From assembly GCA_963662525.1 (NCBI GenBank), contig OY759717.1:915436-979435 (forward strand): a stretch of 64,000 nucleotides of DNA. Reading direction: 5' to 3'. The position numbers were made by a program, and so were the translations under genes. The DNA comes from Bacteroidales bacterium (lineage in GTDB: Bacteria; Bacteroidota; Bacteroidia; Bacteroidales; FEN-979). Below, one piece after another: positions 1 through 64,000 of the stretch. The notes under the pieces were generated by a model. That model was not told the origin of the DNA. It did not search any database and saw only the letters and a list, made by a program, of their open reading frames with translations. The first letter of the stretch is position 1, and every line of letters starts with the position of its first letter.

Positions 1-560
1 CTGGTTTCCTTCAGGCCATCAGGACGGCTCTTGCCATCGAACTAAAAACCCGGATGAATGTCAACATGATCCATCAGCAGGAGAACGAACTGCTTACCCT
101 TGCATTCAAAGCATTCCGGACTGTCCCTAACCTGCAGATCCTGGCCGATTCAGTAGAAGACAGGCTGGGCGTGATATCGTTTTATATACCCGGAATCCAT
201 TATAACCTGATCGTTGGCATTCTCAGCGACCGCTTTGGTATACAGGTCAGAGGCGGCTGTGCATGTGCAGGTACTTACGGGCATTTCCTGCTGAATGTAA
301 GCCATGAGAAATCAAAAAAAATCACCGAGAAGATTAACCAGGGAGATCTTTCCGAAAAACCAGGCTGGGTAAGGGTTTCCTTACACCCAACCATGACTTC
401 GGAAGAAATACTTTTTATGGCAGATGCACTGAAACAAATTGAAAAAAACCACTGGGATTGGGAAAAAGATTACTCCTATAATAAACACACCAACGAATTT
501 CAGCATAAATCCAAAATTATCATTGAAAATCAGGCAGATAACTGGTTCCATCTGCAATAA
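1..560 (+). CDS. Class V aminotransferase / cysteine desulfurase-like PLP enzyme, C-terminal part (5' end outside window)
   Basis: Reading frame is open from the window edge (GFLQAIRTALAIELKTRMNV...). C-terminal domain motifs RGGCACAGTYGHFLL and VSLHPTMTSEE are typical of class V fold enzymes. Confidence 0.6.
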   Translation, partial: GFLQAIRTALAIELKTRMNVNMIHQQENELLTLAFKAFRTVPNLQILADSVEDRLGVISFYIPGIHYNLIVGILSDRFGIQVRGGCACAGTYGHFLLNVSHEKSKKITEKINQGDLSEKPGWVRVSLHPTMTSEEILFMADALKQIEKNHWDWEKDYSYNKHTNEFQHKSKIIIENQADNWFHLQ

Positions 561-640
561 TCGTTGCAGGTATTCTGTTATGGTGCAGACATATCGTTTT
601 TTTTTCTATTTTCGCAATCAAAACAAAGAAGACTCATTGG

Positions 641-892
641 ATGCATTGTCCAAACTACGGTAACTGCCAGCTGATTCATATTGCAGGATTCGTCGAATCT
701 GAATCACTTCGTGAAGAGTATATGCAATCCTACTGTACCAACCCTCAGGAACACTGGCAATGTTGTAAACGTTACCAAACCAATAGCGTCCTTCATTTTT
801 GTCCGGATTTTGTTTTTCCTGATACAACTTTAAACCTGAGCGAAATCTTGGACAAGTTTGATGAGGAACCTTTAAAAACAAATGATCTGTAA
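641..892 (+). CDS. Small cysteine-rich hypothetical protein (CPNYGNC ... YCTNPQEHWQCC ... FCPD)
   Basis: 83-aa ORF with 7 Cys, ending 10 nt before the dsrC-like start. I recognise no family. Confidence 0.35.
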   Translation: MHCPNYGNCQLIHIAGFVESESLREEYMQSYCTNPQEHWQCCKRYQTNSVLHFCPDFVFPDTTLNLSEILDKFDEEPLKTNDL

Positions 893-902
893 TAATATTA
901 TC

Positions 903-1220
903 ATGGCTACAATTGAAATTGAAGGAAAAATAATTGAAGTTGACGGAGATGGTTTTTTATCCGATCCGACCATCTGGAATAAAGAACTTGCAGCGGCCAT
1001 TGCAAGATTTGACGGAATCCAGGAAATGAATGAGAAACACTGGGCTATCGTAAAAATAATCCGTTCCAACTGGGAAGAAAAAGGGATGGCTCCCATGATC
1101 CGTGTAATTTGTCAGCAAACCGGCGTTAAACTTCGGGAAATATACGAGTTGTTTCCTCTTGGACCTGCCCGCGGTGCATGCCGGGTTGCCGGATTACCGA
1201 AACCCGATGGTTGTGTTTAA
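903..1220 (+). CDS. dsrC: DsrC/TusE-family sulfur relay protein, DsrC-type with both conserved cysteines
   Basis: C-terminus is ...GACRVAGLPKPDGCV: a penultimate Cys plus a second Cys 11 residues upstream, as in bona fide DsrC. ATG at 903 (MATIEIEGK) is preferred over 882. Confidence 0.8.
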   Translation: MATIEIEGKIIEVDGDGFLSDPTIWNKELAAAIARFDGIQEMNEKHWAIVKIIRSNWEEKGMAPMIRVICQQTGVKLREIYELFPLGPARGACRVAGLPKPDGCV

Positions 1221-1234
1221 AATAAAAAGGTAGT

Positions 1235-1858
1235 ATGCATTGGTTTCAATTCCTCGCACTGCTCTCTTTAGCAGTATGTATTTCCTGTACATTATATCAC
1301 CTGATCCGGCTGATCCGCTTAGGCAAACCCCTGGATTATGCTCCATCTTCCGGTAAAACCTTACCAGCCATTCAGTATTCCTTCACAGGCGCCATGAGTC
1401 CTTTGAAAAAAGAATCTGCCTTCCTGCATCTCCCGACATACACTGCAGGTATACTGTACCATCTGGGAACCTTTCTTTCCATTCTGTTATTCTTCCTCTT
1501 CCTGGTTCAGATGACAATTCCGGCCAGTCTTGCTTATTTCTTTTCCGGATTTCTTCTCATCACTACAGTATGCGGAACCGGCATTCTGATCAAACGCCTT
1601 GCAAAAAAAGAACTTCGCAGCCTTTCAAGTCCCGACGATTATTTCTCTAACCTCCTGGTGACCCTTTTTCAATTGCTAACAAGCCTGCTCTTTTTCTTTC
1701 CATCCGTTCTGCCTTTCTACTATATCCTGACAAGTATCCTCCTCCTTTATTTCCCTATCGGGAAACTGAAACATGCTATTTATTTTTTTGCTGCCCGTTA
1801 TCATCTCGGCTTATTTTACGGACGGAGGGGAGTTTGGCCTCCAAAAAATTTATCATGA
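1235..1858 (+). CDS. Integral membrane protein, NarI/DsrM/HdrE-like putative di-heme b quinone-interacting subunit
   Basis: About 5 hydrophobic helices. His pairs sit in helix 2 (FLH...LYH) and helix 5 (KH...YH). Its stop overlaps the next gene's ATG (ATGA at 1855), and that gene is DsrK/HdrD-like. Confidence 0.45.
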   Translation: MHWFQFLALLSLAVCISCTLYHLIRLIRLGKPLDYAPSSGKTLPAIQYSFTGAMSPLKKESAFLHLPTYTAGILYHLGTFLSILLFFLFLVQMTIPASLAYFFSGFLLITTVCGTGILIKRLAKKELRSLSSPDDYFSNLLVTLFQLLTSLLFFFPSVLPFYYILTSILLLYFPIGKLKHAIYFFAARYHLGLFYGRRGVWPPKNLS

Positions 1859-3162
1859 CAACTCAGATGGGAACATTGAACGAAGAAACGGTAACAAAAG
1901 GACTGGAGGTTTTCGAAAACCTCTCCGACAGCAAGCTGATCACCCATCTCAATAGTTGTGTCCATTGCGGACTATGCGCGGAAAGTTGCATCTATTTTCT
2001 AGTTACAAAAGATGAACGCCTTACTCCAGCCAGGAAAGTAGATATCGTCTCATCCGTCTATCGCCGATATCATACTTTTACCGGAAAAGTATTTCCGTCT
2101 CTGGTTAATGCCCGTGACCTGGATGACGAAACCGCAAAAGAAATGGTGGATCTGCTCTTCGGCGCCTGTACAATGTGCGGCCGCTGTACATCACACTGCT
2201 CTATTGGCGTGGATATTACTTATCTCGTCAGGACCGGCAGGACCATGCTTTCAAATATGGGAATGGTCCCTGCAAGCCTTCAATCGACCGTCAATGCCGC
2301 TATTGATTCCGGCAACAACATGAGTATCCCAACTGAAGAGTTTGTAGATACCTTGAAATGGATGGAGGAAGAACTCATCGATGAAGTGAACGATCCCCGG
2401 GCTGTTATTCCAATCGATGAACCCGGTAAACGGATACTTTATACCCTGAATCCAAGAGAACCAAAATTCTATCCCCTCTCCATTGCTGCCATGGCAAAGA
2501 TATTTTTTGCTGCCGGAGAAAGCTGGACTTTATCGACAAAAATGTATGATGTTACCAATTATGCCTATTTCAGCGGAAACACGGATGAAGCCAGGATTAT
2601 CGCCGACAGGCTGCGGAAGGAAATGGAATCACTGAAATCACAAACCCTCGTTCTGGCAGAATGCGGACACGGATCCAGAGCTTTCCGCTGGGAAGCTCCG
2701 AATTATTTAAGGGATCATTTTCCTTTCGAAGTCACTACCAGCGTGGAAATCATTGCCAAATATATCCGTGAAGGCAGGATAAAACTCAACCCGGAAAAAA
2801 TAAAAGATATTGTCACTCTCCACGATCCCTGTAACCTGGTCAGAAGCGGAGGAATACTCCTCGAACAACGGTATGTATTACATCAGTTTCTGCACAACTT
2901 TGTCGAAATGACCCCACATGGAAACGACAACCATTGTTGCGGTGGAGGTGGCGGTCAGCTAGCCATGAGTGAATACAACGACAGACGACTGAAAATTGCC
3001 GAGATCAAAGCGGAACAGATCCGAAAAACAGGAGCAAAGGTTGTTGTAACCCCCTGTCATAACTGCGTTGACCAGCTGACACAAATCAATGTGACTTTCC
3101 AACTCGGAGTGCAGATAAAAACACTGGCAGAAATCGTTGCCGATGCCATTCTTCTGGATTGA
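1855..3162 (+). CDS. DsrK/HdrD-like Fe-S oxidoreductase (2x[4Fe-4S] + CCG domain)
   Basis: Ferredoxin motifs CVHCGLCAESC and CTMCGRCTSHC are followed by CCG-domain cysteines (HDPCN, HCCGGGGG, TPCHNC). The track start 1834 is a TTG; ATG 1855 overlaps the upstream stop. Confidence 0.75.
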   Translation: MTTQMGTLNEETVTKGLEVFENLSDSKLITHLNSCVHCGLCAESCIYFLVTKDERLTPARKVDIVSSVYRRYHTFTGKVFPSLVNARDLDDETAKEMVDLLFGACTMCGRCTSHCSIGVDITYLVRTGRTMLSNMGMVPASLQSTVNAAIDSGNNMSIPTEEFVDTLKWMEEELIDEVNDPRAVIPIDEPGKRILYTLNPREPKFYPLSIAAMAKIFFAAGESWTLSTKMYDVTNYAYFSGNTDEARIIADRLRKEMESLKSQTLVLAECGHGSRAFRWEAPNYLRDHFPFEVTTSVEIIAKYIREGRIKLNPEKIKDIVTLHDPCNLVRSGGILLEQRYVLHQFLHNFVEMTPHGNDNHCCGGGGGQLAMSEYNDRRLKIAEIKAEQIRKTGAKVVVTPCHNCVDQLTQINVTFQLGVQIKTLAEIVADAILLD

Positions 3163-3202
3163 TATTTCTGAAACGTGAAAAACACAGCATAATACAAAAT
3201 TT

Positions 3203-4363
3203 ATGAGCGACCTGATCTACCTCGACAATTCCGCAACAACTTTCCCAAAACCGGATGCGGTCTATGATTTCATGTACAACTTCTATAAAAAACACGGAGT
3301 AAGTCCGGGACGCTCAGGCTTCGATGCAGCTTTAGAAACTGAAGAAGTGGTTCATAAAACCCGCAAAATGCTGACAGATCTCTTTCATGGAGATGATCCG
3401 AACAGGTTGACCTTCAGCTATAATGCCAGTGATTCCCTGAATATGATCCTGCAGGGTCTTGCCGAGAAAGGCGATCATGTGATCACGACCATGCTGGAGC
3501 ATAATTCTGTGTTGCGGCCATTGCATCACCTGCATATCAATGGCATCATTGAATTAACGCATATCCCTTTCGACCATCATGGTTATGTGGATCCGGATGA
3601 CATTAAAAAGGCAATACAGACAAATACCCGGATGGTAGTGGTTAACCATTGTTCCAATGTTATCGGAACCGTTCAACCCCTAGCGGCCATCGGAAAGATC
3701 TGTAAAGATGCTGGCGTTCTGTTTATCGTTGACAGCAGCCAAAGCGCCGGAGCCATCCCTATCGATATGAAAGTCATGAATATCGATGTGCTGGTTTTTA
3801 CCGGTCATAAATGTCTGATGGGACCTACCGGTATCGGTGGTTCCTATGTAATGGAAAATGTACCGGTGAAGGGAACCCGTTTTGGCGGAACCGGAGTGCG
3901 CTCTGCCCAAAAAACACATCTGGTTGAATTCCCCTACCGCCTTGAATGCGGCACCCTCAACCTGGTGGGTGTTGCCGGTCTCCATGCGGGATTGAAATGG
4001 GTGCTGGAACAAGGCATAGAAAACCTCCACCAACAGGAGATACTCCTTTGGGATAAACTCAGGAAAGGCGTTCAGGATATTGAAAATATAATCACATATT
4101 GCGCCGAAAGTACTGAAAACCAAAATCCTGTACTGAGCCTTAACATCAAAGGATTCGAATCAGGCGATGTGGGGACCATGCTGGACGTAGACTATAATAT
4201 CGCCTGCCGTACCGGATTGCAATGTGCTCCCCTGGTCCATGTTGGAATCGGCACTGATAAAATTCATGGAACCGTGCGTCTGAGCGTCGGTCCTTTCAAT
4301 ACTGAAGCCCATATCGATGCTGCCATCCAGGCAATCAGTGAGATCGCTTCTATCCGGAGATAG
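3203..4363 (+). CDS. Cysteine desulfurase (class V aminotransferase, NifS/CsdA-like)
   Basis: IYLDNSATT N-terminus, PLP-lysine motif FTGHKCLMGPTGIGG and active-site loop ACRTGLQCAP. Confidence 0.8.
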   Translation: MSDLIYLDNSATTFPKPDAVYDFMYNFYKKHGVSPGRSGFDAALETEEVVHKTRKMLTDLFHGDDPNRLTFSYNASDSLNMILQGLAEKGDHVITTMLEHNSVLRPLHHLHINGIIELTHIPFDHHGYVDPDDIKKAIQTNTRMVVVNHCSNVIGTVQPLAAIGKICKDAGVLFIVDSSQSAGAIPIDMKVMNIDVLVFTGHKCLMGPTGIGGSYVMENVPVKGTRFGGTGVRSAQKTHLVEFPYRLECGTLNLVGVAGLHAGLKWVLEQGIENLHQQEILLWDKLRKGVQDIENIITYCAESTENQNPVLSLNIKGFESGDVGTMLDVDYNIACRTGLQCAPLVHVGIGTDKIHGTVRLSVGPFNTEAHIDAAIQAISEIASIRR

Positions 4364-4383
4364 ATTTAAATAAATTATTTTTA

Positions 4384-4402
4384 AATCGCTTTAATATCAC
4401 TA
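4384..4402 (+). promoter_or_regulatory. Conserved 19-nt box AATCGCTTTAATATCACTA upstream of the thioredoxin gene (copy 1 of 3)
   Basis: Near-identical copies occur at 32327-32345 and 36734-36752, all in the same orientation upstream of + strand genes. A TAtcTTTG -7 box lies at 4418-4425. Confidence 0.6.
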
Positions 4403-4438
4403 TTTCGAATTTCTTTTTATCTTTGTAAAAAAATCGTT

Positions 4439-4864
4439 ATGGTGATCACTTTTATTATTCTTGGAATTATCGTGTTAACCCTGGGAGTTCTGATCTTCCG
4501 TGCCATGCATAAAATGAAAAACCTGAAGGACATTCAGGAAAGTGAAAAAATCCTGATTCTGACCGATCAGAATTTTTCAGATAAAATAAAAAGCGGAGTG
4601 GTATTGGTGGATTTCTGGGCCTCCTGGTGCATGCCCTGTAAATTGATGGTCCCGGTACTGAATGAACTGGCAGAGGAACCAGATCTGAAGGTTACCATCG
4701 CCAAAGTTAATGTAGATGAAGCAAAAGCGACCGCTTCTAAATTCAATATCCGTAGTATTCCAACTATTGTTCTGTTTAAAAACGGTAAAGAAATCCATCG
4801 TTTCGTGGGTGTAAAAACAAAAGATTACCTGCTCAGGGAACTCGACCGCAGAACAAAGTTATAA
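4439..4864 (+). CDS. Membrane-anchored thioredoxin
   Basis: Single N-terminal TM helix followed by a thioredoxin fold with WASWCMPCK (WCxPC). Confidence 0.85.
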   Translation: MVITFIILGIIVLTLGVLIFRAMHKMKNLKDIQESEKILILTDQNFSDKIKSGVVLVDFWASWCMPCKLMVPVLNELAEEPDLKVTIAKVNVDEAKATASKFNIRSIPTIVLFKNGKEIHRFVGVKTKDYLLRELDRRTKL

Positions 4865-4919
4865 TCCATCAGGCGTTGAAATAGAAAAATCTATATATTT
4901 GTGATATAGCATTTTTCCT

Positions 4920-6377
4920 ATGTCAAAAATCCTCATTCTCGGTGCCGGTATTTCCGGTCATACTGCTGCCACTATCCTGAAACGAAAATTGGGTAAAAAG
5001 CATGATGTTATCGTTGTTTCGCCCAATAAGTATTATCAATGGATCCCTTCCAATATATGGGTAGGCGTAGGAGAAATGTCGGTGGATCAGGTCAGGTTTG
5101 AACTGAAACCCGTATATGATAAAATGAAGATCATTTATCATCAGGCTAAAACCCTTGCCCTTTATCCAGAAGGGAATTCTGAACATGCCGGTCCGTTTGT
5201 GAAAATTGCTTACACCGATGAGCAGAATGCTGGAAAAAATGCTGAAATTGAATATGATTTTTGTATTAATGCTACCGGACCGAAATTAAATTTTGAAGCC
5301 ACGGAAGGCCTCGGACCTGAAAAATACAGCAATTCCGTCTGTACTTATAGCCATGCTTCCAAAAGCTGGAAAGACCTGCAGGAATGTATGGCAAAAATGG
5401 AGCAAGGTGAAAAGCAGCATATCCTTATTGGGATAGGCCATCCGACAGCTACCTGCCAGGGAGCTGCATTTGAATATATCCTCAATGTAGCCAACCAGAT
5501 CAGGAAAAGGAACTTGTCATCCATGGCTGAAATTACCTGGATCACCAATGAATTCGAACTGGGTGATTTCGGAATGGGAGGAGCCTTTGTCAAACGGGGA
5601 GGATATATCACCTCAACTAAAATTTTCACAGAATCCATTCTTGCCGAATATGGTATCCGTTGGATACGTCAGGCGGGGATAAAAAGACTGGAACCCGGAA
5701 AAGCTTTTTATGAAACCCTCGACGGGGAAAATCATGAAATTGAATTCGATTTCTCCATGCTTATCCCTGCATTCAGCGGTGTCGGGTTGAAAGCATATAA
5801 TAGATCGGAAGAAGATATCTCTGCGAATGTTTTTGCACCCAGCGGTTTCCAGAAAGTGGATGCAGATTACACACCGAAATCTTTTGAGGAATGGAAAGTG
5901 GAAGATTGGCCTTCAGTATATCAGAATCCTGTTTACCCGAAACTGTTTGCCACCGGTATTGCTTTTGCCCCTCCGCATCCGATCTCCAAACCCATGAGGA
6001 GTAAAAACGGGACGATAATCGCTCCGACTCCTCCCCGTACCGGCATGCCCAGCGGAGTTACCGGAAAAATAGTGGCCCTGAACATTGTTGACCAGATAAA
6101 AACCGGTAATACCAATTTCCATCACAAAGCCTCGATGGGAAAAATGGGTGCAGCCTGTATTGTCTCCGTCAATTATGGCATGACAAAAGGAATGGCCGCC
6201 ACCATGACCGTATTTCCTATTGTTCCCGACTGGGAAAAATATCCTGATTGGGGTAGAGACTTGAGCTATACCGTCGGGGAACCCGGTCTTGCCGGCCACT
6301 GGATTAAACTACTGCTCCATTTTATGTTCCTTTATAAAGCCAAATGCAAGCCTTTCTGGTGGATGATTCCTGAATAG
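4920..6377 (+). CDS. sqr: Sulfide:quinone oxidoreductase family flavoprotein
   Basis: Rossmann N-terminus KILILGAGISGHTAA. Candidate redox cysteines in TATCQGAAFEY and GKMGAACIVS. Amphipathic C-terminal tail. A TAtaTTTG box lies at 4894-4901. Confidence 0.7.
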   Translation: MSKILILGAGISGHTAATILKRKLGKKHDVIVVSPNKYYQWIPSNIWVGVGEMSVDQVRFELKPVYDKMKIIYHQAKTLALYPEGNSEHAGPFVKIAYTDEQNAGKNAEIEYDFCINATGPKLNFEATEGLGPEKYSNSVCTYSHASKSWKDLQECMAKMEQGEKQHILIGIGHPTATCQGAAFEYILNVANQIRKRNLSSMAEITWITNEFELGDFGMGGAFVKRGGYITSTKIFTESILAEYGIRWIRQAGIKRLEPGKAFYETLDGENHEIEFDFSMLIPAFSGVGLKAYNRSEEDISANVFAPSGFQKVDADYTPKSFEEWKVEDWPSVYQNPVYPKLFATGIAFAPPHPISKPMRSKNGTIIAPTPPRTGMPSGVTGKIVALNIVDQIKTGNTNFHHKASMGKMGAACIVSVNYGMTKGMAATMTVFPIVPDWEKYPDWGRDLSYTVGEPGLAGHWIKLLLHFMFLYKAKCKPFWWMIPE

Positions 6378-6573
6378 ATCCAGTATATATAAAAATGATC
6401 ATGATGCAACCCAACAAAGTCAAAGGATATTACGAAGAAGCCTATCCTCCCCTTCCAACCAAAACTACACGGAATCTCCGTAAAAATCTTATTTTCCAGT
6501 TTTACAGATTCATTGTACTTAATTTGAAAATGATGCGGATTATTGTTGGCGGTCATTCATAATTTTTACCCTC

Positions 6574-6966
6574 ATGACCTTGTACCAAAGGTTATCAAAA
6601 CAGATCCGTTTCGACCGGAATGAATTTTCCGGGGCATTCGGTGACATTGGAACCGACCTGCCTTTAATCATTGGAATGATCATTGCCAGTGGCCTGGATA
6701 GCGCCAGCGTCCTGATCATCTATGGAGCCATGCAGGTAATCACCGCCCTTATCAATGGCGGTGGTCTGGCAATCGGATTTGAGGAACTTGCCCTGATGGT
6801 ATTTATCAAAGATATCATAGATTCCAAAAAGAGTTTCTTTATCGCTTTGCTGATGGCCCTGATATGTTGCGGCCTACCCTATGGTTACCTGGTTGGAATG
6901 ATTGTCGGAACTGTATTATTTTATATCTCCGATAAAAATATCAGAAATTATCTTAAAATACCCTGA
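6574..6966 (+). pseudogene. Truncated MOT1/SulP-like putative sulfate/molybdate transporter (only ~130 aa remain)
   Basis: The N-terminus RFDRNEFSGAFGDIGTDLPLIIGMIIASGLD matches the start of ~390-aa transporters as I remember them. The central part is missing and the ORF joins directly to a C-terminal-like helix. Confidence 0.4.
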
Positions 6967-6971
6967 TATCA

Positions 6972-7466
6972 ATGTCACTTCCGGTGTATAATAATATTAT
7001 TTTGATCAGTGGCAGCGACCGCAATGTGGGAAAAACGTTTTTCGCCTGCGAACTGATCAGGAAATTCAGGCATCTGCCGCTGGTCGGAATAAAAATATCA
7101 CCCCATTGGCATGAAATTGATCATCCGGAAAATATCCTGATCCAAAATGAATATTTTCTGATATTACATGAGACCATTGCAGATGGCAGGAAAGACAGTT
7201 CAAAAATGCTGAACAGCGGAGCTGAAAGGGTATATTATCTTCAGTCCGATGATGAGCATTTGAAAACCGCTTTCGATTATCTGAATGATCACTATATTAA
7301 GGGAAAACCTGCTGTTTGCGAATCAGCCGCCCTGAGTAAATTTATTACCCCGGCTGCACATCTCAGGATTACTGAACATACAGAGAAGGGAAAAATTGAT
7401 ATTATTCTCAATCGAATTTTTATTATGAAAAATCATTGGTCTTATACTAATCTTACTAAAATTTAA
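6972..7466 (+). CDS. Hypothetical protein, MobB-like with degenerate P-loop
   Basis: ILISGSDRNVGKTFFACELI...VGIKISPHWHEID resembles the MobB pattern (GKT ... iKHxHH.fd.D), but the first Walker A glycine is not conserved. Confidence 0.3.
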   Translation: MSLPVYNNIILISGSDRNVGKTFFACELIRKFRHLPLVGIKISPHWHEIDHPENILIQNEYFLILHETIADGRKDSSKMLNSGAERVYYLQSDDEHLKTAFDYLNDHYIKGKPAVCESAALSKFITPAAHLRITEHTEKGKIDIILNRIFIMKNHWSYTNLTKI

Positions 7467-7491
7467 AAATCTATTCACAAAAAAACAATGT

Positions 7492-7968
7492 ATGAAACAA
7501 TTATCATTTATTCTTATCGCACTGATAGGCTTATTTGCCTGTAATCAACCCAAGGAAAAAACGATTATGCACGAAGGAATGCAGGTGGATCAAACGGTTC
7601 CCGCATGCTGTGTGAAAGACGGTATTTTTATTCATATTTCAGCGGGCTATGATAACCCACATAAAGCGTTAATGCCACTGAAAATGGCCATGATGATGGC
7701 CAAGGATAAAGATGTTATCCTTTATCTCGATATTGAAGCCGTGAAAATGGTTTTAAAAGATTCCAAAGACATGAAATTTGCCGATTTCCCTCCGCTGAAA
7801 GAATTGTTGAAACATTTGATTGACGCCAAAATCACCATCATGGCTTGTCCGACATGTTTAAAAATAGCAGGGAAAACAGGAGATGACCTGATGCCTGGCG
7901 TCATGGTAGCTGAAAAAGAGAAATTTTTCAATTTCACCAAAGGAAGGATAATAACCCTTGACTATTAA
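7492..7968 (+). CDS. DsrE/DsrF-like family lipoprotein
   Basis: Lipobox LIGLFAC. The DsrE-like fold signature shows as GIFIHISAG...PLKMAMMMA...ITIMACPTCLKIAG. Confidence 0.55.
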   Translation: MKQLSFILIALIGLFACNQPKEKTIMHEGMQVDQTVPACCVKDGIFIHISAGYDNPHKALMPLKMAMMMAKDKDVILYLDIEAVKMVLKDSKDMKFADFPPLKELLKHLIDAKITIMACPTCLKIAGKTGDDLMPGVMVAEKEKFFNFTKGRIITLDY

Positions 7969-7992
7969 ATAAGAAGATTATGGAAGGGTTTT

Positions 7993-9687
7993 CTATTTAA
8001 TAATCCTGCCCTTTAATTCTTTCAAAATGGCTTTCGCCTTTTCATCATTGGGGTCGATGGCTATTACTTTCTGACAGAAATCCATGGATAACATTCCGTC
8101 TTTCTGATCTTTCGACTGATAATACTGAAGCAAATAATAAAATGCCAGGTAAGAATAAGCTTCTTTCAGTTCCTTGGCATATTTGGTAGAATCGGAATGC
8201 GCTTTTTCAATAATAGTCTCAAATACAGGTTTAGCCAAACCAAGCTTGCTATCTGAATCAATATTCACCAGGGACCAGGCTCGCCATAGGTACCCCTGAA
8301 TATAATCCGGTTGAAGCCCATTGAAATAAGCCAGGACAGAATCCGCTTTCCGGTAGTCATGCATGTTATAATAAAGCTTCCCCAGCGCATAATAATCAAA
8401 TGGCTCTGCCTTACTTCCATTTATTTTCGTCAAAAAAACTTTTTCAGCCTTCTCATATTTCTTTGAACGCGTGTATGAAAAGGCAACTTCAGATAAGACC
8501 GCAAATTGTGCAGTATCCATGGAATAAGCTGTCATTAACTGCTCAGCAGCCAGGGAATCCAGGTTGTTTTTAGATAAACTTCTTCCGAAATATAAATGAT
8601 CGGCAGTTCTCACGGAAGCGGAATCAGCCTTTGCCATGAATTTCCTGATCGACTCCAGTGCCGGTCCATATTGGGCTGTTTCATAGTAAGCATAAGCCAG
8701 CGCACGGTTGTAATCATTATTGATGGAATCCACTTTTCTAATGGAATTTAACTGGGCAATCGCTTCCTTATAATCCTGAAGTTCCATGAGTGTATTGATA
8801 TACTGTATCCTGGCAGATACATTCCCTTTGGAAAGAGTCAGAAATTTCTGGAAATTCCTTTTCGCTTCCTCATTCCTGTTCAGTTTTGCCAGAAGAAATC
8901 CCATTTCTCTATAGGCAGGTGCGTAATTGGAATCAATCTGCGTGGCTTCCTTAAAATAACCCAGGGCATTATCGTATAACCTGGCCCTTATCCAAACATG
9001 ACCGATCCTGAGTTTAGCAAGGGAGGATGCAGGATTCATGGACTGGGCTATTTTGTAATTTTCGATGGCCATGGACCCTTCATTGACCATGTAAAAATAA
9101 GCATCCCCCCGGGTCAGGTAGAGATTGAAATTCCTGTTATCCAGAATCTCAGCTTTCCGGAGTAAATCAAATACCATGGCAGTATCCTTTTTCCCAAGGA
9201 TTTTCACATAGGAATCTGCCACTTTGATATAAACCACCGCCTGTTCAGCTTTGGTGATTTTAGATGTCTTATTGGTCTTTGAAGGAAGCATGGAAAAGGC
9301 TCTCCGGAAAGATGCCTGGGCCATTTCATCGTGTTGCCTTACCAAACTGATCTTACCCAGTCCTATGTAGTTTAAAGGATTAAGAGAATCCTTGACAATA
9401 CCTGCTTTAAAAACCTGTTCAGCAGAATCGACCAGTGATTTGAATGAAGAATTCTGAGGATCGGAATAATATTTTTGAAGGTAATTATCGCCGTAATAAA
9501 AGTACGTTGTACCATCCGTGGGGTCTTTTTCAATAAGGGAGCGGAAGAGAGCCCCTGCGTCATTGAATTGTTCACTTCTTGTCAGGCTAATGGCTGTCTG
9601 AATGTCCTGGGCATTCATCTTTTCCCGAAAAACCAGGAATAGGGGTAATACAAGTAAAACAATTTTCAGCAAATTTCTAGTTTTCAT
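7993..9687 (-). CDS. Secreted TPR-repeat protein
   Basis: Signal peptide MKTRNLLKIVLLVLPLFLVF followed by many TPR-like A/Y/L repeats. The track start 9693 is a TTG, so the ATG at 9687 is preferred. Confidence 0.75.
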   Translation of the reverse strand: MKTRNLLKIVLLVLPLFLVFREKMNAQDIQTAISLTRSEQFNDAGALFRSLIEKDPTDGTTYFYYGDNYLQKYYSDPQNSSFKSLVDSAEQVFKAGIVKDSLNPLNYIGLGKISLVRQHDEMAQASFRRAFSMLPSKTNKTSKITKAEQAVVYIKVADSYVKILGKKDTAMVFDLLRKAEILDNRNFNLYLTRGDAYFYMVNEGSMAIENYKIAQSMNPASSLAKLRIGHVWIRARLYDNALGYFKEATQIDSNYAPAYREMGFLLAKLNRNEEAKRNFQKFLTLSKGNVSARIQYINTLMELQDYKEAIAQLNSIRKVDSINNDYNRALAYAYYETAQYGPALESIRKFMAKADSASVRTADHLYFGRSLSKNNLDSLAAEQLMTAYSMDTAQFAVLSEVAFSYTRSKKYEKAEKVFLTKINGSKAEPFDYYALGKLYYNMHDYRKADSVLAYFNGLQPDYIQGYLWRAWSLVNIDSDSKLGLAKPVFETIIEKAHSDSTKYAKELKEAYSYLAFYYLLQYYQSKDQKDGMLSMDFCQKVIAIDPNDEKAKAILKELKGRIIK

Positions 9688-9698
9688 AAGCAATGGTT

Positions 9699-10211
9699 TT
9701 AAATGCGAAATTTTCGCATATCATCTTTCATTCGCTCCAAATCATTAATCCAGTCCTCAATATCCTGTTCATGTTCTGTTTCTTCATTCAGGATTGTAAC
9801 AGCCATTTGATGTGTAGTATGGTCTTTCCCGTTGGTAAAGTCGGCAATTTCTTTATACCGCTGGATGGCACAGCGCTCTCCCCTCAGGTTCTGGTTCAGA
9901 ATCACTTCTACATAAGGATCATGTGGAGCTTCATATTCACAACGGGCAAATTTTGGCCAGTCGGAAGGGTTCAGCAAAGGAGTACCTCCCAATTGAATGA
10001 TTCGTGTAACAACCAACACTGCATGTCCCAGTTCCTGGTTCGCGTGAATCAGTAATTCGGGCTCTATCTCAGAACGCATGGGGCCTTCCATCAAACGGGC
10101 ACCAATCCAGTACTGATAATATGCCAGCCACTCTTCAGCCAGTGCTTCATTAAGCATGCGAAGCAATTCCTCTTTATCGAGGTTCAGAATTTCAATGCCA
10201 TGTTTTCCCAT
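9699..10211 (-). CDS. Ferritin-like / Dps-like di-iron protein
   Basis: Four-helix ferritin-like motifs (EEWLAYYQYW, ANQELGHA, EETEHEQD). A minus-strand -7 box lies at about 10230 (caaagata on the + strand). Confidence 0.65.
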   Translation of the reverse strand: MGKHGIEILNLDKEELLRMLNEALAEEWLAYYQYWIGARLMEGPMRSEIEPELLIHANQELGHAVLVVTRIIQLGGTPLLNPSDWPKFARCEYEAPHDPYVEVILNQNLRGERCAIQRYKEIADFTNGKDHTTHQMAVTILNEETEHEQDIEDWINDLERMKDDMRKFRI

Positions 10212-10254
10212 GTCTGTTTTATTTAAGTAAAATCAAAGATACAATATTTCCGGT

Positions 10255-11073
10255 TTAATGAATCTGTCCGGAAGAAATCGAAAAAACTCCGGCCCCATTC
10301 TTCCGGGCAAGCTGCATTGCTTCCTGGTTTTGCATTATCGCCCCGCCCCAATGATTAAAATTAAAGATTTCAGGGGTATCAAACCAGTTCTCAATATTCA
10401 TGCGTAGATCGAATGACAGTGTTTCCCCCTTATAGATAGTAAAAGCTGAGGAAGGGAGGCTCACCGCAAAATAGTTCTGAACAAAAGCATAAATTGAATC
10501 AACATCATATGTTGTTCCGTGATATAATTGTCCGATCCCCAGATGAAAATTAAACAACTGGATAATCCCTGAGGTATCTTTCCATTTCCCATTAATCATC
10601 AAATAATGATAGCCTCCACCTAAAACCTCCGGCCAGAACATATTCACTTCAGGCGGATTGACAAACATGAACGACTTATTCTTTTCCTTTGATATCCCAA
10701 ATATAAAATTGATGGAATCATAATCTCCGGCAGGAATCGGATCAAAAATTTGAATGGTTTTTGATGTTGGTATATTTTCATCAATATAAAAAATATCCTT
10801 CCAGTCCTCTATCCGGGTATAAGTACCATCTGATTTATAAAAGGTGATGTCGGAAATGAAGTACATCAGGTCTGTGATCAGGTAGGGATTTCCTGCAGCG
10901 TTGGTATATATCAGCTCATTTTCACTTAACGGTAATCCGTTAACCAAATGATGAAAATTAAAAACAACCTTACCGGAAGGTGCCTCAGGAATGGGGTCAC
11001 TGCTTTTTTTACAGGAAGTAAAAAAAACTCCTGAAATAAAAAGAACACCTGTTATTAAATGAATGTAACCCAC
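10255..11073 (-). CDS. Lipoprotein, MbnP-like (putative periplasmic copper-binding) family
   Basis: Lipobox FFTSC. The pattern VVFNFHHLVNGLPL...YTNAAGNPYLITDLMYFISDI...GGGYHYLMINGKW fits my recollection of MbnP-family proteins. It lies directly downstream of a copper-type TonB receptor. Confidence 0.45.
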   Translation of the reverse strand: MGYIHLITGVLFISGVFFTSCKKSSDPIPEAPSGKVVFNFHHLVNGLPLSENELIYTNAAGNPYLITDLMYFISDITFYKSDGTYTRIEDWKDIFYIDENIPTSKTIQIFDPIPAGDYDSINFIFGISKEKNKSFMFVNPPEVNMFWPEVLGGGYHYLMINGKWKDTSGIIQLFNFHLGIGQLYHGTTYDVDSIYAFVQNYFAVSLPSSAFTIYKGETLSFDLRMNIENWFDTPEIFNFNHWGGAIMQNQEAMQLARKNGAGVFSISSGQIH

Positions 11074-11142
11074 AAACTCCTATTTAAAACGACTACAAAG
11101 ATCGTAAAGATTTAAACGGTTTAAATAAGAAAATACGATAGA

Positions 11143-13320
11143 TTAAAATTTCAGATTGACCGAAAAATAGAAGACCCTACCTGGTTCATACAGCCGATCA
11201 GTGCTCCCAACAATTCTCCGGTTCAGATGCTCATAATAGGGTGTATCCATAATATTTTCAACACCAGCAATAAAAGAAGCATATTTGCAGGGAGAATAGC
11301 TGAGGGAAGCAGCCCCGGTAATAAATCCCGGTGTTTTTTGTTCCCCATAGGATTCAGATACCCGGTTCTGTTCACTGACCATCCTGAGGGAAATCCTCGG
11401 AACCAGCTTGCTTTTAAAAAATTTATAAGAGAACTGAATAGTCCCCTCCAGTGGTGGAATTTCCGGCAATGGATCATTCTTAACCGTTTCCTGTCCGGTA
11501 ACCTGACCTCCGCTGACAATATATTTAATGGCCGTAGGTTGAGTCCCGTAGGTTGCAGCCACACTGGCCAGCACACCCCATTTTTTTGATATTGGCGACT
11601 GATAAGCCATTTCAAATCCGGTTAGATATACCAGGTCGACATTGGAAAATTGCTTCACCCCCGGTGAACCCTGGGTAGAGGGTTTGATTACTGAGGGTGG
11701 GATCACTTTCCCGATAATATAATCGGTGACCAGGGAGAAAAACCCTCCTGCTGAAATACTGCCGGCCTCTTTAAATACCAGGGCAAAAGATAGATCTGCC
11801 TGGTGATTTTTTTCAGGCTTTAACTGTGGATTGCCCAAATAGTCATAAGCATCGTACTGAACCGGCATTAGTTTAATGTACCTTTCAAGTACTGACGGGC
11901 TCCGGGTTCCCCTTCCGATTGAAGCATTGAGGTAAAGCCAGGATGTTATTTGCTTTTTTATTCCCAAACCAAAACTCACATTAAAAAATGCCGAGTTCAG
12001 CTCATCAAAATAATGAATATCATCTTTAACCAGGCGGAAAGTATCCCCTGAAGTTGCAGCATTATAATCAAACCTGAGCGAAGCCGTGAAATCAAAACTG
12101 GTAAAAGGAATCTGACATTCGGCAAATCCACCGATATTATTAATGACCGCGTTTCGCCAGACGTTTGCATGTTTGACAGAGATAAAGGTATCACCATCCA
12201 TCACCATTTTCATGCTCATTTGCTTATCCCCGTCCTTGAAAACATGCTCAAAATCCAGGCCCGGGTTTATTTTAATCTTTCCGGTTTGCAAATTACCAGT
12301 GAGCTTTCCTCCTGCATTCCATGCATCAACCGTGGTAACCGCTTGCATCGTTCTACTTGCCGGTCTGTTCAGATTATCCATCACATGATGTACCGGTGAA
12401 ATATATGCCTGAAGTTGCAGGGTTTGCCAGATTTTACCTAAGTTTTCAGCCTTGTAGTTGAATGAAGCAACCTGGGTCCTATCCAATCGTTCATCCATGG
12501 GTAGTGCAGGAAAAAGAACATTCTTCCCCTCATCATAGGCATAAGACAGGATTAGCTGATGATTCTGTTTGAAAACAAAGCCTATGCCTGCATTGAAATA
12601 AAGCTTCTGAAAAGAAGTATTATACAACTCATGATTCCCGGCCGTATAACTGCCATATCCTTTATACCCTCCGCTTGCATTGAAAAATACCCTGGAATTT
12701 CCGCCCCATAGGCTGATATGCTCTCTTTGACCGTTCCAGTTGGTTTCGAAACCATACAGCAATTCACCATGAAGCTCTGGTTTTGTATAGGGATGGGGCA
12801 ATACTGTTTTCAGATTGATCATGGCGCCCAATACCGGTCCGTATTTCAGCACATAAGGGCCCTTGATGATCTCTATTTCCCTGATATTTTCAGGCTCCAC
12901 ATGCGAAGCAACCGGATCCATGCGGTTTGGACAGCCACCTTCTATCTTCACTCCATCGTTCAGCAGTACCGTCACCTGGTTGTATTTGAATCCCCTGATT
13001 ACCGGGTCAATGGCTATTCCACCCTTACGAATCCCGGAAACATTGGGTTCCATGCGCAGAAAATCACCGATATCACGAATAGACTCATATTCTATCCGAT
13101 CTAATCGGATAACTTCTCCCGGAAAATATTTTGTTTTTTGTCCCATTATCTCAACTTCTCCAAGCTGAAGCGTGTCGCTGCTGATTTGCGACATTACCGG
13201 GTTTGACGGAAAAAAGAGACAGAAAAAAAACAGTAAAAAGACAATGAAAAAATAATTCCGGGACCGATCAATGGTGATGATCTTCACATCCCTTGTGTTC
13301 AGCGCAGGTTTGTCCACCAT
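11143..13320 (-). CDS. TonB-dependent receptor, OprC/NosA-like copper type
   Basis: Plug domain and barrel ending in ...VNLKF. Carries GGCPNRMDP (C130-x3-M134) and HHVM (H312-x-M314), the CxxxM plus HxM pair described for OprC, with similar spacing. Confidence 0.75.
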   Translation of the reverse strand: MVDKPALNTRDVKIITIDRSRNYFFIVFLLFFFCLFFPSNPVMSQISSDTLQLGEVEIMGQKTKYFPGEVIRLDRIEYESIRDIGDFLRMEPNVSGIRKGGIAIDPVIRGFKYNQVTVLLNDGVKIEGGCPNRMDPVASHVEPENIREIEIIKGPYVLKYGPVLGAMINLKTVLPHPYTKPELHGELLYGFETNWNGQREHISLWGGNSRVFFNASGGYKGYGSYTAGNHELYNTSFQKLYFNAGIGFVFKQNHQLILSYAYDEGKNVLFPALPMDERLDRTQVASFNYKAENLGKIWQTLQLQAYISPVHHVMDNLNRPASRTMQAVTTVDAWNAGGKLTGNLQTGKIKINPGLDFEHVFKDGDKQMSMKMVMDGDTFISVKHANVWRNAVINNIGGFAECQIPFTSFDFTASLRFDYNAATSGDTFRLVKDDIHYFDELNSAFFNVSFGLGIKKQITSWLYLNASIGRGTRSPSVLERYIKLMPVQYDAYDYLGNPQLKPEKNHQADLSFALVFKEAGSISAGGFFSLVTDYIIGKVIPPSVIKPSTQGSPGVKQFSNVDLVYLTGFEMAYQSPISKKWGVLASVAATYGTQPTAIKYIVSGGQVTGQETVKNDPLPEIPPLEGTIQFSYKFFKSKLVPRISLRMVSEQNRVSESYGEQKTPGFITGAASLSYSPCKYASFIAGVENIMDTPYYEHLNRRIVGSTDRLYEPGRVFYFSVNLKF

Positions 13321-13633
13321 CAGATATGTCTCCCTTGATAAAGTTAATAACTACTTCCTCAGCCGGGCCTGAACAGCCTCTTATAACAGTAATCCCCCTG
13401 GAAGCAAGGTGGCTGATCGCCCCTGCACCAATATTCCCGGCAAGCATAACCGTCACTTCTTCTTTAGCCAACTGGTCGGCAATACCGGATTTACATCCAC
13501 ATCCTTCTTCTGCCTGTATCAGCCCACGCTTTACGATTTCTTTGTCCTGGGAGATGGTAAATATAGCATAACTTTCTGAGTGTCCAAAATGCTCATTGAT
13601 GAAACCATGATGGAACGGAACTGCAATTTTCAT
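13268..13633 (-). CDS. NifB/NifX/NafY-domain (FeMo-cofactor-binding fold) protein with His-rich tail
   Basis: MKIAVPFHHGFINEHFGHSESYAIFTIS..., GAGAISHL, and C-terminus ...HKGCEDHHH. It overlaps the receptor start by 53 nt. Confidence 0.7.
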   Translation of the reverse strand: MKIAVPFHHGFINEHFGHSESYAIFTISQDKEIVKRGLIQAEEGCGCKSGIADQLAKEEVTVMLAGNIGAGAISHLASRGITVIRGCSGPAEEVVINFIKGDISDGGQTCAEHKGCEDHHH

Positions 13634-13634
13634 A

Positions 13635-13961
13635 TTAAGTATTTTTATTGGTCAATAATAGAATAATATCTTTTACCTGAATCTGCTTCTCAGGGTGAAT
13701 AATCATCTGGATATGTTTTTCATTCAAAGATTTTTGAACATGGGTACCAAAATCGCCTGCAATCACTCTGCCAACATTCTTTTCCCAAAGCTTTTCGACA
13801 ATGATGCAACCCGGACATCCCTTCATGCCTTTCCCTGGATTTTCTATAATTTCGGTTGTTTCTTCTACATCATTATAGATAAAAAAATGCGAACATTTGC
13901 CGAAATGTTGATCTATGATAGCATCCTCATAAGCACTTTGAGAAGAAATTGCAGTTTTCAT
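13635..13961 (-). CDS. NifB/NifX/NafY-domain protein
   Basis: IIDQHFGKCSHFFIYN... and ...VIAGDFGTHVQ are typical of the small NifX-like family. Confidence 0.65.
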   Translation of the reverse strand: MKTAISSQSAYEDAIIDQHFGKCSHFFIYNDVEETTEIIENPGKGMKGCPGCIIVEKLWEKNVGRVIAGDFGTHVQKSLNEKHIQMIIHPEKQIQVKDIILLLTNKNT

Positions 13962-13966
13962 AATCC

Positions 13967-14383
13967 TTAAATATTATCATTAATCATTTCAATATCGACA
14001 GCATTACATAGCGGACATTCATTTACTGAAGGTTCATTCTCGGTTTTATTAAAAAAAACACCACATGTCCGGCAATGAAACCAATCATGATCAAACCAGG
14101 CATGACCCTTTTCCACCTCAATTGTTCTGGCTTCAGCCAAAGCCTGTGCAATTTTCCTCCTGGCACTTTCATATAATCGGGTAAAAGTTGGCCTTGAAAT
14201 ATTCATCGTCTGAGCAGCCTGTGATTGAGTCATCAACTCGTAATCACATAACTTGATGGAGGTATATTCTTCAAACAACAGTATTACCGACTCATTCTTT
14301 CCGGCATAATATCCGTAAGGCCTGAATCCCTTAAACTTCGGAGGATCAAAAACCGTACGGATATTTCTTGGGCGAGGCGACAT
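13967..14383 (-). CDS. DUF134 (UPF0251) HTH protein with C-terminal zinc ribbon
   Basis: MSPRPRNIRTVFDPPKFKGFRPYG, sigma-region-4-like HTH (TQSQAAQTMNISRPTFTRLYESARRKIA) and CRTCG...CPLCN. Confidence 0.75.
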   Translation of the reverse strand: MSPRPRNIRTVFDPPKFKGFRPYGYYAGKNESVILLFEEYTSIKLCDYELMTQSQAAQTMNISRPTFTRLYESARRKIAQALAEARTIEVEKGHAWFDHDWFHCRTCGVFFNKTENEPSVNECPLCNAVDIEMINDNI

Positions 14384-14419
14384 AGGATTGGTTCATACTT
14401 GCAAAAGTATAAAATTTAA

Positions 14420-14460
14420 ATGAACAAATGTTCATTATGAACAAATGTTCATTATCTTTG
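14420..14460. promoter_or_regulatory. Tandem operators ATGAACAAATGTTCATT x2 plus -7 box, in the divergent DUF134 / nifX-like intergenic region
   Basis: TGAAC-AAAT-GTTCA occurs at 14421-14434 and at 14438-14451 as an exact 17-nt direct repeat. TATCTTTG (TAnnTTTG) lies at 14453-14460. A minus-strand box (CAAAAGTA) lies at 14402-14409. Confidence 0.75.
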
Positions 14461-14489
14461 CATAATAATATTTTTCAAATTCATAAAAA

Positions 14490-14810
14490 ATGAAGATTGC
14501 AATTGCTTCTGCAGGAAATACTCTTGATTCAAAGGTTGATCAACGTTTCAGTCGCTGTTCATATTTCGCCATTTTTGACCTGGTGACCGATTCTGTTGAA
14601 TTTATTGAAAATCCGAATAAAGAAGCCCTGAACGGAGCTGGACCTGCTACGGTTCAACTTGTCGCTTCCAAAGGGATTCAGAAAATCATCTCTGGCGAAT
14701 TTGGCGTAAAAATCAAACCTATACTTGATAATCTTAAAATACAAATGATTGTCAATCAGGAATCTGAAAAAAGTATTCAACAAATAATTGAATTATTAAA
14801 AAAATCATAA
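14490..14810 (+). CDS. NifB/NifX/NafY-domain protein
   Basis: MKIAIASAGNTLDSKVDQRFSRCSYFAIFD... and ...IISGEFGVK. Confidence 0.7.
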   Translation: MKIAIASAGNTLDSKVDQRFSRCSYFAIFDLVTDSVEFIENPNKEALNGAGPATVQLVASKGIQKIISGEFGVKIKPILDNLKIQMIVNQESEKSIQQIIELLKKS

Positions 14811-14811
14811 T

Positions 14812-14991
14812 ATGCCACATCTGAATGGTACTGGCCCCGAAGGACAAGGTTCCGGAACAGGCCGTGGATTAGGAAAGTGCAAAAAAGCACCGGAAAAGGA
14901 AGCCTTACAAAAATTAGGGAAAGGCATAGGCAAACGTCGCAATGCAGGAGGAGGTAAAGGCAAAGGGAAACGTTTAAAAAGCGGACAATAA
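14812..14991 (+). CDS. DUF5320-like small Gly/Lys-rich protein (59 aa, below the ORF-track cutoff)
   Basis: Hand translation gives MPHLNGTGPEGQGSGTGRGLGKCKKAPEKEALQKLGKGIGKRRNAGGGKGKGKRLKSGQ. The MP..GTGP.G.G..TGRG.G.C start is typical of DUF5320. Confidence 0.55.
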   Translation: MPHLNGTGPEGQGSGTGRGLGKCKKAPEKEALQKLGKGIGKRRNAGGGKGKGKRLKSGQ

Positions 14992-15016
14992 GTATTTATT
15001 CAACAATCAAATTATT

Positions 15017-15265
15017 ATGCCAGGATTAAATCAAACAGGCCAGATGGGACAAGGTCCGATGACAGGTTTCAGAATGGGTCGCTGCTCAAAATTTGTAGCA
15101 AATTTCAAAAATGAAACCACTGATTCCATCGAAAGACCAGTTAAAAACCAGACAGAAAATTTTCCCGATAACGGTTTTTCATCCGGAGAAGGAAGAGAAT
15201 TTGGCCGGGGTTTTGGAAGAGGTCATGGAATGGGGCGGCAAAATCGGTTCAGGGATGGGTCTTAA
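15017..15265 (+). CDS. DUF5320-like small protein
   Basis: MPGLNQTGQMGQGPMTGFRMGRC... with a GRGFGRGHGMGR tail. Confidence 0.6.
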   Translation: MPGLNQTGQMGQGPMTGFRMGRCSKFVANFKNETTDSIERPVKNQTENFPDNGFSSGEGREFGRGFGRGHGMGRQNRFRDGS

Positions 15266-15329
15266 TTTACACATCGAGACTGAAGTGTCTCCCTTATTTT
15301 AAATTCTACACTTTTAATATATAATAACG

Positions 15330-15698
15330 ATGATAAAACGTATTGCTATCCCTATGGAAAATGGGGTTTTATGTGCTCATTTTGGCCATTGCCAAACTTT
15401 TGCCATTGTCAATGTTGAAAACGACATCATTACAGATATCAAAGAAGTTGAACCTCCTGAGCATGTTCCGGGATTATATCCACGCTGGATTGCTCAATTT
15501 GGCGTTACGGATGTTATTGCCGGAGGGATGGGACAACAGGCAATCATGTTATTCAACCAACAAAATATCAATGTTTTTGTAGGAGCACCGGTAAAAAAAG
15601 CGGAAGAACTGGTTAGCGATTTCACTGCCAATAAATTGGATCTGAACGCCAATTATTGCAATCATGACCATTCCGGGCATACCCATCACGGGCATTAA
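15330..15698 (+). CDS. NifB/NifX/NafY-domain protein with His-rich tail
   Basis: RIAIPMENGVLCAHFGHCQTFAIVNVEN, VIAGGMGQQA, and C-terminus NHDHSGHTHHGH. Confidence 0.7.
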   Translation: MIKRIAIPMENGVLCAHFGHCQTFAIVNVENDIITDIKEVEPPEHVPGLYPRWIAQFGVTDVIAGGMGQQAIMLFNQQNINVFVGAPVKKAEELVSDFTANKLDLNANYCNHDHSGHTHHGH

Positions 15699-15704
15699 TC
15701 TTTT

Positions 15705-16580
15705 ATGAAAATTGCCATTGCCAGTGGTAAAGGGGGAACCGGAAAAACCCTTATTTCTACCAATATTTTTTATTCCCTGCTGCTGAATCATTACAGGCCT
15801 TTGCTGGTTGATTGTGATGCTGAAGCACCCAATGCCATAGCTTTCTTTGAAACGATCCTGGAAAAAACGATAGAAATAACCCAACAGGTCCCGGTGATCG
15901 ATACCACAATTTGTACGTTTTGTGGAAAATGTCATGAATACTGTAACTACAACGCTATATTTTTTCTTCCCTACATGAAGATCATTCAGGTCGCTGAAGA
16001 ACTTTGTCATGGATGCGGTGCCTGCAGTGTTGCCTGTGGTTACGGAGCCATTACTGAAAAACCCGTTTCACTTGGTCAAGTTTCATTATATACGCTGAAT
16101 GGCATTCCATCCCTGGTCGAAGCAAGAATGAATATTGGAGGCATGACTCCGGTCCCGCTGATTAAAGGAGCATTAAAACAAATCCATTCTGATACGGAAA
16201 TTACCATTCTTGATTCCCCGCCAGGAACTTCCTGTCCGTTCATCACCACTGTCTCGGCGGCTGATTATGTCATCCTGGTCACTGAACCAACCCCATTCGG
16301 GCTGAGTGATTTAAAACAAAGTGTTGATACGCTGAAACAACTTGACAAGCCCTGCGGAGTCATTATTAACCGTGCTGGTTTGGGAAATAAATCCGTTCAT
16401 CAGTACCTGGAACAGGAAAATATCCCGCTTTTACTCGAAATCCCATTTGATAAAAGAATTGCCGAAACATACGCCAGGGGACAGTTGGTGATTGAAACCC
16501 AACCCTTGCTCGGTGAACAGTTATATATGACAGTCAAAACAATCATGGAACAACATGGAAATAGCAGTCATCAGCGGTAA
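15705..16580 (+). CDS. MinD/ParA-type P-loop ATPase with inserted 4Fe-4S ferredoxin domain
   Basis: KIAIASGKGGTGKT deviant Walker A, with CTFCGKCHEYC and CHGCGACSVAC inserts. Confidence 0.75.
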   Translation: MKIAIASGKGGTGKTLISTNIFYSLLLNHYRPLLVDCDAEAPNAIAFFETILEKTIEITQQVPVIDTTICTFCGKCHEYCNYNAIFFLPYMKIIQVAEELCHGCGACSVACGYGAITEKPVSLGQVSLYTLNGIPSLVEARMNIGGMTPVPLIKGALKQIHSDTEITILDSPPGTSCPFITTVSAADYVILVTEPTPFGLSDLKQSVDTLKQLDKPCGVIINRAGLGNKSVHQYLEQENIPLLLEIPFDKRIAETYARGQLVIETQPLLGEQLYMTVKTIMEQHGNSSHQR

Positions 16581-17415
16581 AGGAGGCACCGGAAAATCAA
16601 GTATCAGCGCAGCATTGGCAACTTTAAGTGAATGCGTGATGATTGCAGATTGTGATGTGGATGCGGCCAATCTTTACCTGCTGTTTAACCCGACCCATGA
16701 AGAAGAAATAGTTTATATCGGGGGACACAAAGCAAAACTTGATGGCACGAAATGCAACAATTGCGGAATTTGTCTTGAATATTGTCGTTTTGATGCTATT
16801 TCCCGGATCCAGGAAAGAATTACTATTTCGCCGACTGCCTGCGATGGTTGTTTTCTTTGCTCCCGTATTTGTCCGCAAAATGCCATAAACATGATACAGA
16901 ATGATCAAAGCCGTTTATATTCCGGTTCCTTCCGAAATGGAAAAATGGTTTATGGTCGTCTTGCTCCTGGTGAAGAAAATTCCGGGAAACTGGTAAATAT
17001 GGTCCGTGAAAAAGCGAAAAAGATAGCCAAAGAAAATCAGTTGAATACCATAATCCTTGATGGCCCCCCGGGCATCGGATGCCCGGTCATTTCAACCATT
17101 ACTGGCGTTGATCAGGTGATCATCGTGACGGAACCAACAATATCCGGGTTACACGACATGCAAAGAACCTATGCAGTCGTTCAGAAATTTAGCTTGAAAT
17201 CCCGGGTCATTATTAATAAATTCGATTTAAATCATGCGTTGAGCAATACCATCGATTTATGGTGTAAAGAACAGGAAATTCCTGTTATTGGATATCTGCC
17301 ATTTGATAAGCAAGTGGTAGAAGCCATGGTTCAAGGGATGACCATCATAGAATGGGCACCGGAACAGGAAATCAGTAAAATAATTAGACAAATCTGGAGT
17401 TACATACAAAACTAA
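16555..17415 (+). CDS. MinD/ParA-type P-loop ATPase with inserted 4Fe-4S ferredoxin domain (paralogue)
   Basis: EIAVISGKGGTGKSS, CNNCGICLEYC and CDGCFLCSRICP. It overlaps the upstream paralogue by 26 nt. Confidence 0.75.
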   Translation: MEIAVISGKGGTGKSSISAALATLSECVMIADCDVDAANLYLLFNPTHEEEIVYIGGHKAKLDGTKCNNCGICLEYCRFDAISRIQERITISPTACDGCFLCSRICPQNAINMIQNDQSRLYSGSFRNGKMVYGRLAPGEENSGKLVNMVREKAKKIAKENQLNTIILDGPPGIGCPVISTITGVDQVIIVTEPTISGLHDMQRTYAVVQKFSLKSRVIINKFDLNHALSNTIDLWCKEQEIPVIGYLPFDKQVVEAMVQGMTIIEWAPEQEISKIIRQIWSYIQN

Positions 17416-18213
17416 ATGATCATGAGTCAACTTTTTGAAAAAATCCCCATGGAAGGGGTAAAAAACATTATCGTTATTGCCTCCGGCAAAGGGGGTGTAG
17501 GTAAATCTACGGTAGCAGCCAACCTGGCTATCGCCCTGGCCCGGAACGGATTTAAAACAGCCCTGGTGGATGCTGATATTTATGGACCATCTATTCCGAA
17601 AATGTTCGGTATTGAAGATGCCAGGCCGGATGTAAGTGCCATTGGCGACAAAGAAATGATGTACCCCATTGAAAAGTTTGGAGTGAAGATCATGTCGATC
17701 GGGTTCTTTGTAGCACCTCATCAATCCTTGATCTGGAGAGGTCCTATGGCCTCCAATGCCATCATGCAATTATTCGAGAATACCCAATGGGGAGATATCG
17801 ATTATATGATTATCGACTTCCCTCCGGGAACTGGCGATATCCAGCTTACAACGGTTCAAAAACTGAATCTTACCGGTGCCATTATGGTGACCACTCCCCA
17901 GGAAATTGCCGTAAATGATGCCCGTAAAGCTGCTTCTATGTTTCTCAATCCGGATCTGAAAGTGCCGGTTCTGGGCATCATAGAGAACATGTCGTGGTTT
18001 AGCCCGGAAAAGCATCCGGAAGAACAGTATTTCATTTTCGGTCAGGGAGGCGGTCTGAAAATGGCCAAAGAATTCAACACCAAATTACTGGGTCAAATTC
18101 CACTGGTCATGGAAGTCGGTGAAGCTGCCGAACAGGGCAAGAGTGTTTTCAGTCAGCGCAATAACACTGTTGTCAAAGCATTTGAGAAAATCGCCGAAGC
18201 TATTATTTCTTAA
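17416..18213 (+). CDS. Mrp/NBP35/ApbC-family Fe-S cluster carrier ATPase
   Basis: VIASGKGGVGKSTVAANLA, DADIYGPS, MIIDFPPGTGD. The ATG follows the upstream TAA directly. Confidence 0.8.
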   Translation: MIMSQLFEKIPMEGVKNIIVIASGKGGVGKSTVAANLAIALARNGFKTALVDADIYGPSIPKMFGIEDARPDVSAIGDKEMMYPIEKFGVKIMSIGFFVAPHQSLIWRGPMASNAIMQLFENTQWGDIDYMIIDFPPGTGDIQLTTVQKLNLTGAIMVTTPQEIAVNDARKAASMFLNPDLKVPVLGIIENMSWFSPEKHPEEQYFIFGQGGGLKMAKEFNTKLLGQIPLVMEVGEAAEQGKSVFSQRNNTVVKAFEKIAEAIIS

Positions 18214-19363
18214 CGCTTTTGGCTGACTGGATCAGGTTGGAAAAATAAATAGCAAAGGGACGATAAGCCAGATGCGACCATTTCGAAAAGGGAACTTCGA
18301 TCATCAACATGGGAAACAGGATCATCAGGTGGATGACATAAATGTAATAGGTGGCCATGACCATCCCGTTTACCCTGAAAATATGAACCAGAATTCCGGT
18401 AAGGGCTGTCAGGAAAAGCAGGATCAGAAAAGTCCAGTCAGTATAATGTGAAACTTTCGACTTCTCATTCTCTTTTTTCATACGAAGCACAGAGAAATAA
18501 ACAACCCCAAATACGAGTCCGAAAGTTGTATAATATCCTAAAAGCCTTTGTGGGTGCCACCAGGCATGGATTGTATCGGTCTGGAACCACCCCAGGAAAC
18601 CCACGATCATCGTAAACAGCATAACGTAACTCGACATCAGTAAAAAATGGATGATCCAATAATTCAGTTTCCCACTTTTTACTTTCTCATAAAATGATAT
18701 CTTCTCCGTTTCACACTCAACAAGTCTCCATTGAGAAGCAAAATGAAAAACCAATTTTCCAAATTCAGTGAAATACAATTTATAAGGAATCACTAAATCT
18801 TTCTGGCTTAACACAATCTTCCGGTACATATTAAAAACATTCGACAATAAAAAAAAGGATAATAGCCCTGCCATGATCCAATCTCCCATCTCGATGATCT
18901 GCCATGGGGCAAACGTATTCAACTTCACGCCTCCCTGTTCAGTCAACGCTTCAGTCATGGGACCATGAAAAAAAATAAACAGGAAAAGGATCAGCAGCGA
19001 AAGAAAAGCAATCGCTCCTAACTCCCAGATTTTTGATGTATAGAATTTTTTCGACAAACCCGTCCAATCATAGGATCCTGTCAGGTACCTGCGCATAGCC
19101 ATCATCAGCTGCCCGGGATCGGCATTCCGCGGACAGGTCTCGGTACATTCCCCACAGTAATAGCATAACCAGGGATCAACCGAAGATTCAAGCTCATCTT
19201 TCAGCCCTAAAAGACTATATCTTAATGTTTTCCTTGGGAAAGAATTTTTTTCATCAGAAAGAGAGCAGATCGCCGTACAATTTCCACAGTTATAGCAAGC
19301 ATTAAAATCCCCGGCTCCGTATTTCCGGATCTCATCGGCAAAAAATGGGTCAATCATTGACAT
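18203..19363 (-). CDS. QmoC-like fusion of an HdrC-type 2x[4Fe-4S] domain with an HdrE/NarI-like membrane domain
   Basis: N-terminal CYNCGNCTAICS and CYYCGECTETCP, followed by about 6 TM helices containing conserved His. Confidence 0.65.
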   Translation of the reverse strand: MSMIDPFFADEIRKYGAGDFNACYNCGNCTAICSLSDEKNSFPRKTLRYSLLGLKDELESSVDPWLCYYCGECTETCPRNADPGQLMMAMRRYLTGSYDWTGLSKKFYTSKIWELGAIAFLSLLILFLFIFFHGPMTEALTEQGGVKLNTFAPWQIIEMGDWIMAGLLSFFLLSNVFNMYRKIVLSQKDLVIPYKLYFTEFGKLVFHFASQWRLVECETEKISFYEKVKSGKLNYWIIHFLLMSSYVMLFTMIVGFLGWFQTDTIHAWWHPQRLLGYYTTFGLVFGVVYFSVLRMKKENEKSKVSHYTDWTFLILLFLTALTGILVHIFRVNGMVMATYYIYVIHLMILFPMLMIEVPFSKWSHLAYRPFAIYFSNLIQSAKSVKK

Positions 19364-19369
19364 CAGGAT

Positions 19370-21382
19370 TTATTTTTTGAGTTGATAGCGATAATACTCG
19401 TCATTATCATCCATTCCGGCAGGTTCAAGTAGGAAATATTTGTTCATGGTCATCATATGCCAGGTCACCAGTTCTGCCGGAATTGAAATTGCTTCTGCAA
19501 CCTGGCGTATCGTCCTGGGCTCATTATCTTTTAAGGTATCTATGATAGAACGCCATATAGATGGAAAGTCTTTCATTCCATGCCCTGATTCCATCTCTGA
19601 TTCTGTACCGTTTTCACCTTTACTCTTCAGATCGACCGCTTTCATAAATCCATCAATCATGCCTTCAATTTCATCATTGGTAAACTGAGCAAGATCGATG
19701 GCATCTATCGGACAAACGGGGGTACACATTCCACAACCCTTGCAAACGGCTTCATTGACCGAAGCCACAACTTTGCCATTGGTTTCCATCTGAAAGATGG
19801 CATCAAATTCACATACATCCTGGCATTTCCCGCAATAATTGCAACTTTCGGCATCAATCCTTGCAATGATGGGTTCTAATTCGAGGGTTCCTTTCCGGAT
19901 GATTGCGTTAATTTTGGCTGCTGCTGATAAGGAAGACTGAACTGACTCTGAGATGTTCTTCGGTCCCTGGCATGATCCTCCCAGGAAAATGCCATTGATG
20001 ACTGTCTCAACAGGCCGGAGCTTAGGATGAATCTCATTAAAGAATCTATCGTTGCCCATGGGAATTTTTAATTTTCCGGCCACATCAGAGCTATCAGATC
20101 TGGGAATCATACCATTAACCAGAATAAGCAGATCTACCAGGATATCCATTTCCTTCTTTTCGGTCAGGTAATCCCTGATCTTTATCCGCACACCTCCTTG
20201 TTCTGCTGTCGCCTGGGGAGGATCTTTCTCCTGGTACATCAGGTAAATATCGCCAAGCCTGGATGATTTTTCAAAGAGGATTTCCTGCTTGCCATAAGTC
20301 CTGATATCACGATACAGATGAAATGCTTTGATTCCGTTGAATTTTTCATGCATGCTGATGGAAGAATGGATGGCAGCAGTACAGCAAACCCTGGAGCAGT
20401 ATTTATTTTCACCCTTGGTCTGACGCATTCCTACACAATAAATATAGGCAACAGAACGAACGACTTTTCCATCAATTTTCAAGTTTCCATGAGAAGATTT
20501 GACCAACTTGTCAAAATCATTGATAGTAAGTATACTGGGGCTGGTTCCAAAGCCATATTCTTTTTCCAATGGCTGATAGGATTCATATCCGGTGGTCACC
20601 AGAATAGCACCTGCAGTAAGATTTAATACTTCTTCCTTCACGCCCTTTACATTTACATCTATCTTGAAATTTCCCAGGCTGCCACTCACTTTTACTACCT
20701 GAGCTGAAGTGAACAAGGTAATATTGGCTTGTTTACGTATTGTTTCGAGAAGGGTATCGATCAATTTCTGTCCTTCTTCATTGATCGGGAATAATTGACC
20801 TTTTCCCGCAAGACTTCCTCCAACCTGGTCTTCTTTCTCTATCAGGTAAACCTGATTTCCCATCCTGCCAAGATCGATGGCTGCACGCAAGCCGGCAACT
20901 CCTGCCCCTATGATAAGCACAGTTTTATGAGCAGTGATTTTAATATTTTCGAGTGCCTCTGAATGAGCCACTCGTCTGATTCCCGCCCTGATCAGCCCGG
21001 CTGCCTTATAAGATGCCTGATCCGGATGATCGGAGTGCGCCCATGAACATTGTTCTCGAACATTTACCTGAACATAGTTGTACGGATTTAATCCGGCCCG
21101 TTCAGTCACTCCCCTGAAAGTATGAAGGTGAAGTTTAGGAGAACAGGATGCTACCACGATTCCGTCAAGTTTCTGCGCCTGTATATCCTTCACCATTTCC
21201 TTCTGGTTGGAGTCTGCACAAGCGAACATGACGTTCTTGGAAACGACCACACCTTCTTCATCTCCGGCTATATCACGCAGTTGCTCAACATCCACATAAT
21301 CGGAAATATTTCCGCCACAGTGGCAGATATAGACCCCTATCCTTTGTTTTTTGGTTTTATCTTCCATAATCTGTTGGTTCAT
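19370..21382 (-). CDS. hdrA: HdrA-type heterodisulfide reductase flavoprotein subunit
   Basis: N-terminal domain RIGVYICHCGGNISDYVDV...VVASCSPKLH...REQCSWAH, FAD site VLIIGAGVAGLRAA, YIYCVGMRQ...YCSRVCC, and C-terminal CNYCGKCQDVC / CKGCGMCTPVCP. There is an extra ~100-aa tail. Confidence 0.75.
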   Translation of the reverse strand: MNQQIMEDKTKKQRIGVYICHCGGNISDYVDVEQLRDIAGDEEGVVVSKNVMFACADSNQKEMVKDIQAQKLDGIVVASCSPKLHLHTFRGVTERAGLNPYNYVQVNVREQCSWAHSDHPDQASYKAAGLIRAGIRRVAHSEALENIKITAHKTVLIIGAGVAGLRAAIDLGRMGNQVYLIEKEDQVGGSLAGKGQLFPINEEGQKLIDTLLETIRKQANITLFTSAQVVKVSGSLGNFKIDVNVKGVKEEVLNLTAGAILVTTGYESYQPLEKEYGFGTSPSILTINDFDKLVKSSHGNLKIDGKVVRSVAYIYCVGMRQTKGENKYCSRVCCTAAIHSSISMHEKFNGIKAFHLYRDIRTYGKQEILFEKSSRLGDIYLMYQEKDPPQATAEQGGVRIKIRDYLTEKKEMDILVDLLILVNGMIPRSDSSDVAGKLKIPMGNDRFFNEIHPKLRPVETVINGIFLGGSCQGPKNISESVQSSLSAAAKINAIIRKGTLELEPIIARIDAESCNYCGKCQDVCEFDAIFQMETNGKVVASVNEAVCKGCGMCTPVCPIDAIDLAQFTNDEIEGMIDGFMKAVDLKSKGENGTESEMESGHGMKDFPSIWRSIIDTLKDNEPRTIRQVAEAISIPAELVTWHMMTMNKYFLLEPAGMDDNDEYYRYQLKK

Positions 21383-21388
21383 TTCTCC

Positions 21389-24142
21389 TTACACCCCATT
21401 CCCACTTAAATAAGCTGCTACTTCAGATGCTGCTGCTCCCGCAGATAAAATGGAATCAGGAATATCCATGGGAGCGGCTGCCGTGCCTGCAACAAATACA
21501 CCTTTCATGCTGGTCCTGCTTGGATTTAGCATCAATTCCGGTTGTTTGATATAGCGGAATTCATCTAAAAGCGGCGACTCGCTTTTAAAGGAACGCATCA
21601 CACCATTATCAGGTAAAACCCCCACAGAAAGAACCACCAGGTCATGGGTGAATTCTTTCACTTTACCGGTTTCAATATTTTCCACTCGAAGTGCCAGATC
21701 TCCGCTGTGATTCTCCTTCTCGTTGATGCTGGAGACTTTTCCCTTAATAAAGTTAATCCCCATGGATTTCGACTGCTGATAAAATTCCTCATATCCTTTA
21801 CCGAAGGCACGGATATCAATATAATAGATGGAGATATCAGCCATGGGTAGCGCCCCCATCAGTAATTGTGCCTGTTTGATCGAGTACATGCAGCATATCT
21901 GTGAGCAGATGGGATTGTTAACCGCGGCTAGGTTGCAGCTTCGGAAATTCTCGAGACTACTGTCACGCGATCCGGTACATAAAATATAGGCAATATTCCC
22001 GGGTGCCTTGCCATCGCCGGGACGCAGAACATTATTATAAGGACGCGTAGGAGCAATGATCCTGTCCATCTGCAGGGAATCAATTACATTGGCAAATCTT
22101 ATAGAATTATATTGTGGCTTATGTTCAGGTTTGAAAAGCTGGAATCCTGATGCAATAATTACAGCGCCCACATGAGCTTTGACTTTTTCTGTTTTCTGTG
22201 AGAAATCTATAGCAAAAGCTGGACAGGCGGAAATACATTGATGACACTCCCGGCAATTGCTGCAATCAAGGCAGCGTAACGTACTCTGGTGAACTTCTTC
22301 CTCTGTGAAAGTCAACTCTACTTCTTCGAAATCCTGGATCCTTTCTGCAACAGGCCTGACTTTGTCACTCAAAGCTGGCTGATGTAAAATACCGGGCCTG
22401 GATAAAATAGTATTTTTATCGATTGCCGGAAGCTTATCTCCGAATTCATAATTACCCAGGTCAAGTCCCTGCAAATATTTATCTATATAATACGCTGCTC
22501 TTTTACCCTGACCTGCTGCTTCTATGATCGTACTTGAACCGCTAACCGAATCACCACCGGCAAAAAGCCAGGAAAAGGAACATTGCATCGTATTGGAATC
22601 GACTTTTATCCGGCCATCTTTTTCCAGATCCAATTCCTTTTTGAATGGAGAAGTGGTTGGGTATAAACCGATAGCCTCAATCACCAGATCAACATCTTCG
22701 GTATATTCCGAACCTTTAACTTCCACCGGTTTTTTCCTGCCACTGGCATCCGGTTCACCTAATTTCATCTTGATCATTACTGCCTGGCTGATCTTTCCAT
22801 CTGTTCCGGAAAAACTTATTGGATTTCTAAGCAGCTGAAAAACAACACCTTCATCTTCTGCTTCCCTGATCTCTTCTTTCCATGCCGGCATCTCTTCCCG
22901 GCTTCTGCGATAAATAATGGATACTTTTACAGTCCCCAGTCTCATGGCAGTACGGGCCGAATCCATGGCAGTATTCCCACCGCCAATAACCATTACTTTC
23001 TTTCCCTTCAGATTGATTTTTGTACCGATTTTTGAATCTCTCAGGAAATCAAGACAAGAAACTACCCCCTTCATTTCGCTTCCGGGGATATTCAGCTTGC
23101 TGGTCTGATGCGTTCCGACTGCAATAAAAATCGCATCAAAACCTGATTCTTTTAATTCCTTTAAATGTTCAACCGGGTGATTGCATGCGATTTCAACACC
23201 AAGAGCAGTAATATTTTCAATATCCCGATCGACCACGGTGTTAGGCAGACGATATTCAGGGAGGGTCAGCTTCAACATTCCTCCAGCTTCCGGAGCGGCT
23301 TCATAAATTTTTACCTGGTGGCCGTTCAGCGCGAGATGATATGCTGCAGTAAGTCCTGCCGGACCAGAACCTACAATAGCAATTTTTTTTTCGCTTGTTT
23401 TTTCAATGCTTTTTCTAGATGCTGCCGGATATTTAGTATAATAATTTTCTGTAAAAAATCTTTTTATCCTGCGGATATCCACAGGAGCTTCAAGGCTTGC
23501 CCGTGTACATTCTCCCTGGCAGGGAGCATAACACGCACGGCCAAGGCTGCCGGGTATCGGAATATCCTCCATATGAAGGTGAAAAGCTTCTTCATATTGG
23601 CCGTTTCTAACGAGAGAAATATATCCATACGGTTTAACGCCACCGGGACAGGCAGCAATGCAGGGGGCAGAAGTATCCTGCCGATCAATGAATGCAATGC
23701 GGGGACTCGCGAGACTGAATGGGATATAAGCCACTTTCCGGCCTGCCAGGTGATGATTGTATTCATCAGAGCGAACTTCAGGACAGGCCAATTCACACTC
23801 CTGACAACCCGTGCATGACTCTGGTTTGACGTATCTGGGATGTTTTGTAATTTCCAAATGAAAGCCTTTGTCATTTCTGGTAATGTTATCCAGGTCACTA
23901 CCCATCATCAGGGTAATATTGGAATGTCTGGCTGTTTCAGACATTTTCGGAGTCGTGATACAGGCGGCACAGTCCAGTGTAGGAAAAACCTTGCTTAATT
24001 GTATCATCTTACCTCCTATCGACAGGTCTTTCTCTACCAATAAAACCTGGTAGTCCATATTGGCCAGCGTTAATGCGGCCTCCTGGCCGGCAATACCACC
24101 ACCGATCACCAGTACATCAAATTTTTTTTCCTGATTGTTCAT
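21389..24142 (-). CDS. HdrL-like large HdrA homologue with inserted GltD/NfnB-type NAD(P)H module
   Basis: HdrA N-terminus FDVLVIGGGIAGQEAA and core YILCTGSRD...ICSQICCMY are split by a GltD-like block (CIAACPGG..., KIAIVGSGPAGLTAAYHL, VMVIGGGNTAMDSARTA, YRRSREEMPAWKEE). Confidence 0.7.
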   Translation of the reverse strand: MNNQEKKFDVLVIGGGIAGQEAALTLANMDYQVLLVEKDLSIGGKMIQLSKVFPTLDCAACITTPKMSETARHSNITLMMGSDLDNITRNDKGFHLEITKHPRYVKPESCTGCQECELACPEVRSDEYNHHLAGRKVAYIPFSLASPRIAFIDRQDTSAPCIAACPGGVKPYGYISLVRNGQYEEAFHLHMEDIPIPGSLGRACYAPCQGECTRASLEAPVDIRRIKRFFTENYYTKYPAASRKSIEKTSEKKIAIVGSGPAGLTAAYHLALNGHQVKIYEAAPEAGGMLKLTLPEYRLPNTVVDRDIENITALGVEIACNHPVEHLKELKESGFDAIFIAVGTHQTSKLNIPGSEMKGVVSCLDFLRDSKIGTKINLKGKKVMVIGGGNTAMDSARTAMRLGTVKVSIIYRRSREEMPAWKEEIREAEDEGVVFQLLRNPISFSGTDGKISQAVMIKMKLGEPDASGRKKPVEVKGSEYTEDVDLVIEAIGLYPTTSPFKKELDLEKDGRIKVDSNTMQCSFSWLFAGGDSVSGSSTIIEAAGQGKRAAYYIDKYLQGLDLGNYEFGDKLPAIDKNTILSRPGILHQPALSDKVRPVAERIQDFEEVELTFTEEEVHQSTLRCLDCSNCRECHQCISACPAFAIDFSQKTEKVKAHVGAVIIASGFQLFKPEHKPQYNSIRFANVIDSLQMDRIIAPTRPYNNVLRPGDGKAPGNIAYILCTGSRDSSLENFRSCNLAAVNNPICSQICCMYSIKQAQLLMGALPMADISIYYIDIRAFGKGYEEFYQQSKSMGINFIKGKVSSINEKENHSGDLALRVENIETGKVKEFTHDLVVLSVGVLPDNGVMRSFKSESPLLDEFRYIKQPELMLNPSRTSMKGVFVAGTAAAPMDIPDSILSAGAAASEVAAYLSGNGV

Positions 24143-24537
24143 GAGAGCTCAGCTAAAATTTTACTGAAATTGGCCATGTGACTTGCAAACGATTCTGCAC
24201 AAACGGAACACAGCGCAGCCATTCGGATACGCTTGGGGCTTATCCCCTTCTCCTTCATCTGTTTCTGTGCTTCTGTGATGATATTGTTGGTCAATTCCGG
24301 ACAGCGGGAGCTGAAGGAACATTCATGTCCATCAGCTGCAATAAAAACGCCATCGAAACCCTGCTCAAAAGCACGTAGTATCCACCTTGGTTTTATCCCC
24401 GATGAACAGGGAAGGCTGATTACATATACCGATGGCGAATAATGAATTTTACGCAAACCGGCCTGGTCAATACCCGGATCAGAAATCTTTTCGGTAGAGA
24501 AAACCAGAATCTTAGGTGATCTTTGGGCTAAATTCAT
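24139..24537 (-). CDS. MvhD/FlpD-like [2Fe-2S] electron-transfer subunit
   Basis: KILVFSTEK...ISLPCSSGIKPRWILRAFEQGFDGVFIAADGHECSF. The track start 24582 is a TTG, so ATG 24537 is preferred. The stop overlaps the HdrL start. Confidence 0.7.
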   Translation of the reverse strand: MNLAQRSPKILVFSTEKISDPGIDQAGLRKIHYSPSVYVISLPCSSGIKPRWILRAFEQGFDGVFIAADGHECSFSSRCPELTNNIITEAQKQMKEKGISPKRIRMAALCSVCAESFASHMANFSKILAELS

Positions 24538-24645
24538 GTTTTTAATTATAAATACCTCACCCGGGAAAGTTTTAGCGATCAACCTTCTGCTTCATTTTAT
24601 AAATGAACAAGGAAAAAATAATGGAGGTATCCGGGTGAGGAAAAA

Positions 24646-24897
24646 TTATGCTTTCTTAAGAAACAGTCGGGAGTAACTATCTTCTTCAACAATACCAAGG
24701 TATTCATGACTCATCTTCTGGCACCATCTGGGAATATCTATTTTTGTACCTTCATCAGCAGAATAAATCTCCATAATTTCACCGGATTCTATTTCCCCAA
24801 TGGCTTTCTTGGCAGCCAATAATGGTCCAGGACAGGCAGTACCACGTGCATCAACAATTTTATTCGATTTTAGATTTTTTAATTCTTCTAAGCTCAT
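24646..24897 (-). CDS. tusA: TusA-family sulfurtransferase
   Basis: VDARGTACPGPLLAAKKAI (CPxP motif) in an 83-aa protein. Confidence 0.8.
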   Translation of the reverse strand: MSLEELKNLKSNKIVDARGTACPGPLLAAKKAIGEIESGEIMEIYSADEGTKIDIPRWCQKMSHEYLGIVEEDSYSRLFLKKA

Positions 24898-24914
24898 TAT
24901 GTATTCTCCTTATA

Positions 24915-25460
24915 TTATATGAATAATTGAATTTTGCTTTCCTGTGCATCAGATAAAAATGTTCCCACTCCACAAATTGTCATTTCCGGGTAATCAATCA
25001 TTTCTTCTTTTTTAAATCCCATCAGATTCATCGACATCTCACAGATATTGATTTCAACTCCAAGTTCTGCGGCCGTTTTAAACATCTCTTCCAGAGATGC
25101 AACCTTATGTTTCTTCATGATCCCTTTGATCATTAATGTTCCCATTCCCCACATGTTCATATTTGAAAGTTTAACTTTCCTGCTTCCTTTAGGGAGCATT
25201 ATACCAAACATTTTCTCCATTAAATTCTTCCCTTTCCCGCTCTTCAGGGGATCCCTCAATGAAGATATAGCCCAGAAAGTAAAAAACAATTTAACTTTCA
25301 TATCATAGGCCGCAGCTCCGGTTGCTATTATCAAGGCAGCCAGAATCTTGTCCATGTCGCCTGAGAATACGACCATGGAAACCTGGTCCTTTGTTCCAGC
25401 TTCAAGCTTTCCAATACGCTTTTGAAGATCAGATAATTGTTGTTCAAAATTATCATTCAT
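24915..25460 (-). CDS. DsrE/DsrF-like family protein (COG2210-type, coiled N-terminus)
   Basis: VSMVVFSGDMDKILAALIIATGAAAYDMKVKLFFTFWA...ICEMSMNLMG. It is the first gene of the operon. A putative minus-strand -7 box lies at 25504-25511. Confidence 0.6.
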   Translation of the reverse strand: MNDNFEQQLSDLQKRIGKLEAGTKDQVSMVVFSGDMDKILAALIIATGAAAYDMKVKLFFTFWAISSLRDPLKSGKGKNLMEKMFGIMLPKGSRKVKLSNMNMWGMGTLMIKGIMKKHKVASLEEMFKTAAELGVEINICEMSMNLMGFKKEEMIDYPEMTICGVGTFLSDAQESKIQLFI

Positions 25461-25563
25461 GAAATTGATATTTTATATATTAATATAGTTAGATTTATGC
25501 TTACAAAAATAAAAGTGTTATTGTAATGTATAGACTGTCGTCTTGTGGTGTATTTCGCAAATA

Positions 25564-25583
25564 AATGTGATATTTGTCACATT
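25564..25583. promoter_or_regulatory. Perfect CRP/FNR-type palindrome AATGTGA-TATTTG-TCACATT
   Basis: TGTGA at 25566-25570 and TCACA at 25577-25581. It lies in the divergent region between the dsrE-tusA-hdr operon and the cobO-like operon. Confidence 0.65.
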
Positions 25584-25623
25584 GTTCTCCGGCAAATTTT
25601 TCATAGAAATAAAAAAAACACTA

Positions 25624-25647
25624 ATGAACAAATGTTCATTATTTTTG
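25624..25647 (+). promoter_or_regulatory. Operator ATGAACAAATGTTCAT fused to -7 box TATTTTTG (cobO-like operon promoter)
   Basis: This is the same composite as at 14437-14460 and 29778-29801: TGAAC-N4-GTTCA, then 1 nt, then TAnnTTTG. Confidence 0.7.
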
Positions 25648-25728
25648 TGAAAAATTATTTTTGGTCATTTATATAATTCACCTCAATCCCAGACGGAAAA
25701 TTCTTTATTGTTATTCAAGCCGGATTGA

Positions 25729-26244
25729 ATGAAAGGATATCTGCAAGTATATACCGGAAACGGAAAAGGTAAAACGACTGCTGCTTTAGGACTGGCTCTG
25801 AGAGCAGCAGGGGCCGGTAAAAAGGTATTCTTTGCCCAGTTTGTTAAAGGAATGCCCTATTCGGAAATTGATGCTATCCATAAATTTATCCCTGAAATTC
25901 ATGTACAACAATTCGGACGTGATTGTTTTATCATCAATGAACCCACGGAAGAGGATATTGTTGCCGCACGCCTGGGCTTACAAAAAGTATCGGAGATAAT
26001 GGCCACAGGGAATTATGATTTGATTATCTTAGATGAGGCCTGCATCGCTGTTTTTTATCAATTATTCTCCGTTGAAGAATTAATGGAGGTTCTGAAAGGA
26101 AGACCCGAATTTATGGAAGTCATTGTCACCGGCCGATATGCAAGCCCTGAACTGATAGAAATGGCCGACCTGGTAACCGATATGACAGAAATTAAACATT
26201 ATTATAAGCAAGGGATTATTGCCAGAAAAGGAATTGAGTTCTAA
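25729..26244 (+). CDS. Cob(I)yrinic acid a,c-diamide adenosyltransferase family P-loop protein (CobO/BtuR-like)
   Basis: MKGYLQVYTGNGKGKTTAALGLALRAAGAGKKV...LIILDE. Confidence 0.75.
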   Translation: MKGYLQVYTGNGKGKTTAALGLALRAAGAGKKVFFAQFVKGMPYSEIDAIHKFIPEIHVQQFGRDCFIINEPTEEDIVAARLGLQKVSEIMATGNYDLIILDEACIAVFYQLFSVEELMEVLKGRPEFMEVIVTGRYASPELIEMADLVTDMTEIKHYYKQGIIARKGIEF

Positions 26245-26263
26245 TGATTATTATACCCGTTAA

Positions 26264-27124
26264 ATGTTCATGGATGATTTAACCCCTATCCTGATAAAAG
26301 TCGTTCTGGAAACACTGAAGATCACCCTGATTGTTTTTGTCATGATGGTTCTGGTTGATTTGCTTAATGTTTGGACGAATGGAAATATTACCAGGTTTCT
26401 TCAAAAAGGAAGCCGGTTTAAGCAATATGTTTTATCTTCCTCGATTGGAGCGCTGCCTGGTTGTTTCGGAGCCTTTACCAATGTTTCTTTATATGTCCAT
26501 GGCCTGATCAGTTTAGGAGCCCTCACCGGAGCAATGGCCGCTGCCTCGGGAGATGAAGCCTTTGTTATGCTTTCCCTCTTCCCGAAAACGGCACTAATAC
26601 TGATCCTTATCCTTTTTATAATTGGAATTCTGGTTGGCTGGACCACCGACATGTTGATTAAAAAAACCGGGTTTAAACCTTGTATTGACTGTAAAGACCA
26701 GAAAGTGCACCCCAGGGAAAGAGGATTTGTTCACTATATGAAAGAACATGTCTGGACTCATATTATTAAAAAACACCTATGGAAAACAATGTTATGGACA
26801 TTTGGCGCCATGCTATTTGTCGAATTCGGAATTCAGTTTTTCCATCTGGATTCATTTTCCACGCAATATCCCATGGTACTCCTCTTTATTGCAGCCTTGA
26901 TGGGTCTTATCCCTGAATCGGGACCTCATATGGTATTTATCAGCCTTTATGCCGCCGGATTGGTCCCTTTCCCGGTTTTATTCACCAGTGCCTTTGTTCA
27001 GGATGGACATGGCATGTTGCCCATGCTTTCATATTCTGTTAAAGATTCTCTTTTGATAAAATCTGTGAATCTTGGCATTGGTATATCATTGGGGCTGATC
27101 ATGCTTTTAACAGGTATAAAATGA
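26264..27124 (+). CDS. Polytopic membrane protein, ArsP_2 / putative metal permease-like
   Basis: About 8-10 TM helices. Motifs GALPGCFGAF, IPESGPHMVF and QDGHGMLPML resemble that family as I remember it. Confidence 0.45.
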   Translation: MFMDDLTPILIKVVLETLKITLIVFVMMVLVDLLNVWTNGNITRFLQKGSRFKQYVLSSSIGALPGCFGAFTNVSLYVHGLISLGALTGAMAAASGDEAFVMLSLFPKTALILILILFIIGILVGWTTDMLIKKTGFKPCIDCKDQKVHPRERGFVHYMKEHVWTHIIKKHLWKTMLWTFGAMLFVEFGIQFFHLDSFSTQYPMVLLFIAALMGLIPESGPHMVFISLYAAGLVPFPVLFTSAFVQDGHGMLPMLSYSVKDSLLIKSVNLGIGISLGLIMLLTGIK

Positions 27125-27753
27125 AATCATTATTCGAACAATTATCAACCGACATACGTTTTCAGGAAGGACTGAATGCCTGCATCAGTTGTGGTACCTG
27201 CACGGCCATTTGTCCTGCTGCCCAGTTTTCCGACTACGACCCGAGAACCTTGGTCGAAACGGTCCAAAGAAGAGATGAATCGCTGTTACTGGATTTATTA
27301 AAAGGTGATACCATCTGGCGTTGCGGAGAATGTCTTTCCTGTAAAACCCGCTGTCCCAGGGGAAATACACCCGGGTATCTCATTCAGTCGCTCCGTGCTT
27401 TATCTATAAAAACAGGTGTGTTTGCAGATTCTGAGCAGGGAAGATTTCAACTTCACCTGAAAAGAACATTGGGCGAACATATGCTAAAGTACGGGTATTG
27501 CGTGTATATTGATGAAATTGATACTGATCATTACCCGGAGCAGGGACCGGTATGGGAATGGTACAGGGAGAACAGGATAGCCATCCTTGATCGTTTAGGC
27601 TCCAATTATAATCAGAAGGGTGCTGGCACCCTGAGAAAGATATCTGATCAATCCCTGGCCGATCTTCAGGCTATTTTTATCGAAACAGGTGCAATAAAAC
27701 GTTTTGAACAAATCGAAAGTGCTTGCCGGAAAGGAGTTTCAGATGAAAAATAA
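27121..27753 (+). CDS. hdrC: HdrC-like heterodisulfide reductase Fe-S subunit
   Basis: CISCGTCTAICP and CGECLSCKTRCP. The ATGA overlaps the upstream stop. Confidence 0.7.
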   Translation: MKSLFEQLSTDIRFQEGLNACISCGTCTAICPAAQFSDYDPRTLVETVQRRDESLLLDLLKGDTIWRCGECLSCKTRCPRGNTPGYLIQSLRALSIKTGVFADSEQGRFQLHLKRTLGEHMLKYGYCVYIDEIDTDHYPEQGPVWEWYRENRIAILDRLGSNYNQKGAGTLRKISDQSLADLQAIFIETGAIKRFEQIESACRKGVSDEK

Positions 27754-28807
27754 AAATCAGCAATGGCTGAACTATCAAAAAGAAATTGCCGACGATCATT
27801 ATTATTTCGCACGCTCCTGCATCCGGCAAAACTTTTTTCCCGCTTCTGAGACCATTTTTCTGAAAATCCTGCGCGAAGAACTAGGGAAGGATATTTTCGA
27901 CGACCCGGAACAAACCACTTGCACCGGTATTGCCTATCATTCAGGGATCCTCCCCTTTGAAACAACCATGACGGTAGTTGCCCGGCAATTTGCCCTGATG
28001 ACCGAAGCCGGATATGAGAATTTCGTTTGCTCCTGTGTCACCTCCTTCGGCATTTATACAGAAGTACTGGAAACCTGGAGAAACTTTCCAGAGGAGGAAA
28101 AAAAAACACGGGATGCACTGTTCAAGGCCACCGGGAAAACCTTCAAAATTCCAGCCAACCTTGTGCATACCAGCGATATCATCTATAAATTCAGAAATGA
28201 AATAGCTGAGAAAGCAAGGCTTACATTGAAAAACCATCTCACGGGAGATGCTTTGAAAATTGTAGACCATATCGGATGTCATTATGCTAAAATTTTTCCC
28301 TCGAAAGGGATCGGAGGAGCCGAATATCCGTATGTCCTTGCCGGCCTGATCGACAGCTGGGGCGGTCAGCAGGTTGATTACCCTGAACGCAGGCACTGCT
28401 GTGGATTTGGGTTCAGGCAATACCTGATTAAAGAAAACAGGGGGTATTCATTGTCAAATTCCAGAAAAAAATTTGAATCCATGCAGCCTTACCATCCGGA
28501 TCTGATCATTGCCAATTGCCCGGGCTGTACATTTTTCCTCGATCGCTGGCAATATGTCATCAGTGAAACTGAATGTAAAACATACGACACAGAAGGATAC
28601 GGATTTCCGGTGTTGACCTATGAAGAACTCGCGGGATTGGTTCTTGGATATAATCCATGGGATCTGGGATTGCAGCTTCACCAGGTGGATGTTGAACCAC
28701 TTTTACGCAAACTTGGAGTAAATTATTCACCTGCCGGTAAATACCTGGGAAAAAACGGAGTAAATTTGGGGCAACCTGAAAAACCGGGACGACTCAAAAC
28801 CGGATGA
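27743..28807 (+). CDS. hdrB: HdrB-like subunit (CCG domains)
   Basis: CCG-type cysteines (TCTGIAYH, CSCVTSFG, RRHCCGFGF, NCPGCTFF). The track start 27704 is a TTG; ATG 27743 overlaps the hdrC stop. Confidence 0.65.
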   Translation: MKNKNQQWLNYQKEIADDHYYFARSCIRQNFFPASETIFLKILREELGKDIFDDPEQTTCTGIAYHSGILPFETTMTVVARQFALMTEAGYENFVCSCVTSFGIYTEVLETWRNFPEEEKKTRDALFKATGKTFKIPANLVHTSDIIYKFRNEIAEKARLTLKNHLTGDALKIVDHIGCHYAKIFPSKGIGGAEYPYVLAGLIDSWGGQQVDYPERRHCCGFGFRQYLIKENRGYSLSNSRKKFESMQPYHPDLIIANCPGCTFFLDRWQYVISETECKTYDTEGYGFPVLTYEELAGLVLGYNPWDLGLQLHQVDVEPLLRKLGVNYSPAGKYLGKNGVNLGQPEKPGRLKTG

Positions 28808-28822
28808 ACAAACAAGGCCAGA

Positions 28823-29746
28823 ATGAATGATCATTCACCTCATAATAACCCTTCGGGTCGGTTAATCATAAGCATTTTACTCAATGGTTTGATTACCATT
28901 GCAGAGATTGCTGGTGGTATTTTTTCCAACAGCCTGGCATTGATTTCCGATGCCATCCATAACCTGAGTGATACCATGGCACTGATCCTTGCCTGGACAG
29001 CCAATAAAGTCGGCAGAAGGAAACCGGACACCAGACGTACCTTCGGATATAAACGCTTTGAAATCCTTTCCGCTTTTATAAATGCCTCTGTATTAACTGC
29101 GATTTCCATCTACCTTATCTATGAAGCCGTCTTGAGGGTTCTTCACCCTGAACCGGTCAAATCGGGAATCATGTTTATTATAGCCCTGGCAGGTTTATTG
29201 GCCAACCTGATTTCCATGTTATTCCTGCGCAGGGATTCCAAACACAGCCTGAATGTCAAAGCCGCTTACCTTCATTTATTGGGTGACACCCTTTCATCTA
29301 TTGCCGTCATAGCAGGCGCTGCCCTGATTTATTTCACCCAAATCCTTTGGATAGATCCTGTCATGACCCTTATCATCAGCATAGTTATCATCATTCAAGC
29401 CTATAAAATTCTTCGTGAGTCAATTGATATCCTCATGCAGAGCACCCCATCCAGACTAAATCTTGACGAAATCAGGGAAGTTATTGAAAAACACCCCCTG
29501 GTCAGGAATTTACATCATGTTCACTGCTGGCAATTACAGGACCAAGACGTCCTTTTTGAAGCCCATATTGAAGTAGAAAAAGACATGAAGGTGAGCGAAT
29601 CCAACATCCTGATGGAAGAAATCCGGCATCTCCTGGCCAAGCATTTCCAGATTTCCCATACCACACTACAAGCAGAGTATGATTGCTGTGAAGATACTGA
29701 GATGATAAAACTGAAAGTTGACCGGAAAATTCAGCGCCACATCTAA
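28823..29746 (+). CDS. Cation diffusion facilitator (CzcD/ZitB-type) metal efflux transporter
   Basis: SLALISDAIHNLSD and LHLLGDTLSS motifs, 6 TM helices and a cytoplasmic C-terminal domain. Confidence 0.8.
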   Translation: MNDHSPHNNPSGRLIISILLNGLITIAEIAGGIFSNSLALISDAIHNLSDTMALILAWTANKVGRRKPDTRRTFGYKRFEILSAFINASVLTAISIYLIYEAVLRVLHPEPVKSGIMFIIALAGLLANLISMLFLRRDSKHSLNVKAAYLHLLGDTLSSIAVIAGAALIYFTQILWIDPVMTLIISIVIIIQAYKILRESIDILMQSTPSRLNLDEIREVIEKHPLVRNLHHVHCWQLQDQDVLFEAHIEVEKDMKVSESNILMEEIRHLLAKHFQISHTTLQAEYDCCEDTEMIKLKVDRKIQRHI

Positions 29747-29777
29747 AAAATCCTAAATAGAAAATAACACTTGTATT

Positions 29778-29801
29778 ATGAACTTTTGTTCATTATTTTT
29801 G
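29778..29801 (+). promoter_or_regulatory. Operator ATGAACTTTTGTTCAT fused to -7 box TATTTTTG (peroxiredoxin promoter)
   Basis: TGAAC at 29779-29783, GTTCA at 29788-29792 and TATTTTTG at 29794-29801, 38 nt before the ATG. Confidence 0.7.
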
Positions 29802-29838
29802 TTAATTCATATTTATCCCACTAACTAAAAACAAGAAA

Positions 29839-30537
29839 ATGGAAACAAATCAAGTCATTGCAATGCCAAGAATAGGCGATTCAGCGCCGGCCTTCAGCGC
29901 TGTGACTACACAAGGCAATATCAATTTTCCAGCCGACTATCAGGGACAATGGGTCATCCTGTTCAGCCATCCTGCCGACTTTACTCCGGTCTGCACCTCA
30001 GAATTCATGACCTTCGCATCCATGCAGGAAGAGTTTAAATCACTTAATTGCATGCTCGTCGGTTTGTCGGTTGACGGACTTTACAGCCATATTGCGTGGC
30101 TCCGCACCATCAAGGAGAAGATTGAATATAAAGGCATGAAAAATGTTGAGGTGAACTTCCCGCTGATCGAGGACATCACCATGGAAGTGGCTAAGAAATA
30201 TGGCATGATACAGCCGGGAGAAAGCAATACAAAAGCGGTTAGGGCAGTATTCTTTATCGATCCGAAAGGAATAATCAGGGCCATTATTTATTACCCCCTC
30301 TCAATGGGAAGAAATTTCGATGAACTGAAACGTGCATTAATTGCCATGCAAACTGCCGATAAATTCCAGGTAGCTACCCCTGCTGACTGGCGTCCCGGAG
30401 ATGATGTTATCGTTCCTACCGCAGGATCATGTGGCACCGCGAAAGACCGCATGGAATCAAAAGACCCTGATGTAACCTGTTACGACTGGTTTTTCTGCAC
30501 TAAAAAATTGAGTAGGGAGAAGGTCAACGAAAAGTAG
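29839..30537 (+). CDS. 1-Cys/Prx6-type peroxiredoxin
   Basis: VILFSHPADFTPVCTSEF. Confidence 0.85.
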   Translation: METNQVIAMPRIGDSAPAFSAVTTQGNINFPADYQGQWVILFSHPADFTPVCTSEFMTFASMQEEFKSLNCMLVGLSVDGLYSHIAWLRTIKEKIEYKGMKNVEVNFPLIEDITMEVAKKYGMIQPGESNTKAVRAVFFIDPKGIIRAIIYYPLSMGRNFDELKRALIAMQTADKFQVATPADWRPGDDVIVPTAGSCGTAKDRMESKDPDVTCYDWFFCTKKLSREKVNEK

Positions 30538-30544
30538 AAGTGGT

Positions 30545-30760
30545 TTAACCTTGCAGTTTTACCTTATTATGTGACCAAAAATACAGGGAGAGAAAAATGG
30601 AAGTCGTGACCACCGCCAATGCAATGTAACAAAACATGCCACAATAAAACCCTTCCTTAGCGCCACAAACATTTGCAAAGCATCCAATAACTGCTATGAC
30701 AATATAATCTACAAATAAAATAAGAGATAAAACACTGAACAAAACAAGCAGCTTTTTCAT
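30545..30760 (-). CDS. Small Cys-rich membrane protein, hypothetical
   Basis: MKKLLVLFSVLSLILF... has two TM helices and 5 Cys. The start is uncertain; an ATG at 30817 is also possible. Confidence 0.35.
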   Translation of the reverse strand: MKKLLVLFSVLSLILFVDYIVIAVIGCFANVCGAKEGFYCGMFCYIALAVVTTSIFLSLYFWSHNKVKLQG

Positions 30761-30837
30761 ATATAGAATTTCACATAAAAGTACTGCATCCATATGACCA
30801 AGGATGATTATGTGCATTGAATCATCCCAATTTCAAA

Positions 30838-30853
30838 TGTGAGATAGATCACA
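30838..30853. promoter_or_regulatory. Perfect CRP-type site TGTGA-GATAGA-TCACA, 17 nt upstream of the crp/fnr-family gene
   Basis: Read directly from the sequence. It is the second copy of the TGTGA-N6-TCACA core seen at 25566-25581. Confidence 0.65.
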
Positions 30854-30869
30854 AAAATTTTGACTAGCG

Positions 30870-31577
30870 ATGAAAAGCAACGATACCATCCCAGAACCGA
30901 CCTTAAAATGCAGTTGTTGCAGCGAAAAATCCTGCGCATCACTGGTATTAAATAATGAGGAATTAAACGTTCTTAGCAATAATTGCTGTGAAGCCGCATT
31001 TGTCCGCAATGAAACTGTCCTGAAAGAAGGGTCTTTCACTTCCCATATTATTTATTTAAGAACCGGGCTGGTTAAAGAGTCAAAAAAGAATGAAAGAGGA
31101 CAGGAACACATCATGCAGATCATTAAAAGCCATGCTTATCTTGGATTGCCTTCCCTGTTCGGAGACAGGATCAACCAGTATTCCTATACGGCATTAACCA
31201 ATGTTACCGTTTGCTTTATTGATGTGAATGTATATAAACAGATGATCCTGGAGAATGGAAAATTCTCTTATGAGATTCTGGCCACCGTATGCAGGGAAAG
31301 CCTGAATAATTATCACCAACTGGTAAATAAGCAGCAGAAGCAATTAAGCGGAAAAATTGCCGATACCCTACTGTATTTTTCCCGGAATATTTTCGAAAGC
31401 AATCATTACGAACTTCCCCTGAACAGGAATGAAATAGCCGGTCTCATCGGATCCAGCCGGGAAAGTGTGACGAAACAGTTAAACCACTTTGTGGCCGATG
31501 GCCTGATCAGTTTAAAAGGCCGCTCCATTGAACTCCTTGGAATCGATAAACTTGAAAAAATCAGCAAATTCGGATAA
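30870..31577 (+). CDS. Crp/Fnr-family transcriptional regulator with Cys-rich N-terminus
   Basis: N-terminal LKCSCCSEKSC...NNCC, a cNMP-like beta-roll, and C-terminal HTH (RNEIAGLIGSSRESVTKQLNHF). Confidence 0.8.
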   Translation: MKSNDTIPEPTLKCSCCSEKSCASLVLNNEELNVLSNNCCEAAFVRNETVLKEGSFTSHIIYLRTGLVKESKKNERGQEHIMQIIKSHAYLGLPSLFGDRINQYSYTALTNVTVCFIDVNVYKQMILENGKFSYEILATVCRESLNNYHQLVNKQQKQLSGKIADTLLYFSRNIFESNHYELPLNRNEIAGLIGSSRESVTKQLNHFVADGLISLKGRSIELLGIDKLEKISKFG

Positions 31578-31620
31578 AAGGTTAAATAACCTCCTGATCA
31601 TATCAATAACTCTGATAGGT

Positions 31621-32241
31621 TCAGGTTTTCCTTGATCTGGCTACCAATAAAAATACCGGGTATTCCCTGACAATTCCACCTTCCCCTGTTTTTTTAATCA
31701 CAAAACATGGCTGGTGCCTTACATTGGCAAAACCTTTTCCGACAAGCTTTTCCGCTATGGTTTCCGGATTAAACCCCTGGTGACCGGTAAAGGAGGCGTC
31801 ATGAAAAGAACCATCCTCCGGATAAAGATCAGCAATGGCCAGGTATCCACCCGACTTGAGCAGCCCATGAAATTTTTTCAGCATGGTTTCAATATCAGCA
31901 ACATGATGAAAAACCATCTGGGTATATAGGATGTCATATTGTCCCGAAAAATCTTCTTTCTCCAGATCAAGAACATGGGCTTCCATATGACAGATTCCCT
32001 GAGAAATGATCTTTTCATTCATGATCCTTACCATTTCCTTCGAATTATCCAGCAAAGTGATTTCCGAAAATTTTTCTTTGAGTTCAAGACTTAAAAGCCC
32101 GGTGCCTGCTCCAAACTCGAGGGCAGACATATCTTCCCTAGCGGGTATCATCTCCAGTAATTTAGCTGCAATGGCCTGCGAGCGCTCAAGATGCATCGGA
32201 TTGGCATCCCAACCCGCAGCTTTTTGATCAAATTCACTCAT
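31621..32241 (-). CDS. Class I SAM-dependent methyltransferase
   Basis: LEFGAGTGLLS motif I, DILYTQMVFHH. Confidence 0.75.
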   Translation of the reverse strand: MSEFDQKAAGWDANPMHLERSQAIAAKLLEMIPAREDMSALEFGAGTGLLSLELKEKFSEITLLDNSKEMVRIMNEKIISQGICHMEAHVLDLEKEDFSGQYDILYTQMVFHHVADIETMLKKFHGLLKSGGYLAIADLYPEDGSFHDASFTGHQGFNPETIAEKLVGKGFANVRHQPCFVIKKTGEGGIVREYPVFLLVARSRKT

Positions 32242-32326
32242 GGATGTAAGATTCTAAATTTGAACTGCCAGTATTTGATATAAAACCGGTGTTTTTAATG
32301 CAAAGATAAAAAAAATAAATTAATTA

Positions 32327-32345
32327 AATCGCCTTAGTATCACTA
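32327..32345 (+). promoter_or_regulatory. Conserved box AATCGCCTTAGTATCACTA (copy 2 of 3)
   Basis: The same box occurs at 4384 and 36734. The upstream flank aaataaatta is also shared with copy 1. Confidence 0.55.
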
Positions 32346-32430
32346 TTTAAATTAGAAGAATATCTATTTATTCACAATTATTATTTAAGTTTGTTATTGA
32401 TCAGTATTTTACCATGAAAAACCACAAATT

Positions 32431-34092
32431 ATGTATGAGCATTACACCGTTTCACGTTACCTCCTGCATCGTTTGCAGGAGATCGGGATTAAACATCTCT
32501 TCGGGGTACCAGGTGATTACAGCCTTGACTTCCTGGACGAGGTGATGGAAAGTCCCATTCAATGGGTGGGAAATTGCAATGAACTGAATGCCGGTTACGC
32601 AGCCGACGGTTATGCCCGCCTGAACGGAGCCGGTGCTGCAGTTGTTACATACGGCGTTGGTGGACTGAGTATTATCAATGCCGTTGCCGGAGCCTTTGCC
32701 GAGCAAGTGCCGGTGATCATCATCAATGCGGCTCCCCCGGCACGGCGCAGGGAATCGGGTGCCATGGTCCATCACCTGGTATCAAATTATTATCTGCAAC
32801 TTGACATCTTCAAAAAGATTACTGCCGATTCAGCCCTCCTTTCTGATCCCCATACTGCTCCTGATGAAATCGACCGGGTGATCAGTAACTGCATCGCCAG
32901 AAAATTGCCCGGCTATCTGGAACTTCCCGCCGACATCACCCATGCTCCATGCCGCGCCCCCGGTGAAATGATCAAGGCCACACCGCTCATCTCTGACCCG
33001 GAAAGTTTAGCTGAATGTGTAGCAGAGGCTGCGGAAATGTTTAATAAATCGGCTCATCCCATTATCCTGGCCGGCGTTGAATTACTCCGCTTCGGGCTCG
33101 CGAATGAAGCGCTCCATCTGGTTGAAACCACGGAAGTCCCCTTTGCCACCATGCTGAGCAGCAAATCGGTCTTGCCCGAACTTCATCCTCAGTTTACCGG
33201 GATGTACCAGGGGGGCTGGAGCAAAGAGGCGCTTCGCCGCCAGGTGGAAGATTCCGACTGCCTGTTGTCCCTCGGTGTATGGATGACAGACCTGGATACC
33301 GGCCTGTTCAGCATGAACCTCGACAACCGCCGGATGATCAGCGTAGGCAGTGGACAAGTCCGTATTGGCAGCCATTATTATCACCAGATACAACTGGGCG
33401 ATTTTATGCGCGAATTAACGCTTTTGGTGCATCCCCGCTCCTACCTTGCTTCGCATCCTGCTGAATCCTACCGTCCCCGGCAAACCTTTATTCCCCAGCC
33501 ATCATGTATCCTCACTGCCCCGCGACTCTATGAATGTCTTAATTTCTATCTGAACGACCAGATGATTCTCCTGGCCGAGCCTGGCGATGCCTTCTGCGCG
33601 GCCCCTGAATTCCATATCGAAGAGGCAGAAAACTTCATCGTTCAGGCCTATTATTGTTCCATCGGCTACTGTACTCCGGCTGCCCTGGGCGTTTCCCTGG
33701 CCCGTCCCTCGAAACGGACGCTGATACTCTCGGGCGATGGCGCCTTCCAGATGACCGCCCAGGAGGTTTCCACCCTGGCCAAACAACACTGTCCAGCCCT
33801 GATCATAATCATCAATAATGATGGCTACCTGATCGAACGCCGCCTCCATAAAGATGGCGCCTATAACGATATCAGGATGTGGAAATACGCGGAATTACCC
33901 GGGATCTTTGATGATGGATCGTTTGCCACAGGTATACGCGTAACCAACGAGGAAGGACTTGATCATGCCATGAAGACTGCTATCGCTGCTAAAGATAAAC
34001 TCGTGCTCATCGAAGCCTGCCTGCCCCACCGCGACTGTTCAGCAGGCCTGGAAAGACTTGGGAATGCTTTCAGAAAGGCACAGCAAAAATAG
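32431..34092 (+). CDS. Thiamine-diphosphate alpha-keto-acid decarboxylase (indolepyruvate/phenylpyruvate/pyruvate decarboxylase family)
   Basis: YLLHRLQEIGIKHLFGVPGDYSLDFLD, NELNAGYAADGYAR and the ThDP motif GDGAFQMTAQE...NNDGY. It is much more GC-rich than its neighbours. Confidence 0.8.
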   Translation: MYEHYTVSRYLLHRLQEIGIKHLFGVPGDYSLDFLDEVMESPIQWVGNCNELNAGYAADGYARLNGAGAAVVTYGVGGLSIINAVAGAFAEQVPVIIINAAPPARRRESGAMVHHLVSNYYLQLDIFKKITADSALLSDPHTAPDEIDRVISNCIARKLPGYLELPADITHAPCRAPGEMIKATPLISDPESLAECVAEAAEMFNKSAHPIILAGVELLRFGLANEALHLVETTEVPFATMLSSKSVLPELHPQFTGMYQGGWSKEALRRQVEDSDCLLSLGVWMTDLDTGLFSMNLDNRRMISVGSGQVRIGSHYYHQIQLGDFMRELTLLVHPRSYLASHPAESYRPRQTFIPQPSCILTAPRLYECLNFYLNDQMILLAEPGDAFCAAPEFHIEEAENFIVQAYYCSIGYCTPAALGVSLARPSKRTLILSGDGAFQMTAQEVSTLAKQHCPALIIIINNDGYLIERRLHKDGAYNDIRMWKYAELPGIFDDGSFATGIRVTNEEGLDHAMKTAIAAKDKLVLIEACLPHRDCSAGLERLGNAFRKAQQK

Positions 34093-34162
34093 AGACCGCA
34101 AGTTTATCGGGATTTGGTTGTCTAAGTATTAAAACAAATCCTAAACCTAAAAAGAAAAGAAC

Positions 34163-34555
34163 ATGAAAACTTTATGCAGAATGCTATTAACTTTTGCTGC
34201 AATGGTATTTATTGCCAATCTGACATTTTCTCAGAAAACAGCAAAGACACAAGATGTTCAAAAAGCCACTATGACCGTTTCCAATACTCAGGGAAAATTC
34301 GTTGATGCCAATAAAAATGGGGTTTGCGATAATTTTGAAGCCCGCGGAAAAACCGTTAAAGGCGCTAACTTTGTAGATAAAAACGGGGATGGGGTTTGCG
34401 ATAACCGGTCTAACTCAGGCAAAGGACTTGGAAAAGGAAAAAGAAACTGCTGTTGCCAGGGTTTACAACACAGGCATGGGCAGGGAAATGGCAACTATTG
34501 CGGTCAGGGTCGCCATTATGGCAATGGACCCGGATGCGGCAATAAAAGTAATTGA
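34163..34555 (+). CDS. Secreted Gly/Cys/Asn-rich small protein with two EF-hand-like loops
   Basis: Signal peptide, then DANKNGVCDNFE and DKNGDGVCDNRS, and a CCC/Gly-rich tail. Confidence 0.4.
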   Translation: MKTLCRMLLTFAAMVFIANLTFSQKTAKTQDVQKATMTVSNTQGKFVDANKNGVCDNFEARGKTVKGANFVDKNGDGVCDNRSNSGKGLGKGKRNCCCQGLQHRHGQGNGNYCGQGRHYGNGPGCGNKSN

Positions 34556-34630
34556 AATCCGCGAAATCACTATATTCTTTCAATCTTTGATTAAAAAATT
34601 TCGCAGAAGACCAGAAAATTGAACCTTATT

Positions 34631-35911
34631 TTATCTGTTTTTAAAGGCGGCTATGCCTGCAAATTTTGAATTATCACCCATTTCGTGTTCGATACGCATC
34701 AACTGGTTAAATTTCTCGACCCGCTCACCCCGGCATCCACTGCCGGTTTTCAGATGCCCGGCATTGACTGCAACCGTAAGATCAGCGATGAAACTATCCA
34801 CGGTTTCGCCGCTGCGGTGCGATACAAAACAGTTATAATTGTTGCGATATGCCAATTCAATAGTTTCCAGGGTTTCTGTGACGGTCCCGATCTGGTTCAG
34901 TTTGATCAGCACCGAATTAGCCACATGCTGTTTGATTCCTCTGGCAAGAATGGATTTGTTGGTGCAGAAGATATCATCGCCAACGATCTCGATCTTGTTA
35001 CCCATCGATCTGGTCAGGTTTTCCCATCCTGCCCAGTCGTTTTCAGCCAGACCGTCTTCGAGGAGTACGATAGGGTATTGCGCAACCCAGCTTTCCCATA
35101 ATTTAACCATATGATCGCTGCTCACCAGTTTTTGTGAACTTTTAAAGAATTTATATTGTCCGTCCTCCCACATTTCGCTGGCAGCAGGGTCAAGACAAAT
35201 GCTCACTTCTTGTCCTGGTTGATATCCTGCTTTAATGATGGCTTCTAAAATCATTTCCACGGCTTCTTCATTGGATTTCAGGTCGGGTGCAAAACCACCT
35301 TCATCACCCACTCCGGTACTAAGACCTTTTGATTTCAGAACCGATTTCAGCATATGAAATACTTCCATTCCCATACGGATTGATTCTGTGAATGATTTTG
35401 CCCCATGGGGTGCGATCATGAATTCCTGAAAATCAACATTGTTATCGGCATGTTTTCCCCCATTGATGACGTTCATACATGGAACAGGCAGTACATGAGC
35501 ATTGGTTCCTCCAAGATATTGGTAAAGAGGAAGTCCGGCACTTTCGGCTTCAGCCCTGGCATAAGCCATGGAAACTGCCAGAATGGCGTTGGCACCGAGT
35601 TTTGATTTATTGTCCGTACCATCGAGTCCGATCATGTAATAATCGAGTTCTCGCTGATTTACGAAGAATTTGCCCTCCAGTTCAGGAGCCAGAATGTTGT
35701 TGACATTATCAACCGCTTTGAGGACGCCTTTACCCCCATAACGCTTTTTATCGCCATCACGCAACTCACAAGCTTCACGCTCGCCTGTGGATGCTCCGCT
35801 GGGCACCATGGCACGCGACATGGTGCCGTCTTCCAGGGTCAGAACTGCTTCAACTGTTGGATTACCCCTTGAATCAAGGATTTCGATGGCATTAATTTGT
35901 TCTATTTCCAT
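34631..35911 (-). CDS. eno: Enolase (phosphopyruvate hydratase)
   Basis: [22 protein letters not shown]...[15 protein letters not shown]. Confidence 0.95.
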
Positions 35912-35932
35912 ATATTTAGTTTTTGTGGTAAG

Positions 35933-36154
35933 TTACTTTTCTTTCTCACCCGGATCCTTCATATCGTTGTCAAGCTGAAGGATTTCTTCATCCATTGAAA
36001 GAATTTTCAACAGATGTCTGGGCAGAAATGCAAAATTAGCAATTATTGTGGAAATTACAGCACTGCCGATCACGACTGCAACAAGGTAGGAATATTGTTG
36101 CTTACTGATGATTCCATTGGTCAGTCCGTAAAGAGCTGAATTCGTTATCTGTTT
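35933..36154 (-). pseudogene. 3' remnant of a cation:proton antiporter-like gene (no start codon)
   Basis: Hand translation gives ...TNSALYGLTNGIISKQQYSYLVAVVIGSAVISTIIANFAFLPRHLLKILSMDEEILQLDNDMKDPGEKEK*. The frame opens right after an in-frame TGA. Confidence 0.45.
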
Positions 36155-36233
36155 TCACCGCGATGTCAATATCGCTCAAGAAACCGTCATCGCCTCTGGA
36201 AAAAGATCCCCTTTCTCCAGACGAAGTACTCAT
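36102..36233 (-). pseudogene. 43-codon fragment with a nucleotidyltransferase (MntA-like) motif
   Basis: MSTSSGERGSFSRGDDGFLSDIDIAVKTDNEF... (GSxxRG-x6-SDIDIAV). It runs into the antiporter remnant in a different frame. Confidence 0.35.
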
Positions 36234-36257
36234 ACTTGTTCGAAAAAACCGGAAGTC

Positions 36258-36644
36258 TTACAAAGCCATAATCACTCTTTTCAGCTTTTCCGTAACCTCT
36301 GATGCCAGCGGTTCCAGGGCAGGATTATGAATGGCCATCATGGAAGCCAGTGGATTGACAGCTGAAATTTCGATCAAACCATTTTCCTGTTCAATTAAGG
36401 TGATATTGCAGGGCAACATGGTCCCGATTTTATCCTCTGCCTGCAGCGCTTTGTATGCGAACCCGGGATTACAGGCACCGAGAATACGGTACTTTTTGAA
36501 ATTCACACCGAGTTTCTCGTTCAGTTTTCCCTGAATATCGATATCTGAAATAACGCCAAAACCTTCTGTTTTTAAGGCTTCTGTTGCCAGATGTATCGCC
36601 TCTTCAAAAGAGACGTTCAGCATTTTACTGAAAAAATAGTCCAT
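36258..36644 (-). CDS. DUF302 domain protein
   Basis: FEEAIHLATEALKTEGFGVISDIDIQ...YRILGACNP. Confidence 0.7.
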   Translation of the reverse strand: MDYFFSKMLNVSFEEAIHLATEALKTEGFGVISDIDIQGKLNEKLGVNFKKYRILGACNPGFAYKALQAEDKIGTMLPCNITLIEQENGLIEISAVNPLASMMAIHNPALEPLASEVTEKLKRVIMAL

Positions 36645-36662
36645 GGTTAATGTGCTAATTTA

Positions 36663-36699
36663 TGAATGCATGAATGCAAGAATGCACGAATGCAGGAAT
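36663..36699. repeat. Tandem octamer NGAATGCA, about 4.5 copies
   Basis: The units are tgaatgca, tgaatgca, agaatgca, cgaatgca, ggaat. They lie 19 nt upstream of the DUF302 start. Confidence 0.8.
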
Positions 36700-36733
36700 A
36701 AAAATTTTGGCAAAGATAATTAATATCTGATTG

Positions 36734-36752
36734 AATCGCTTTAGTATCACTA
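36734..36752 (+). promoter_or_regulatory. Conserved box AATCGCTTTAGTATCACTA (copy 3 of 3) upstream of osmC-like gene
   Basis: It is followed by the TATCTTTG -7 box at 36761-36768 and the ATG at 36785. Confidence 0.6.
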
Positions 36753-36784
36753 AATTTTTTTATCTTTGTACAAAAAACAATCCT

Positions 36785-37204
36785 ATGTCAACACAAGTTA
36801 TTGATGTTCAATGGGCGTCAGACCTGGCATTTAAGACGAATGTCAACGGTTTTGAGATCATGCTGGATGCGGATGAAAAAGTTGGCGGGCACAACCTGGG
36901 TCCACGCCCCAAACCTTTCCTCCTGGTTGCCCTGGGTGGTTGTACCGGTATGGATGTGATAGCTATCCTGAAGAAGATGCGCATTGAACCCACATATTTT
37001 AATGTGAAGGTGGAGGGTAATCTCACGGAGGATCATCCCAGACATTTCACAAAGATCCATCTGATCTATGAATTCAGGGGGAACAACCTGCCGATGGAGC
37101 AACTTCAGAAAGCGGTCAGCCTCTCCCAGGAAAGGTATTGCGGGGTTTCAGAAACCTTGAAGAAATCGGTGGAGATCAGTTCGGAAATTCAGATTCTTGA
37201 ATAA
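36785..37204 (+). CDS. OsmC/Ohr-family peroxiredoxin-like protein
   Basis: GPRPKPFLLVALGGCTGMDV...ERYCGV (two conserved Cys). The track start 36731 is a TTG lying inside the promoter. Confidence 0.8.
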   Translation: MSTQVIDVQWASDLAFKTNVNGFEIMLDADEKVGGHNLGPRPKPFLLVALGGCTGMDVIAILKKMRIEPTYFNVKVEGNLTEDHPRHFTKIHLIYEFRGNNLPMEQLQKAVSLSQERYCGVSETLKKSVEISSEIQILE

Positions 37205-37266
37205 TATTCTGTGCGTTACGCAAGTTTTCGGGTAATGGTTTGTCTAATGATAAAACTGGTTTGTGA

Positions 37267-37797
37267 ATGACCGATCCGGAATTGATTGAAGGAATCCTTC
37301 AGCGTGACCGCAATGCCTTCCAATACCTGGTGAATCAATACCAGAAGCAGGTGATCAAGACCGCTTATTATTTTTTAGGGAATATGGAAGAAGCTGAAGA
37401 TCTTTCTCAGGAAATTTTCATGGAAATTATCGATTCCATTGGAAAATTCAGGGGTTCTGCTGCTTTATCGACCTGGATTTACCGCATTACGGTTAATAAA
37501 TCCCTGAACAGGGTGCAAAGGAATAAACGGAGGGACATTTTTGCCCGGATTACCGGGAAGGAACCTTCCATTTTCAACCATTCCATGGAAAGCAATGAGA
37601 CCCGTGAAATCATATACAGGGAGATCCGGCGTTTACCTGAAAATCAGCGAATCGCATTCACCCTTCACAAATTCGATGATATTTCGTATAAAGAGATCGC
37701 CGGTATCATGCAACTCAGTCTTTCATCAGTGGAATCCCTGATACACAGGGCAAAAATCAATCTTCAGAAAAAACTGACGCCTTATGACCTTATTTGA
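37267..37797 (+). CDS. ECF-type RNA polymerase sigma-70 factor
   Basis: Region 2 (AEDLSQEIFMEI...STWIYRITVNKSLN) and region 4 (YKEIAGIMQLSLSSVESLIHRAKINL). Confidence 0.85.
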   Translation: MTDPELIEGILQRDRNAFQYLVNQYQKQVIKTAYYFLGNMEEAEDLSQEIFMEIIDSIGKFRGSAALSTWIYRITVNKSLNRVQRNKRRDIFARITGKEPSIFNHSMESNETREIIYREIRRLPENQRIAFTLHKFDDISYKEIAGIMQLSLSSVESLIHRAKINLQKKLTPYDLI

Positions 37798-38134
37798 TGA
37801 TAAAAATCGCGAGCATGCATTTGACCGCTTTTTTGAGCAGGAGAAAGGGCTTGAACCCAATCCCTTTATGGCCACACGCATCCTGCAGTATATCGATACC
37901 ACCCTCGCTTCCCGGGAGCCGGGACTTGTTTTCAGGAAGCATCGGCTTGCTCAGCCAATCACGGCAGCCATCAGTCTACTACTGGCCTTGTTCATTGGGT
38001 TTGCCCTGGGGAAGATGGGCAGCAATAATCAGACTGCTGTTCCTGATGGATCGCAAACCCTGGAAATCCTGAAGAGCGATCTTTTTATTCATGATTTTGT
38101 GGATGATAATAAAACATTTTTAAGCAACAATTAA
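37784..38134 (+). CDS. Putative anti-sigma factor (single TM)
   Basis: It overlaps the sigma gene's stop and has one TM helix (ITAAISLLLALFIGFALG). Confidence 0.5.
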   Translation: MTLFDDKNREHAFDRFFEQEKGLEPNPFMATRILQYIDTTLASREPGLVFRKHRLAQPITAAISLLLALFIGFALGKMGSNNQTAVPDGSQTLEILKSDLFIHDFVDDNKTFLSNN

Positions 38135-38144
38135 AAATACAGAT

Positions 38145-38657
38145 ATGGAAATCTACAAGAAAAACCGTTTACTGTTCTGGTTACTGCTTTTTTTAATTGT
38201 GATCAATCTTACCGCTATTATCAGTTTCTTCTTTTTCATTCAGAAAGATACTTCCCCGGCCTGTAATGCATCGAAAGCAGGGAAATGCAATGTTTTTCAG
38301 CAGGAGTTGAATTTATCGGAAAGCCAATCGGTGAAGGTGGAGGAAATCAATGCCATCTACCGGAGTAATTCAGAACCTCTGGTTGCATCCATCCGGGAAA
38401 AACGGGCAGGGATTATGAATGAACTGGAAAGCAACCAGCCCGACACCAGCATTTTGGCTGGGTATTCTCTGGAACTTTCCCAGCTTCAGAATAAAATGCA
38501 AATAGAAAATATCCGGCAGTATCTTGCCTTAAAAAGAATATGCAATCCAGAACAGCTGCAACGCTTATCGGCCCTCTACCGCGATTTATACGGATGTCCC
38601 GTAAAGGAAAAGAAAATGCAACATCGTTACCGTCACGGACAGGGGAAAGGCAGATAA
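38145..38657 (+). CDS. Spy/CpxP-family (LTxxQ) periplasmic stress protein
   Basis: N-terminal anchor, LNLSESQSVKVEEI and LSQLQNKM repeats, and a basic tail. Confidence 0.6.
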   Translation: MEIYKKNRLLFWLLLFLIVINLTAIISFFFFIQKDTSPACNASKAGKCNVFQQELNLSESQSVKVEEINAIYRSNSEPLVASIREKRAGIMNELESNQPDTSILAGYSLELSQLQNKMQIENIRQYLALKRICNPEQLQRLSALYRDLYGCPVKEKKMQHRYRHGQGKGR

Positions 38658-38909
38658 TTATTTCTTATCCTTCTTATCTTTCTTTTCTTTCTTATCCTTT
38701 TTCCCTTTTTTCTTATTACAGGTACAACGGTCGCTGGTAAGTGATTTCAGCAGTTCCAGATGTTTCTCGTGAATTTCGATAAGTTTATCGATTTTCTTTT
38801 CCAACAAGTTCGTATCGGGAAAAAACTGCTTGTCGCAGGTATTGGTTTCAATATCCTTCAGGACTTTGAGCATCTGCTCGAGTAGAATTTCTCTTTCTGC
38901 CATGGTCAT
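38658..38909 (-). CDS. Hypothetical small protein with Lys-rich KKDKK tail
   Basis: 83-aa ORF whose stop abuts the convergent Spy gene stop. The tail is low-complexity. Confidence 0.3.
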   Translation of the reverse strand: MTMAEREILLEQMLKVLKDIETNTCDKQFFPDTNLLEKKIDKLIEIHEKHLELLKSLTSDRCTCNKKKGKKDKKEKKDKKDKK

Positions 38910-39041
38910 TATATTTATTCAAATATACAAAATACCTATCAATTCCTTTCTGTCATAAAAAAAAATTAATCCTTACATTTGTTTCAATAAAAGAAACAGA
39001 TGAAGCAATTCCATTCTACCGGTCCTGAAGGGGAGAAAGAA

Positions 39042-39833
39042 ATGACATTTTGGGAACACCTAGATGAGCTGAGGGGTACTTTATGGAGAATTATTATTGC
39101 AGTCATTGTTACTTCCATTCTTGCATTTACATTCAAAGAGATACTCTTCGACCAGGTTTTACTTGCACCGAAATCGAAAGATTTCATCACTTATCGTTTG
39201 CTTTGTCAATTTGGAGAATGGATTTCCATGCCTTCACTATGCATTGATCCTTCAAAATTCAACCTGATCAATATTAATTTGGCCGGGCAATTCATGTCGC
39301 ACATGAACATTTCGCTGGTTGCCGGTTTGATGCTCGCCTTGCCTTATGTTCTCTGGGAACTCTGGAGATTTATTAAGCCCGGTCTGACAGCAATAGAAAT
39401 TCGTCATTCCCGAGGAATCGTGACCATCACCTCGTTTCTGTTTTTGCTTGGTGCAGCTTTCAGTTATTTCATTGTTGCTCCTCTGATGATCAATTTCCTG
39501 GGAGGATATGAGGTAAGTCCTTCGGTCACAAACCAGATTGCTCTTACCTCCTATGTGAGCTCGATTACGCTGATGACCTTGCTGATGGGTTTGCTTTTTG
39601 AGTTGCCTGTAATCGTGCTTTTCCTTACACGGATAGGAATACTGACTCCCGGATTCCTGAAAAAATACCGTAAACATACTGCGATCGCCATTCTCATTAT
39701 TGCCGGTGTAATAACCCCCAGTCCTGATATTTTCAGTCAGCTGATCGTGGCTATACCACTTTATGCACTCTTTGAACTCAGCCTGGTCATCTCGGCAAGG
39801 AGTCACAGGAAACGACAGAATCTTGCCGGATAG
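39042..39833 (+). CDS. tatC: Twin-arginine translocase subunit TatC
   Basis: MTFWEHLDELRGTLWRIIIAVIV... with 6 TM helices. An ATG at 39000 is also possible. Confidence 0.85.
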   Translation: MTFWEHLDELRGTLWRIIIAVIVTSILAFTFKEILFDQVLLAPKSKDFITYRLLCQFGEWISMPSLCIDPSKFNLININLAGQFMSHMNISLVAGLMLALPYVLWELWRFIKPGLTAIEIRHSRGIVTITSFLFLLGAAFSYFIVAPLMINFLGGYEVSPSVTNQIALTSYVSSITLMTLLMGLLFELPVIVLFLTRIGILTPGFLKKYRKHTAIAILIIAGVITPSPDIFSQLIVAIPLYALFELSLVISARSHRKRQNLAG

Positions 39834-39895
39834 CGTTGTAACCTTCCTTTTCGGTCTGCGTCTAAAACGCAATTCAAAATAATATTTTAAATATC

Positions 39896-40345
39896 ATGGA
39901 ACCAAAACGATTTTACAGAAGTACGAGTGACCGAAAAATTGCCGGTGTTGCCGGTGGTCTGGCAGAATATTTTGTCATGGACCCCTTGCTGGTCCGGCTT
40001 ATCTTTGTGGTCCTCGTCTTTGCCGGAGGAGGTGGCGGCCTGATCTATCTCATCCTCTGGATTGTCACACCTGAGAAGCCCTTTGATCCAAGTTCAACCA
40101 TTAATCAAACAGTCATGGAAAATCAGCCAAGCCAACAGCCCGAAGGTGCTTTACCTCCAAAAAAAGAGCCACGTAAAAAAGGCAGCCTTATTGGTGGGTT
40201 AGTTCTCATCACGTTAGGATCACTTTTTCTCATTGATGAGTTCATCCCGAACCTTGATTTCGGTGATCTCTGGCCAGTCATTCTGATTGTGATCGGTATC
40301 GGATTATTGATCAATACTGTAATTGGAAGAAATCAACATAATTAA
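39896..40345 (+). CDS. PspC-domain membrane protein
   Basis: RFYRSTSDRKIAGVAGGLAEYFVMDPLLVRLIFVVL. Confidence 0.8.
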   Translation: MEPKRFYRSTSDRKIAGVAGGLAEYFVMDPLLVRLIFVVLVFAGGGGGLIYLILWIVTPEKPFDPSSTINQTVMENQPSQQPEGALPPKKEPRKKGSLIGGLVLITLGSLFLIDEFIPNLDFGDLWPVILIVIGIGLLINTVIGRNQHN

Positions 40346-40357
40346 CACTGCTGAATT

Positions 40358-41311
40358 ATGAAATACAAACATGTTTTTTGGGGAATCGTCCTCATCGCCA
40401 TCGGCGTCCTCTTCATCCTGAATAATGTCGGAGTTTTTGAATTTGGATGGCGCACCTTATGGAGTTTATGGCCATTGATCCTCATTTTCTGGGGGATTTC
40501 CATATTGCCGGTGAAAGAATGGATGAAAATTACCGGGCTGGTAGTCGTACTGGCTTTTACCATCATTTTCTTTCAAAGGCTTACCGATCATGCACCCTGG
40601 TTTCATTTCCGCAATTTCGACCATGGTCATTGGCATGGCGACTGGGATAGTGAAGATGAAGATGAAGACGATAATTCACCTACTGCCAATTATCAGGAGC
40701 AGCACCTTAGTGTTCCTTTTGATTCGGTCACCCGGAAAGGCATTCTAACCCTGGATGCTGCTGCCGGGAACTTCAAATTAATGGGTGTTACCAATGATTT
40801 CCTCGACTTCAACAAGAAAGGATATATTGGTGATTACTCCTTAACGACTTCCGACGCAAATGCTGTCAAGTGCATTACGCTGAAAACCCAGGAATCTCAT
40901 ATTAAAGGTGGTTTAAGCAATAACCAGGTTGACATCAAGATCAATGAAAAGCCTTCATGGAATTTCAATTTTGATATCGGAGCTGCTGAGATAATTATGG
41001 ACCTAAGCATGTATAAAATTGATACCGCAACCTTGAATGCTGGTGCTTCTTCGATGGATATCAAACTTGGGGAGAAAAATCCTTTAAGTGTATGGACTTT
41101 CAATGCCGGAGCCTCTTCCATAAAAATAAATATCCCAAAAAACAGCGGTTGCCAGGTTTATTCGGAATCATTTATGGTCAGTAAAGAATTTGATGGTTTT
41201 GAAAAGAAGGGAGACCGTACCTATCAGACCATGAATTTCGCTGGCAGTAAAAATAAAATCTATATTACGATCAAAACAGCCATTTCAAAAATAGAGATCA
41301 CCCGTTACTAA
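40358..41311 (+). CDS. LiaF/DUF5668-like membrane protein with C-terminal beta-rich (toastrack-like) domain
   Basis: N-terminal WGIVLIAIGVLFILNNVG...WPLILIFWGISIL, an acidic linker, and repeated NAGASS beta units. Confidence 0.5.
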   Translation: MKYKHVFWGIVLIAIGVLFILNNVGVFEFGWRTLWSLWPLILIFWGISILPVKEWMKITGLVVVLAFTIIFFQRLTDHAPWFHFRNFDHGHWHGDWDSEDEDEDDNSPTANYQEQHLSVPFDSVTRKGILTLDAAAGNFKLMGVTNDFLDFNKKGYIGDYSLTTSDANAVKCITLKTQESHIKGGLSNNQVDIKINEKPSWNFNFDIGAAEIIMDLSMYKIDTATLNAGASSMDIKLGEKNPLSVWTFNAGASSIKINIPKNSGCQVYSESFMVSKEFDGFEKKGDRTYQTMNFAGSKNKIYITIKTAISKIEITRY

Positions 41312-42081
41312 TCTGATTCCAGAAATTCCGAAACGATCCTTAAAAATTCCCCCGGAGCGTCAGCGTGAACCCAATGCGAGGCATTCGCGATGGTAGTCAC
41401 TACTGCTCGGGGGAATTTTCTTTTCATAAGGCCTATATCCCCATCGCTGATATAGGAAGAAAAACCTCCCCTGATAAACAAGGCGGGTCCTTCATAAATA
41501 CCGCCAGCATCAACCTCTTCAAAAACAGATAAAAGATTTTGGTTGATGGATGCCAGGTTTAACCGCCAGTCGAGAGTTCCACGGGTACGCCAATAAACAT
41601 TTTTCAGCAGAAACTGACGCAGCTTTGCACTGGGAACTCGATGTCGGAGCTGATGATCTATATCAGATCTTGATTTTGCAACTGAAAAATCAACCCCTAG
41701 CATTGCATCGATCAATTGCTGGTGTTCCATGCTGGGAGGATATTTCCTCAGACTGATATCCACAACAACCAACTTCTCCACAAGCCCTGGTTGATGCAAG
41801 GCAAACAGCATGGAAGCCTTTCCTCCCAAAGAATGCCCCAGCAGATCAATGTTATGCAAATTATTGTCTTCCAGAAGCTCCAGCAAATCGTCTTCCAGGG
41901 AGGGGAAATCAAAGACCGGACTATGGGGCGACTGGCCATGGTTACGCAAGTCGGGAATATAAACTGAATACTTCGTTCCAATCGATTTTGCAAAACTCAT
42001 CCAATTATCGGAAAGGCCAAATAAACCGTGAAGAATGAGCAGGGGCTTACCCTCTCCAACATGTCGGTAAAAGAGCTTCAT
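41308..42081 (-). CDS. Alpha/beta hydrolase (YbfF-like esterase)
   Basis: LLILHGLFG and the GHSLGG nucleophile elbow. Confidence 0.8.
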   Translation of the reverse strand: MKLFYRHVGEGKPLLILHGLFGLSDNWMSFAKSIGTKYSVYIPDLRNHGQSPHSPVFDFPSLEDDLLELLEDNNLHNIDLLGHSLGGKASMLFALHQPGLVEKLVVVDISLRKYPPSMEHQQLIDAMLGVDFSVAKSRSDIDHQLRHRVPSAKLRQFLLKNVYWRTRGTLDWRLNLASINQNLLSVFEEVDAGGIYEGPALFIRGGFSSYISDGDIGLMKRKFPRAVVTTIANASHWVHADAPGEFLRIVSEFLESD

Positions 42082-42207
42082 TCAGGATAAGTTTATTAAC
42101 ACAATTTTGTTGAAAAATAATCAATAGCCCTTGTCAAAAATACATAAAATTGTTACCTATTTGCAATCGATTTTTTTCGGTTAAAAATTAAAATTCAGAA
42201 AACAAAA

Positions 42208-43479
42208 ATGGAAAAAGTTCCAAACGAAAAACCGCTCACAACACAACCCCCAACCTCAGAAGAAGAAGAGCCTCCAAGTAAACAAACATTCATAGACGAA
42301 GCCTCCCTTTTAGACGAATATTTAAAATCACGAACAGATAGAGACAAGTCGGTTATCAGCGACCGTTCCCTTCAATTCCTTCAAACATACTTTCCTGAAG
42401 CCACCGTTAAAGACTGGAACAACTGGCATTGGCAGATTAAAAATTCCGCCCGTTCCATTGAACAACTGTCGCGGTATATCAATCTTTCAGACAATGAAGT
42501 AAGGCCTGAGGCGGAAAATTCCCAGTCACTTCCTTTACGGATTTCACCTTACTATATCAGTCTTCTTGATCAGAACGATCCGGAACAAGCTTTAAGAAAA
42601 AGTGTCGTTCCGGTATTTGATGAATTTCTGATTCATACAGGAGAGGCATCAGATCCATTATCAGAAGAACATGACAGTCCTGTTCCGAATATCGTTCACC
42701 GTTATCCTGACCGTGTATTGTTTCTGGTCACTGGTTTCTGCTCCACTTATTGCCGGTATTGCACCCGAACCCGGATGGTCGCCAAAGACAAGTGCCATAT
42801 CGGAGTGAAAGCCTGGGAGGCAGGATTGAATTACATAGAACAACATCCTGAAATTCGGGATGTGCTGGTTTCCGGCGGCGACCCGCTGACCATGCCCGAC
42901 CTTCACGTGGAGTATCTGTTGTCGCGTTTACGCAGCATTCCTCATGTGGAGATCATCAGGATAGGGACAAAAGTTCCGGTGGTCCTTCCTCAGCGAATCA
43001 CACGTCCACTGGTCAATATGCTGAAAAAATACCATCCCTTGTATCTCAGTATTCATTTCACTCATGCCGATGAGATCACCGCTGAAGTAAATGAAGCCTG
43101 TGAAAAGCTCGTCAATGCGGGTATTCCCCTGGGAAGCCAGACTGTATTGCTGAAAGGAATCAATGACGATATACAGGTGATGAAAAACCTGATGCATGCT
43201 TTGCTGAAGATCAGGGTTCGTCCATACTACCTCTACCAATGCGATCCCGTGGTCGGTTCCGGGCATTTCCGTACGACCATCGAAAAAGGCCTGGAAATCA
43301 TCAGAGGACTCAGGGGACATACATCAGGTTATGCTGTACCAACATTTGTTGTTGATGCCCCGGGGGGAGGAGGAAAAATTCCTTTACTTCCGGATTATTA
43401 CCTTGGCCATGAGGAAGGCTATGCCTTATTGAAGAATTACGAGGATAAAGTTTTCAGGTATCCTGATTTCCCCAGTTGA
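42208..43479 (+). CDS. KamA-family radical SAM lysine 2,3-aminomutase
   Basis: CSTYCRYCTR cluster motif, GGDPL, a conserved C-terminal region, and a ~50-aa acidic N-terminal extension. Confidence 0.8.
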   Translation: MEKVPNEKPLTTQPPTSEEEEPPSKQTFIDEASLLDEYLKSRTDRDKSVISDRSLQFLQTYFPEATVKDWNNWHWQIKNSARSIEQLSRYINLSDNEVRPEAENSQSLPLRISPYYISLLDQNDPEQALRKSVVPVFDEFLIHTGEASDPLSEEHDSPVPNIVHRYPDRVLFLVTGFCSTYCRYCTRTRMVAKDKCHIGVKAWEAGLNYIEQHPEIRDVLVSGGDPLTMPDLHVEYLLSRLRSIPHVEIIRIGTKVPVVLPQRITRPLVNMLKKYHPLYLSIHFTHADEITAEVNEACEKLVNAGIPLGSQTVLLKGINDDIQVMKNLMHALLKIRVRPYYLYQCDPVVGSGHFRTTIEKGLEIIRGLRGHTSGYAVPTFVVDAPGGGGKIPLLPDYYLGHEEGYALLKNYEDKVFRYPDFPS

Positions 43480-43480
43480 C

Positions 43481-44455
43481 ATGACCATCGGCCTCACCTA
43501 CGACCTTCGGTCAGCATATCTGAAGGAAGGCTTTTCGGAAGAAGAAACCGCGGAATTTGATAAAGAAAGCACCCTGGAAGGCATAGAGACCGCCCTTCAC
43601 AAATTCGGTTATGCTACCGATCGTATCGGGCATCTGCGGCAGCTGATGGTCAGGCTACAAAACGGCGACCGCTGGGACTTGGTATTCAATATCTGCGAAG
43701 GCATGTTTGGCGTCGGACGTGAAAGCCAGGTTCCCTGCCTGCTGGATGCATACCGTATCCCCTATACCTTTTCAGATCCCCTGGTACTCTCACTAACCCT
43801 GAACAAAGCCATGACCAAAAGGGTAATGCGGGAGATCGGTGTTCCTACGCCTGATTTTACTGTGATTACCAATGAAAGTGATATAGAGGCTGTCACTTTA
43901 CCTTATCCTTTGTTCTTTAAACCGAACGAAGAAGGTTCAGGGAAAGGGATCGGTTATAAATCCCTGGCGAAATCGCCGGAGGATTTCAGAAAACACTGTT
44001 CCTCCTTATTGAAAAGCCTGAAGCAGCCGATCCTGGTGGAAACCTTCCTTCCCGGAAGAGAATTTACCACCGGTATTGTCGGGACCGGAGAAAACAGCTT
44101 TGTGGTCGGCACCCTTGAAATCGTTTACAATCCTGAAATGGAAACGAAAATCTATTCCTATGAAGTGAAATCGAATTATGAACAGTATGTCACTTACCGC
44201 GTTCCGGAAGAATCCATTGTGAACTCCTGTGCCCTCCTTGCCCTGAAGGCATGGAAGGGTTTAGGCGGAAGGGATGCAGGAAGGATCGATCTGAGAATGG
44301 ATGGAACGGGAAAGCTGAATTTTATTGAAATAAATCCGTTACCCGGACTGAATCACATCACCTCTGATCTCCCGATCCTGTGTTATCACAATCACTTTAC
44401 TTTTGATTTCCTCATAGAAAAAATTATAAACTCCGCACTTTTGCGCATTTCCTAA
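43481..44455 (+). CDS. ATP-grasp ligase, D-Ala-D-Ala ligase-like (1)
   Basis: PLFFKPNEEGSGKGI, GREFTTGIVG, GRIDLRMDGTGKLNFIEINPLPGL. Confidence 0.7.
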   Translation: MTIGLTYDLRSAYLKEGFSEEETAEFDKESTLEGIETALHKFGYATDRIGHLRQLMVRLQNGDRWDLVFNICEGMFGVGRESQVPCLLDAYRIPYTFSDPLVLSLTLNKAMTKRVMREIGVPTPDFTVITNESDIEAVTLPYPLFFKPNEEGSGKGIGYKSLAKSPEDFRKHCSSLLKSLKQPILVETFLPGREFTTGIVGTGENSFVVGTLEIVYNPEMETKIYSYEVKSNYEQYVTYRVPEESIVNSCALLALKAWKGLGGRDAGRIDLRMDGTGKLNFIEINPLPGLNHITSDLPILCYHNHFTFDFLIEKIINSALLRIS

Positions 44456-44465
44456 TTTCCTTATA

Positions 44466-45461
44466 ATGAATAAGCTGGCGGTCATATTATTCAATAAAAT
44501 TTCGAAGAATCCGGGAGACGACGAACTGGATGTGCTGGAACAGGTCGAAATAGTTGAAAAGGCCATGAAAGGCCTCGGGTTAAGGGTCAGGCAGGTGCAG
44601 CTCGACCTGAACCTTAAAAAGGCCATGGTTTCATTACAGAAATTAAATCCCCTGGTCATATTCAACCTGGCTGAGACCATTGAAAACCATGGAGAATTCG
44701 CGTACATAGCTCCTGCCCTGCTCACCCATCTGAATATTCCTTACACAGGTTCTCCGCTGATCCCCATGTTTTTCGCCTCCAATAAAGTCAGGGCGAAAAT
44801 TGAAATGAAAAGGCTTGGTATTCCAACCCCTTCCTGGTTTATGATAGATGAGCTGAAAAAACTTGATCCCGGGAAAAAATATATCGTCAAGCCCATCTGG
44901 GAAGAAGGATCTCTCGGACTGGATGAAGATTGCATTTTTATGGGAAATAACAGGAAATTTATAGCCAATATTGAAAAAAAGAATAAAAACTATTTTTTCG
45001 TAGAAGAATTTGTGGAAGGCAGGGAATTCAATATTTCCATTATCGCCAGCAGGAAAGGGCCGGAAGTGCTGCCTTTTGCTGAAATGACCTTCATCGATTA
45101 TCCGAAGGATAAGCCAAGGATCATGGGATATACGGCGAAATGGAAAGAAAATTCATTTGAATATACGCACACCCTGCGCACTTTTGAAATATCCAGCCTG
45201 GATGAATCCGTTTTCAAAAAGATGAGACAGATTTGCAAAAGATGCTGGAATTCCATGGGACTGATGGGCTATGTGAGACTGGATTTCAGGATCGACCGGA
45301 ATTCCAAACCTTATGTGATTGATATCAATGCCAATCCCTGCCTTTCAGGATCAGGAGGGTTTATGGCTGCTTCTGAGCGGGCTGGTTTGAATACCCAAGA
45401 AATCATGCGCAGGATCATTGAGGATGCTTTAGGATATCCATTACCAACATTTAAAAAATAA
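44466..45461 (+). CDS. ATP-grasp ligase, D-Ala-D-Ala ligase-like (2)
   Basis: YIVKPIWEEGSLGL, GREFNISII, GYVRLDFRIDRNSKPYVIDINANPCLS. Confidence 0.7.
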   Translation: MNKLAVILFNKISKNPGDDELDVLEQVEIVEKAMKGLGLRVRQVQLDLNLKKAMVSLQKLNPLVIFNLAETIENHGEFAYIAPALLTHLNIPYTGSPLIPMFFASNKVRAKIEMKRLGIPTPSWFMIDELKKLDPGKKYIVKPIWEEGSLGLDEDCIFMGNNRKFIANIEKKNKNYFFVEEFVEGREFNISIIASRKGPEVLPFAEMTFIDYPKDKPRIMGYTAKWKENSFEYTHTLRTFEISSLDESVFKKMRQICKRCWNSMGLMGYVRLDFRIDRNSKPYVIDINANPCLSGSGGFMAASERAGLNTQEIMRRIIEDALGYPLPTFKK

Positions 45462-45465
45462 CCGG

Positions 45466-45957
45466 ATGACAGAAAACCAGATGATAACCTTCAGGACTGA
45501 TGTCAGGGAGGAAGACATTTCCATCGTACGTGAAATTATTGTTTCCACCGGTTTTTTTTATGATATCGAAGTACCTGTCGCCGTTGAACTGGTAAGGGAA
45601 AGATATGAGCAAGGCCAGAACAGTGATTATCATGTTCTTTTTGCCGAGGTGGACGGAAAAACGGTAGCCTATTCCTGTTTTGGTCATATTGCAGGCACTG
45701 AAGGCAGTTTTGATCTGTACTGGATTGCCACGCATAACGACTGCAGGGGGAAAGGAACAGGAAAGCAATTGCTGGAAGAAACCGAAAAAGTCATTCGGAA
45801 GATGGGTGGCCGTTTGCTGATAGCGGAAACCTCGACCCTTGAAAAATATGCACCCACAAGGTATTTCTACGAAAAAGCGGGATATGTCCTGGAGGCAGAA
45901 ATAAAGGATTATTACAAGATTGGCGACGGCAAGGTGATTTACATCAAACGGTTTTAA
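45466..45957 (+). CDS. GNAT-family N-acetyltransferase
   Basis: Motif A: HNDCRGKGTGKQLLEE. Confidence 0.75.
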   Translation: MTENQMITFRTDVREEDISIVREIIVSTGFFYDIEVPVAVELVRERYEQGQNSDYHVLFAEVDGKTVAYSCFGHIAGTEGSFDLYWIATHNDCRGKGTGKQLLEETEKVIRKMGGRLLIAETSTLEKYAPTRYFYEKAGYVLEAEIKDYYKIGDGKVIYIKRF

Positions 45958-46766
45958 AGATATTGCTTTTGCAACTGCCTGATCAATTCAGGAGTCAACT
46001 TTTCCTGTTTACGGATATCATCAAATTTACTCAATAAATCCTCCACCGTCAATCTTCTTTTCTCCTCTGCACCAATATCATCTATGATCCGGCCATGATG
46101 CATCATGATAGTACGGGATCCCAGTTCCAAAGCTTGTTTCATGGAATGGGTAACCATCAGGGCAGTTAGTTTTCCTTCCCCGACAAATCGTTGGGTCAGA
46201 TGAATTACCTGTGATGCAGTCTTTGGATCGAGGGCAGCGGTATGTTCATCCAGCAGCAGAACTTCCGGTGTCCGCATCACCGCCATCAGCAAAGTCACAG
46301 CCTGGCGTTGACCGCCGGATAAGCTGGCCATGACGTGATCCAGGCGGTTTTCCAATTGCATTTCAAGGGAAGCCAGCTTCTCACGGAAAATTGCCATTAG
46401 ATTTTTCGTCAGGCTTATCCTTGGAAAGCGTGATTTACCCCTGAAATAAGCCATTAGCAGGTTCTCAGCCAGAGTCATATCAGAGGCTGTTCCGGCATAT
46501 GGGTTCTGAAAAACCCTTGACATGGATGAAGCCCTTTCAAAATCACTTTTACCTGTGATATCTTTACCGTTAAGAAAAACTTTCCCCTGGTCAGGGAAGA
46601 TTGTTCCCGCGATGGCATTCAGCAAGCTTGACTTCCCGGATCCGTTGGTACCTATGATGGTCACAAACTCATGGGGCTGAATCTGAAGGTTGATATCACA
46701 GAGGGCATCCACCTCATCGATAGAGTGGTGATTGAATTTCACGCCGATATTCCGGAGCACGATCAT
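45954..46766 (-). CDS. ABC transporter ATP-binding protein (COG1101-type)
   Basis: GTNGSGKSS, LSGGQRQA, LLLDEHTAALD. Confidence 0.85.
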   Translation of the reverse strand: MIVLRNIGVKFNHHSIDEVDALCDINLQIQPHEFVTIIGTNGSGKSSLLNAIAGTIFPDQGKVFLNGKDITGKSDFERASSMSRVFQNPYAGTASDMTLAENLLMAYFRGKSRFPRISLTKNLMAIFREKLASLEMQLENRLDHVMASLSGGQRQAVTLLMAVMRTPEVLLLDEHTAALDPKTASQVIHLTQRFVGEGKLTALMVTHSMKQALELGSRTIMMHHGRIIDDIGAEEKRRLTVEDLLSKFDDIRKQEKLTPELIRQLQKQYL

Positions 46767-48736
46767 TCTTTCCTGATTTTTATATTTGAATTCAGATCCG
46801 TTGAATCGACCAGCAGGTAAGGTTTTTTGTTCAGTATTCCGTCTTTGATCGAGGCATCCACTTTCTGAATAATTTCGGCGGGAATTTTGATCTTCATTTC
46901 TTTCTGAACGTCATAATTAAGGCCAGTAACCTGGTGCTTATACAATTCATAAGGGATTGATGCCGGATTTTCGCCCTTGAGTATGCGATTTACGAGATGT
47001 GCAGCTTGCTGCCCGCTGACATAATACTCATAACCGCAAACCATCAACGGGCCCTTAGAAAAACATCCGGCATCCGTGGCAAAAACGGGTATTTTTTTCC
47101 GGTGTGAAATCCTGATTACCGATTCGATGGCATCTGATACCGTGAGATCATTGATAAGCACAAATGCTTTGATATTTTTTGAAGCCAGCGCTTGGGCTGC
47201 CTGTTGCACATCATGGGTTCCGGAAACCGAAATTTCTTCCAGGATGAATTGCGGAAAGTCCCTCAGGACTCTTTTCAGATCTCCCAGATTCGCTTTGGTA
47301 TTTGGGAAAGCAGGATTATACATGGTGCCAATGCGTTGTTTACCCGGATAGATGAGGGTCATCATTTCAAGCAGTTCCCGGATAGGAGCCGATCCGTATA
47401 TCCCCGTGATATTCGGTGGATGATTGACAGAACTACTACCCACACCGATGATAAACGGGTTGGCAACCGTAGCGAATACGACAGGCTTATCCTTGATTTT
47501 ATTGGCTACAGCCTGGGTTGAAGCCGTTGAAATGGGAATAAAAATATCAACTCCACTGCTGATATACTGGTCAACGATGGTTTTGTTTGTCGGAATATCC
47601 CCTTCGGCATTCTGCTCGAGGATGATGCAACTTTTTCCTTCCACATATCCCAGCTTTTTCATCTCATCACGAAAGCCATCCCGGGTTTTTGTGAGAATGT
47701 CGCTTTCGTTGGCCAGGATCAGACCGATTTTCGGAATTTTCTGTTCTTTTTCCTGTTTGTGATACCATTTATTTCCCATAAATCCCATAAAAATGATAAT
47801 CCCAGCCAGAACAGAAAAGAGAACAGTCTTAGGGTATTTCCTCAGGAAATTAAAAACCGGTCCCTGAAGCCAGGTGGCTTCTGTAAAAGCCCGGGAAAGA
47901 ATAAGAGTAAGCAGAACAAATAATGCGGTAATGATCTTCAGGTCGTTGGGATCGAGTCCGATCATTAATGCCATGGCAACGGCAAGACGAAAGACTACCG
48001 TACCGATGATGACAGAAATGACACAGACAACTACCTTCCTTCCGGGGAACAAAGCCTGTCCGATAATAACGGCAGCCAGACTATAAATAATTGATCCTAT
48101 CCCCATGCCTATGTCGGCAAATCCCTGGTACTGGGCAACCAGCGCTCCCGACATACCCACCAATCCGTTGGAAAAAGAAATCCCGAAAATTTTAATCCGG
48201 TCAACACTTACCCCCTGGGCTGAAACCATGACCGGGTTATTCCCGGTAGCTCGCATTGTAAGGCCAAAATCTGATTTCAGGAAATACGACATCAGCAGCC
48301 AGAAGATGATCATCACAGTAAGGAATAAAACACCGGTCCATAGCTCCGGGTCAATGCCGGGATTGAATTTCTCAAAAACGGAAATCAGGGAAGTATGGTG
48401 CAACAGGGAGATATTGGATTTCCCCATGATGTGAAGGTTAACGGAATACAGTCCGGTCATAACGAGGATGCCTGAAAGCAATCCTTCCACTTTAAATTTG
48501 GTATGAATAATTCCCGTGAAAAAGCCAGCCAGAGCTCCTGCTAAAAACGCAATGGGGATGGTGAGCAAGGGGTTCCATCCATGGACGATCAGGATGGATC
48601 CGACGGCAGCGCCGGTTGTAAAGCTGCCATCAATGGTGATATCGGGAAAAGAATAATATTTATAGGTAATGAAAGTCCCCATGGCCATAAAGGCATAGAG
48701 AAACCCAAGATTCACCGCTCCTATCCAGACTTCCAT
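46763..48736 (-). CDS. ABC permease fused to a C-terminal periplasmic substrate-binding domain (COG4120 + COG2984-like)
   Basis: About 300 aa of polytopic permease, an extra TM (VLFSVLAGIIIFMGFMG), then an SBP-like domain (KIGLILANES...IFIPISTASTQA...). Confidence 0.65.
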   Translation of the reverse strand: MEVWIGAVNLGFLYAFMAMGTFITYKYYSFPDITIDGSFTTGAAVGSILIVHGWNPLLTIPIAFLAGALAGFFTGIIHTKFKVEGLLSGILVMTGLYSVNLHIMGKSNISLLHHTSLISVFEKFNPGIDPELWTGVLFLTVMIIFWLLMSYFLKSDFGLTMRATGNNPVMVSAQGVSVDRIKIFGISFSNGLVGMSGALVAQYQGFADIGMGIGSIIYSLAAVIIGQALFPGRKVVVCVISVIIGTVVFRLAVAMALMIGLDPNDLKIITALFVLLTLILSRAFTEATWLQGPVFNFLRKYPKTVLFSVLAGIIIFMGFMGNKWYHKQEKEQKIPKIGLILANESDILTKTRDGFRDEMKKLGYVEGKSCIILEQNAEGDIPTNKTIVDQYISSGVDIFIPISTASTQAVANKIKDKPVVFATVANPFIIGVGSSSVNHPPNITGIYGSAPIRELLEMMTLIYPGKQRIGTMYNPAFPNTKANLGDLKRVLRDFPQFILEEISVSGTHDVQQAAQALASKNIKAFVLINDLTVSDAIESVIRISHRKKIPVFATDAGCFSKGPLMVCGYEYYVSGQQAAHLVNRILKGENPASIPYELYKHQVTGLNYDVQKEMKIKIPAEIIQKVDASIKDGILNKKPYLLVDSTDLNSNIKIRKE

Positions 48737-49947
48737 CAGTAATTATCGAGATTCATAACTCCAATAAATCCACTTTTGATTTTTGATTCTGGTAATGTAT
48801 GAATAACTTTCTCAACTTCAAATTCCCGGCAAACACGATCAAGCTCTGAACTGAATTCAGAGGGTTTCTGGCTGATCAGCCGGTTATCAAAAATGGCAGA
48901 ATGAAAATGCAGGTCTGCTGCCTCGGGTAAATTCTTTTTAATACTCGGACTTAAAAGATTTCGATCCTTGACCACTAATCCTGCGGCGATGATTGTTTTA
49001 TTAATATCCTCCCCATCCAGTGAAAAGTTCACCCATTGGGTAAAATTATCGTCATCCAGAATACTCCCCTGATCTGGTTCATTTCCATGAATGGGGGATT
49101 TTCTCAGCGACATTCCCAGCATTCCGCCGCTACGGCCAAGCACCACCATGCCAAATAAACCTGATCCGGCAATTTTTGCAGCAGCTTGAGCTAAATTTTC
49201 CAGGGTCGGGATGTCAACACAGGCTTCGAAATGCAGAACAGCTGAAAATTCCCCCTTGAACCCGAATCCATATAAAAAATTCACGGCATGTTGAGAATCA
49301 CTGGTATAATAGGAATAGTCAACAAGTGGTCGCTTAACAGCCGGGAAAGAAAAGAAATGATGGCCGATAACAATTGATTCTCCGAAAAAGTTTTTACTAT
49401 CATCAAAATCATCGCCCAGAACAGCCAGTCCCGTACCAAATTGAATGTTGCCTTGCTGAATTCTGACAACATCCTCCTGTCCATATGCAGAAGTCTGTAA
49501 TTTATCAGCAGAGCCAATCGGAAAACAGGTTCCCCCCTTCCGATCAAAGGTTTGATAAGTAAAATTGATCCCCTGAAATTCAAAGAACGCAGATTTTTCT
49601 TTTTGAACCGAAGGCTGAATAAAATCACGAAGCGAAATTCCATCCTGAAGAATATGCAGGAACTGGTCCATTCCGCTGAGGCGCAAAACTTCATGGACAG
49701 GAGCAGGCACAGAGAGCAATATCAGCCTTCCGCCGATCAGGGCAAGTGATTTATGGGTCTGCAGGATGACCCTGAGTCCGGCACTGCTCATGTAGGTAAC
49801 AGCGGAAAGATTAACAGCAAGGAACCGCTGTCCGTCGGCAGCAGCTTGTTCAAACGCCATTTTAATCTCTGAAGCAGTTAATCCATCAATGCGTCCTTCG
49901 ATGGAAAGGACATCCACATTATCTTGTTTGGCAGAAAAAATTTTCAT
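48736..49947 (-). CDS. STAS-domain (anti-sigma antagonist-like) protein with ~300-aa unknown C-terminal domain
   Basis: VLSIEGRIDGLTASE...LSAVTYMSSAGLRVIL. I recognise nothing in the remainder. Confidence 0.6.
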   Translation of the reverse strand: MKIFSAKQDNVDVLSIEGRIDGLTASEIKMAFEQAAADGQRFLAVNLSAVTYMSSAGLRVILQTHKSLALIGGRLILLSVPAPVHEVLRLSGMDQFLHILQDGISLRDFIQPSVQKEKSAFFEFQGINFTYQTFDRKGGTCFPIGSADKLQTSAYGQEDVVRIQQGNIQFGTGLAVLGDDFDDSKNFFGESIVIGHHFFSFPAVKRPLVDYSYYTSDSQHAVNFLYGFGFKGEFSAVLHFEACVDIPTLENLAQAAAKIAGSGLFGMVVLGRSGGMLGMSLRKSPIHGNEPDQGSILDDDNFTQWVNFSLDGEDINKTIIAAGLVVKDRNLLSPSIKKNLPEAADLHFHSAIFDNRLISQKPSEFSSELDRVCREFEVEKVIHTLPESKIKSGFIGVMNLDNY

Positions 49948-51128
49948 GACTGTCCGGAAAAACGGATTGCCAGTAAGGTTATATCATCAGATTGTGGAAC
50001 TTCAGCTGAAAAGCTGTTCACATCCTGAAGCAGGTCCCTGACAACCTCATCCAGATTCTTGTCGAATGTGGGCTTAAGAAATATTTCAAGACGTTCTTCC
50101 CCAAATGCTTTTTCTGCCTTATTGAATGCCTCAGTTACTCCATCTGTATAAAGAAACAAGGTATCTCCGGGATTCAGGTGGGTCTTTTTTGATTTAAAAG
50201 TAAAATCTTCCATACAGCCCAGGATCGTCCCCCCGGTCATTTCCACCTTGGAAAGTCCGTTCCGGCTTATCGTATAAGGGGCATTATGACCTGCATTCAC
50301 ATAATCCAATTCCCCGGTAAGGGTATTCAGGATACCGTAGAATACGGTAACAAACATGCAGGAAACACTCTCATTGCACAAGAGATTATTAACATAATGC
50401 ATACACTCATCCGGTGGAATACCTTTTAAACCGGTAGCCCTGATCAGGGTCCGGCTGACCGCCATAAAAATAGCAGCAGGCACACCTTTCCCCGAAACAT
50501 CTCCGATAACAAATCCCAGCCGGTCGTTGTCGATCATGAAAAAATCAAAAAAATCGCCTCCCACTTCTTTGGCAGCTACCATGGCTGCATGAATATCGAA
50601 GTCCTTGCGGTTTGGGAAAGGCGGAAAAACTTTCGGCAGGATGGCCTGCTGTATCTCGCGTGCAGTCTGAAGATCGTGTTGTATCGAAATCAGCTGATCA
50701 TGTTCCTCCAGGGAGGTACGGATCTGCAGGATTTCCTCCATAGTCTTGTTGATCGTGATCTCCAGGTCCTCAAAATTGATTGGTTTGGTTAAAAAATCAA
50801 ATGCACCCCGGTTCATGGCTGTACGGATATTATCCATATCACCGTAGGCAGAAACCACTACGGTTTTCAAGCCAGGATTCTTCAGTTCCTTCAGTTTCAG
50901 TAACAAGGTCAGACCATCCATTTCAGGCATGTTGATATCCGACAGGATAATTCCGATCTCGGGAAATTCGATAAGACGGGTTAGTGCTTCAAGCCCATTA
51001 TGAGCAAACACAAAATCATAAACACCATCGCGTATCTGACGGCGGAATTTCTGGCGGATCAAAGGTTCGAGGTCGATTTCATCATCGACAACCATGATTT
51101 TAATGCTGGAGGTGTTGAGTTCGGACAT
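49944..51128 (-). CDS. Response regulator receiver fused to PP2C/SpoIIE phosphatase (RsbU-like)
   Basis: REC domain (MVVDDE...LSDINMPEMDG) and PP2C domain (GGDFFDF...GDVSGKGVPAA...DDITLL). Confidence 0.85.
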   Translation of the reverse strand: MSELNTSSIKIMVVDDEIDLEPLIRQKFRRQIRDGVYDFVFAHNGLEALTRLIEFPEIGIILSDINMPEMDGLTLLLKLKELKNPGLKTVVVSAYGDMDNIRTAMNRGAFDFLTKPINFEDLEITINKTMEEILQIRTSLEEHDQLISIQHDLQTAREIQQAILPKVFPPFPNRKDFDIHAAMVAAKEVGGDFFDFFMIDNDRLGFVIGDVSGKGVPAAIFMAVSRTLIRATGLKGIPPDECMHYVNNLLCNESVSCMFVTVFYGILNTLTGELDYVNAGHNAPYTISRNGLSKVEMTGGTILGCMEDFTFKSKKTHLNPGDTLFLYTDGVTEAFNKAEKAFGEERLEIFLKPTFDKNLDEVVRDLLQDVNSFSAEVPQSDDITLLAIRFSGQS

Positions 51129-51166
51129 ATATTACAGATTTAAACAGTAAAATAGTAAAATCATTT

Positions 51167-52027
51167 TTATTTTTTTGGCAGGGTTATGATGAATTCGGTA
51201 AATTCCCCTTCTTGGCTATTGACCATGATCTCTCCTTCATGGTCATGAATAATGTCCCGGCTGATTGAAAGTCCCAGACCTGTGCCGGAACCGGCTGGTT
51301 TAGTAGTAAAGAAGGGTGTAAATATTTTATCCACAACAGCCTGAGGAATTCCATTGCCATTGTCGCGAATACCGATCTGAATTTTATCGCCAAGGTTTTT
51401 CGTTTCAACACTTAAAAGCGGAAAATAGGTTTCCTTCAATTCCTTTTTCTTCTGTGCCGTGGCATAGCAGGAGTTGTTAATCAGGTTTAGAAATACACGA
51501 CTGAGGTCCTGAGGAACAACATTAATCATTCCGATGGTGTGGTCGAAACTGGTTTCGATTTTTATGTTAAATGTATTATCGGTTGCCCGCATGCCATGGT
51601 AACCCAGGTTGATATATTCTGATAAAAGGGTGTTAATGTCGGTAGCTTGTGTTTCTCCTGCTTTCCCCCGGGCATGTAGCAGGATGCCGCGGATGATGTT
51701 GTCAGCCCGTTTCCCATGCTCTATGATTTTTTTTGCATTATCTTCGAGATCAGAAAGAATAGCCTCAATTTCCGTATTTTTTTCAGCATCAGGCGATGTT
51801 AAGAGAGAGGCCAATTCCTGCCGCAGTTCCCGGATCAGTTCAATGGAAAGTTCTGAGAAATTAGTAATAAAGTTCAGGGGGTTCTTTATCTCATGCGCAA
51901 TTCCAGCCGTCAATTGCCCGAGGGATGCCATTTTTTCGGATTGAAGCAATTGTTTCCTGATGGCCTCTATTTCTGAAGTTTTATCCCGAAAATCAGCGGA
52001 TAAATTCTGGTCAAGGGGTAGCGACAT
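51167..52027 (-). CDS. Soluble histidine kinase (HisKA + HATPase_c, no sensor domain)
   Basis: H-box GIAHEIKNPL, N-box NLINNSCYA, DNGNGIP, GSGTGLGLSIS. Confidence 0.85.
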   Translation of the reverse strand: MSLPLDQNLSADFRDKTSEIEAIRKQLLQSEKMASLGQLTAGIAHEIKNPLNFITNFSELSIELIRELRQELASLLTSPDAEKNTEIEAILSDLEDNAKKIIEHGKRADNIIRGILLHARGKAGETQATDINTLLSEYINLGYHGMRATDNTFNIKIETSFDHTIGMINVVPQDLSRVFLNLINNSCYATAQKKKELKETYFPLLSVETKNLGDKIQIGIRDNGNGIPQAVVDKIFTPFFTTKPAGSGTGLGLSISRDIIHDHEGEIMVNSQEGEFTEFIITLPKK

Positions 52028-52143
52028 GTGAGTAAGCTTTGTGTAAAATTATGCTATTTCATTAAAGTTCCATAAAAATATTAAGATTTTTGAATCATAT
52101 TTGTTTAAATTTGGTTGAAATAAAACCTCTTTATTGACAACCC

Positions 52144-55100
52144 ATGACATCGTCGAGCTTTCACGTTAACCCTTTTCCTGGCATACGAAGCTATGAGATT
52201 GAAGAAGATGAATTGTTTTTTGGCAGGGAATTACAGGTAAAGGAATTGATTGACAAATTATCCATAACCCGTTTTCTGGCAATTGTCGGGTCTTCAGGTT
52301 GTGGAAAATCTTCCCTTATCAAAGCCGGTTTGATTCCGTCATTGCTAAAAAACAAGTCGGAAAGAATACAGAACAAATGGCGTCTTTCGATTTTCAAACC
52401 CGGAGATGATCCCCTGAAAAACCTTGCCCATTCTCTGGCTGACGGCTCACATCCGGCTGAACCCATTGCCGATATGCTAAAATCCGGGCCGGATGGCCTG
52501 ATTAAAATATTAAAACAGCAAAATAACGGGGTATCACATCTGATCATCATTGACCAGTTTGAAGAACTTTTCCGGTTTAAGAAAACCCGTGCCAGCACTC
52601 AGAATTTTGCAGAAGCCTCTCAATTTGTTGACCTTTTCACCCATACCATAAAACAAAAAGAGGTTCCTGTATATGTGGTGCTGTCGATGCGCACCGACTT
52701 TCTCGATGATTGTACGGAATACCGGGATCTCAGTGAAATCATCAACCAGGGGTATTATCTGGTCCCCCGCATGAAATCAGAAGAACGGAGAATGGCTATC
52801 ACAGGTCCCATTCAGGTAAAAGGAGGATCGATAAGTGAAGATCTTGTGGAACGTTTACTGGATGAAGTTGGAGACGATCCTGATCAGTTACCGATTCTGC
52901 AGCATGCTCTTATGCGTACCTGGGATTACTGGTCCCTGAACCGAATCGGAGAGCAGCCGATATCAATGGTCCACTATGAAGCGATCGGAACCATGAAAGA
53001 AGCGCTCTCTGTGCACCTGGAAGAAATTTACAATGAACTCAGGGATCAGTCGGGCAAATTCCTGGCTGAGAAATTATTCAAGGCACTGACAGATGTTGGG
53101 ACGGACAGCCGAGGCACCAGACGGCCGACTCAACTCCGGGAAATCTGTACGCTTGCTGATGCGAAAACTGAGGAAATGGTGAGGATCATTGACAGCTTCC
53201 GGGAACCAGGAAGGGCTTTCCTGATGCCTCCGGGGCAGGTAGAACTGGATACCGGGACAACAGTCGATATTTCTCATGAAAGCATTATGAGGGTTTGGGT
53301 AAGACTAAGGAAATGGGTCGAAGAAGAAAGCCGGTCAGCCCAATTGTACCTCAGGTTATCAAAATCCGCAGAACTCTACCAGGAAGGGAAAACAGGGCTC
53401 TGGGTCAACCCGGAACTCCAGCTTGCCTTACAATGGAAGGAGCAGAATAAACCCAATGCCACCTGGGCCATGCGTTATGATCCGGCCTTCGACAGGGCGA
53501 TGACCTTCCTGGATTACAGCAAGAAACAACACGATCTGGAAATTTCACGAAAAGAAAATCAACAAAAAAGAAACCTTAAACGGGCCCGGAATTTCGCCGT
53601 CATCCTGGGTGTGGCCTCGGTCATCTCCATCCTTTTCCTGATCATCTCCCTCAATCTTCGTTTCAAGGCTGAAGCCAGCAGAAAAGAAGCGCTGGAAAAA
53701 CAGAAGCTGGCTGTGGCAGCCAGCAAACGTACTGAAGAACAACGCAAAGAAGCCATTTTACAAAAACGCATTTCCAATCAGCAGCAGGAAATTGCAGAGC
53801 AGCAAAAGCTGATTACGGAACAGCAACGCCAATATGCGGTGAAACAGCAGGAGATTGCCCAACAGCAAACCAAGGTGGCCATTACCGAAAGACAAAAAGC
53901 AGATGTTGCTACCGGAGAAGCGTTGGAAGCCAGAGATGAAGCTCAGGTTCAACGGCAGGAGGCCGTCACCCAAAAACAGATTGCCGACAATGAAAGGGTA
54001 AAAGCAGAAGAATCTGAAAAAAACACTCAGCGACTCAGGTTGCTTTCTGTTGCACGAACGATGGCTATCCAGGCGATACAGTTTTCAGGCACACTGAAAG
54101 ACGATCTGCCTGCATTACTTGCCCTTCAAGCATATCAATTCAACCTGGAAAATCAGGGAAGGGTCAATGATCCGGATATCTATGCAGCTCTTTCTGTTAT
54201 CCTGAATGATCAAACGATCCTGCGCGAACATGAGGATGGCGTCCGTGCCATCGCACTTTCAAAAGATGGAAAAATCCTGGTCTCCTGTGGGGACGATGGT
54301 AATATTTTTCAATGGCAGACAGGAAATCCGGCCGCAGAACCGATATCCCTTAAACTTCCAAAATCAAATCATGAAAATTTCCGTTCAGTTATTATCACTA
54401 CGGATCAGAAATACATTGTTGCCGGAACTTTCAGCGGAAAACTGTTCATCTGGAATTATACCAATTCCCAGGCAATACCAATCATTGTCCAGGCACATAC
54501 TGCCGCTATTAATGATCTTACCTCCAACCCTTCCAAGAAACAATTTGCCAGTTGCGGTTCCGATGGGAAGATATTCCTCTGGAATTATGAAAATGATAAA
54601 TTCTATAAAAACCTGATCGACTCTGTGAAAACAAAAGTCAATGCCATTGCCATTGACCCCGGGGGGAAATTTCTGGTTTCCGGAAGTTCAGATGGTAAAT
54701 TGAACCTTTTTGACCTGCAATTAAAAAACAGAAACATTCAAAACATATATTCCTCGGCTGATCCAGTTTTGTCGATTGCCCTTAGTAATGATGGGAAATT
54801 ACTGGCAGCGGGATTTTCAAGCGGGTCTGTCCGGATCTGGAATACGGCTGACTTCTCCGGATCGCTCATGGAAATGATCGGCCGGCATTCCAGCGGTGTA
54901 ACTGCCCTGGCATTCAACGGGAATGGGAACTACCTTGCCTCATCCGGCTATGACCGTACGATAAAAATAAGCAACATTCAATCACGGGAAGGCAAGCCTG
55001 TTTCTATTGAAAAACATGATCTCTGGGTTTATGACATTACTTTTTCCCCCGACGACAAGTACCTGTTTTCCTGCAGTGCCGATAAAACTATACGGATTTT

Positions 55101-55230
55101 TTCGACCGAATGTTCAGGTATGACAGTAAAACTGAGTAAGACAATCAAACGGAATATGACGCCTGAAGAATGGAATAAATATATCGGATCAGATATTCCT
55201 TATGAAAGGACCAGGCCGGATCTTCCTTAA
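52144..55230 (+). CDS. STAND-type P-loop NTPase - TM helix - Gln-rich coiled coil - WD40 propeller protein
   Basis: FFGRE...AIVGSSGCGKSSL Walker A, LIIIDQFEELF Walker B, TM helix FAVILGVASVISILFLIISL, a QQQEIAEQQ coil, and about 7 WD repeats (e.g. SCGDDGNIFQW, SGYDRTIKI). Confidence 0.8.
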   Translation: MTSSSFHVNPFPGIRSYEIEEDELFFGRELQVKELIDKLSITRFLAIVGSSGCGKSSLIKAGLIPSLLKNKSERIQNKWRLSIFKPGDDPLKNLAHSLADGSHPAEPIADMLKSGPDGLIKILKQQNNGVSHLIIIDQFEELFRFKKTRASTQNFAEASQFVDLFTHTIKQKEVPVYVVLSMRTDFLDDCTEYRDLSEIINQGYYLVPRMKSEERRMAITGPIQVKGGSISEDLVERLLDEVGDDPDQLPILQHALMRTWDYWSLNRIGEQPISMVHYEAIGTMKEALSVHLEEIYNELRDQSGKFLAEKLFKALTDVGTDSRGTRRPTQLREICTLADAKTEEMVRIIDSFREPGRAFLMPPGQVELDTGTTVDISHESIMRVWVRLRKWVEEESRSAQLYLRLSKSAELYQEGKTGLWVNPELQLALQWKEQNKPNATWAMRYDPAFDRAMTFLDYSKKQHDLEISRKENQQKRNLKRARNFAVILGVASVISILFLIISLNLRFKAEASRKEALEKQKLAVAASKRTEEQRKEAILQKRISNQQQEIAEQQKLITEQQRQYAVKQQEIAQQQTKVAITERQKADVATGEALEARDEAQVQRQEAVTQKQIADNERVKAEESEKNTQRLRLLSVARTMAIQAIQFSGTLKDDLPALLALQAYQFNLENQGRVNDPDIYAALSVILNDQTILREHEDGVRAIALSKDGKILVSCGDDGNIFQWQTGNPAAEPISLKLPKSNHENFRSVIITTDQKYIVAGTFSGKLFIWNYTNSQAIPIIVQAHTAAINDLTSNPSKKQFASCGSDGKIFLWNYENDKFYKNLIDSVKTKVNAIAIDPGGKFLVSGSSDGKLNLFDLQLKNRNIQNIYSSADPVLSIALSNDGKLLAAGFSSGSVRIWNTADFSGSLMEMIGRHSSGVTALAFNGNGNYLASSGYDRTIKISNIQSREGKPVSIEKHDLWVYDITFSPDDKYLFSCSADKTIRIFSTECSGMTVKLSKTIKRNMTPEEWNKYIGSDIPYERTRPDLP

Positions 55231-55267
55231 TTAATTATGTTCATGGCAAAATTGAACAGATAAAAAA

Positions 55268-57874
55268 ATGGTTATGCTTAAACGATACTTACCGCTTGTA
55301 TTTATCTCCCTCTTCGCGGGACTGAGTCTTTCGGGAATTATTTTACCATTGCAGGCCAGAGCGCAGGCATGCAGCGATGTAACCCTGAATGACTCCAGGA
55401 AGTTTTATGAAAACGGAAAGTTTAATGATGTCATCAGATCCCTTGAATCATGTATCGACAGAGGGTTCAATGAAAAACAAAAAGTGGAAGCTTACCGCTT
55501 GTTAGCCATGACCTACATTGCCCTGGATTCTATTGACCTGGCCACCATACATACCGGATTTCTGCTTCAGATCAATCCAACCTATGAAGCCAACCTCTTC
55601 GATCCTCCGGCATTTATTAAAATGGTCAATACCATGAAGCTGGCCGGTGGAACCCAGGTGGTCACATCTGTTTCAAAGAAAGCAGAATCTATTTATGAAG
55701 CTCCTGCCACCATCGTTGTTATTACCCGGGAAGACATTAAAAAACGGGGTTATAACGACCTCGTTGAATTGCTGAAAGATGTTCCCGGCTTTGACCTTAC
55801 CTTGTTCTATGGTCCTGAATATGCCAATGTTTACCAGCGGGGATTCCGTCAGAACAATACCGAAAAAACCTTATTGCTGTTTGATGGTATCGAGGAAAAT
55901 GACTTGTGGACAAACTGGGCATACATCGACAGGCAATATCCCTTGAGCAATATTGAAAGGGTGGAAATCATTTACGGACCGGCATCCACCATGTATGGTC
56001 CCAATGCCTTTGCCGGGGTCATCAACGTGATCATGCAGAATTCTGTGGATGCCATCAAACCCGGAAGGAGTATTGGTATCAGCGCCAATGCAAATATCGG
56101 AACGTATAAAACCGGAACGGTCGATCTCAGCATTTCAGGGAAAAGACGGAATATGTCATTCACGGTAACCGGGAGACTTTATCATTCCGACGAAATGGAC
56201 CTTTCCAGTCAGAAATATTTTGATTACAATCCGGATGTCTATAACAGTGTGGATTATAATAAGCTGCTCGACATTAATTCAGGTGCAAAGCAATACCTCA
56301 TCGACAACAAGCTTCCTTTCTCCAATCCCTATTACAGCCTTTCAGCCGATTCCAGCCAGCTTACCCTGACGCCATTAGGTGCCGAAACTGCTAGAAACCT
56401 CGATAAATCCGCCTATGATCAGGTTGTAAAAGGACATCTGATCGGGTTTACCAATCCTACAAACAGCTGGCTTGTCAATGCGAAAGTCAAGATCGGTGGC
56501 TTTACAGTCGGATTTCAGACCTGGAGATATAGCCGTGGTGGAACTACACAGTACACAGACACATACGTAGCCGGCTCCGACAACGGATTTAACTGGATTC
56601 CACAGCTGACTTACTTTTTTGCAAAATATGAAAATCAGATCAGTGAAAAAGTTTTCTTTTCCAACCTTACGACCTATCGTATCCATGCCGTGACCGATGA
56701 AACAAGCTTTGTTTCCGTTTCCAATTATGCTCGCGGAAATAAAAATCTCACCGACCTTGTTGCCAACAAAGCCCCCGACTGGATCACCTTGTATATGTAT
56801 GAACTTTCAAAACAGCTTCGTACAGAATTCAAGGTCATTTATCGGCCGGTATCAAGATTTGACCTGGTATCCGGTCTTGAAATAAGGAACAGTACACTTC
56901 AGGGAGCTTATTATACCAGCCTTACCCCTACCCCCCAGGATTCCGCGGTAATCCTTCCTTCTCCCAAAGGCGGGAATGAGTTTAATGTATGGGATCTCGG
57001 GGTTTATACACAGGGAACTTTCCAGGCATTCCGAAAATTAAAGATCACCCTGGGACTTCGTTACGATTTTAACCGGGTACGCGACAATGATGGCTTCGGT
57101 AACGAACTAAGTCCGCGTGTTGCCCTGGTTTATTCTCCCGGAAAATTCACCTTCAAAGCCATCTACTCCAGGGGGATCATGAATGTCTCGAACTGGACAA
57201 AATACTCCGCGGCAGGAAACCGGATTCCCAATCCCAGCCTGAAAACGGAAAACATGCAGAACTTCGAGATCAGTGCAGGATTCCGCCTGAACAAGGCATT
57301 TCATGCCGACATTACCATTTACCGCGACTACATCTACAATGTGGTCGGAACAGTAAAAGTTGACGGCAGTTCAGGCAAAGTCCAGAATCAGAATATCGGA
57401 AAATTCGAGATCACCGGAATAATGGCAAATGCCGTTTACCAGATCGAATCATTTTCCGCGTATTTCAATTACACCTTTTGCGATCCCAAACAAACTTATT
57501 CAGAAGCTGGTGATGTTGACAACCGGGTGGGAGATATTTCCAGTCACCAGTTTAACCTAGGTGCGGATAAAGTCTTTTTCAACCAGCTGGATGTGAACCT
57601 TCGGCTTAATTTCGTTGGTAACCGTCCTACAGGAGAAGGAACCACGGTTCCGCTAAATACCGATGTTTTTCCAACCACAGCCATTTTGAACGGCGCCATC
57701 AGCTATTCCAATAAAAAGATCGTCCCCGGACTTGCCCTTCAGCTGGTTTGCAATAATATTTTAGATACGAAGTATTTTGACCCGGGCACCAAAGCTGCCG
57801 ACGGCGTCAACAGTCCCACGGCAATCTTACAAAGAGGAAGGCATTTCCTTCTTAAACTATCATATGATCTCTAA
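55268..57874 (+). CDS. TonB-dependent-receptor-like outer membrane protein with N-terminal TPR-like module
   Basis: Signal peptide and plug domain (IYEAPATIVVITREDIKKRGYNDLVELLKDVPGF, VEIIYGPASTMYGPNAFAGVINV), followed by a long beta-barrel. Confidence 0.7.
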   Translation: MVMLKRYLPLVFISLFAGLSLSGIILPLQARAQACSDVTLNDSRKFYENGKFNDVIRSLESCIDRGFNEKQKVEAYRLLAMTYIALDSIDLATIHTGFLLQINPTYEANLFDPPAFIKMVNTMKLAGGTQVVTSVSKKAESIYEAPATIVVITREDIKKRGYNDLVELLKDVPGFDLTLFYGPEYANVYQRGFRQNNTEKTLLLFDGIEENDLWTNWAYIDRQYPLSNIERVEIIYGPASTMYGPNAFAGVINVIMQNSVDAIKPGRSIGISANANIGTYKTGTVDLSISGKRRNMSFTVTGRLYHSDEMDLSSQKYFDYNPDVYNSVDYNKLLDINSGAKQYLIDNKLPFSNPYYSLSADSSQLTLTPLGAETARNLDKSAYDQVVKGHLIGFTNPTNSWLVNAKVKIGGFTVGFQTWRYSRGGTTQYTDTYVAGSDNGFNWIPQLTYFFAKYENQISEKVFFSNLTTYRIHAVTDETSFVSVSNYARGNKNLTDLVANKAPDWITLYMYELSKQLRTEFKVIYRPVSRFDLVSGLEIRNSTLQGAYYTSLTPTPQDSAVILPSPKGGNEFNVWDLGVYTQGTFQAFRKLKITLGLRYDFNRVRDNDGFGNELSPRVALVYSPGKFTFKAIYSRGIMNVSNWTKYSAAGNRIPNPSLKTENMQNFEISAGFRLNKAFHADITIYRDYIYNVVGTVKVDGSSGKVQNQNIGKFEITGIMANAVYQIESFSAYFNYTFCDPKQTYSEAGDVDNRVGDISSHQFNLGADKVFFNQLDVNLRLNFVGNRPTGEGTTVPLNTDVFPTTAILNGAISYSNKKIVPGLALQLVCNNILDTKYFDPGTKAADGVNSPTAILQRGRHFLLKLSYDL

Positions 57875-57881
57875 TTGAACT

Positions 57882-58766
57882 ATGGGTATGACTACATACA
57901 GAAAAATTATCGACGATGCATCACTCTGGGGAGAATTATACGAACCCCTCAAGCCTAAAACGGATCAGGGAAAAGGGTTAAGGGTTGTTTTATTTACCAG
58001 TTGTAATTGCGGCAATACCGTAATTAAAAACCTGTCTCTTTTCGAACAAAAGTATCCCAGCTTATTGAATTTAGTCGGTGCTGCAACGGATGAACCTGTG
58101 GATCCAAAGGCCAGAATATCGCTGAAACAGCGGATTTGGAGCCAATTTACCCCGGAGCAAAGGGTGAAACTCAAGAATAAAATCATTGAATCCAGCATGG
58201 AAGCGGGTATTCCATGTTATACCGGAGCGGTAAAAACGGAGTATTTCCGGAATCTCTATAAAATCTGGAATCCGGATGTGCTGATCATGTTTTGCTTCGG
58301 ACAAAAACTGGATTCCTTTCTGTTCCAATTTCCTGCCATGGGCGCCTATAATTTTCATCCTTCCGATCTTCCCAAACAAATCGGTGCAGGAACCCAGCCC
58401 TTCCAGAATGCCATCAGGAATGGATTAAAAACCTCCCCTATGGTCATCCATCAGGTCACTGAACTGATCGATATGGGTCCCATCGTCGGGGTTTCCACCC
58501 CGATTAACATCTGCCTTGCTGATGGCAGTTATCCGAAAAACCTGATCACCTTGCTTGAAAAAACAACCAGCATCGGCGGATGGATGAGCATTCAATTGAT
58601 TGCTGAGATCAATCAATGCCTGTCAAAAGGGAAACGCACCCCATTAGACTGGATTGACTTCGAAAAAGAGTTTCCTGACAATATCAAACGATTCCTGATG
58701 TCGCCTGCTATCAATGATCCGGATGAGATGTATAAGGTCCCGCTTCATCCTTTACTGTTAAAATGA
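57882..58766 (+). CDS. Formyltransferase-fold enzyme (Fmt/PurN-like catalytic N-H-D retained)
   Basis: PDVLIMFCFGQKL...GAYNFHPSDLP...TQPFQNAI...QVTELIDMGPIVG parallels the Fmt pattern pDl.vv.ayg.il...iNvHaSLLP...lDtG. Confidence 0.5.
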   Translation: MGMTTYRKIIDDASLWGELYEPLKPKTDQGKGLRVVLFTSCNCGNTVIKNLSLFEQKYPSLLNLVGAATDEPVDPKARISLKQRIWSQFTPEQRVKLKNKIIESSMEAGIPCYTGAVKTEYFRNLYKIWNPDVLIMFCFGQKLDSFLFQFPAMGAYNFHPSDLPKQIGAGTQPFQNAIRNGLKTSPMVIHQVTELIDMGPIVGVSTPINICLADGSYPKNLITLLEKTTSIGGWMSIQLIAEINQCLSKGKRTPLDWIDFEKEFPDNIKRFLMSPAINDPDEMYKVPLHPLLLK

Positions 58767-61681
58767 ATGATGCCTTTATGAAAAAGAGAGACTGGCTGAC
58801 AAAAATATTGAATATCCGTGGTGAGGAATTCAAGCCTGTATTCCTGCTGATGCTTTTTTCATTCTTTATCGGTCTCTCTCTTTCATTCTATTTTACAGCG
58901 TCCAATGCCATTTTCCTGAAGCATTTTCCTCCCAAAATGATTCCCGTTTCCTTCATTGCCTCGGGGATTATTGTTTGTTTAGCCTGGTGGATTTTTTCCC
59001 TTATTGATAAAAAGCTGAGTTTTTTCCATCAGGTCGCCTTAAAATTTCTCTTTGTTTTCACCACAGTCCTCGCGATTAGCCTGGGAGTATGGGCATTCGA
59101 CACTCCCTGGCTGGCATTTGTCATGTACACCTGGGTAAGAGTAATGGTATATATTACCCTGGTGAATTTCTGGGGCATGGCAGGAAAGCTTTTCAATATC
59201 CGCCAGGGAAAAAGGATTTTCGGACTCATCAGCGTAGGTGAAGTTATTTCGATCATTATCGGGTATTTCTCTATTCCCCTGATCCTTCAGTTCCTGAAAG
59301 CACCTGACTTATTATTCCTGGCTTCCTTTTCTCTTTTCATCTGCCTGATCATGGTATTCCTTATTTTCAGAACTTTCGGCGACCAGCTCCAGGCGGCTAA
59401 AATACCGACAGCTCAATCCAGAACCACGGTTAAATCAGAATGGAACTACCTGAACCTGCTGAAAAAACCATATTTCCTGTTGATTTCTCTGATGGCTTTG
59501 TTGCCCATTTTCGGATATCTATTTATTGATTTCCTTTTCCTGGCCCAGACCAAAAGGGAGTTTGTGAACAACCCTGAAACCATTGCCAGTTTCTTCGGGA
59601 TTTTTCTGGGTATAGTCGCCATCGTCGAGCTGATATTCAAACTGTTTTCAGGAAGACTTCTCGATAAATATGGGCTGAAACCCAGCCTGGTTTCTTTGCC
59701 TTTTATCCTTGCTTTCAGTGTATTGCTGGCAGCGGTTTTCGGCAGCCTGTACGGCCCCACCGGACTTTTCTTTGCATTCATCGCCCTGGCCCGGTTATTT
59801 GAAAGGTCAGTGAGAGGTGCGGTATATGAACCTGCTTTCCAGTTACTCTACCAGCCTGTTCCCAACGAACAACGACTTGCCTTCCAGAATCAGATCGAAG
59901 GAATTCCCAAAGCGCTTGGAACTGTCGTTACAGGAGTAGTCATCCTGTTGCTTTCGGCTTTCTCCGCATTTAACCTGGTGCATTTTAACTATTTCTTCCT
60001 GATCATCCTGGGTATTTGGATATGGCTTGCCTTTAAAATGTATGATGAATACAGAAACCTGCTCAAGGTTAAGATCAGTGAAATCAAACATGCCATCCTG
60101 AAACCTGATGAATCGGACATGGCCATCATCAGAAAATCGTTGAACCAGGTGTCACCGGAAAAATTTCAAAGAATGGTTGAAGTGTTTGAAAAAGTGGCTC
60201 CCGCTTCTGTTGACGAGGCCATGGACAAATCTTTCCCCGATACTCCTGATGCCATCCGGCTTAAAATACAGGAGAAAAGAGAACAAAGCCAGAAGGAGAT
60301 CAGGGAAGCAGAAGATTATCCTTTCGAGTTCCTCGTTCATCTGGCTCATTCTGCAGATCCTGAAACGCGTGAACAGGCAGCAAGGTTACTGGGATATTCA
60401 GGAAGATATAACACCTATAAAATTCTTATCCAATTACTGAAAGATCCGGCGGCCAAAGTTAAAAAAGCGGCGCTGATCTCATCCGGAAGGATCAGACGAT
60501 ATGAACTCTGGCCTATCCTGATGGAACACCTGACATCTCCTGATTATGGTAATATCGCCTCCATCGCGGTTAAGATGATCGGGGCCCCGATACTAAATGA
60601 ACTCGATCATCATTTTGATAAAATCGCCGATCATAAGCTGGCCCAGATACGGATCATCAGAATCTATGAATCAGTCGGCGGGGAAAAAGCAGTTAAACTA
60701 CTGAGAAATAAAATCAGTTACCCTGATATGGATGTCCGGAACCAGGTCATGCTTTCCCTGAGCAATCTTGAATACCATGCCTCTATTTCTGAAACGCCTT
60801 TTATCCAACAGAACATCGAAGAAACCGCAGAAACAATAGTATGGATCATGGCAGCACTAATGGATATTGGCGGATCACAGGAAACGCTCATCCTCCAGAA
60901 CGCCTTGCTGCAGGAGATGGAAGAGAAAAAAGAAAACATCTTCCTGCTGCTTTCTTTGCTTTATGAAGCAAGGACGATCAGTCATATCCGCGAAACCATC
61001 GAAAGCCAGGACACCAAGGCCCGGATATATGCCCTGGAGATCTGTGATATGACTTTTTCCGATGAGATCAAAGATCTCTTCCTTCCCCTTTTTGAGGATA
61101 TTTCCATCCCGGAACGACTGCACCGTTTCCGTTATCGTTTTCCCCAAACCAGCCTCAACCTTCACGAAAGATTATACGAGATCATTAACAAGGATTTTAC
61201 AAAAATTAACCGTTGGACGAAAGCTTGCGCCATTTACCTTCTCGGTCAACAGGAAATTCAAATGGAAGATGGCACCAGTACCATGCTGGCAGCCCATATG
61301 GTAAACCCGGATCTGCTGATTGCAGAAATTGCCGGATGGATGTTGTATTGCCGGGATAAAAAATATTATTATAATACCCTGGCAAGGTTTGAAAAAAAAG
61401 AAATTCCTGGCATAAAAATGATTATAAATAAAATAAAAATTCGGGAAAAGAACCCTGGAACCCTGCTGTATGAAAAAATCCTTGGGTTGAAAGAACAAGC
61501 TTTATTTGCACCAGTTCCCGAAGTGAATCTGGTAACCCTGGCCATCAACCTCCGGGATCAGGATCATACAAGCATCCCCGATGACGTTTTGTTTGATTTT
61601 ATGACCGGCGACCTGAATTTGACCGAACGATACCTCAACCTCAGCGTTACTGAACATGTTAAAAAGAAGGACTATGTATAA
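58763..61681 (+). CDS. MFS/TLC(Npt)-like transporter fused to HEAT-repeat domain and truncated cNMP-like end
   Basis: About 12 TM helices in the first ~430 aa. These are followed by ARM/HEAT-like repeats (ETREQAARLLGYSG, AKVKKAALISSGRI, MDVRNQVMLSL). The protein ends in a YEKILGLKEQALFAPVP segment. Confidence 0.55.
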   Translation: MNDAFMKKRDWLTKILNIRGEEFKPVFLLMLFSFFIGLSLSFYFTASNAIFLKHFPPKMIPVSFIASGIIVCLAWWIFSLIDKKLSFFHQVALKFLFVFTTVLAISLGVWAFDTPWLAFVMYTWVRVMVYITLVNFWGMAGKLFNIRQGKRIFGLISVGEVISIIIGYFSIPLILQFLKAPDLLFLASFSLFICLIMVFLIFRTFGDQLQAAKIPTAQSRTTVKSEWNYLNLLKKPYFLLISLMALLPIFGYLFIDFLFLAQTKREFVNNPETIASFFGIFLGIVAIVELIFKLFSGRLLDKYGLKPSLVSLPFILAFSVLLAAVFGSLYGPTGLFFAFIALARLFERSVRGAVYEPAFQLLYQPVPNEQRLAFQNQIEGIPKALGTVVTGVVILLLSAFSAFNLVHFNYFFLIILGIWIWLAFKMYDEYRNLLKVKISEIKHAILKPDESDMAIIRKSLNQVSPEKFQRMVEVFEKVAPASVDEAMDKSFPDTPDAIRLKIQEKREQSQKEIREAEDYPFEFLVHLAHSADPETREQAARLLGYSGRYNTYKILIQLLKDPAAKVKKAALISSGRIRRYELWPILMEHLTSPDYGNIASIAVKMIGAPILNELDHHFDKIADHKLAQIRIIRIYESVGGEKAVKLLRNKISYPDMDVRNQVMLSLSNLEYHASISETPFIQQNIEETAETIVWIMAALMDIGGSQETLILQNALLQEMEEKKENIFLLLSLLYEARTISHIRETIESQDTKARIYALEICDMTFSDEIKDLFLPLFEDISIPERLHRFRYRFPQTSLNLHERLYEIINKDFTKINRWTKACAIYLLGQQEIQMEDGTSTMLAAHMVNPDLLIAEIAGWMLYCRDKKYYYNTLARFEKKEIPGIKMIINKIKIREKNPGTLLYEKILGLKEQALFAPVPEVNLVTLAINLRDQDHTSIPDDVLFDFMTGDLNLTERYLNLSVTEHVKKKDYV

Positions 61682-64000
61682 ATCTGTTTTATTCTTTCTT
61701 TGCTTACTCTGGCTTGTCAACATTAAGGCTCATGCCATTGACCGCCTGGAAAACGGAAATCCCTACCTGAAAAATTTCACTGCCCGCGAATATAAAGCCC
61801 ATGCCCAGAATTTTGCTATTGTAACCGACAAGAAAGGGATCATGTATTTTGGGAATTTCGCCGGAGTACTCCAGTTTGACGGGATAAACTGGCGGCTTAT
61901 CACCACCGAAAAAATAACTAAAGTGTCCTCTTTGTCCATCGACAGCAATGGAACCATTTTCGTCGGGGCCAGGGGCGAGATCGGATACATCTCTATCCTG
62001 GCTGATGGTGAAATGGTTTTTCAGTCACTAATATCTCCCGGTTCCAAAATAAATACTCAATTTCAGGAAGTCAGAAATACTTGTTGCACCCCCCGGGGAA
62101 CTTATTTTATTACTGCTCATGAGCTTCTTATCTGGAATAACCATAAACTTGATTCATGGCATTCAGAAACAGAAATTCTGGCAGGTTTTTATCTGAACCA
62201 CCGGTTTTATCTCCAGATGAAAGAAACCGGATTGGCTGAATTCGAAAATTATAAACTCATCCCGGTCAAAGGAGGAGAAGCATTATCTGGAGCCATCGAG
62301 ATAAAATCTATGCTGCCGTATAAGAATGAAGAGATCTTGATAGCCACGGGAACCCAGGGATTGTATCTCCTGGCAAATAACAGTGTCTCGGATATCAATA
62401 CCCGGGCGGATGAACTTTTTCATCAGAAGATCATCACTTCAGCCACCCGGCTTTCCAATGGCAACTTTGCCTTTGGAACAACACGGGAAGGCATTATTAT
62501 CATGTATCCTGACGGAAATATCTGTCAGATCATTGACAAAAATGCCGGATTATCCAACGATTACATTCAGTACCTGTTTGCCGATCAGCACAATCACCTT
62601 TGGGCTGCGTTGAATAACGGCATCTCCATGATAGAAATACCCTCCCATCTCTCCTATTTTGATGAATCTTCCGGATTAACCGCCGGAGTGACCCAAATTG
62701 AGCGGGTTCAAGGGAACCTCGTGGTTTCCACTTACCAGGGTCTGTATTTCTATGATGAGAAACTCGCGGGATTCAAGCCCGCACCAGGTATTATTACTGC
62801 CTGTTGGGCCATACTTCCATTTGAAAATGAATTACTGGCTGCCACCACCCAGGGACTTTTCACGGTCTGGAATCAGCAGCCACGCCTGATCAGTGACGGG
62901 TTCTGCCTTTCCATGACTGAATCAGCTGCCGATCCGGCTGCCGTTTATGTTGGACAAACAGATGGGTTATTCCGCCTGAAAAAAAACGGGATCCGCTGGG
63001 AATCTAATAAAATATCAGGCTTATCCGGTGAAATACGCGATCTCCATGAGGATTTAAAAGGAAACATCTGGGGCAATAGTTTATTATCGGGTTTGTTCCG
63101 TTATTCTCCATCTTTCAGGAAAACTGACTTCTTCAACCAGTCATCTGGCCTGCCCGAATCCGGTAGCAACAGCCTAAACTTCATCGATGGCAATGTGATC
63201 AATGCCACACGCGACGGGATCTTTATTTTCGATCAACAGGCATCCGTTTTCAAACCCTATAACTTCCTGGTTCAGGATAGCGCTACAGCCAACCCCTGGT
63301 TCACTTCCTTAGTCCAGGATGAGCAACGCAATATATGGACTACTGCAGGAGATGAGACTGAAATCACCCTTTATAAAAAAAATCAAAAATCCTGGGAGGC
63401 AATACAAATTCCATTTTTACCTATTGAAGAAGTTGTCGTCTGGACAATCTATCCTGAACCGCATGGATTGATCTGGTTTGGTGGTCCTGATGGACTGATC
63501 TGCTATGATCCGGAAATCCCTTTACTCAATCAAACCATTTCGCCTGCCCTGATACGGAAAGTTACTGTAAATAACGATTCCCTGATTTTTGCCGGAAATA
63601 TTCCCCTGGGAAAGGACAGCCTGATCATGAGGAATACAATTCTCCGTTACCAGGATAACAGCATCCGCTTTGAATTTTCCGTTCCTTATTATACAGCAAG
63701 AGGAGATATTGAATTCCAGTACAAACTGGAAGGCTTCGAGGAAACCTGGTCGGGTTGGTCAACCCAGAGCCACAAGGAATACACCAACTTACCGAAAGGG
63801 AATTTCGTCTTTCGTGTGAAAGCCAGGAATGTTTATGGCACCATTAGCGAAGAAGCAACTTTCAAACTCAGGATTCTCTCCCCCTGGTATTCAGAATGGT
63901 GGGCTTACCTGTTTTATATCATGATGGCCGGAGGTATTGTGTACCTATTTGTTTTGCTGAGAAACCGACAGCTCCTGAAAGAAAAAAAAGAACTGGAACA
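61674..64000 (+). CDS. Two-component sensor with beta-propeller (Reg_prop) repeats and Y_Y_Y domain, 3' end outside window
   Basis: Hand translation gives MYKSVLFFLCLLWLVNIKAHA (signal peptide), with the frame open to the window end. It finishes ...FEFSVPYYTARGDIEFQYKLEGFEETWSGW...LSPWYSEWWAYLFYIMMAGGIVYLF (Y_Y_Y plus TM). It is absent from the ORF track because no stop lies in the window. Confidence 0.75.
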   Translation, partial: MYKSVLFFLCLLWLVNIKAHAIDRLENGNPYLKNFTAREYKAHAQNFAIVTDKKGIMYFGNFAGVLQFDGINWRLITTEKITKVSSLSIDSNGTIFVGARGEIGYISILADGEMVFQSLISPGSKINTQFQEVRNTCCTPRGTYFITAHELLIWNNHKLDSWHSETEILAGFYLNHRFYLQMKETGLAEFENYKLIPVKGGEALSGAIEIKSMLPYKNEEILIATGTQGLYLLANNSVSDINTRADELFHQKIITSATRLSNGNFAFGTTREGIIIMYPDGNICQIIDKNAGLSNDYIQYLFADQHNHLWAALNNGISMIEIPSHLSYFDESSGLTAGVTQIERVQGNLVVSTYQGLYFYDEKLAGFKPAPGIITACWAILPFENELLAATTQGLFTVWNQQPRLISDGFCLSMTESAADPAAVYVGQTDGLFRLKKNGIRWESNKISGLSGEIRDLHEDLKGNIWGNSLLSGLFRYSPSFRKTDFFNQSSGLPESGSNSLNFIDGNVINATRDGIFIFDQQASVFKPYNFLVQDSATANPWFTSLVQDEQRNIWTTAGDETEITLYKKNQKSWEAIQIPFLPIEEVVVWTIYPEPHGLIWFGGPDGLICYDPEIPLLNQTISPALIRKVTVNNDSLIFAGNIPLGKDSLIMRNTILRYQDNSIRFEFSVPYYTARGDIEFQYKLEGFEETWSGWSTQSHKEYTNLPKGNFVFRVKARNVYGTISEEATFKLRILSPWYSEWWAYLFYIMMAGGIVYLFVLLRNRQLLKEKKELE

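Follow-up and report, generated by a model that had tools for sequence, protein, structure and literature searches.

The 64-kb stretch of DNA analyzed here (the window) encodes a cysteine-rich Crp/Fnr-family regulator of 235 amino acids (30870-31577, plus strand; Pfam PF00027 and PF13545) and a minus-strand operon of sulfur-relay and Hdr-like genes, and it contains two perfect TGTGA-N6-TCACA palindromes, which raised the question of whether these palindromes link the regulator to the operon. The first-pass annotation had placed AATGTGATATTTGTCACATT at 25564-25583 and TGTGAGATAGATCACA at 30838-30853, and both sequences are indeed present there. Both sites are strandless: site 1, the distal one, has the perfect core TGTGATATTTGTCACA (25566-25581), of which AATGTGATATTTGTCACATT is the extended palindrome, and site 2 is common to the divergent promoters of a small ORF and the regulator gene. 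No other perfect match was found in the window, where a mean of 0.09 was expected from 100 dinucleotide-preserving shuffles, none of which reached two. According to the gene map both sites are intergenic, and the many equally perfect matches in coding DNA that had been envisaged as a counterargument were absent. When up to two mismatches were allowed, the window showed no excess (27 found vs 28.9 expected), and thus its signal depends on the two perfect sites. A position weight matrix trained on sites from other genomes and then run on the window gave 26.8 bits for site 1 and 20.1 bits for site 2, the next-best match scoring 9.0 bits.

The comparison set consisted of 80 genomic loci with regulator homologs, 1.28 Mb in total. 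These contained 62 perfect sites, when about 2 were expected, and 58 of the 62 were located in intergenic DNA, which accounts for 15% of the bases. With at most one mismatch, a site preceded the regulator gene in 64/80 loci, dsrE2 in 16/16 and the small ORF in 6/6, and none preceded the internal genes tusA, hdrL, dsrC and csd, a distribution that bears out the proposed regulator-site link. The palindrome is found with the regulator gene and with the dsrE2 operon across lineages whose regulators are just 36-62% identical, and in a closer relative (L081, regulator 79% identical) both sites occupy the same positions as in the window. The offsets of all perfect sites to the -7 box peaked at 68.5-70.5 nt (27 sites), 113.5/114.5 nt (12) and 135.5/136.5 nt (12), with further peaks at -6.5 nt (10) and 47.5 nt (4), the expectation per offset being 0.07. 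In dozens of genomes the sites keep their positions to the single nucleotide, while their spacers differ in sequence and show no compensatory pairing. The link was also recovered by a protein-blind metagenome scan that used the DNA pattern palindrome-N54-TAnnTTTG alone and returned 80 loci. A dsrE-headed hdr operon lay downstream in 38 of them, often with a divergent regulator homolog; in 26 loci a dsrE2 ortholog came first downstream, in 12 this place was taken by a dsrE-like gene at the head of the same operon, and 10 of these 12 carried nearby, on the opposite strand, a regulator gene 36-42% identical. We conclude that the two palindromes are real, evolutionarily conserved predicted binding sites linking the FNR-like regulator to the sulfur operon.

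The target operon (18203-25460, minus strand) comprises dsrE2 (24915-25460), tusA (24646-24897), mvhD (MvhD/FlpD; 24139-24582), and hdrL-like (21389-24142, 917 amino acids), hdrA-like (19370-21382, 670 amino acids) and qmoC-like (18203-19363, 386 amino acids) genes, all on the minus strand and separated by gaps of -4 to 63 nt, and this gene order is kept in more than 40 loci. Pfam and NCBIfam agreed with the earlier gene calls for the operon and for the regulator. The minus-strand -7 box postulated about 55 nt from site 1 is also real: TATTTTTG (25504-25511), 55 nt from the core, matches exactly the Bacteroidetes consensus TAnnTTTG (PMC7366714). An exact TAnnTTTG lies 43-53 nt upstream of the dsrE2 ATG in 17/17 loci, and transcription of dsrE2 is predicted to start a few nucleotides downstream of this box. 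A distance of 69.5 nt separates the center of site 1 (25573.5) from the last G of the box, as it does in all 17 loci. The first-pass annotation had overlooked the divergent context of site 1 and a degenerate, equally strandless proximal site, TGTGGTGTATTTCGCA (site 1b, 25544-25559), which has two mismatches, scores 7.6 bits (rank 5 of the matrix in the window), and lies at a distance of 22 bp to site 1 and 47.5 nt to the dsrE2 -7 box. A second site at this 22-bp position is perfect in four other loci (L034, L049, L052 and L057) and degenerate in two (L035 and L044).

Site 2 lies between the regulator gene and a small gene (30545-30760, minus strand) that had escaped the earlier reading and encodes a predicted two-helix membrane protein of 71 amino acids. 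The gene has kept its divergent pairing with the regulator gene in Prolixibacter, Marinifilum, Labilibaculum and close relatives. Its promoter has a -7-like box, TACTTTTA (30776-30783, minus strand), with one mismatch to TAnnTTTG and 16 nt upstream of the ATG. The center of site 2 is 69.5 nt from this box, and in 17/17 loci, window included, the small-ORF strand has a TAnnTTT[G/A] box at 69.5/70.5 nt from the site center. Because site 2 shares the 69.5-nt activator geometry, activation of the small gene is probable. On the other side, site 2 ends 16 nt upstream of the regulator ATG (30870), with its center at 24.5 nt, identical in L081; across loci this distance varies from 12.5 to 126.5 nt. 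No promoter of the regulator gene could be clearly identified in the window, where the candidate is a tentative and weak -7-like box with one mismatch, AAATTTTG (30855-30862, plus strand), directly after site 2. This box would imply a nearly leaderless mRNA, and such mRNAs are rare, since about 3.7% of Bacteroides UTRs are <10 nt (PMC7366714). Autorepression is therefore the weakest step of the model. In 16 loci of Marinifilum, Labilibaculum and Prolixibacter, an exact TAnnTTTG on the regulator strand overlaps the left half-site (offset -6.5). These data suggest that site 2 probably activates the small membrane-protein gene while occluding the regulator's own promoter. The earlier proposal that the regulator activates the hdr operon and represses itself is consistent with this geometry, the dsrE2 site being upstream of the core promoter and the regulator's own site overlapping its core promoter or 5' UTR, from which we infer the direction of regulation. 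In a more distant subfamily, the site is placed 60-80 nt upstream of the regulator ATG, and in L080 both strands have a -7 box 69.5 nt away from it, which suggests positive autoregulation in that subfamily.

In alignments with hand-entered E. coli FNR and CRP sequences, the regulator combines features of both proteins. Its recognition helix, SRESVTK, is of the CRP type, and the equivalents of CRP R180, E181 and R185 are R, E and K/R in 120/120 homologs (R-E-x3-K/R), so that a different conserved helix, which would have predicted another motif, was not found. The RE helix is also retained in distant regulators adjoining the same palindrome, and retention of the DNA-contact residues of CRP fits the TGTGA-N6-TCACA sequence. 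The cAMP ligands of CRP (E72, R82, S83, T127 and S128) are all replaced. Of 120 homologs, 117-120 keep C14, C17, C22 and C115, which align with FNR C20, C23, C29 and C122, residue 14 pairing in the HMMER alignment with residue 29 of the tagged Aliivibrio fischeri FNR chain. The FNR-like N-terminal cluster of the first-pass annotation thus stood in part: the strings LKCSCCSEKSC and NNCC are present and C14, C17 and C22 are conserved, but C16 and C40 are not. The conserved C115 had not been mentioned. An AF2 model of the regulator (pLDDT 84) gave a TM of about 0.8 to both CRP and holo-FNR, with the first 16 residues at pLDDT <50. The spacing is C14-x2-C17-x4-C22, whereas FNR has x5, and C39, present in this regulator too, is conserved only in the distant subfamily, where it replaces the missing C22. 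The low-confidence N terminus, the x4 spacing and the C22/C39 swap make the exact set of cluster ligands uncertain. No competing Crp/Fnr paralog was found within the 64-kb window. The 235-amino acid protein is probably an FNR-type sensor-regulator, probably an iron-sulfur one, of an uncharacterised Bacteroidota subfamily.

Two further clusters were considered as targets. A divergent plus-strand cluster (25729-30537; Pfam and NCBIfam) encodes CobO, an ArsP_2 permease, HdrC-like and HdrB-like proteins, a CDF transporter and a 1-Cys peroxiredoxin; its TAnnTTTG boxes on the plus strand are 73.5 and 89.5 nt away from the center of site 1, and it is a candidate for a further target of this site. At the left edge, a plus-strand cluster (3-4363; Pfam and tblastn) encodes a class-V aminotransferase (truncated by the edge), DsrC, DsrM-like and DsrK-like proteins and a cysteine desulfurase, with 62-85% identity to L034 genes (tblastn), and its promoter in this genome lies beyond the window edge. 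This cluster and the regulator gene are divergently arranged in 40-46 of the 80 loci, and the cluster's NifX-like first gene is preceded by a site with no more than one mismatch in 20/24 testable loci. By its sites, the aminotransferase-DsrC-DsrMK-cysteine desulfurase cluster is a predicted regulon member in relatives.

The explanation that we favor, and hold to be quite probable, is that an FNR-type regulator controls the sulfur-relay operon, the small gene and itself. The dimer would bind DNA with its Fe-S cluster intact, most likely under anoxia. At the dsrE2 promoter it would occupy the perfect site about 74 nt upstream of the start and the weaker site 22 bp nearer, contact RNA polymerase and activate the operon. 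One dimer on site 2 would stand at activating distance from the small-gene promoter and switch this gene on, and the same dimer would cover the regulator's core promoter or short leader and restrict regulator synthesis. The regulon in relatives would further include the DsrC-DsrMK-cysteine desulfurase cluster along with other sulfur or Fe-S genes. Because of these targets, the output would be a module of cytoplasmic sulfur trafficking and electron transfer. The model presumes Fe-S binding, the signal and the direction of regulation.

Other explanations bear on different parts of this model. Site 2 might primarily activate the small membrane-protein gene, with the regulator gene being constitutive or positively autoregulated rather than self-repressed. 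The fixed small-ORF spacing beside the variable distance to the regulator ATG, the two-strand 69.5-nt placement in L080 and the want of a convincing regulator promoter in the window argue for this possibility, but the exact box over the left half-site in 16 loci has the classic geometry of occlusion, and, with 16 nt between the end of the site and the ATG, any regulator promoter or leader must include the site; we regard this variant as credible but doubtful. Unlikely, to a slightly greater degree, is that the DNA link holds while the sensor differs, being a cysteine thiol, disulfide or persulfide switch, or a cluster reporting sulfane sulfur, NO or Fe-S status, in which case the regulon would be induced by its own sulfur substrates. 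All conserved targets are sulfur-trafficking or Fe-S genes, namely those for DsrE2, TusA, DsrC and DsrMK, for two proteins of the class-V aminotransferase or cysteine desulfurase type, and for an SQR-like flavoprotein whose gene precedes DUF1641 and DsrC-like genes. The cysteine spacing is unlike that of FNR, with a third or fourth ligand position that varies between subfamilies. Nevertheless, the four invariant cysteines fall exactly at FNR ligand positions, the internal C122 equivalent has no role in known thiol-switch Crp/Fnr proteins, and anoxia is a sensible signal for Fe-S-rich target enzymes.

A two-sided action of site 1, with control of the cobO cluster as well, seems improbable. The two transcription units share a 268-bp intergenic region, the plus-strand box at 89.5 nt has the same offset as in the SQR-like operons of L070 and L073, and a perfect site in L084 precedes an operon with cobO and a peroxiredoxin gene; yet the cluster is not conserved beside dsrE2, the sole other locus that has it (L029) shows no site before cobO, and offsets of 73.5 and 89.5 nt differ from the dominant 69.5 and 47.5 nt. 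We give very little credence to a scenario in which another Crp-family protein, encoded elsewhere, binds the palindromes and the cysteine-rich neighbor is unrelated. Many Crp/Fnr paralogs exist in Bacteroidota, L081 and L082 carry a second one 3 kb away, and our analysis covers 64 kb of this genome, but the motif tracks the regulator gene in lineages down to 36% identity, the invariant helix fits it, and the window has no paralog. Chance palindromes, or RNA hairpins without regulatory role, would agree with the ease with which short palindromes arise in AT-rich intergenic DNA and with the lack of enrichment of 1-2-mismatch sites in the window. The count of two against 0.09, positions fixed while unpaired spacers vary, and the region's lack of any Rfam match speak against this reading, which has a negligible probability and is effectively refuted by the 80-locus placement, the fixed geometry, the offset histogram and the metagenome scan.

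Set beside the closest known systems, the proposed FNR-type switch would be a solid new example of a familiar kind rather than a new kind. The regulator has the same fold as the O2-sensing [4Fe-4S] protein FNR of E. coli and A. fischeri (PDB 5e44; TM about 0.81), with an N-terminal cysteine cluster plus one internal cysteine at the aligned positions, and would resemble it in being autoregulated and acting from sites upstream of target promoters. It differs from FNR in the x4 spacing, the helix (R-E-S-V-T-K vs V-E-T-I-S-R), the sites (TGTGA-N6-TCACA vs TTGAT-N4-ATCAA), the NCBIfam Fnr score (46.6 vs a cut-off of 228), the Bacteroidetes -7/-33 promoters, and its sulfur-relay and Hdr-like targets. 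With E. coli CRP it shares the half-site TGTGA, the R180, E181 and R185 equivalents and Class-I-like upstream activator positions, but the five cAMP-contacting residues are replaced, CRP has no N-terminal cysteine extension, and the NCBIfam CRP score is 50.7 vs a cut-off of 266. Fnr of Bacillus subtilis is an Fe-S-dependent Crp/Fnr regulator that recognizes a CRP-type TGTGA-N6-TCACA box, and thus the pairing of an FNR-type sensor and a CRP-type box has a precedent. Its cluster ligands are C-terminal, rather than N-terminal as predicted for the present regulator, its regulon is that of nitrate respiration, and phylum and promoter types are different. B. subtilis fnr orthologs with CRP-like sites are mentioned in the literature.

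The HcpR proteins belong to the Crp/Fnr family and control genes of nitrosative stress and, in Desulfovibrio, of sulfate reduction (PMC1274295, PMC4534486). They also represent an anaerobe Crp/Fnr regulon predicted by comparative genomics and reaching sulfur-metabolism genes (apsBA, sat and phsA, with effects on qmoABC), but their regulons center on hcp, the reported motifs are of the TTGAC type, and Porphyromonas gingivalis HcpR is a haem protein. The best sequence match among solved structures is the Crp/Fnr-family protein 2gau of P. gingivalis, from the same phylum (E = 7e-18, residues 26-235; TM 0.83). This alignment starts at residue 26 and leaves the cysteine-containing N terminus outside, and 2gau has a valine opposite C115 and a helix without the RE pair. 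As for the 71-amino acid membrane protein, Pfam and NCBIfam gave no match to a known family, and its sole database homolog is annotated as a hypothetical protein. It carries DY and FYCGxYC motifs, and the ATG at 30793, which a gene caller chose elsewhere, would extend it to 82 amino acids.

The two perfect TGTGA-N6-TCACA palindromes that the first-pass annotation had reported were found at the positions claimed. Site 1, whose core occupies 25566-25581 inside a 20-bp palindrome (AATGTGATATTTGTCACATT), lies upstream of the minus-strand dsrE2-tusA-mvhD-hdrL-hdrA-qmoC operon (18203-25460), and site 2 (30838-30853) stops 16 nt short of the start codon (ATG at 30870) of the gene encoding a 235-amino acid Crp/Fnr-family regulator (30870-31577, plus strand). 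Both sites are intergenic, and they are the only perfect matches in the 64-kb window, whose dinucleotide-preserving shuffles contained 0.09 on average and never two. Matches with up to two mismatches numbered 27 against 28.9 expected, i.e. without any excess of weak sites, and this relaxed search gave no evidence of further targets within the window. When scored with a position weight matrix built from 61 distinct sites of other genomes (consensus TGTGA-TATATA-TCACA), the two sites reached 26.8 and 20.1 bits, compared with 9.0 bits for the match ranked after them in the window.

A scan of one genome per species yielded 80 loci encoding regulator homologs (46-62% identity to the window protein) in Prolixibacter, Marinifilum, Labilibaculum and numerous Bacteroidales MAGs. 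Over their 1.28 Mb, 62 perfect palindromes were counted, about 2 being expected from the window shuffle rate, and 58 of the 62 fall in intergenic sequence, which makes up 15% of the bases; the concern that equally perfect sites might be scattered through coding DNA was thus not borne out. Allowing at most one mismatch, a site was present upstream of dsrE2 in 16/16 loci, of the regulator gene in 64/80, of the small open reading frame (ORF) divergent from it in 6/6, of the NifX-like first gene of an aminotransferase-DsrC-DsrM-DsrK-cysteine desulfurase cluster in 20/24 and of an SQR-like gene in 7/12, and in no case upstream of the internal genes tusA, hdrL, dsrC and csd. The recurrence of the motif before the regulator gene and dsrE2, together with its absence before internal operon genes, supports the proposed link between the regulator and the palindrome.

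The gene calls for the operon downstream of site 1 were also upheld, since Pfam and NCBIfam identified the six minus-strand genes as encoding DsrE2 (PF13686), TusA, MvhD/FlpD, a 917-amino acid HdrL-like protein that is an HdrA/GltD fusion, a 670-amino acid HdrA-like protein and a 386-amino acid QmoC-like protein, with gaps of -4 to 63 nt between genes. The score for the QmoC equivalog was 200 bits against a cut-off of 300, and those for HdrA2 were 508 and 427 bits against 1100; judged by these scores, the QmoC-, HdrA- and HdrL-like proteins are kin of the named families and not members. Site 1 lies in a divergent region whose far side is a plus-strand cluster of cobO and genes for an ArsP_2 permease, HdrC-like and HdrB-like proteins, a CDF transporter and a 1-Cys peroxiredoxin. 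Within 26264-28807 (plus strand), downstream of cobO, the ArsP_2-type permease gene is translationally coupled to the HdrC-like and HdrB-like genes, an unusual combination.

Bacteroidetes promoters carry TAnnTTTG at -7 and TTTG near -33 (PMC7366714). Upstream of dsrE2, exactly 69.5 nt lie between the centre of the site and the final G of a perfect TAnnTTTG box in 17/17 loci, with a distance from this box to the ATG that varies from 43 to 53 nt. A second dsrE2 site, where present, is centred 47.5 nt from the box, and in the window it corresponds to 25544-25559 (TGTGGTGTATTTCGCA, two mismatches). Given a transcription start a few nucleotides after the box, the dsrE2 sites would be placed near -74 and -52, in each case farther upstream than the core promoter, as in the layout of an activator. 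When the offsets from site centre to the last base of the box were counted for all perfect sites, 27 fell at 68.5-70.5 nt, 12 at 113.5/114.5 nt, 12 at 135.5/136.5 nt, 10 at -6.5 nt and 4 at 47.5 nt, compared with 0.07 at any single offset in the randomised control. The positive offsets are spaced by multiples of 22 bp, and in the divergent NifX-like promoters a single full palindrome is continued by ATCACA half-sites in 22-bp phase. Such a 22-bp-period array suggests, as far as its layout can tell, that several dimers may bind cooperatively on one helix face. At L034 (9757-9994), L049, L038, L026 and other loci with regulator homologs, a palindrome and three ATCACA half-sites were observed between the NifX-like and regulator genes, 113.5, 91.5, 69.5 and 47.5 nt from the -7 box.

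Two alternatives were considered. The -7 boxes of the cobO cluster are found 73.5 and 89.5 nt from the centre of site 1, and the site may act also on this cluster; as the primary target, the cluster was rejected because its promoters show different offsets and it is not conserved beside dsrE2. An Rfam scan of 25300-31000 was empty up to E = 1, and an RNA element, a cobalamin riboswitch ahead of cobO included, was likewise rejected.

At site 2, the first-pass annotation had proposed self-repression by the regulator. An exact -7 box overlapping the left half-site (offset -6.5) is present on the regulator strand in Marinifilum, Labilibaculum and Prolixibacter, so that a bound dimer would obstruct the promoter of the regulator gene itself. 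The regulator ATG follows the site centre by 24.5 nt both in the window and in L081, the locus of the closest relative (regulator 79% identical), and the regulator-strand box of the window, with no better one visible, is AAATTTTG at 30855-30862, with one mismatch. The palindrome is inside the regulator core promoter or leader, wherever the start site lies. In the Labilibaculum loci L008, L015, L019, L020, L025 and L060, the common form is an asymmetric TGTGA-N6-TTACA 13.5 nt before the regulator ATG, and some of these loci have no small ORF of 60 amino acids or more.

On the other strand, 69.5 or 70.5 nt separate the centre of site 2 from the final base of a TAnnTTT[G/A] box in 17/17 loci; the window copy of this box, TACTTTTA at 30776-30783, precedes by 16 nt the start codon (ATG at 30760) of the small ORF (30545-30760, minus strand). 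Site 2 has therefore the same activator geometry with respect to the small gene as site 1 has with respect to dsrE2, a feature that had been overlooked previously. The small ORF encodes a conserved protein of about 70 amino acids that carries DY and FYCGxYC motifs and is predicted to have two membrane helices; it matched no described family, and homology searching returned only itself and one hypothetical protein. In the close subfamily, the small gene is always the divergent partner of the regulator gene. At L080, a regulator locus from an Ichthyobacteriaceae MAG in which the small gene is followed by genes for 538- and 320-amino acid proteins, a lone palindrome at 9846 has a -7 box 69.5 nt away on each strand, which suggests, from its spacing, a possible symmetric two-way activation including positive autoregulation.

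Public metagenome contigs were also scanned, blind to any protein, for the bare pattern TGTGA-N6-TCACA-N54-TAnnTTTG, and 80 loci were returned. The first downstream gene encoded a DsrE2 ortholog (57-85% identical) in 26 of them and a 140-amino acid DsrE-like protein heading dsrE2-tusA-mvhD-hdrL-hdrA-qmoC in another 12, 10 of which had nearby, on the opposite strand, the gene of a regulator 36-42% identical to that of the window. The 27 loci that showed no downstream ORF look like chance matches.

The regulator belongs to the Crp/Fnr superfamily according to its scores for PF00027 (48.3 bits, cut-off 27.5), PF13545 (53.1 bits, cut-off 27) and PF00325 (23.9 bits, cut-off 21). Its AF2 model (pLDDT 84) gave TM values of 0.73-0.83 to CRP, GlxR, the holo-FNR of A. 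fischeri and 2gau of P. gingivalis, and the model and Foldseek confirmed the fold, at a level that does not separate CRP from FNR and with low confidence for the Cys-bearing N terminus. The protein was aligned with 120 homologs and with E. coli FNR and CRP. Cysteines C14, C17, C22 and C115 are kept in 117-120 of the 120 homologs, are invariant in 58/58, and align with C20, C23, C29 and C122 of FNR with a spacing of x4 instead of x5. These FNR residues are the four [4Fe-4S] ligands of that protein, three of them near the N terminus and the fourth where the beta-barrel ends. The cysteine strings singled out in the first-pass annotation were only partly informative, since C14, C17 and C22 are kept in the homologs but C16 and C40 are not conserved, and neither is C141 among the 120. 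In a HMMER alignment, the tagged A. fischeri FNR chain is matched from its residue 29 onwards by regulator residue 14 onwards, consistent with the E. coli-based alignment of the cysteines. When residues 1-130 were compared with solved structures, FNR was not among the five alignments listed (E = 0.95).

The DNA-contacting positions are those of CRP, with R at the R180 equivalent and E at the E181 equivalent in 120/120 homologs, and R (90) or K (30) at that of R185. This combination predicts a TGTGA half-site, and the recognition helix is accordingly compatible with TGTGA-N6-TCACA and predicts no other motif. The helix, SRESVTK, has R in place of V208 of FNR and does not fit the E-x2-S-R helix that goes with the FNR box TTGAT-N4-ATCAA. 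The five cAMP-contacting residues of CRP, E72, R82, S83, T127 and S128, are all replaced: the window protein has L, Q, Y, N and Y at these positions, and the majority of the 120 homologs have L, H, Y, N and F/Y. NCBIfam scores were 46.6 bits for Fnr (NF008365, cut-off 228), 44.1 for FnrL (cut-off 300) and 51 for CRP (cut-off 266), and assignment of the regulator as CRP, Fnr, FnrL, FixK, NtcA or YeiL was rejected on scores that are all far below the cut-offs, which places it in an unnamed subfamily. Full-text searching of the literature found no description of this regulator family or of its regulon.

Clustered at 50% identity, the family comprises 73 representatives at E <= 1e-30. Across this broader set, the CxxC pair is present, together with the C115 equivalent, in about 83% of the full-length members, and the third cysteine shifts its position. 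The regulators 36-42% identical to that of the window, which are those of metagenome group B (L092-L153), keep the RE helix, lack C22 and have a cysteine at the position of C39 in 8/9 cases. The window regulator contains both C22 and C39, and its relatives' sequences suggest that the fourth ligand may have switched position during the evolution of the family.

By analogy with FNR and CRP, the cysteines would hold a [4Fe-4S] cluster, and the holo-dimer would bind the palindrome, probably under anoxia. The bound dimer, positioned at about -74 (and -52), would then activate the small gene and dsrE2, and the regulator would limit its own transcription by occlusion; self-repression in the window is the weakest step of this scheme. 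Candidate signals are O2 or, alternatively, sulfur species, NO or Fe-S status. A bolder reading is that the regulator does not sense O2 and would be the first Crp/Fnr sensor of intracellular sulfane sulfur/persulfide or of the sulfur-relay state, the master switch of an unrecognised, widespread anaerobic sulfur-trafficking/respiration module in which the small FYCGxYC protein would be a new component. We regard this as improbable; if true, the module would consist of DsrE/DsrE2, TusA, MvhD, HdrL, HdrA, QmoC, DsrC, DsrMK, cysteine desulfurases and the SQR-like enzyme, and would be hosted by sediment and freshwater Bacteroidota.

Returning to the FNR-like scheme, the regulator resembles FNR in the positions of its putative Cys ligands, but fails as an FNR in its box, helix and NCBIfam score, and it reads DNA like CRP, but lacks the CRP cAMP residues. 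The combination of an Fe-S sensor with a CRP-type box is already represented by Fnr of B. subtilis. The regulatory principle, as predicted here, would be of a familiar kind, i.e. an Fe-S-type Crp/Fnr regulator that recognises a palindromic box, controls its own gene and activates from upstream. A Crp/Fnr regulon reaching sulfur metabolism, that of HcpR, was predicted by comparative genomics (PMC1274295); the published HcpR motifs, however, are unlike TGTGA-N6-TCACA, and none of the genes examined was annotated as hcp. What the motif contributes is to join poorly understood sulfur-relay and Hdr/Qmo-like genes of anaerobic Bacteroidota into one predicted co-regulated module, formed by DsrE2, TusA, MvhD, HdrL, HdrA and QmoC, by DsrC, DsrMK and cysteine desulfurases, by the SQR-like enzyme and by the small membrane protein. 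A coherent, widely distributed sulfur-trafficking regulon is now defined and testable, the experimental handle being a single regulator, a single 16-bp box and an inducing condition that is predicted. The offsets of 69.5 and 47.5 nt and the 22-bp-phase arrays provide, moreover, unusually clean data on activator-promoter geometry for a non-canonical Bacteroidetes sigma factor.

Several further loci were recorded. In the window, the aminotransferase-DsrC cluster occupies 3-4363, its first gene being cut by the left edge, and the stretch 3-4864 encodes a class-V aminotransferase, DsrC, DsrM-like and DsrK-like (Fer4 and CCG) proteins, a cysteine desulfurase and then a thioredoxin; no dsrAB was seen among the genes examined. 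An Fe-S-carrier cluster (DUF134, CbiA/Fer4 twice, Mrp/NBP35) at 13967-18213, which resembles the L084 operon described below, has no detected upstream site, and a gene for an MbnP-like protein beside a TonB-dependent receptor gene (10255-13320, minus strand) suggests copper or metallophore-type uptake, with no relation to the regulon. Among the 80 related loci, the aminotransferase-DsrC cluster is divergent from the regulator gene in 40-46. The SQR-like operon (L070, 11335-13860; L073, 10924-13376; and 11 other loci) encodes a 409-amino acid flavoprotein, a DUF1641 protein and a second DsrC-like protein, and in L070 and L073 the palindrome is 89.5 nt from its -7 box. Perfect sites also occur near genes for a Tat-signal molybdopterin oxidoreductase (748 amino acids) and a 110-112-amino acid ORF (L023, 9182; L031, 8467; L059, 10243). 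In L031, a perfect site precedes genes for a 249-amino acid membrane protein and a 182-amino acid protein, both running into the regulator gene and homologous to window 6972-7466. Finally, in L084 (regulator 64% identical), a perfect site at 3080 is ahead of an operon encoding NifX-like, DUF5320, CGGC, two CbiA/Fer4 and CobO proteins, a Cys/Met-PLP enzyme and a peroxiredoxin.

What the first reader, a model, noticed from the sequence alone, without database searches (positions are those of the whole stretch)
55268..64000. Tightly packed operon downstream of the STAND protein: OM barrel, formyltransferase-fold enzyme, transporter-HEAT fusion, Y_Y_Y sensor
- **Spacing.** The junctions are a 37-nt gap, a 7-nt gap, a 4-nt overlap and an 8-nt overlap, running from 55230 to 61674. 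This implies co-translation.
- **Components.** First, a TonB-receptor-like barrel with an N-terminal TPR-like module. Second, a 294-aa protein keeping the Fmt/PurN catalytic Asn-His-Asp pattern (YNFHPSDLP, IDMGP). Third, a 972-aa MFS/TLC-like carrier fused to HEAT repeats with a truncated cNMP-like end. Fourth, a propeller/Y_Y_Y sensor that is cut by the window edge.
- **Why it matters.** An uptake route across both membranes plus a formyl or acyl transfer step under a dedicated sensor does not match any pathway I know.
Basis: inference. Interest (0 to 1): 0.6.

Follow-up and report, generated by a model that had tools for sequence, protein, structure and literature searches.

The report
Envelope-spanning signalling operon with swappable core
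A conserved gene cluster in uncultivated Bacteroidota links an outer-membrane receptor, a small-molecule acyltransferase, a transporter and two membrane-spanning sensors, and related species swap the parts that would touch the small molecule as one block, which suggests an undescribed make-release-and-sense signalling system.

Summary
The genes, spacings and motifs are as described. The unit is larger than the finding: STAND NTPase with periplasmic stalk and WD40, TPR-capped TonB receptor, formyltransferase (N157/H159/D197 invariant in 53 homologues), NTT-family carrier with HEAT repeats, propeller/GAF histidine kinase, and a porin-like gene, beside a kinase/phosphatase/STAS switch. In Bacteroidales the order is almost fixed (36 of 36 receptor-picked loci; one genome lacks the enzyme). 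In other Bacteroidota the enzyme slot holds unrelated GNAT acyltransferases. Receptor barrel, enzyme and carrier membrane domain move between species as one recombination tract, while the sensing parts stay; silent sites show this in relatives, protein trees in this copy. A complex model supports WD40-TPR binding (0.66, best control 0.00). The carrier has lost at least one key ATP/ADP residue, and the cNMP end cannot fold a binding pocket. Best reading (about 0.45): the cell acylates a small amine, exports it and senses it, with specificity types like agr. Ligand, transport direction and output are unknown. No paper was found. This scan saw the system before on other genomes; the swapped cassette did not appear in the notes I could read.

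The parts
52144..55230 (+). nSTAND1 NTPase (aa 10-415), one TM helix (aa 485-503), heptad coiled-coil stalk (about aa 506-640), WD40 propeller (about aa 690-995); first gene of the unit
   Evidence: Pfam; hydropathy; Walker A/B invariant in 43 homologues; stalk 135 aa in 28 of 43, otherwise 142, 143 or 149
55268..57874 (+). TonB-dependent receptor: signal peptide, TPR-like helical cap (aa 31-127), TonB-box-like strand (aa 130-137), plug (aa 143-251), barrel
   Evidence: most conserved gene of the block (mean pairwise identity 73%)
55358..55648 (+). TPR-like periplasmic cap, predicted docking site for the STAND WD40 propeller
   Evidence: complex model score 0.66, best control 0.00, runs agree in at least 91% of contacts, partner pLDDT at least 85
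57882..58766 (+). Formyltransferase-fold enzyme of a distinct Bacteroidales family; cytoplasmic; triad N157, H159, D197; likely start at the second ATG (292 aa)
   Evidence: PF00551; alignment; AlphaFold pLDDT 94.8 with Fmt/ArnA/PurN fold; the genome has separate, stronger PF00551 genes of PurN and Fmt size
58763..61681 (+). NTT (TLC/AAA-family) carrier domain (aa 20-443, 12 helices), HEAT repeats (about aa 450-896), cNMP-binding-domain remnant (aa 901-972)
61463..61681 (+). Truncated cNMP-binding-like tail: helices only, beta-roll deleted
   Evidence: 72 aa vs 124-132 aa in long relatives; all-helical in the model; family profile hits KCNH CNBHD weakly (E 0.004)
61674..64000 (+). Sensor histidine kinase, 1246 aa in full, running 1414 nt past the window: propeller, Y_Y_Y, TM, coil, GAF, HisKA (His1002 intact), HATPase; no receiver or AraC domain. 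Followed outside the window by a 202-217 aa porin-like gene and a Zn-dependent dehydrogenase
   Evidence: L001 ORFs and Pfam; GAF by profile; His motif; porin-like by ESM Atlas features only
56348..60022 (+). Exchangeable cassette: receptor barrel (from about aa 360), enzyme, carrier membrane domain (to about aa 420). Limits are projected from relatives; in this copy the downstream limit looks earlier (about aa 200-300)
   Evidence: silent-site profiles; AU tests; sliding identity
51167..52027 (-). Small soluble histidine kinase without sensor, about 50% identical to the kinase domain of the large sensor; divergent unit
49944..51128 (-). Receiver plus SpoIIE/PP2C phosphatase; likely output of the kinases
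   Evidence: linked to the block in Bacteroidales and distant families
48736..49947 (-). STAS (anti-anti-sigma-type) domain fused to an unknown 300-aa domain
45954..48736 (-). ABC permease/binding-protein fusion (TrpX-like, below cut-off) and ATPase; frequent but not universal companion

Best explanation
A trans-envelope signalling circuit built around one small, self-made N-acylated molecule. (1, inferred) The cytoplasmic enzyme N-formylates a small amine; in other lineages a GNAT acylates it. (2, inferred) The NTT-derived carrier moves it across the inner membrane, and a small porin may let it out. (3, inferred) The TonB-type receptor binds or recaptures it from outside. (4, model-supported) The receptor's TPR cap is gripped by the WD40 propeller of the STAND protein, whose fixed-length stalk (about 20 nm by 1.5 A per residue) relays the receptor's state to the cytoplasmic NTPase. 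(5, inferred) The STAND protein and the carrier's HEAT arm control the GAF histidine kinase, which, with the small kinase, phosphorylates the receiver-phosphatase and so sets a STAS partner switch. (6, shown in relatives) The parts that would touch the ligand, namely barrel, enzyme and carrier domain, are exchanged between species as a block while the relay parts stay, as expected for specificity types.
For: Conserved order: 36 of 36 receptor-picked metagenome loci with downstream DNA carry the enzyme next. The same scaffold occurs in distant Bacteroidota with GNAT, FeeM-like or PhzF+GNAT genes in the slot, so the conserved need looks like acyl transfer, not one pathway. Cassette: four-fold-site identity 0.71-0.75 inside against 0.29-0.43 outside for several species pairs, with sharp edges at receptor aa about 360 and carrier aa about 420. 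Cassette and flank trees reject each other's clades: AU p 0.001 for this copy with its flank relatives, p 0.0004 or less for three cassette clades on the flank alignment. After removing the backbone signal, barrel and carrier N-half covary with the enzyme (partial r 0.34-0.44) while kinase, HEAT and STAND do not (-0.17 to 0.09). WD40-TPR model 0.66 vs best control 0.00; this mark was reached by 58 of 80 solved complexes and 2 of 110 mismatched pairs. The WD40 side of the interface is more conserved than its domain (p 0.003). One genome keeps receptor and carrier but lacks the enzyme, as a 'listener' would. Single copy, patchy among kin: 31 of 90 family genomes.
Against: No ligand, activity, transport direction or expression data. 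Linkage alone can carry flanking DNA with a swapped enzyme. An uptake-and-modify system with substrate variants predicts the same co-exchange. The clear silent-site cases involve one related group of species and are not independent. In this window's copy silent sites are saturated, so the swap rests on protein trees. The permutation p-values ignore kinship. The TPR side of the interface is not more conserved than its domain (p 0.51). Links from STAND or HEAT to the kinase are untested. A formyl group gives little room for specificity unless the acceptor varies. The enzyme-less genome is a 93%-complete assembly and a single case.
Confidence: 0.45

Rival explanations
1. Uptake and modification. 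The receptor and carrier import an environmental amine, nucleoside or cofactor fragment, the enzyme acylates or deformylates it for use, and the sensors report its presence. Cassette swaps change the substrate.
For: TonB receptors and NTT carriers are importers where characterised (established knowledge; PMC5381601). A TonB-box-like strand is near invariant and the genome has three TonB genes. An ABC importer and a Zn dehydrogenase often flank the block.
Against: No catabolic genes are conserved across clades. Unrelated acyltransferases replace one another. About 7 kb of dedicated STAND and kinase, plus a partner switch, and no transcription factor is unlike nutrient loci. One genome drops the enzyme but keeps both transporters.
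Confidence: 0.27
2. Conflict or detoxification. The receptor and carrier admit, or are hijacked by, a competitor's toxic amine; the acyltransferase inactivates it and the sensors raise a stress response through the partner switch.
For: N-acylation by GNATs is a common resistance chemistry (established knowledge). Cassette turnover, patchy presence and a STAND protein fit biological conflict. A TIR-domain gene precedes the STAND gene in one distant locus.
Against: It does not explain why the entry route is kept and co-exchanged with the enzyme. The receptor is the most conserved gene, unlike a toxin target. No PADLOC system model fits.
Confidence: 0.12
3. Private metallophore. The slot enzyme formylates or acylates a hydroxylamine to make a hydroxamate; receptor, enzyme and exporter co-vary like pyoverdine types.
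For: Formyltransferases and GNATs are the two alternative hydroxamate-capping enzymes (established knowledge). The nearest solved receptors bind siderophores, B12 or haem, but mostly through the plug.
Against: No IucA/IucC synthetase and no NRPS condensation domain in the 98%-complete genome; only one weak, partial Lys/Orn oxygenase match of a kind that rings in 12 of 14 control genomes.
Confidence: 0.1
4. Chance neighbours, or an ATP/ADP translocase or antiviral STAND locus with passengers.
For: NTT fold; nSTAND1 domain.
Against: Order conserved across several Bacteroidota families. The NTT residue E245 aligns with an invariant Arg. The STAND protein has no effector domain and no Avs model match.
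Confidence: 0.04

Closest known systems
TonB-dependent cell-surface signalling (FecA-FecR-FecI; own knowledge)
   Same: An outer-membrane receptor with an N-terminal periplasmic domain contacts an inner-membrane-anchored regulator.
   Different: The cap is TPR-like, not STN. The partner is a STAND NTPase with a coiled-coil stalk and WD40, not an anti-sigma factor. The apparent output is a kinase-phosphatase-STAS switch.
Staphylococcal agr quorum sensing (hypervariable agrB-D-C specificity groups, PMC13610699)
   Same: Signal maker, exporter and receptor parts vary together as one internal cassette within a conserved operon.
   Different: No peptide; none of the proteins matched Agr families. 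In agr the kinase sensor domain is in the cassette; here the kinase propeller does not covary with the enzyme, and the outer-membrane barrel does.
NTT-HEAT(-cNBD) fusion carriers (Major et al. 2017, PMC5381601)
   Same: Same domain architecture, found in Bacteroidetes among others; the C-terminal cNBD is described there as labile; function unknown.
   Different: The passages I read give no operon context beyond an adjacent cNBD gene. Here the cNBD is reduced to helices and AtNTT1 E245 is replaced by an invariant Arg.
UhpC-UhpB (MFS co-sensor of a histidine kinase, PMC9306846)
   Same: An MFS-fold carrier next to a kinase could act as the ligand receptor for it.
   Different: Different MFS family, long HEAT arm, and no DNA-binding regulator.
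Fmt / ArnA / PurN / WbkC N10-formyl-THF transferases
   Same: Fold and catalytic Asn-His-Asp.
   Different: About 14-21% identity in the top structural matches, TM about 0.5; far below the NCBIfam cut-offs; own N-terminal extension and invariant D70, R84, W86, K118; SLLP reads SDLP.
Bacteroides PULs with hybrid two-component systems (own knowledge)
   Same: TonB receptor plus propeller/Y_Y_Y sensor.
   Different: No SusD, no glycoside hydrolases, no receiver or AraC on the kinase.

Membership tests
N10-formyl-THF transferase family (PF00551) | Fold and Asn/His/Asp triad | tested here: met
N10-formyl-THF transferase family (PF00551) | Formyl transfer activity and acceptor | not testable with these tools
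   needs an assay
Fmt, PurN, PurU or ArnA equivalogs | NCBIfam cut-off | tested here: not met
   best 52 bits vs 201.5 for Fmt; separate stronger PF00551 genes in the genome
NTT-HEAT(-cNBD) fusions | NTT/TLC membrane domain followed by HEAT repeats | tested here: met
   family profile matches only the two NTT1 structures (E 1e-14, 3e-12); Foldseek ranks 1-4 are NTT1. The window protein alone does not reach PF03219; one relative does
NTT-HEAT(-cNBD) fusions | Complete cyclic-nucleotide-binding domain | tested here: not met
   72-aa helical remnant
ATP/ADP translocases (AtNTT1 type) | K155, E245, E385, K527 | tested here: not met
   E245 aligns with invariant R126; E385 with D256 (kept acidic); K527 with T387 or, in another register, K383; K155 lies outside the aligned stretch and was not tested
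TonB-dependent transducers (FecA type) | STN signalling domain on the receptor | tested here: not met
   Pfam finds plug and barrel only
TonB-dependent transducers (FecA type) | Adjacent ECF sigma and anti-sigma genes | tested here: not met
   none among the genes annotated from 42.2 kb to the dehydrogenase past the window; not searched genome-wide
PUL with hybrid two-component system | SusD after the receptor; receiver and AraC on the sensor | tested here: not met
Avs / antiviral STAND | Effector domain and defence-system profile | tested here: not met
   protein starts with the NTPase; only two weak P-loop-level PADLOC hits
agr-like quorum sensing (works-like) | Co-varying internal specificity cassette | tested here: met
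agr-like quorum sensing (works-like) | Diffusible self-made signal and density-dependent output | not testable with these tools
   needs culture or reconstitution
Hydroxamate siderophore cluster | N-hydroxylase and NIS or NRPS synthetase | tested here: not met
RsbU/RsbV/RsbW partner switch | PP2C phosphatase, STAS protein and anti-sigma kinase | tested here: inconclusive
   phosphatase and STAS adjacent; an RsbW-like gene is adjacent in family f42 by my reading of its sequence; here only a distant 148-aa candidate

The most novel reading that the evidence does not exclude
A new class of bacterial cell-cell signalling. A self-made N-formylated or N-acylated small molecule is exported by a repurposed nucleotide carrier and read at the outer membrane by a TonB-type receptor wired directly to a membrane-anchored STAND NTPase, with recombining specificity types and enzyme-less eavesdroppers.
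Probability: 0.3. Interest if true: 0.9.

Novelty: categorically new. Interest (0 to 1): 0.72.

Why it matters
If true, it gives environmental Bacteroidota a communication system of a kind not described, and shows a STAND NTPase working as a trans-envelope transducer rather than an immune receptor. It also gives a first testable role to the widespread, uncharacterised NTT-HEAT carriers. The cassette names the parts that set specificity, so chimeras and ligand hunts can be designed directly. Family f42 includes near-complete 6-8 Mb assemblies; if strains are cultured, they would be the practical models. Even on the uptake reading, the STAND-receptor link has no precedent in the papers I could search.

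Tried and rejected
Promoter and terminator scan: counts within shuffle range (27 vs 21.8 +/- 4.6; 19 vs 13.7 +/- 3.5), so no use. Expression: no RNA holder listed, which is no evidence either way. Three low-share metagenome runs gave only short fragments. Literature: four searches found no paper combining a STAND NTPase with a TonB receptor in this context; most subscription papers are not searched. A search for the NTT1 structure paper found nothing. One clade test was mis-specified (L024+L066+L028+L084 is not a clade in the flank tree) and was redone with L024+L066+L028; the 'carrier C-part' segment also rejected that clade because it starts at aa 331, inside the tract. For this copy, the carrier N-half and receptor N-half alone do not reject its flank clade (p 0.35, 0.36). 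Locus L072 seemed to lack the enzyme; this was an ORF-calling artefact of my script. Formyltransferase relatives at 37-43% identity mostly stand alone, next to DUF3147, MFS or membrane genes, and gave no substrate clue. Pfam and NCBIfam gave nothing for the porin-like gene or the 283-aa lipoprotein. The complex tool failed five times before running. Trees used the quick method without mixture models; near-duplicate and incomplete loci were left out (29 rows kept). Docking was not possible.

Full report
OBSERVATION. The four ORFs and their junctions are as stated: 37-nt gap after the STAND gene, 7-nt gap, 4-nt overlap, and 8-nt overlap if the kinase starts at 61674. Such packing is ordinary in this window, since the divergent unit at 45954-51128 is packed the same way. 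The sequence is not an assembly artefact: contigs from an independent study bridge two of the junctions with 4-5 differences. The genome is one 3.55-Mb contig, 98% complete, and its relatives are uncultivated Bacteroidales.

ANATOMY. The STAND gene (52144-55230) encodes an nSTAND1 NTPase with no effector domain, one TM helix, a coiled coil and a WD40 propeller. The stalk is 135 aa in 28 of 43 homologues and 142, 143 or 149 aa in the rest, mostly whole heptads longer, as a periplasmic ruler would be (the ruler is inference). The receptor has a signal peptide, a TPR-like cap, a near-invariant TonB-box-like strand, plug and barrel, with no STN domain and no SusD after it. The 294-aa enzyme folds like Fmt/ArnA/PurN (pLDDT 94.8, TM about 0.5), keeps N157/H159/D197 in all 53 aligned homologues, and is additional to the genome's stronger PF00551 genes. 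The 972-aa protein is an NTT-family carrier with HEAT repeats: its membrane-domain profile matches only the two NTT1 structures in the PDB, and the model ranks them first. This architecture was described by Major et al. 2017 as widespread and of unknown function (PMC5381601). Of the residues needed for ATP transport in AtNTT1 (PMC10654386), E245 aligns with an invariant Arg, E385 with Asp, and K527 ambiguously; K155 was outside the aligned stretch. The cNMP-like tail is a helical remnant without the beta-roll. The sensor, completed from the genome, is 1246 aa: propeller, Y_Y_Y, TM, GAF, HisKA, HATPase, with no receiver or DNA-binding domain. After it come a porin-like gene (a feature-based lead only) and a Zn dehydrogenase. 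Divergently lie a sensor-less kinase, a receiver-SpoIIE phosphatase, a STAS fusion and an ABC transporter.

CONSERVATION. Every locus whose enzyme is 46% or more identical lies in the block as far as the contig reaches. Picking loci by the receptor instead, 36 of 36 metagenome loci with downstream DNA have the enzyme next, as do 18 of 19 family genomes, some overlapping the earlier set. The exception, G014, joins receptor to carrier with a 38-nt gap and has no orthologue in its 93%-complete assembly. The receptor occurs once in this genome, in 31 of 90 family genomes and in 5 of 401 phylum genomes searched. In family f42 (22 of 121 genomes) the scaffold is STAND, receptor, slot, carrier, kinase, small kinase, phosphatase, preceded by STAS and an RsbW-like gene, and the slot holds a 195-aa GNAT with FeeM-like hits or a different 237-aa GNAT. 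Other lineages have a 280-aa GNAT or PhzF plus GNAT. In f42 the large kinase has lost its phospho-acceptor His while the small kinase keeps it; in Bacteroidales both keep it. This ties the two kinases together functionally (inference).

THE CASSETTE. This copy is 76-77% identical to same-genus copies in carrier and kinase but only 51% in the enzyme, while more distant copies reach 70-74% in the enzyme. Sliding identity shows the switch spanning the barrel, the enzyme and the start of the carrier. Across 29 loci, barrel and carrier N-half covary with the enzyme after removing the backbone signal, and STAND, HEAT and all kinase segments do not (p-values there ignore kinship). Trees of cassette and flanks reject each other's clades. 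Silent sites show real DNA exchange in relatives: for L024/L044, four-fold-site identity is 0.74 inside against 0.33 outside, with edges at receptor aa about 360 and carrier aa about 420; L044/L064, L044/L127, L044/L128 and L024/L127 behave alike, and L028 shows the reverse pattern against its flank relatives. Identities near 0.7 argue against assembly chimeras. In this window's copy silent sites are saturated, so its exchange is older and rests on protein trees. The tract covers the three parts expected to touch a small molecule. Hitch-hiking with the enzyme is not excluded, although the barrel segment nearest the enzyme covaries least (0.16).

RECEPTOR-STAND LINK. A complex of WD40 (aa 660-1028) with the TPR cap (aa 31-130) scored 0.66 against a best control of 0.00; the runs agree in at least 91% of contacts and partner pLDDT is at least 85. 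The mark was reached by 58 of 80 solved complexes and 2 of 110 mismatched pairs, and the counts hold only roughly because my own alignments were used. This supports binding and does not show it. The WD40 contact residues are more conserved than the domain (0.65 vs 0.49, p 0.003); the TPR ones are not.

MECHANISM. Shown: gene content, order, triad, folds, slot replacement, cassette exchange in relatives. Model-supported: STAND-receptor contact. Inferred: that the enzyme makes the ligand, that the carrier exports it or acts as a UhpC-like co-sensor (PMC9306846), that STAND and HEAT control the kinase, and that the output is a partner switch. I put about 0.8 on an envelope-spanning sensing device centred on one small acylated molecule, and about 0.45 on the specific make-export-sense reading. 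Uptake and modification (0.27), detoxification (0.12) and a metallophore (0.10; no NIS or NRPS in the genome) remain.

COMPARISON. It works like a TonB transducer in geometry and like agr in its variable core (PMC13610699), but fails the defining tests for FecA-type transducers, PULs, Avs systems, ATP/ADP translocases and siderophore clusters. Each part belongs to a known family; the assembly matched no paper in the searchable library. Earlier notes of this scan describe the same system on other genomes. They are unchecked AI notes and not independent support. I took from them the leads on the stalk-receptor contact and the 'make and sense' wording and tested what I could.

VERDICT. Real, conserved, undescribed as a system as far as I could search, function unproven. 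Interest 0.72.

Noticed in passing
window 42208-45957 (+): Lysine 2,3-aminomutase-like radical SAM gene, two D-Ala-D-Ala-ligase-like ATP-grasp genes and a GNAT converge on the ABC/partner-switch unit. The GNAT, and in L037 and L122 also a ligase, lie next to the unit in several relatives. A beta-lysine or small peptide from them is a candidate acceptor for the formyltransferase (speculative).
   Followed up: partly
window 48736-49947 (-): STAS domain fused to a 300-aa domain with no Pfam or NCBIfam match, conserved at 42-61% in relatives.
   Followed up: no
window 46763-48736 (-): ABC permease fused to a TrpX-like binding protein; 948-aa versions in L063 and L084; a different ABC set in L042/L065.
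   Followed up: no
L001:4843-5451 and 5490-6437: Porin-like gene (KdgM/DUF6733-like by features) and Zn dehydrogenase directly after the kinase in most Bacteroidales copies; absent from the f42 loci.
   Followed up: partly
L001:12552-13400: 283-aa lipoprotein of no known family; follows the dehydrogenase in many relatives but sits 6 kb further on here, before a TM/ABC-G-like protein.
   Followed up: partly
L056, L100-L117 (family f42): The large kinase has Asp-Arg in place of the His-Glu phospho-acceptor motif in all 11 aligned members, so it is a probable pseudokinase paired with the small kinase. An alpha-amylase/isoamylase-like gene precedes the STAS gene in L056.
   Followed up: partly
L053:16038-19567: TIR-domain and TrkA_N/RyR-domain genes directly upstream of the STAND gene; the slot holds PhzF plus GNAT and no kinase follows the carrier.
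   Followed up: no
L055:13509-15167: The STAND homologue is a 552-aa protein matching only the stalk and WD40 part, without the NTPase, and no carrier gene lies between GNAT and kinase.
   Followed up: no
L140 (G014:C219:1-3044): Receptor followed directly by the carrier; no formyltransferase orthologue found in that genome.
   Followed up: yes
L034:9324-10442, L097, L092, L105: Split copies: formyltransferase homologue with an internal stop (L034) or in two ORFs (L097), receptor in two ORFs (L092), STAND in two ORFs (L105). Sequencing error or decay not distinguished.
   Followed up: no
window 48700-62459, run X4: A biofilm metagenome holds two versions of the locus, one near-identical and one about 86-87% identical, suitable for a strain-level test of cassette exchange.
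   Followed up: no
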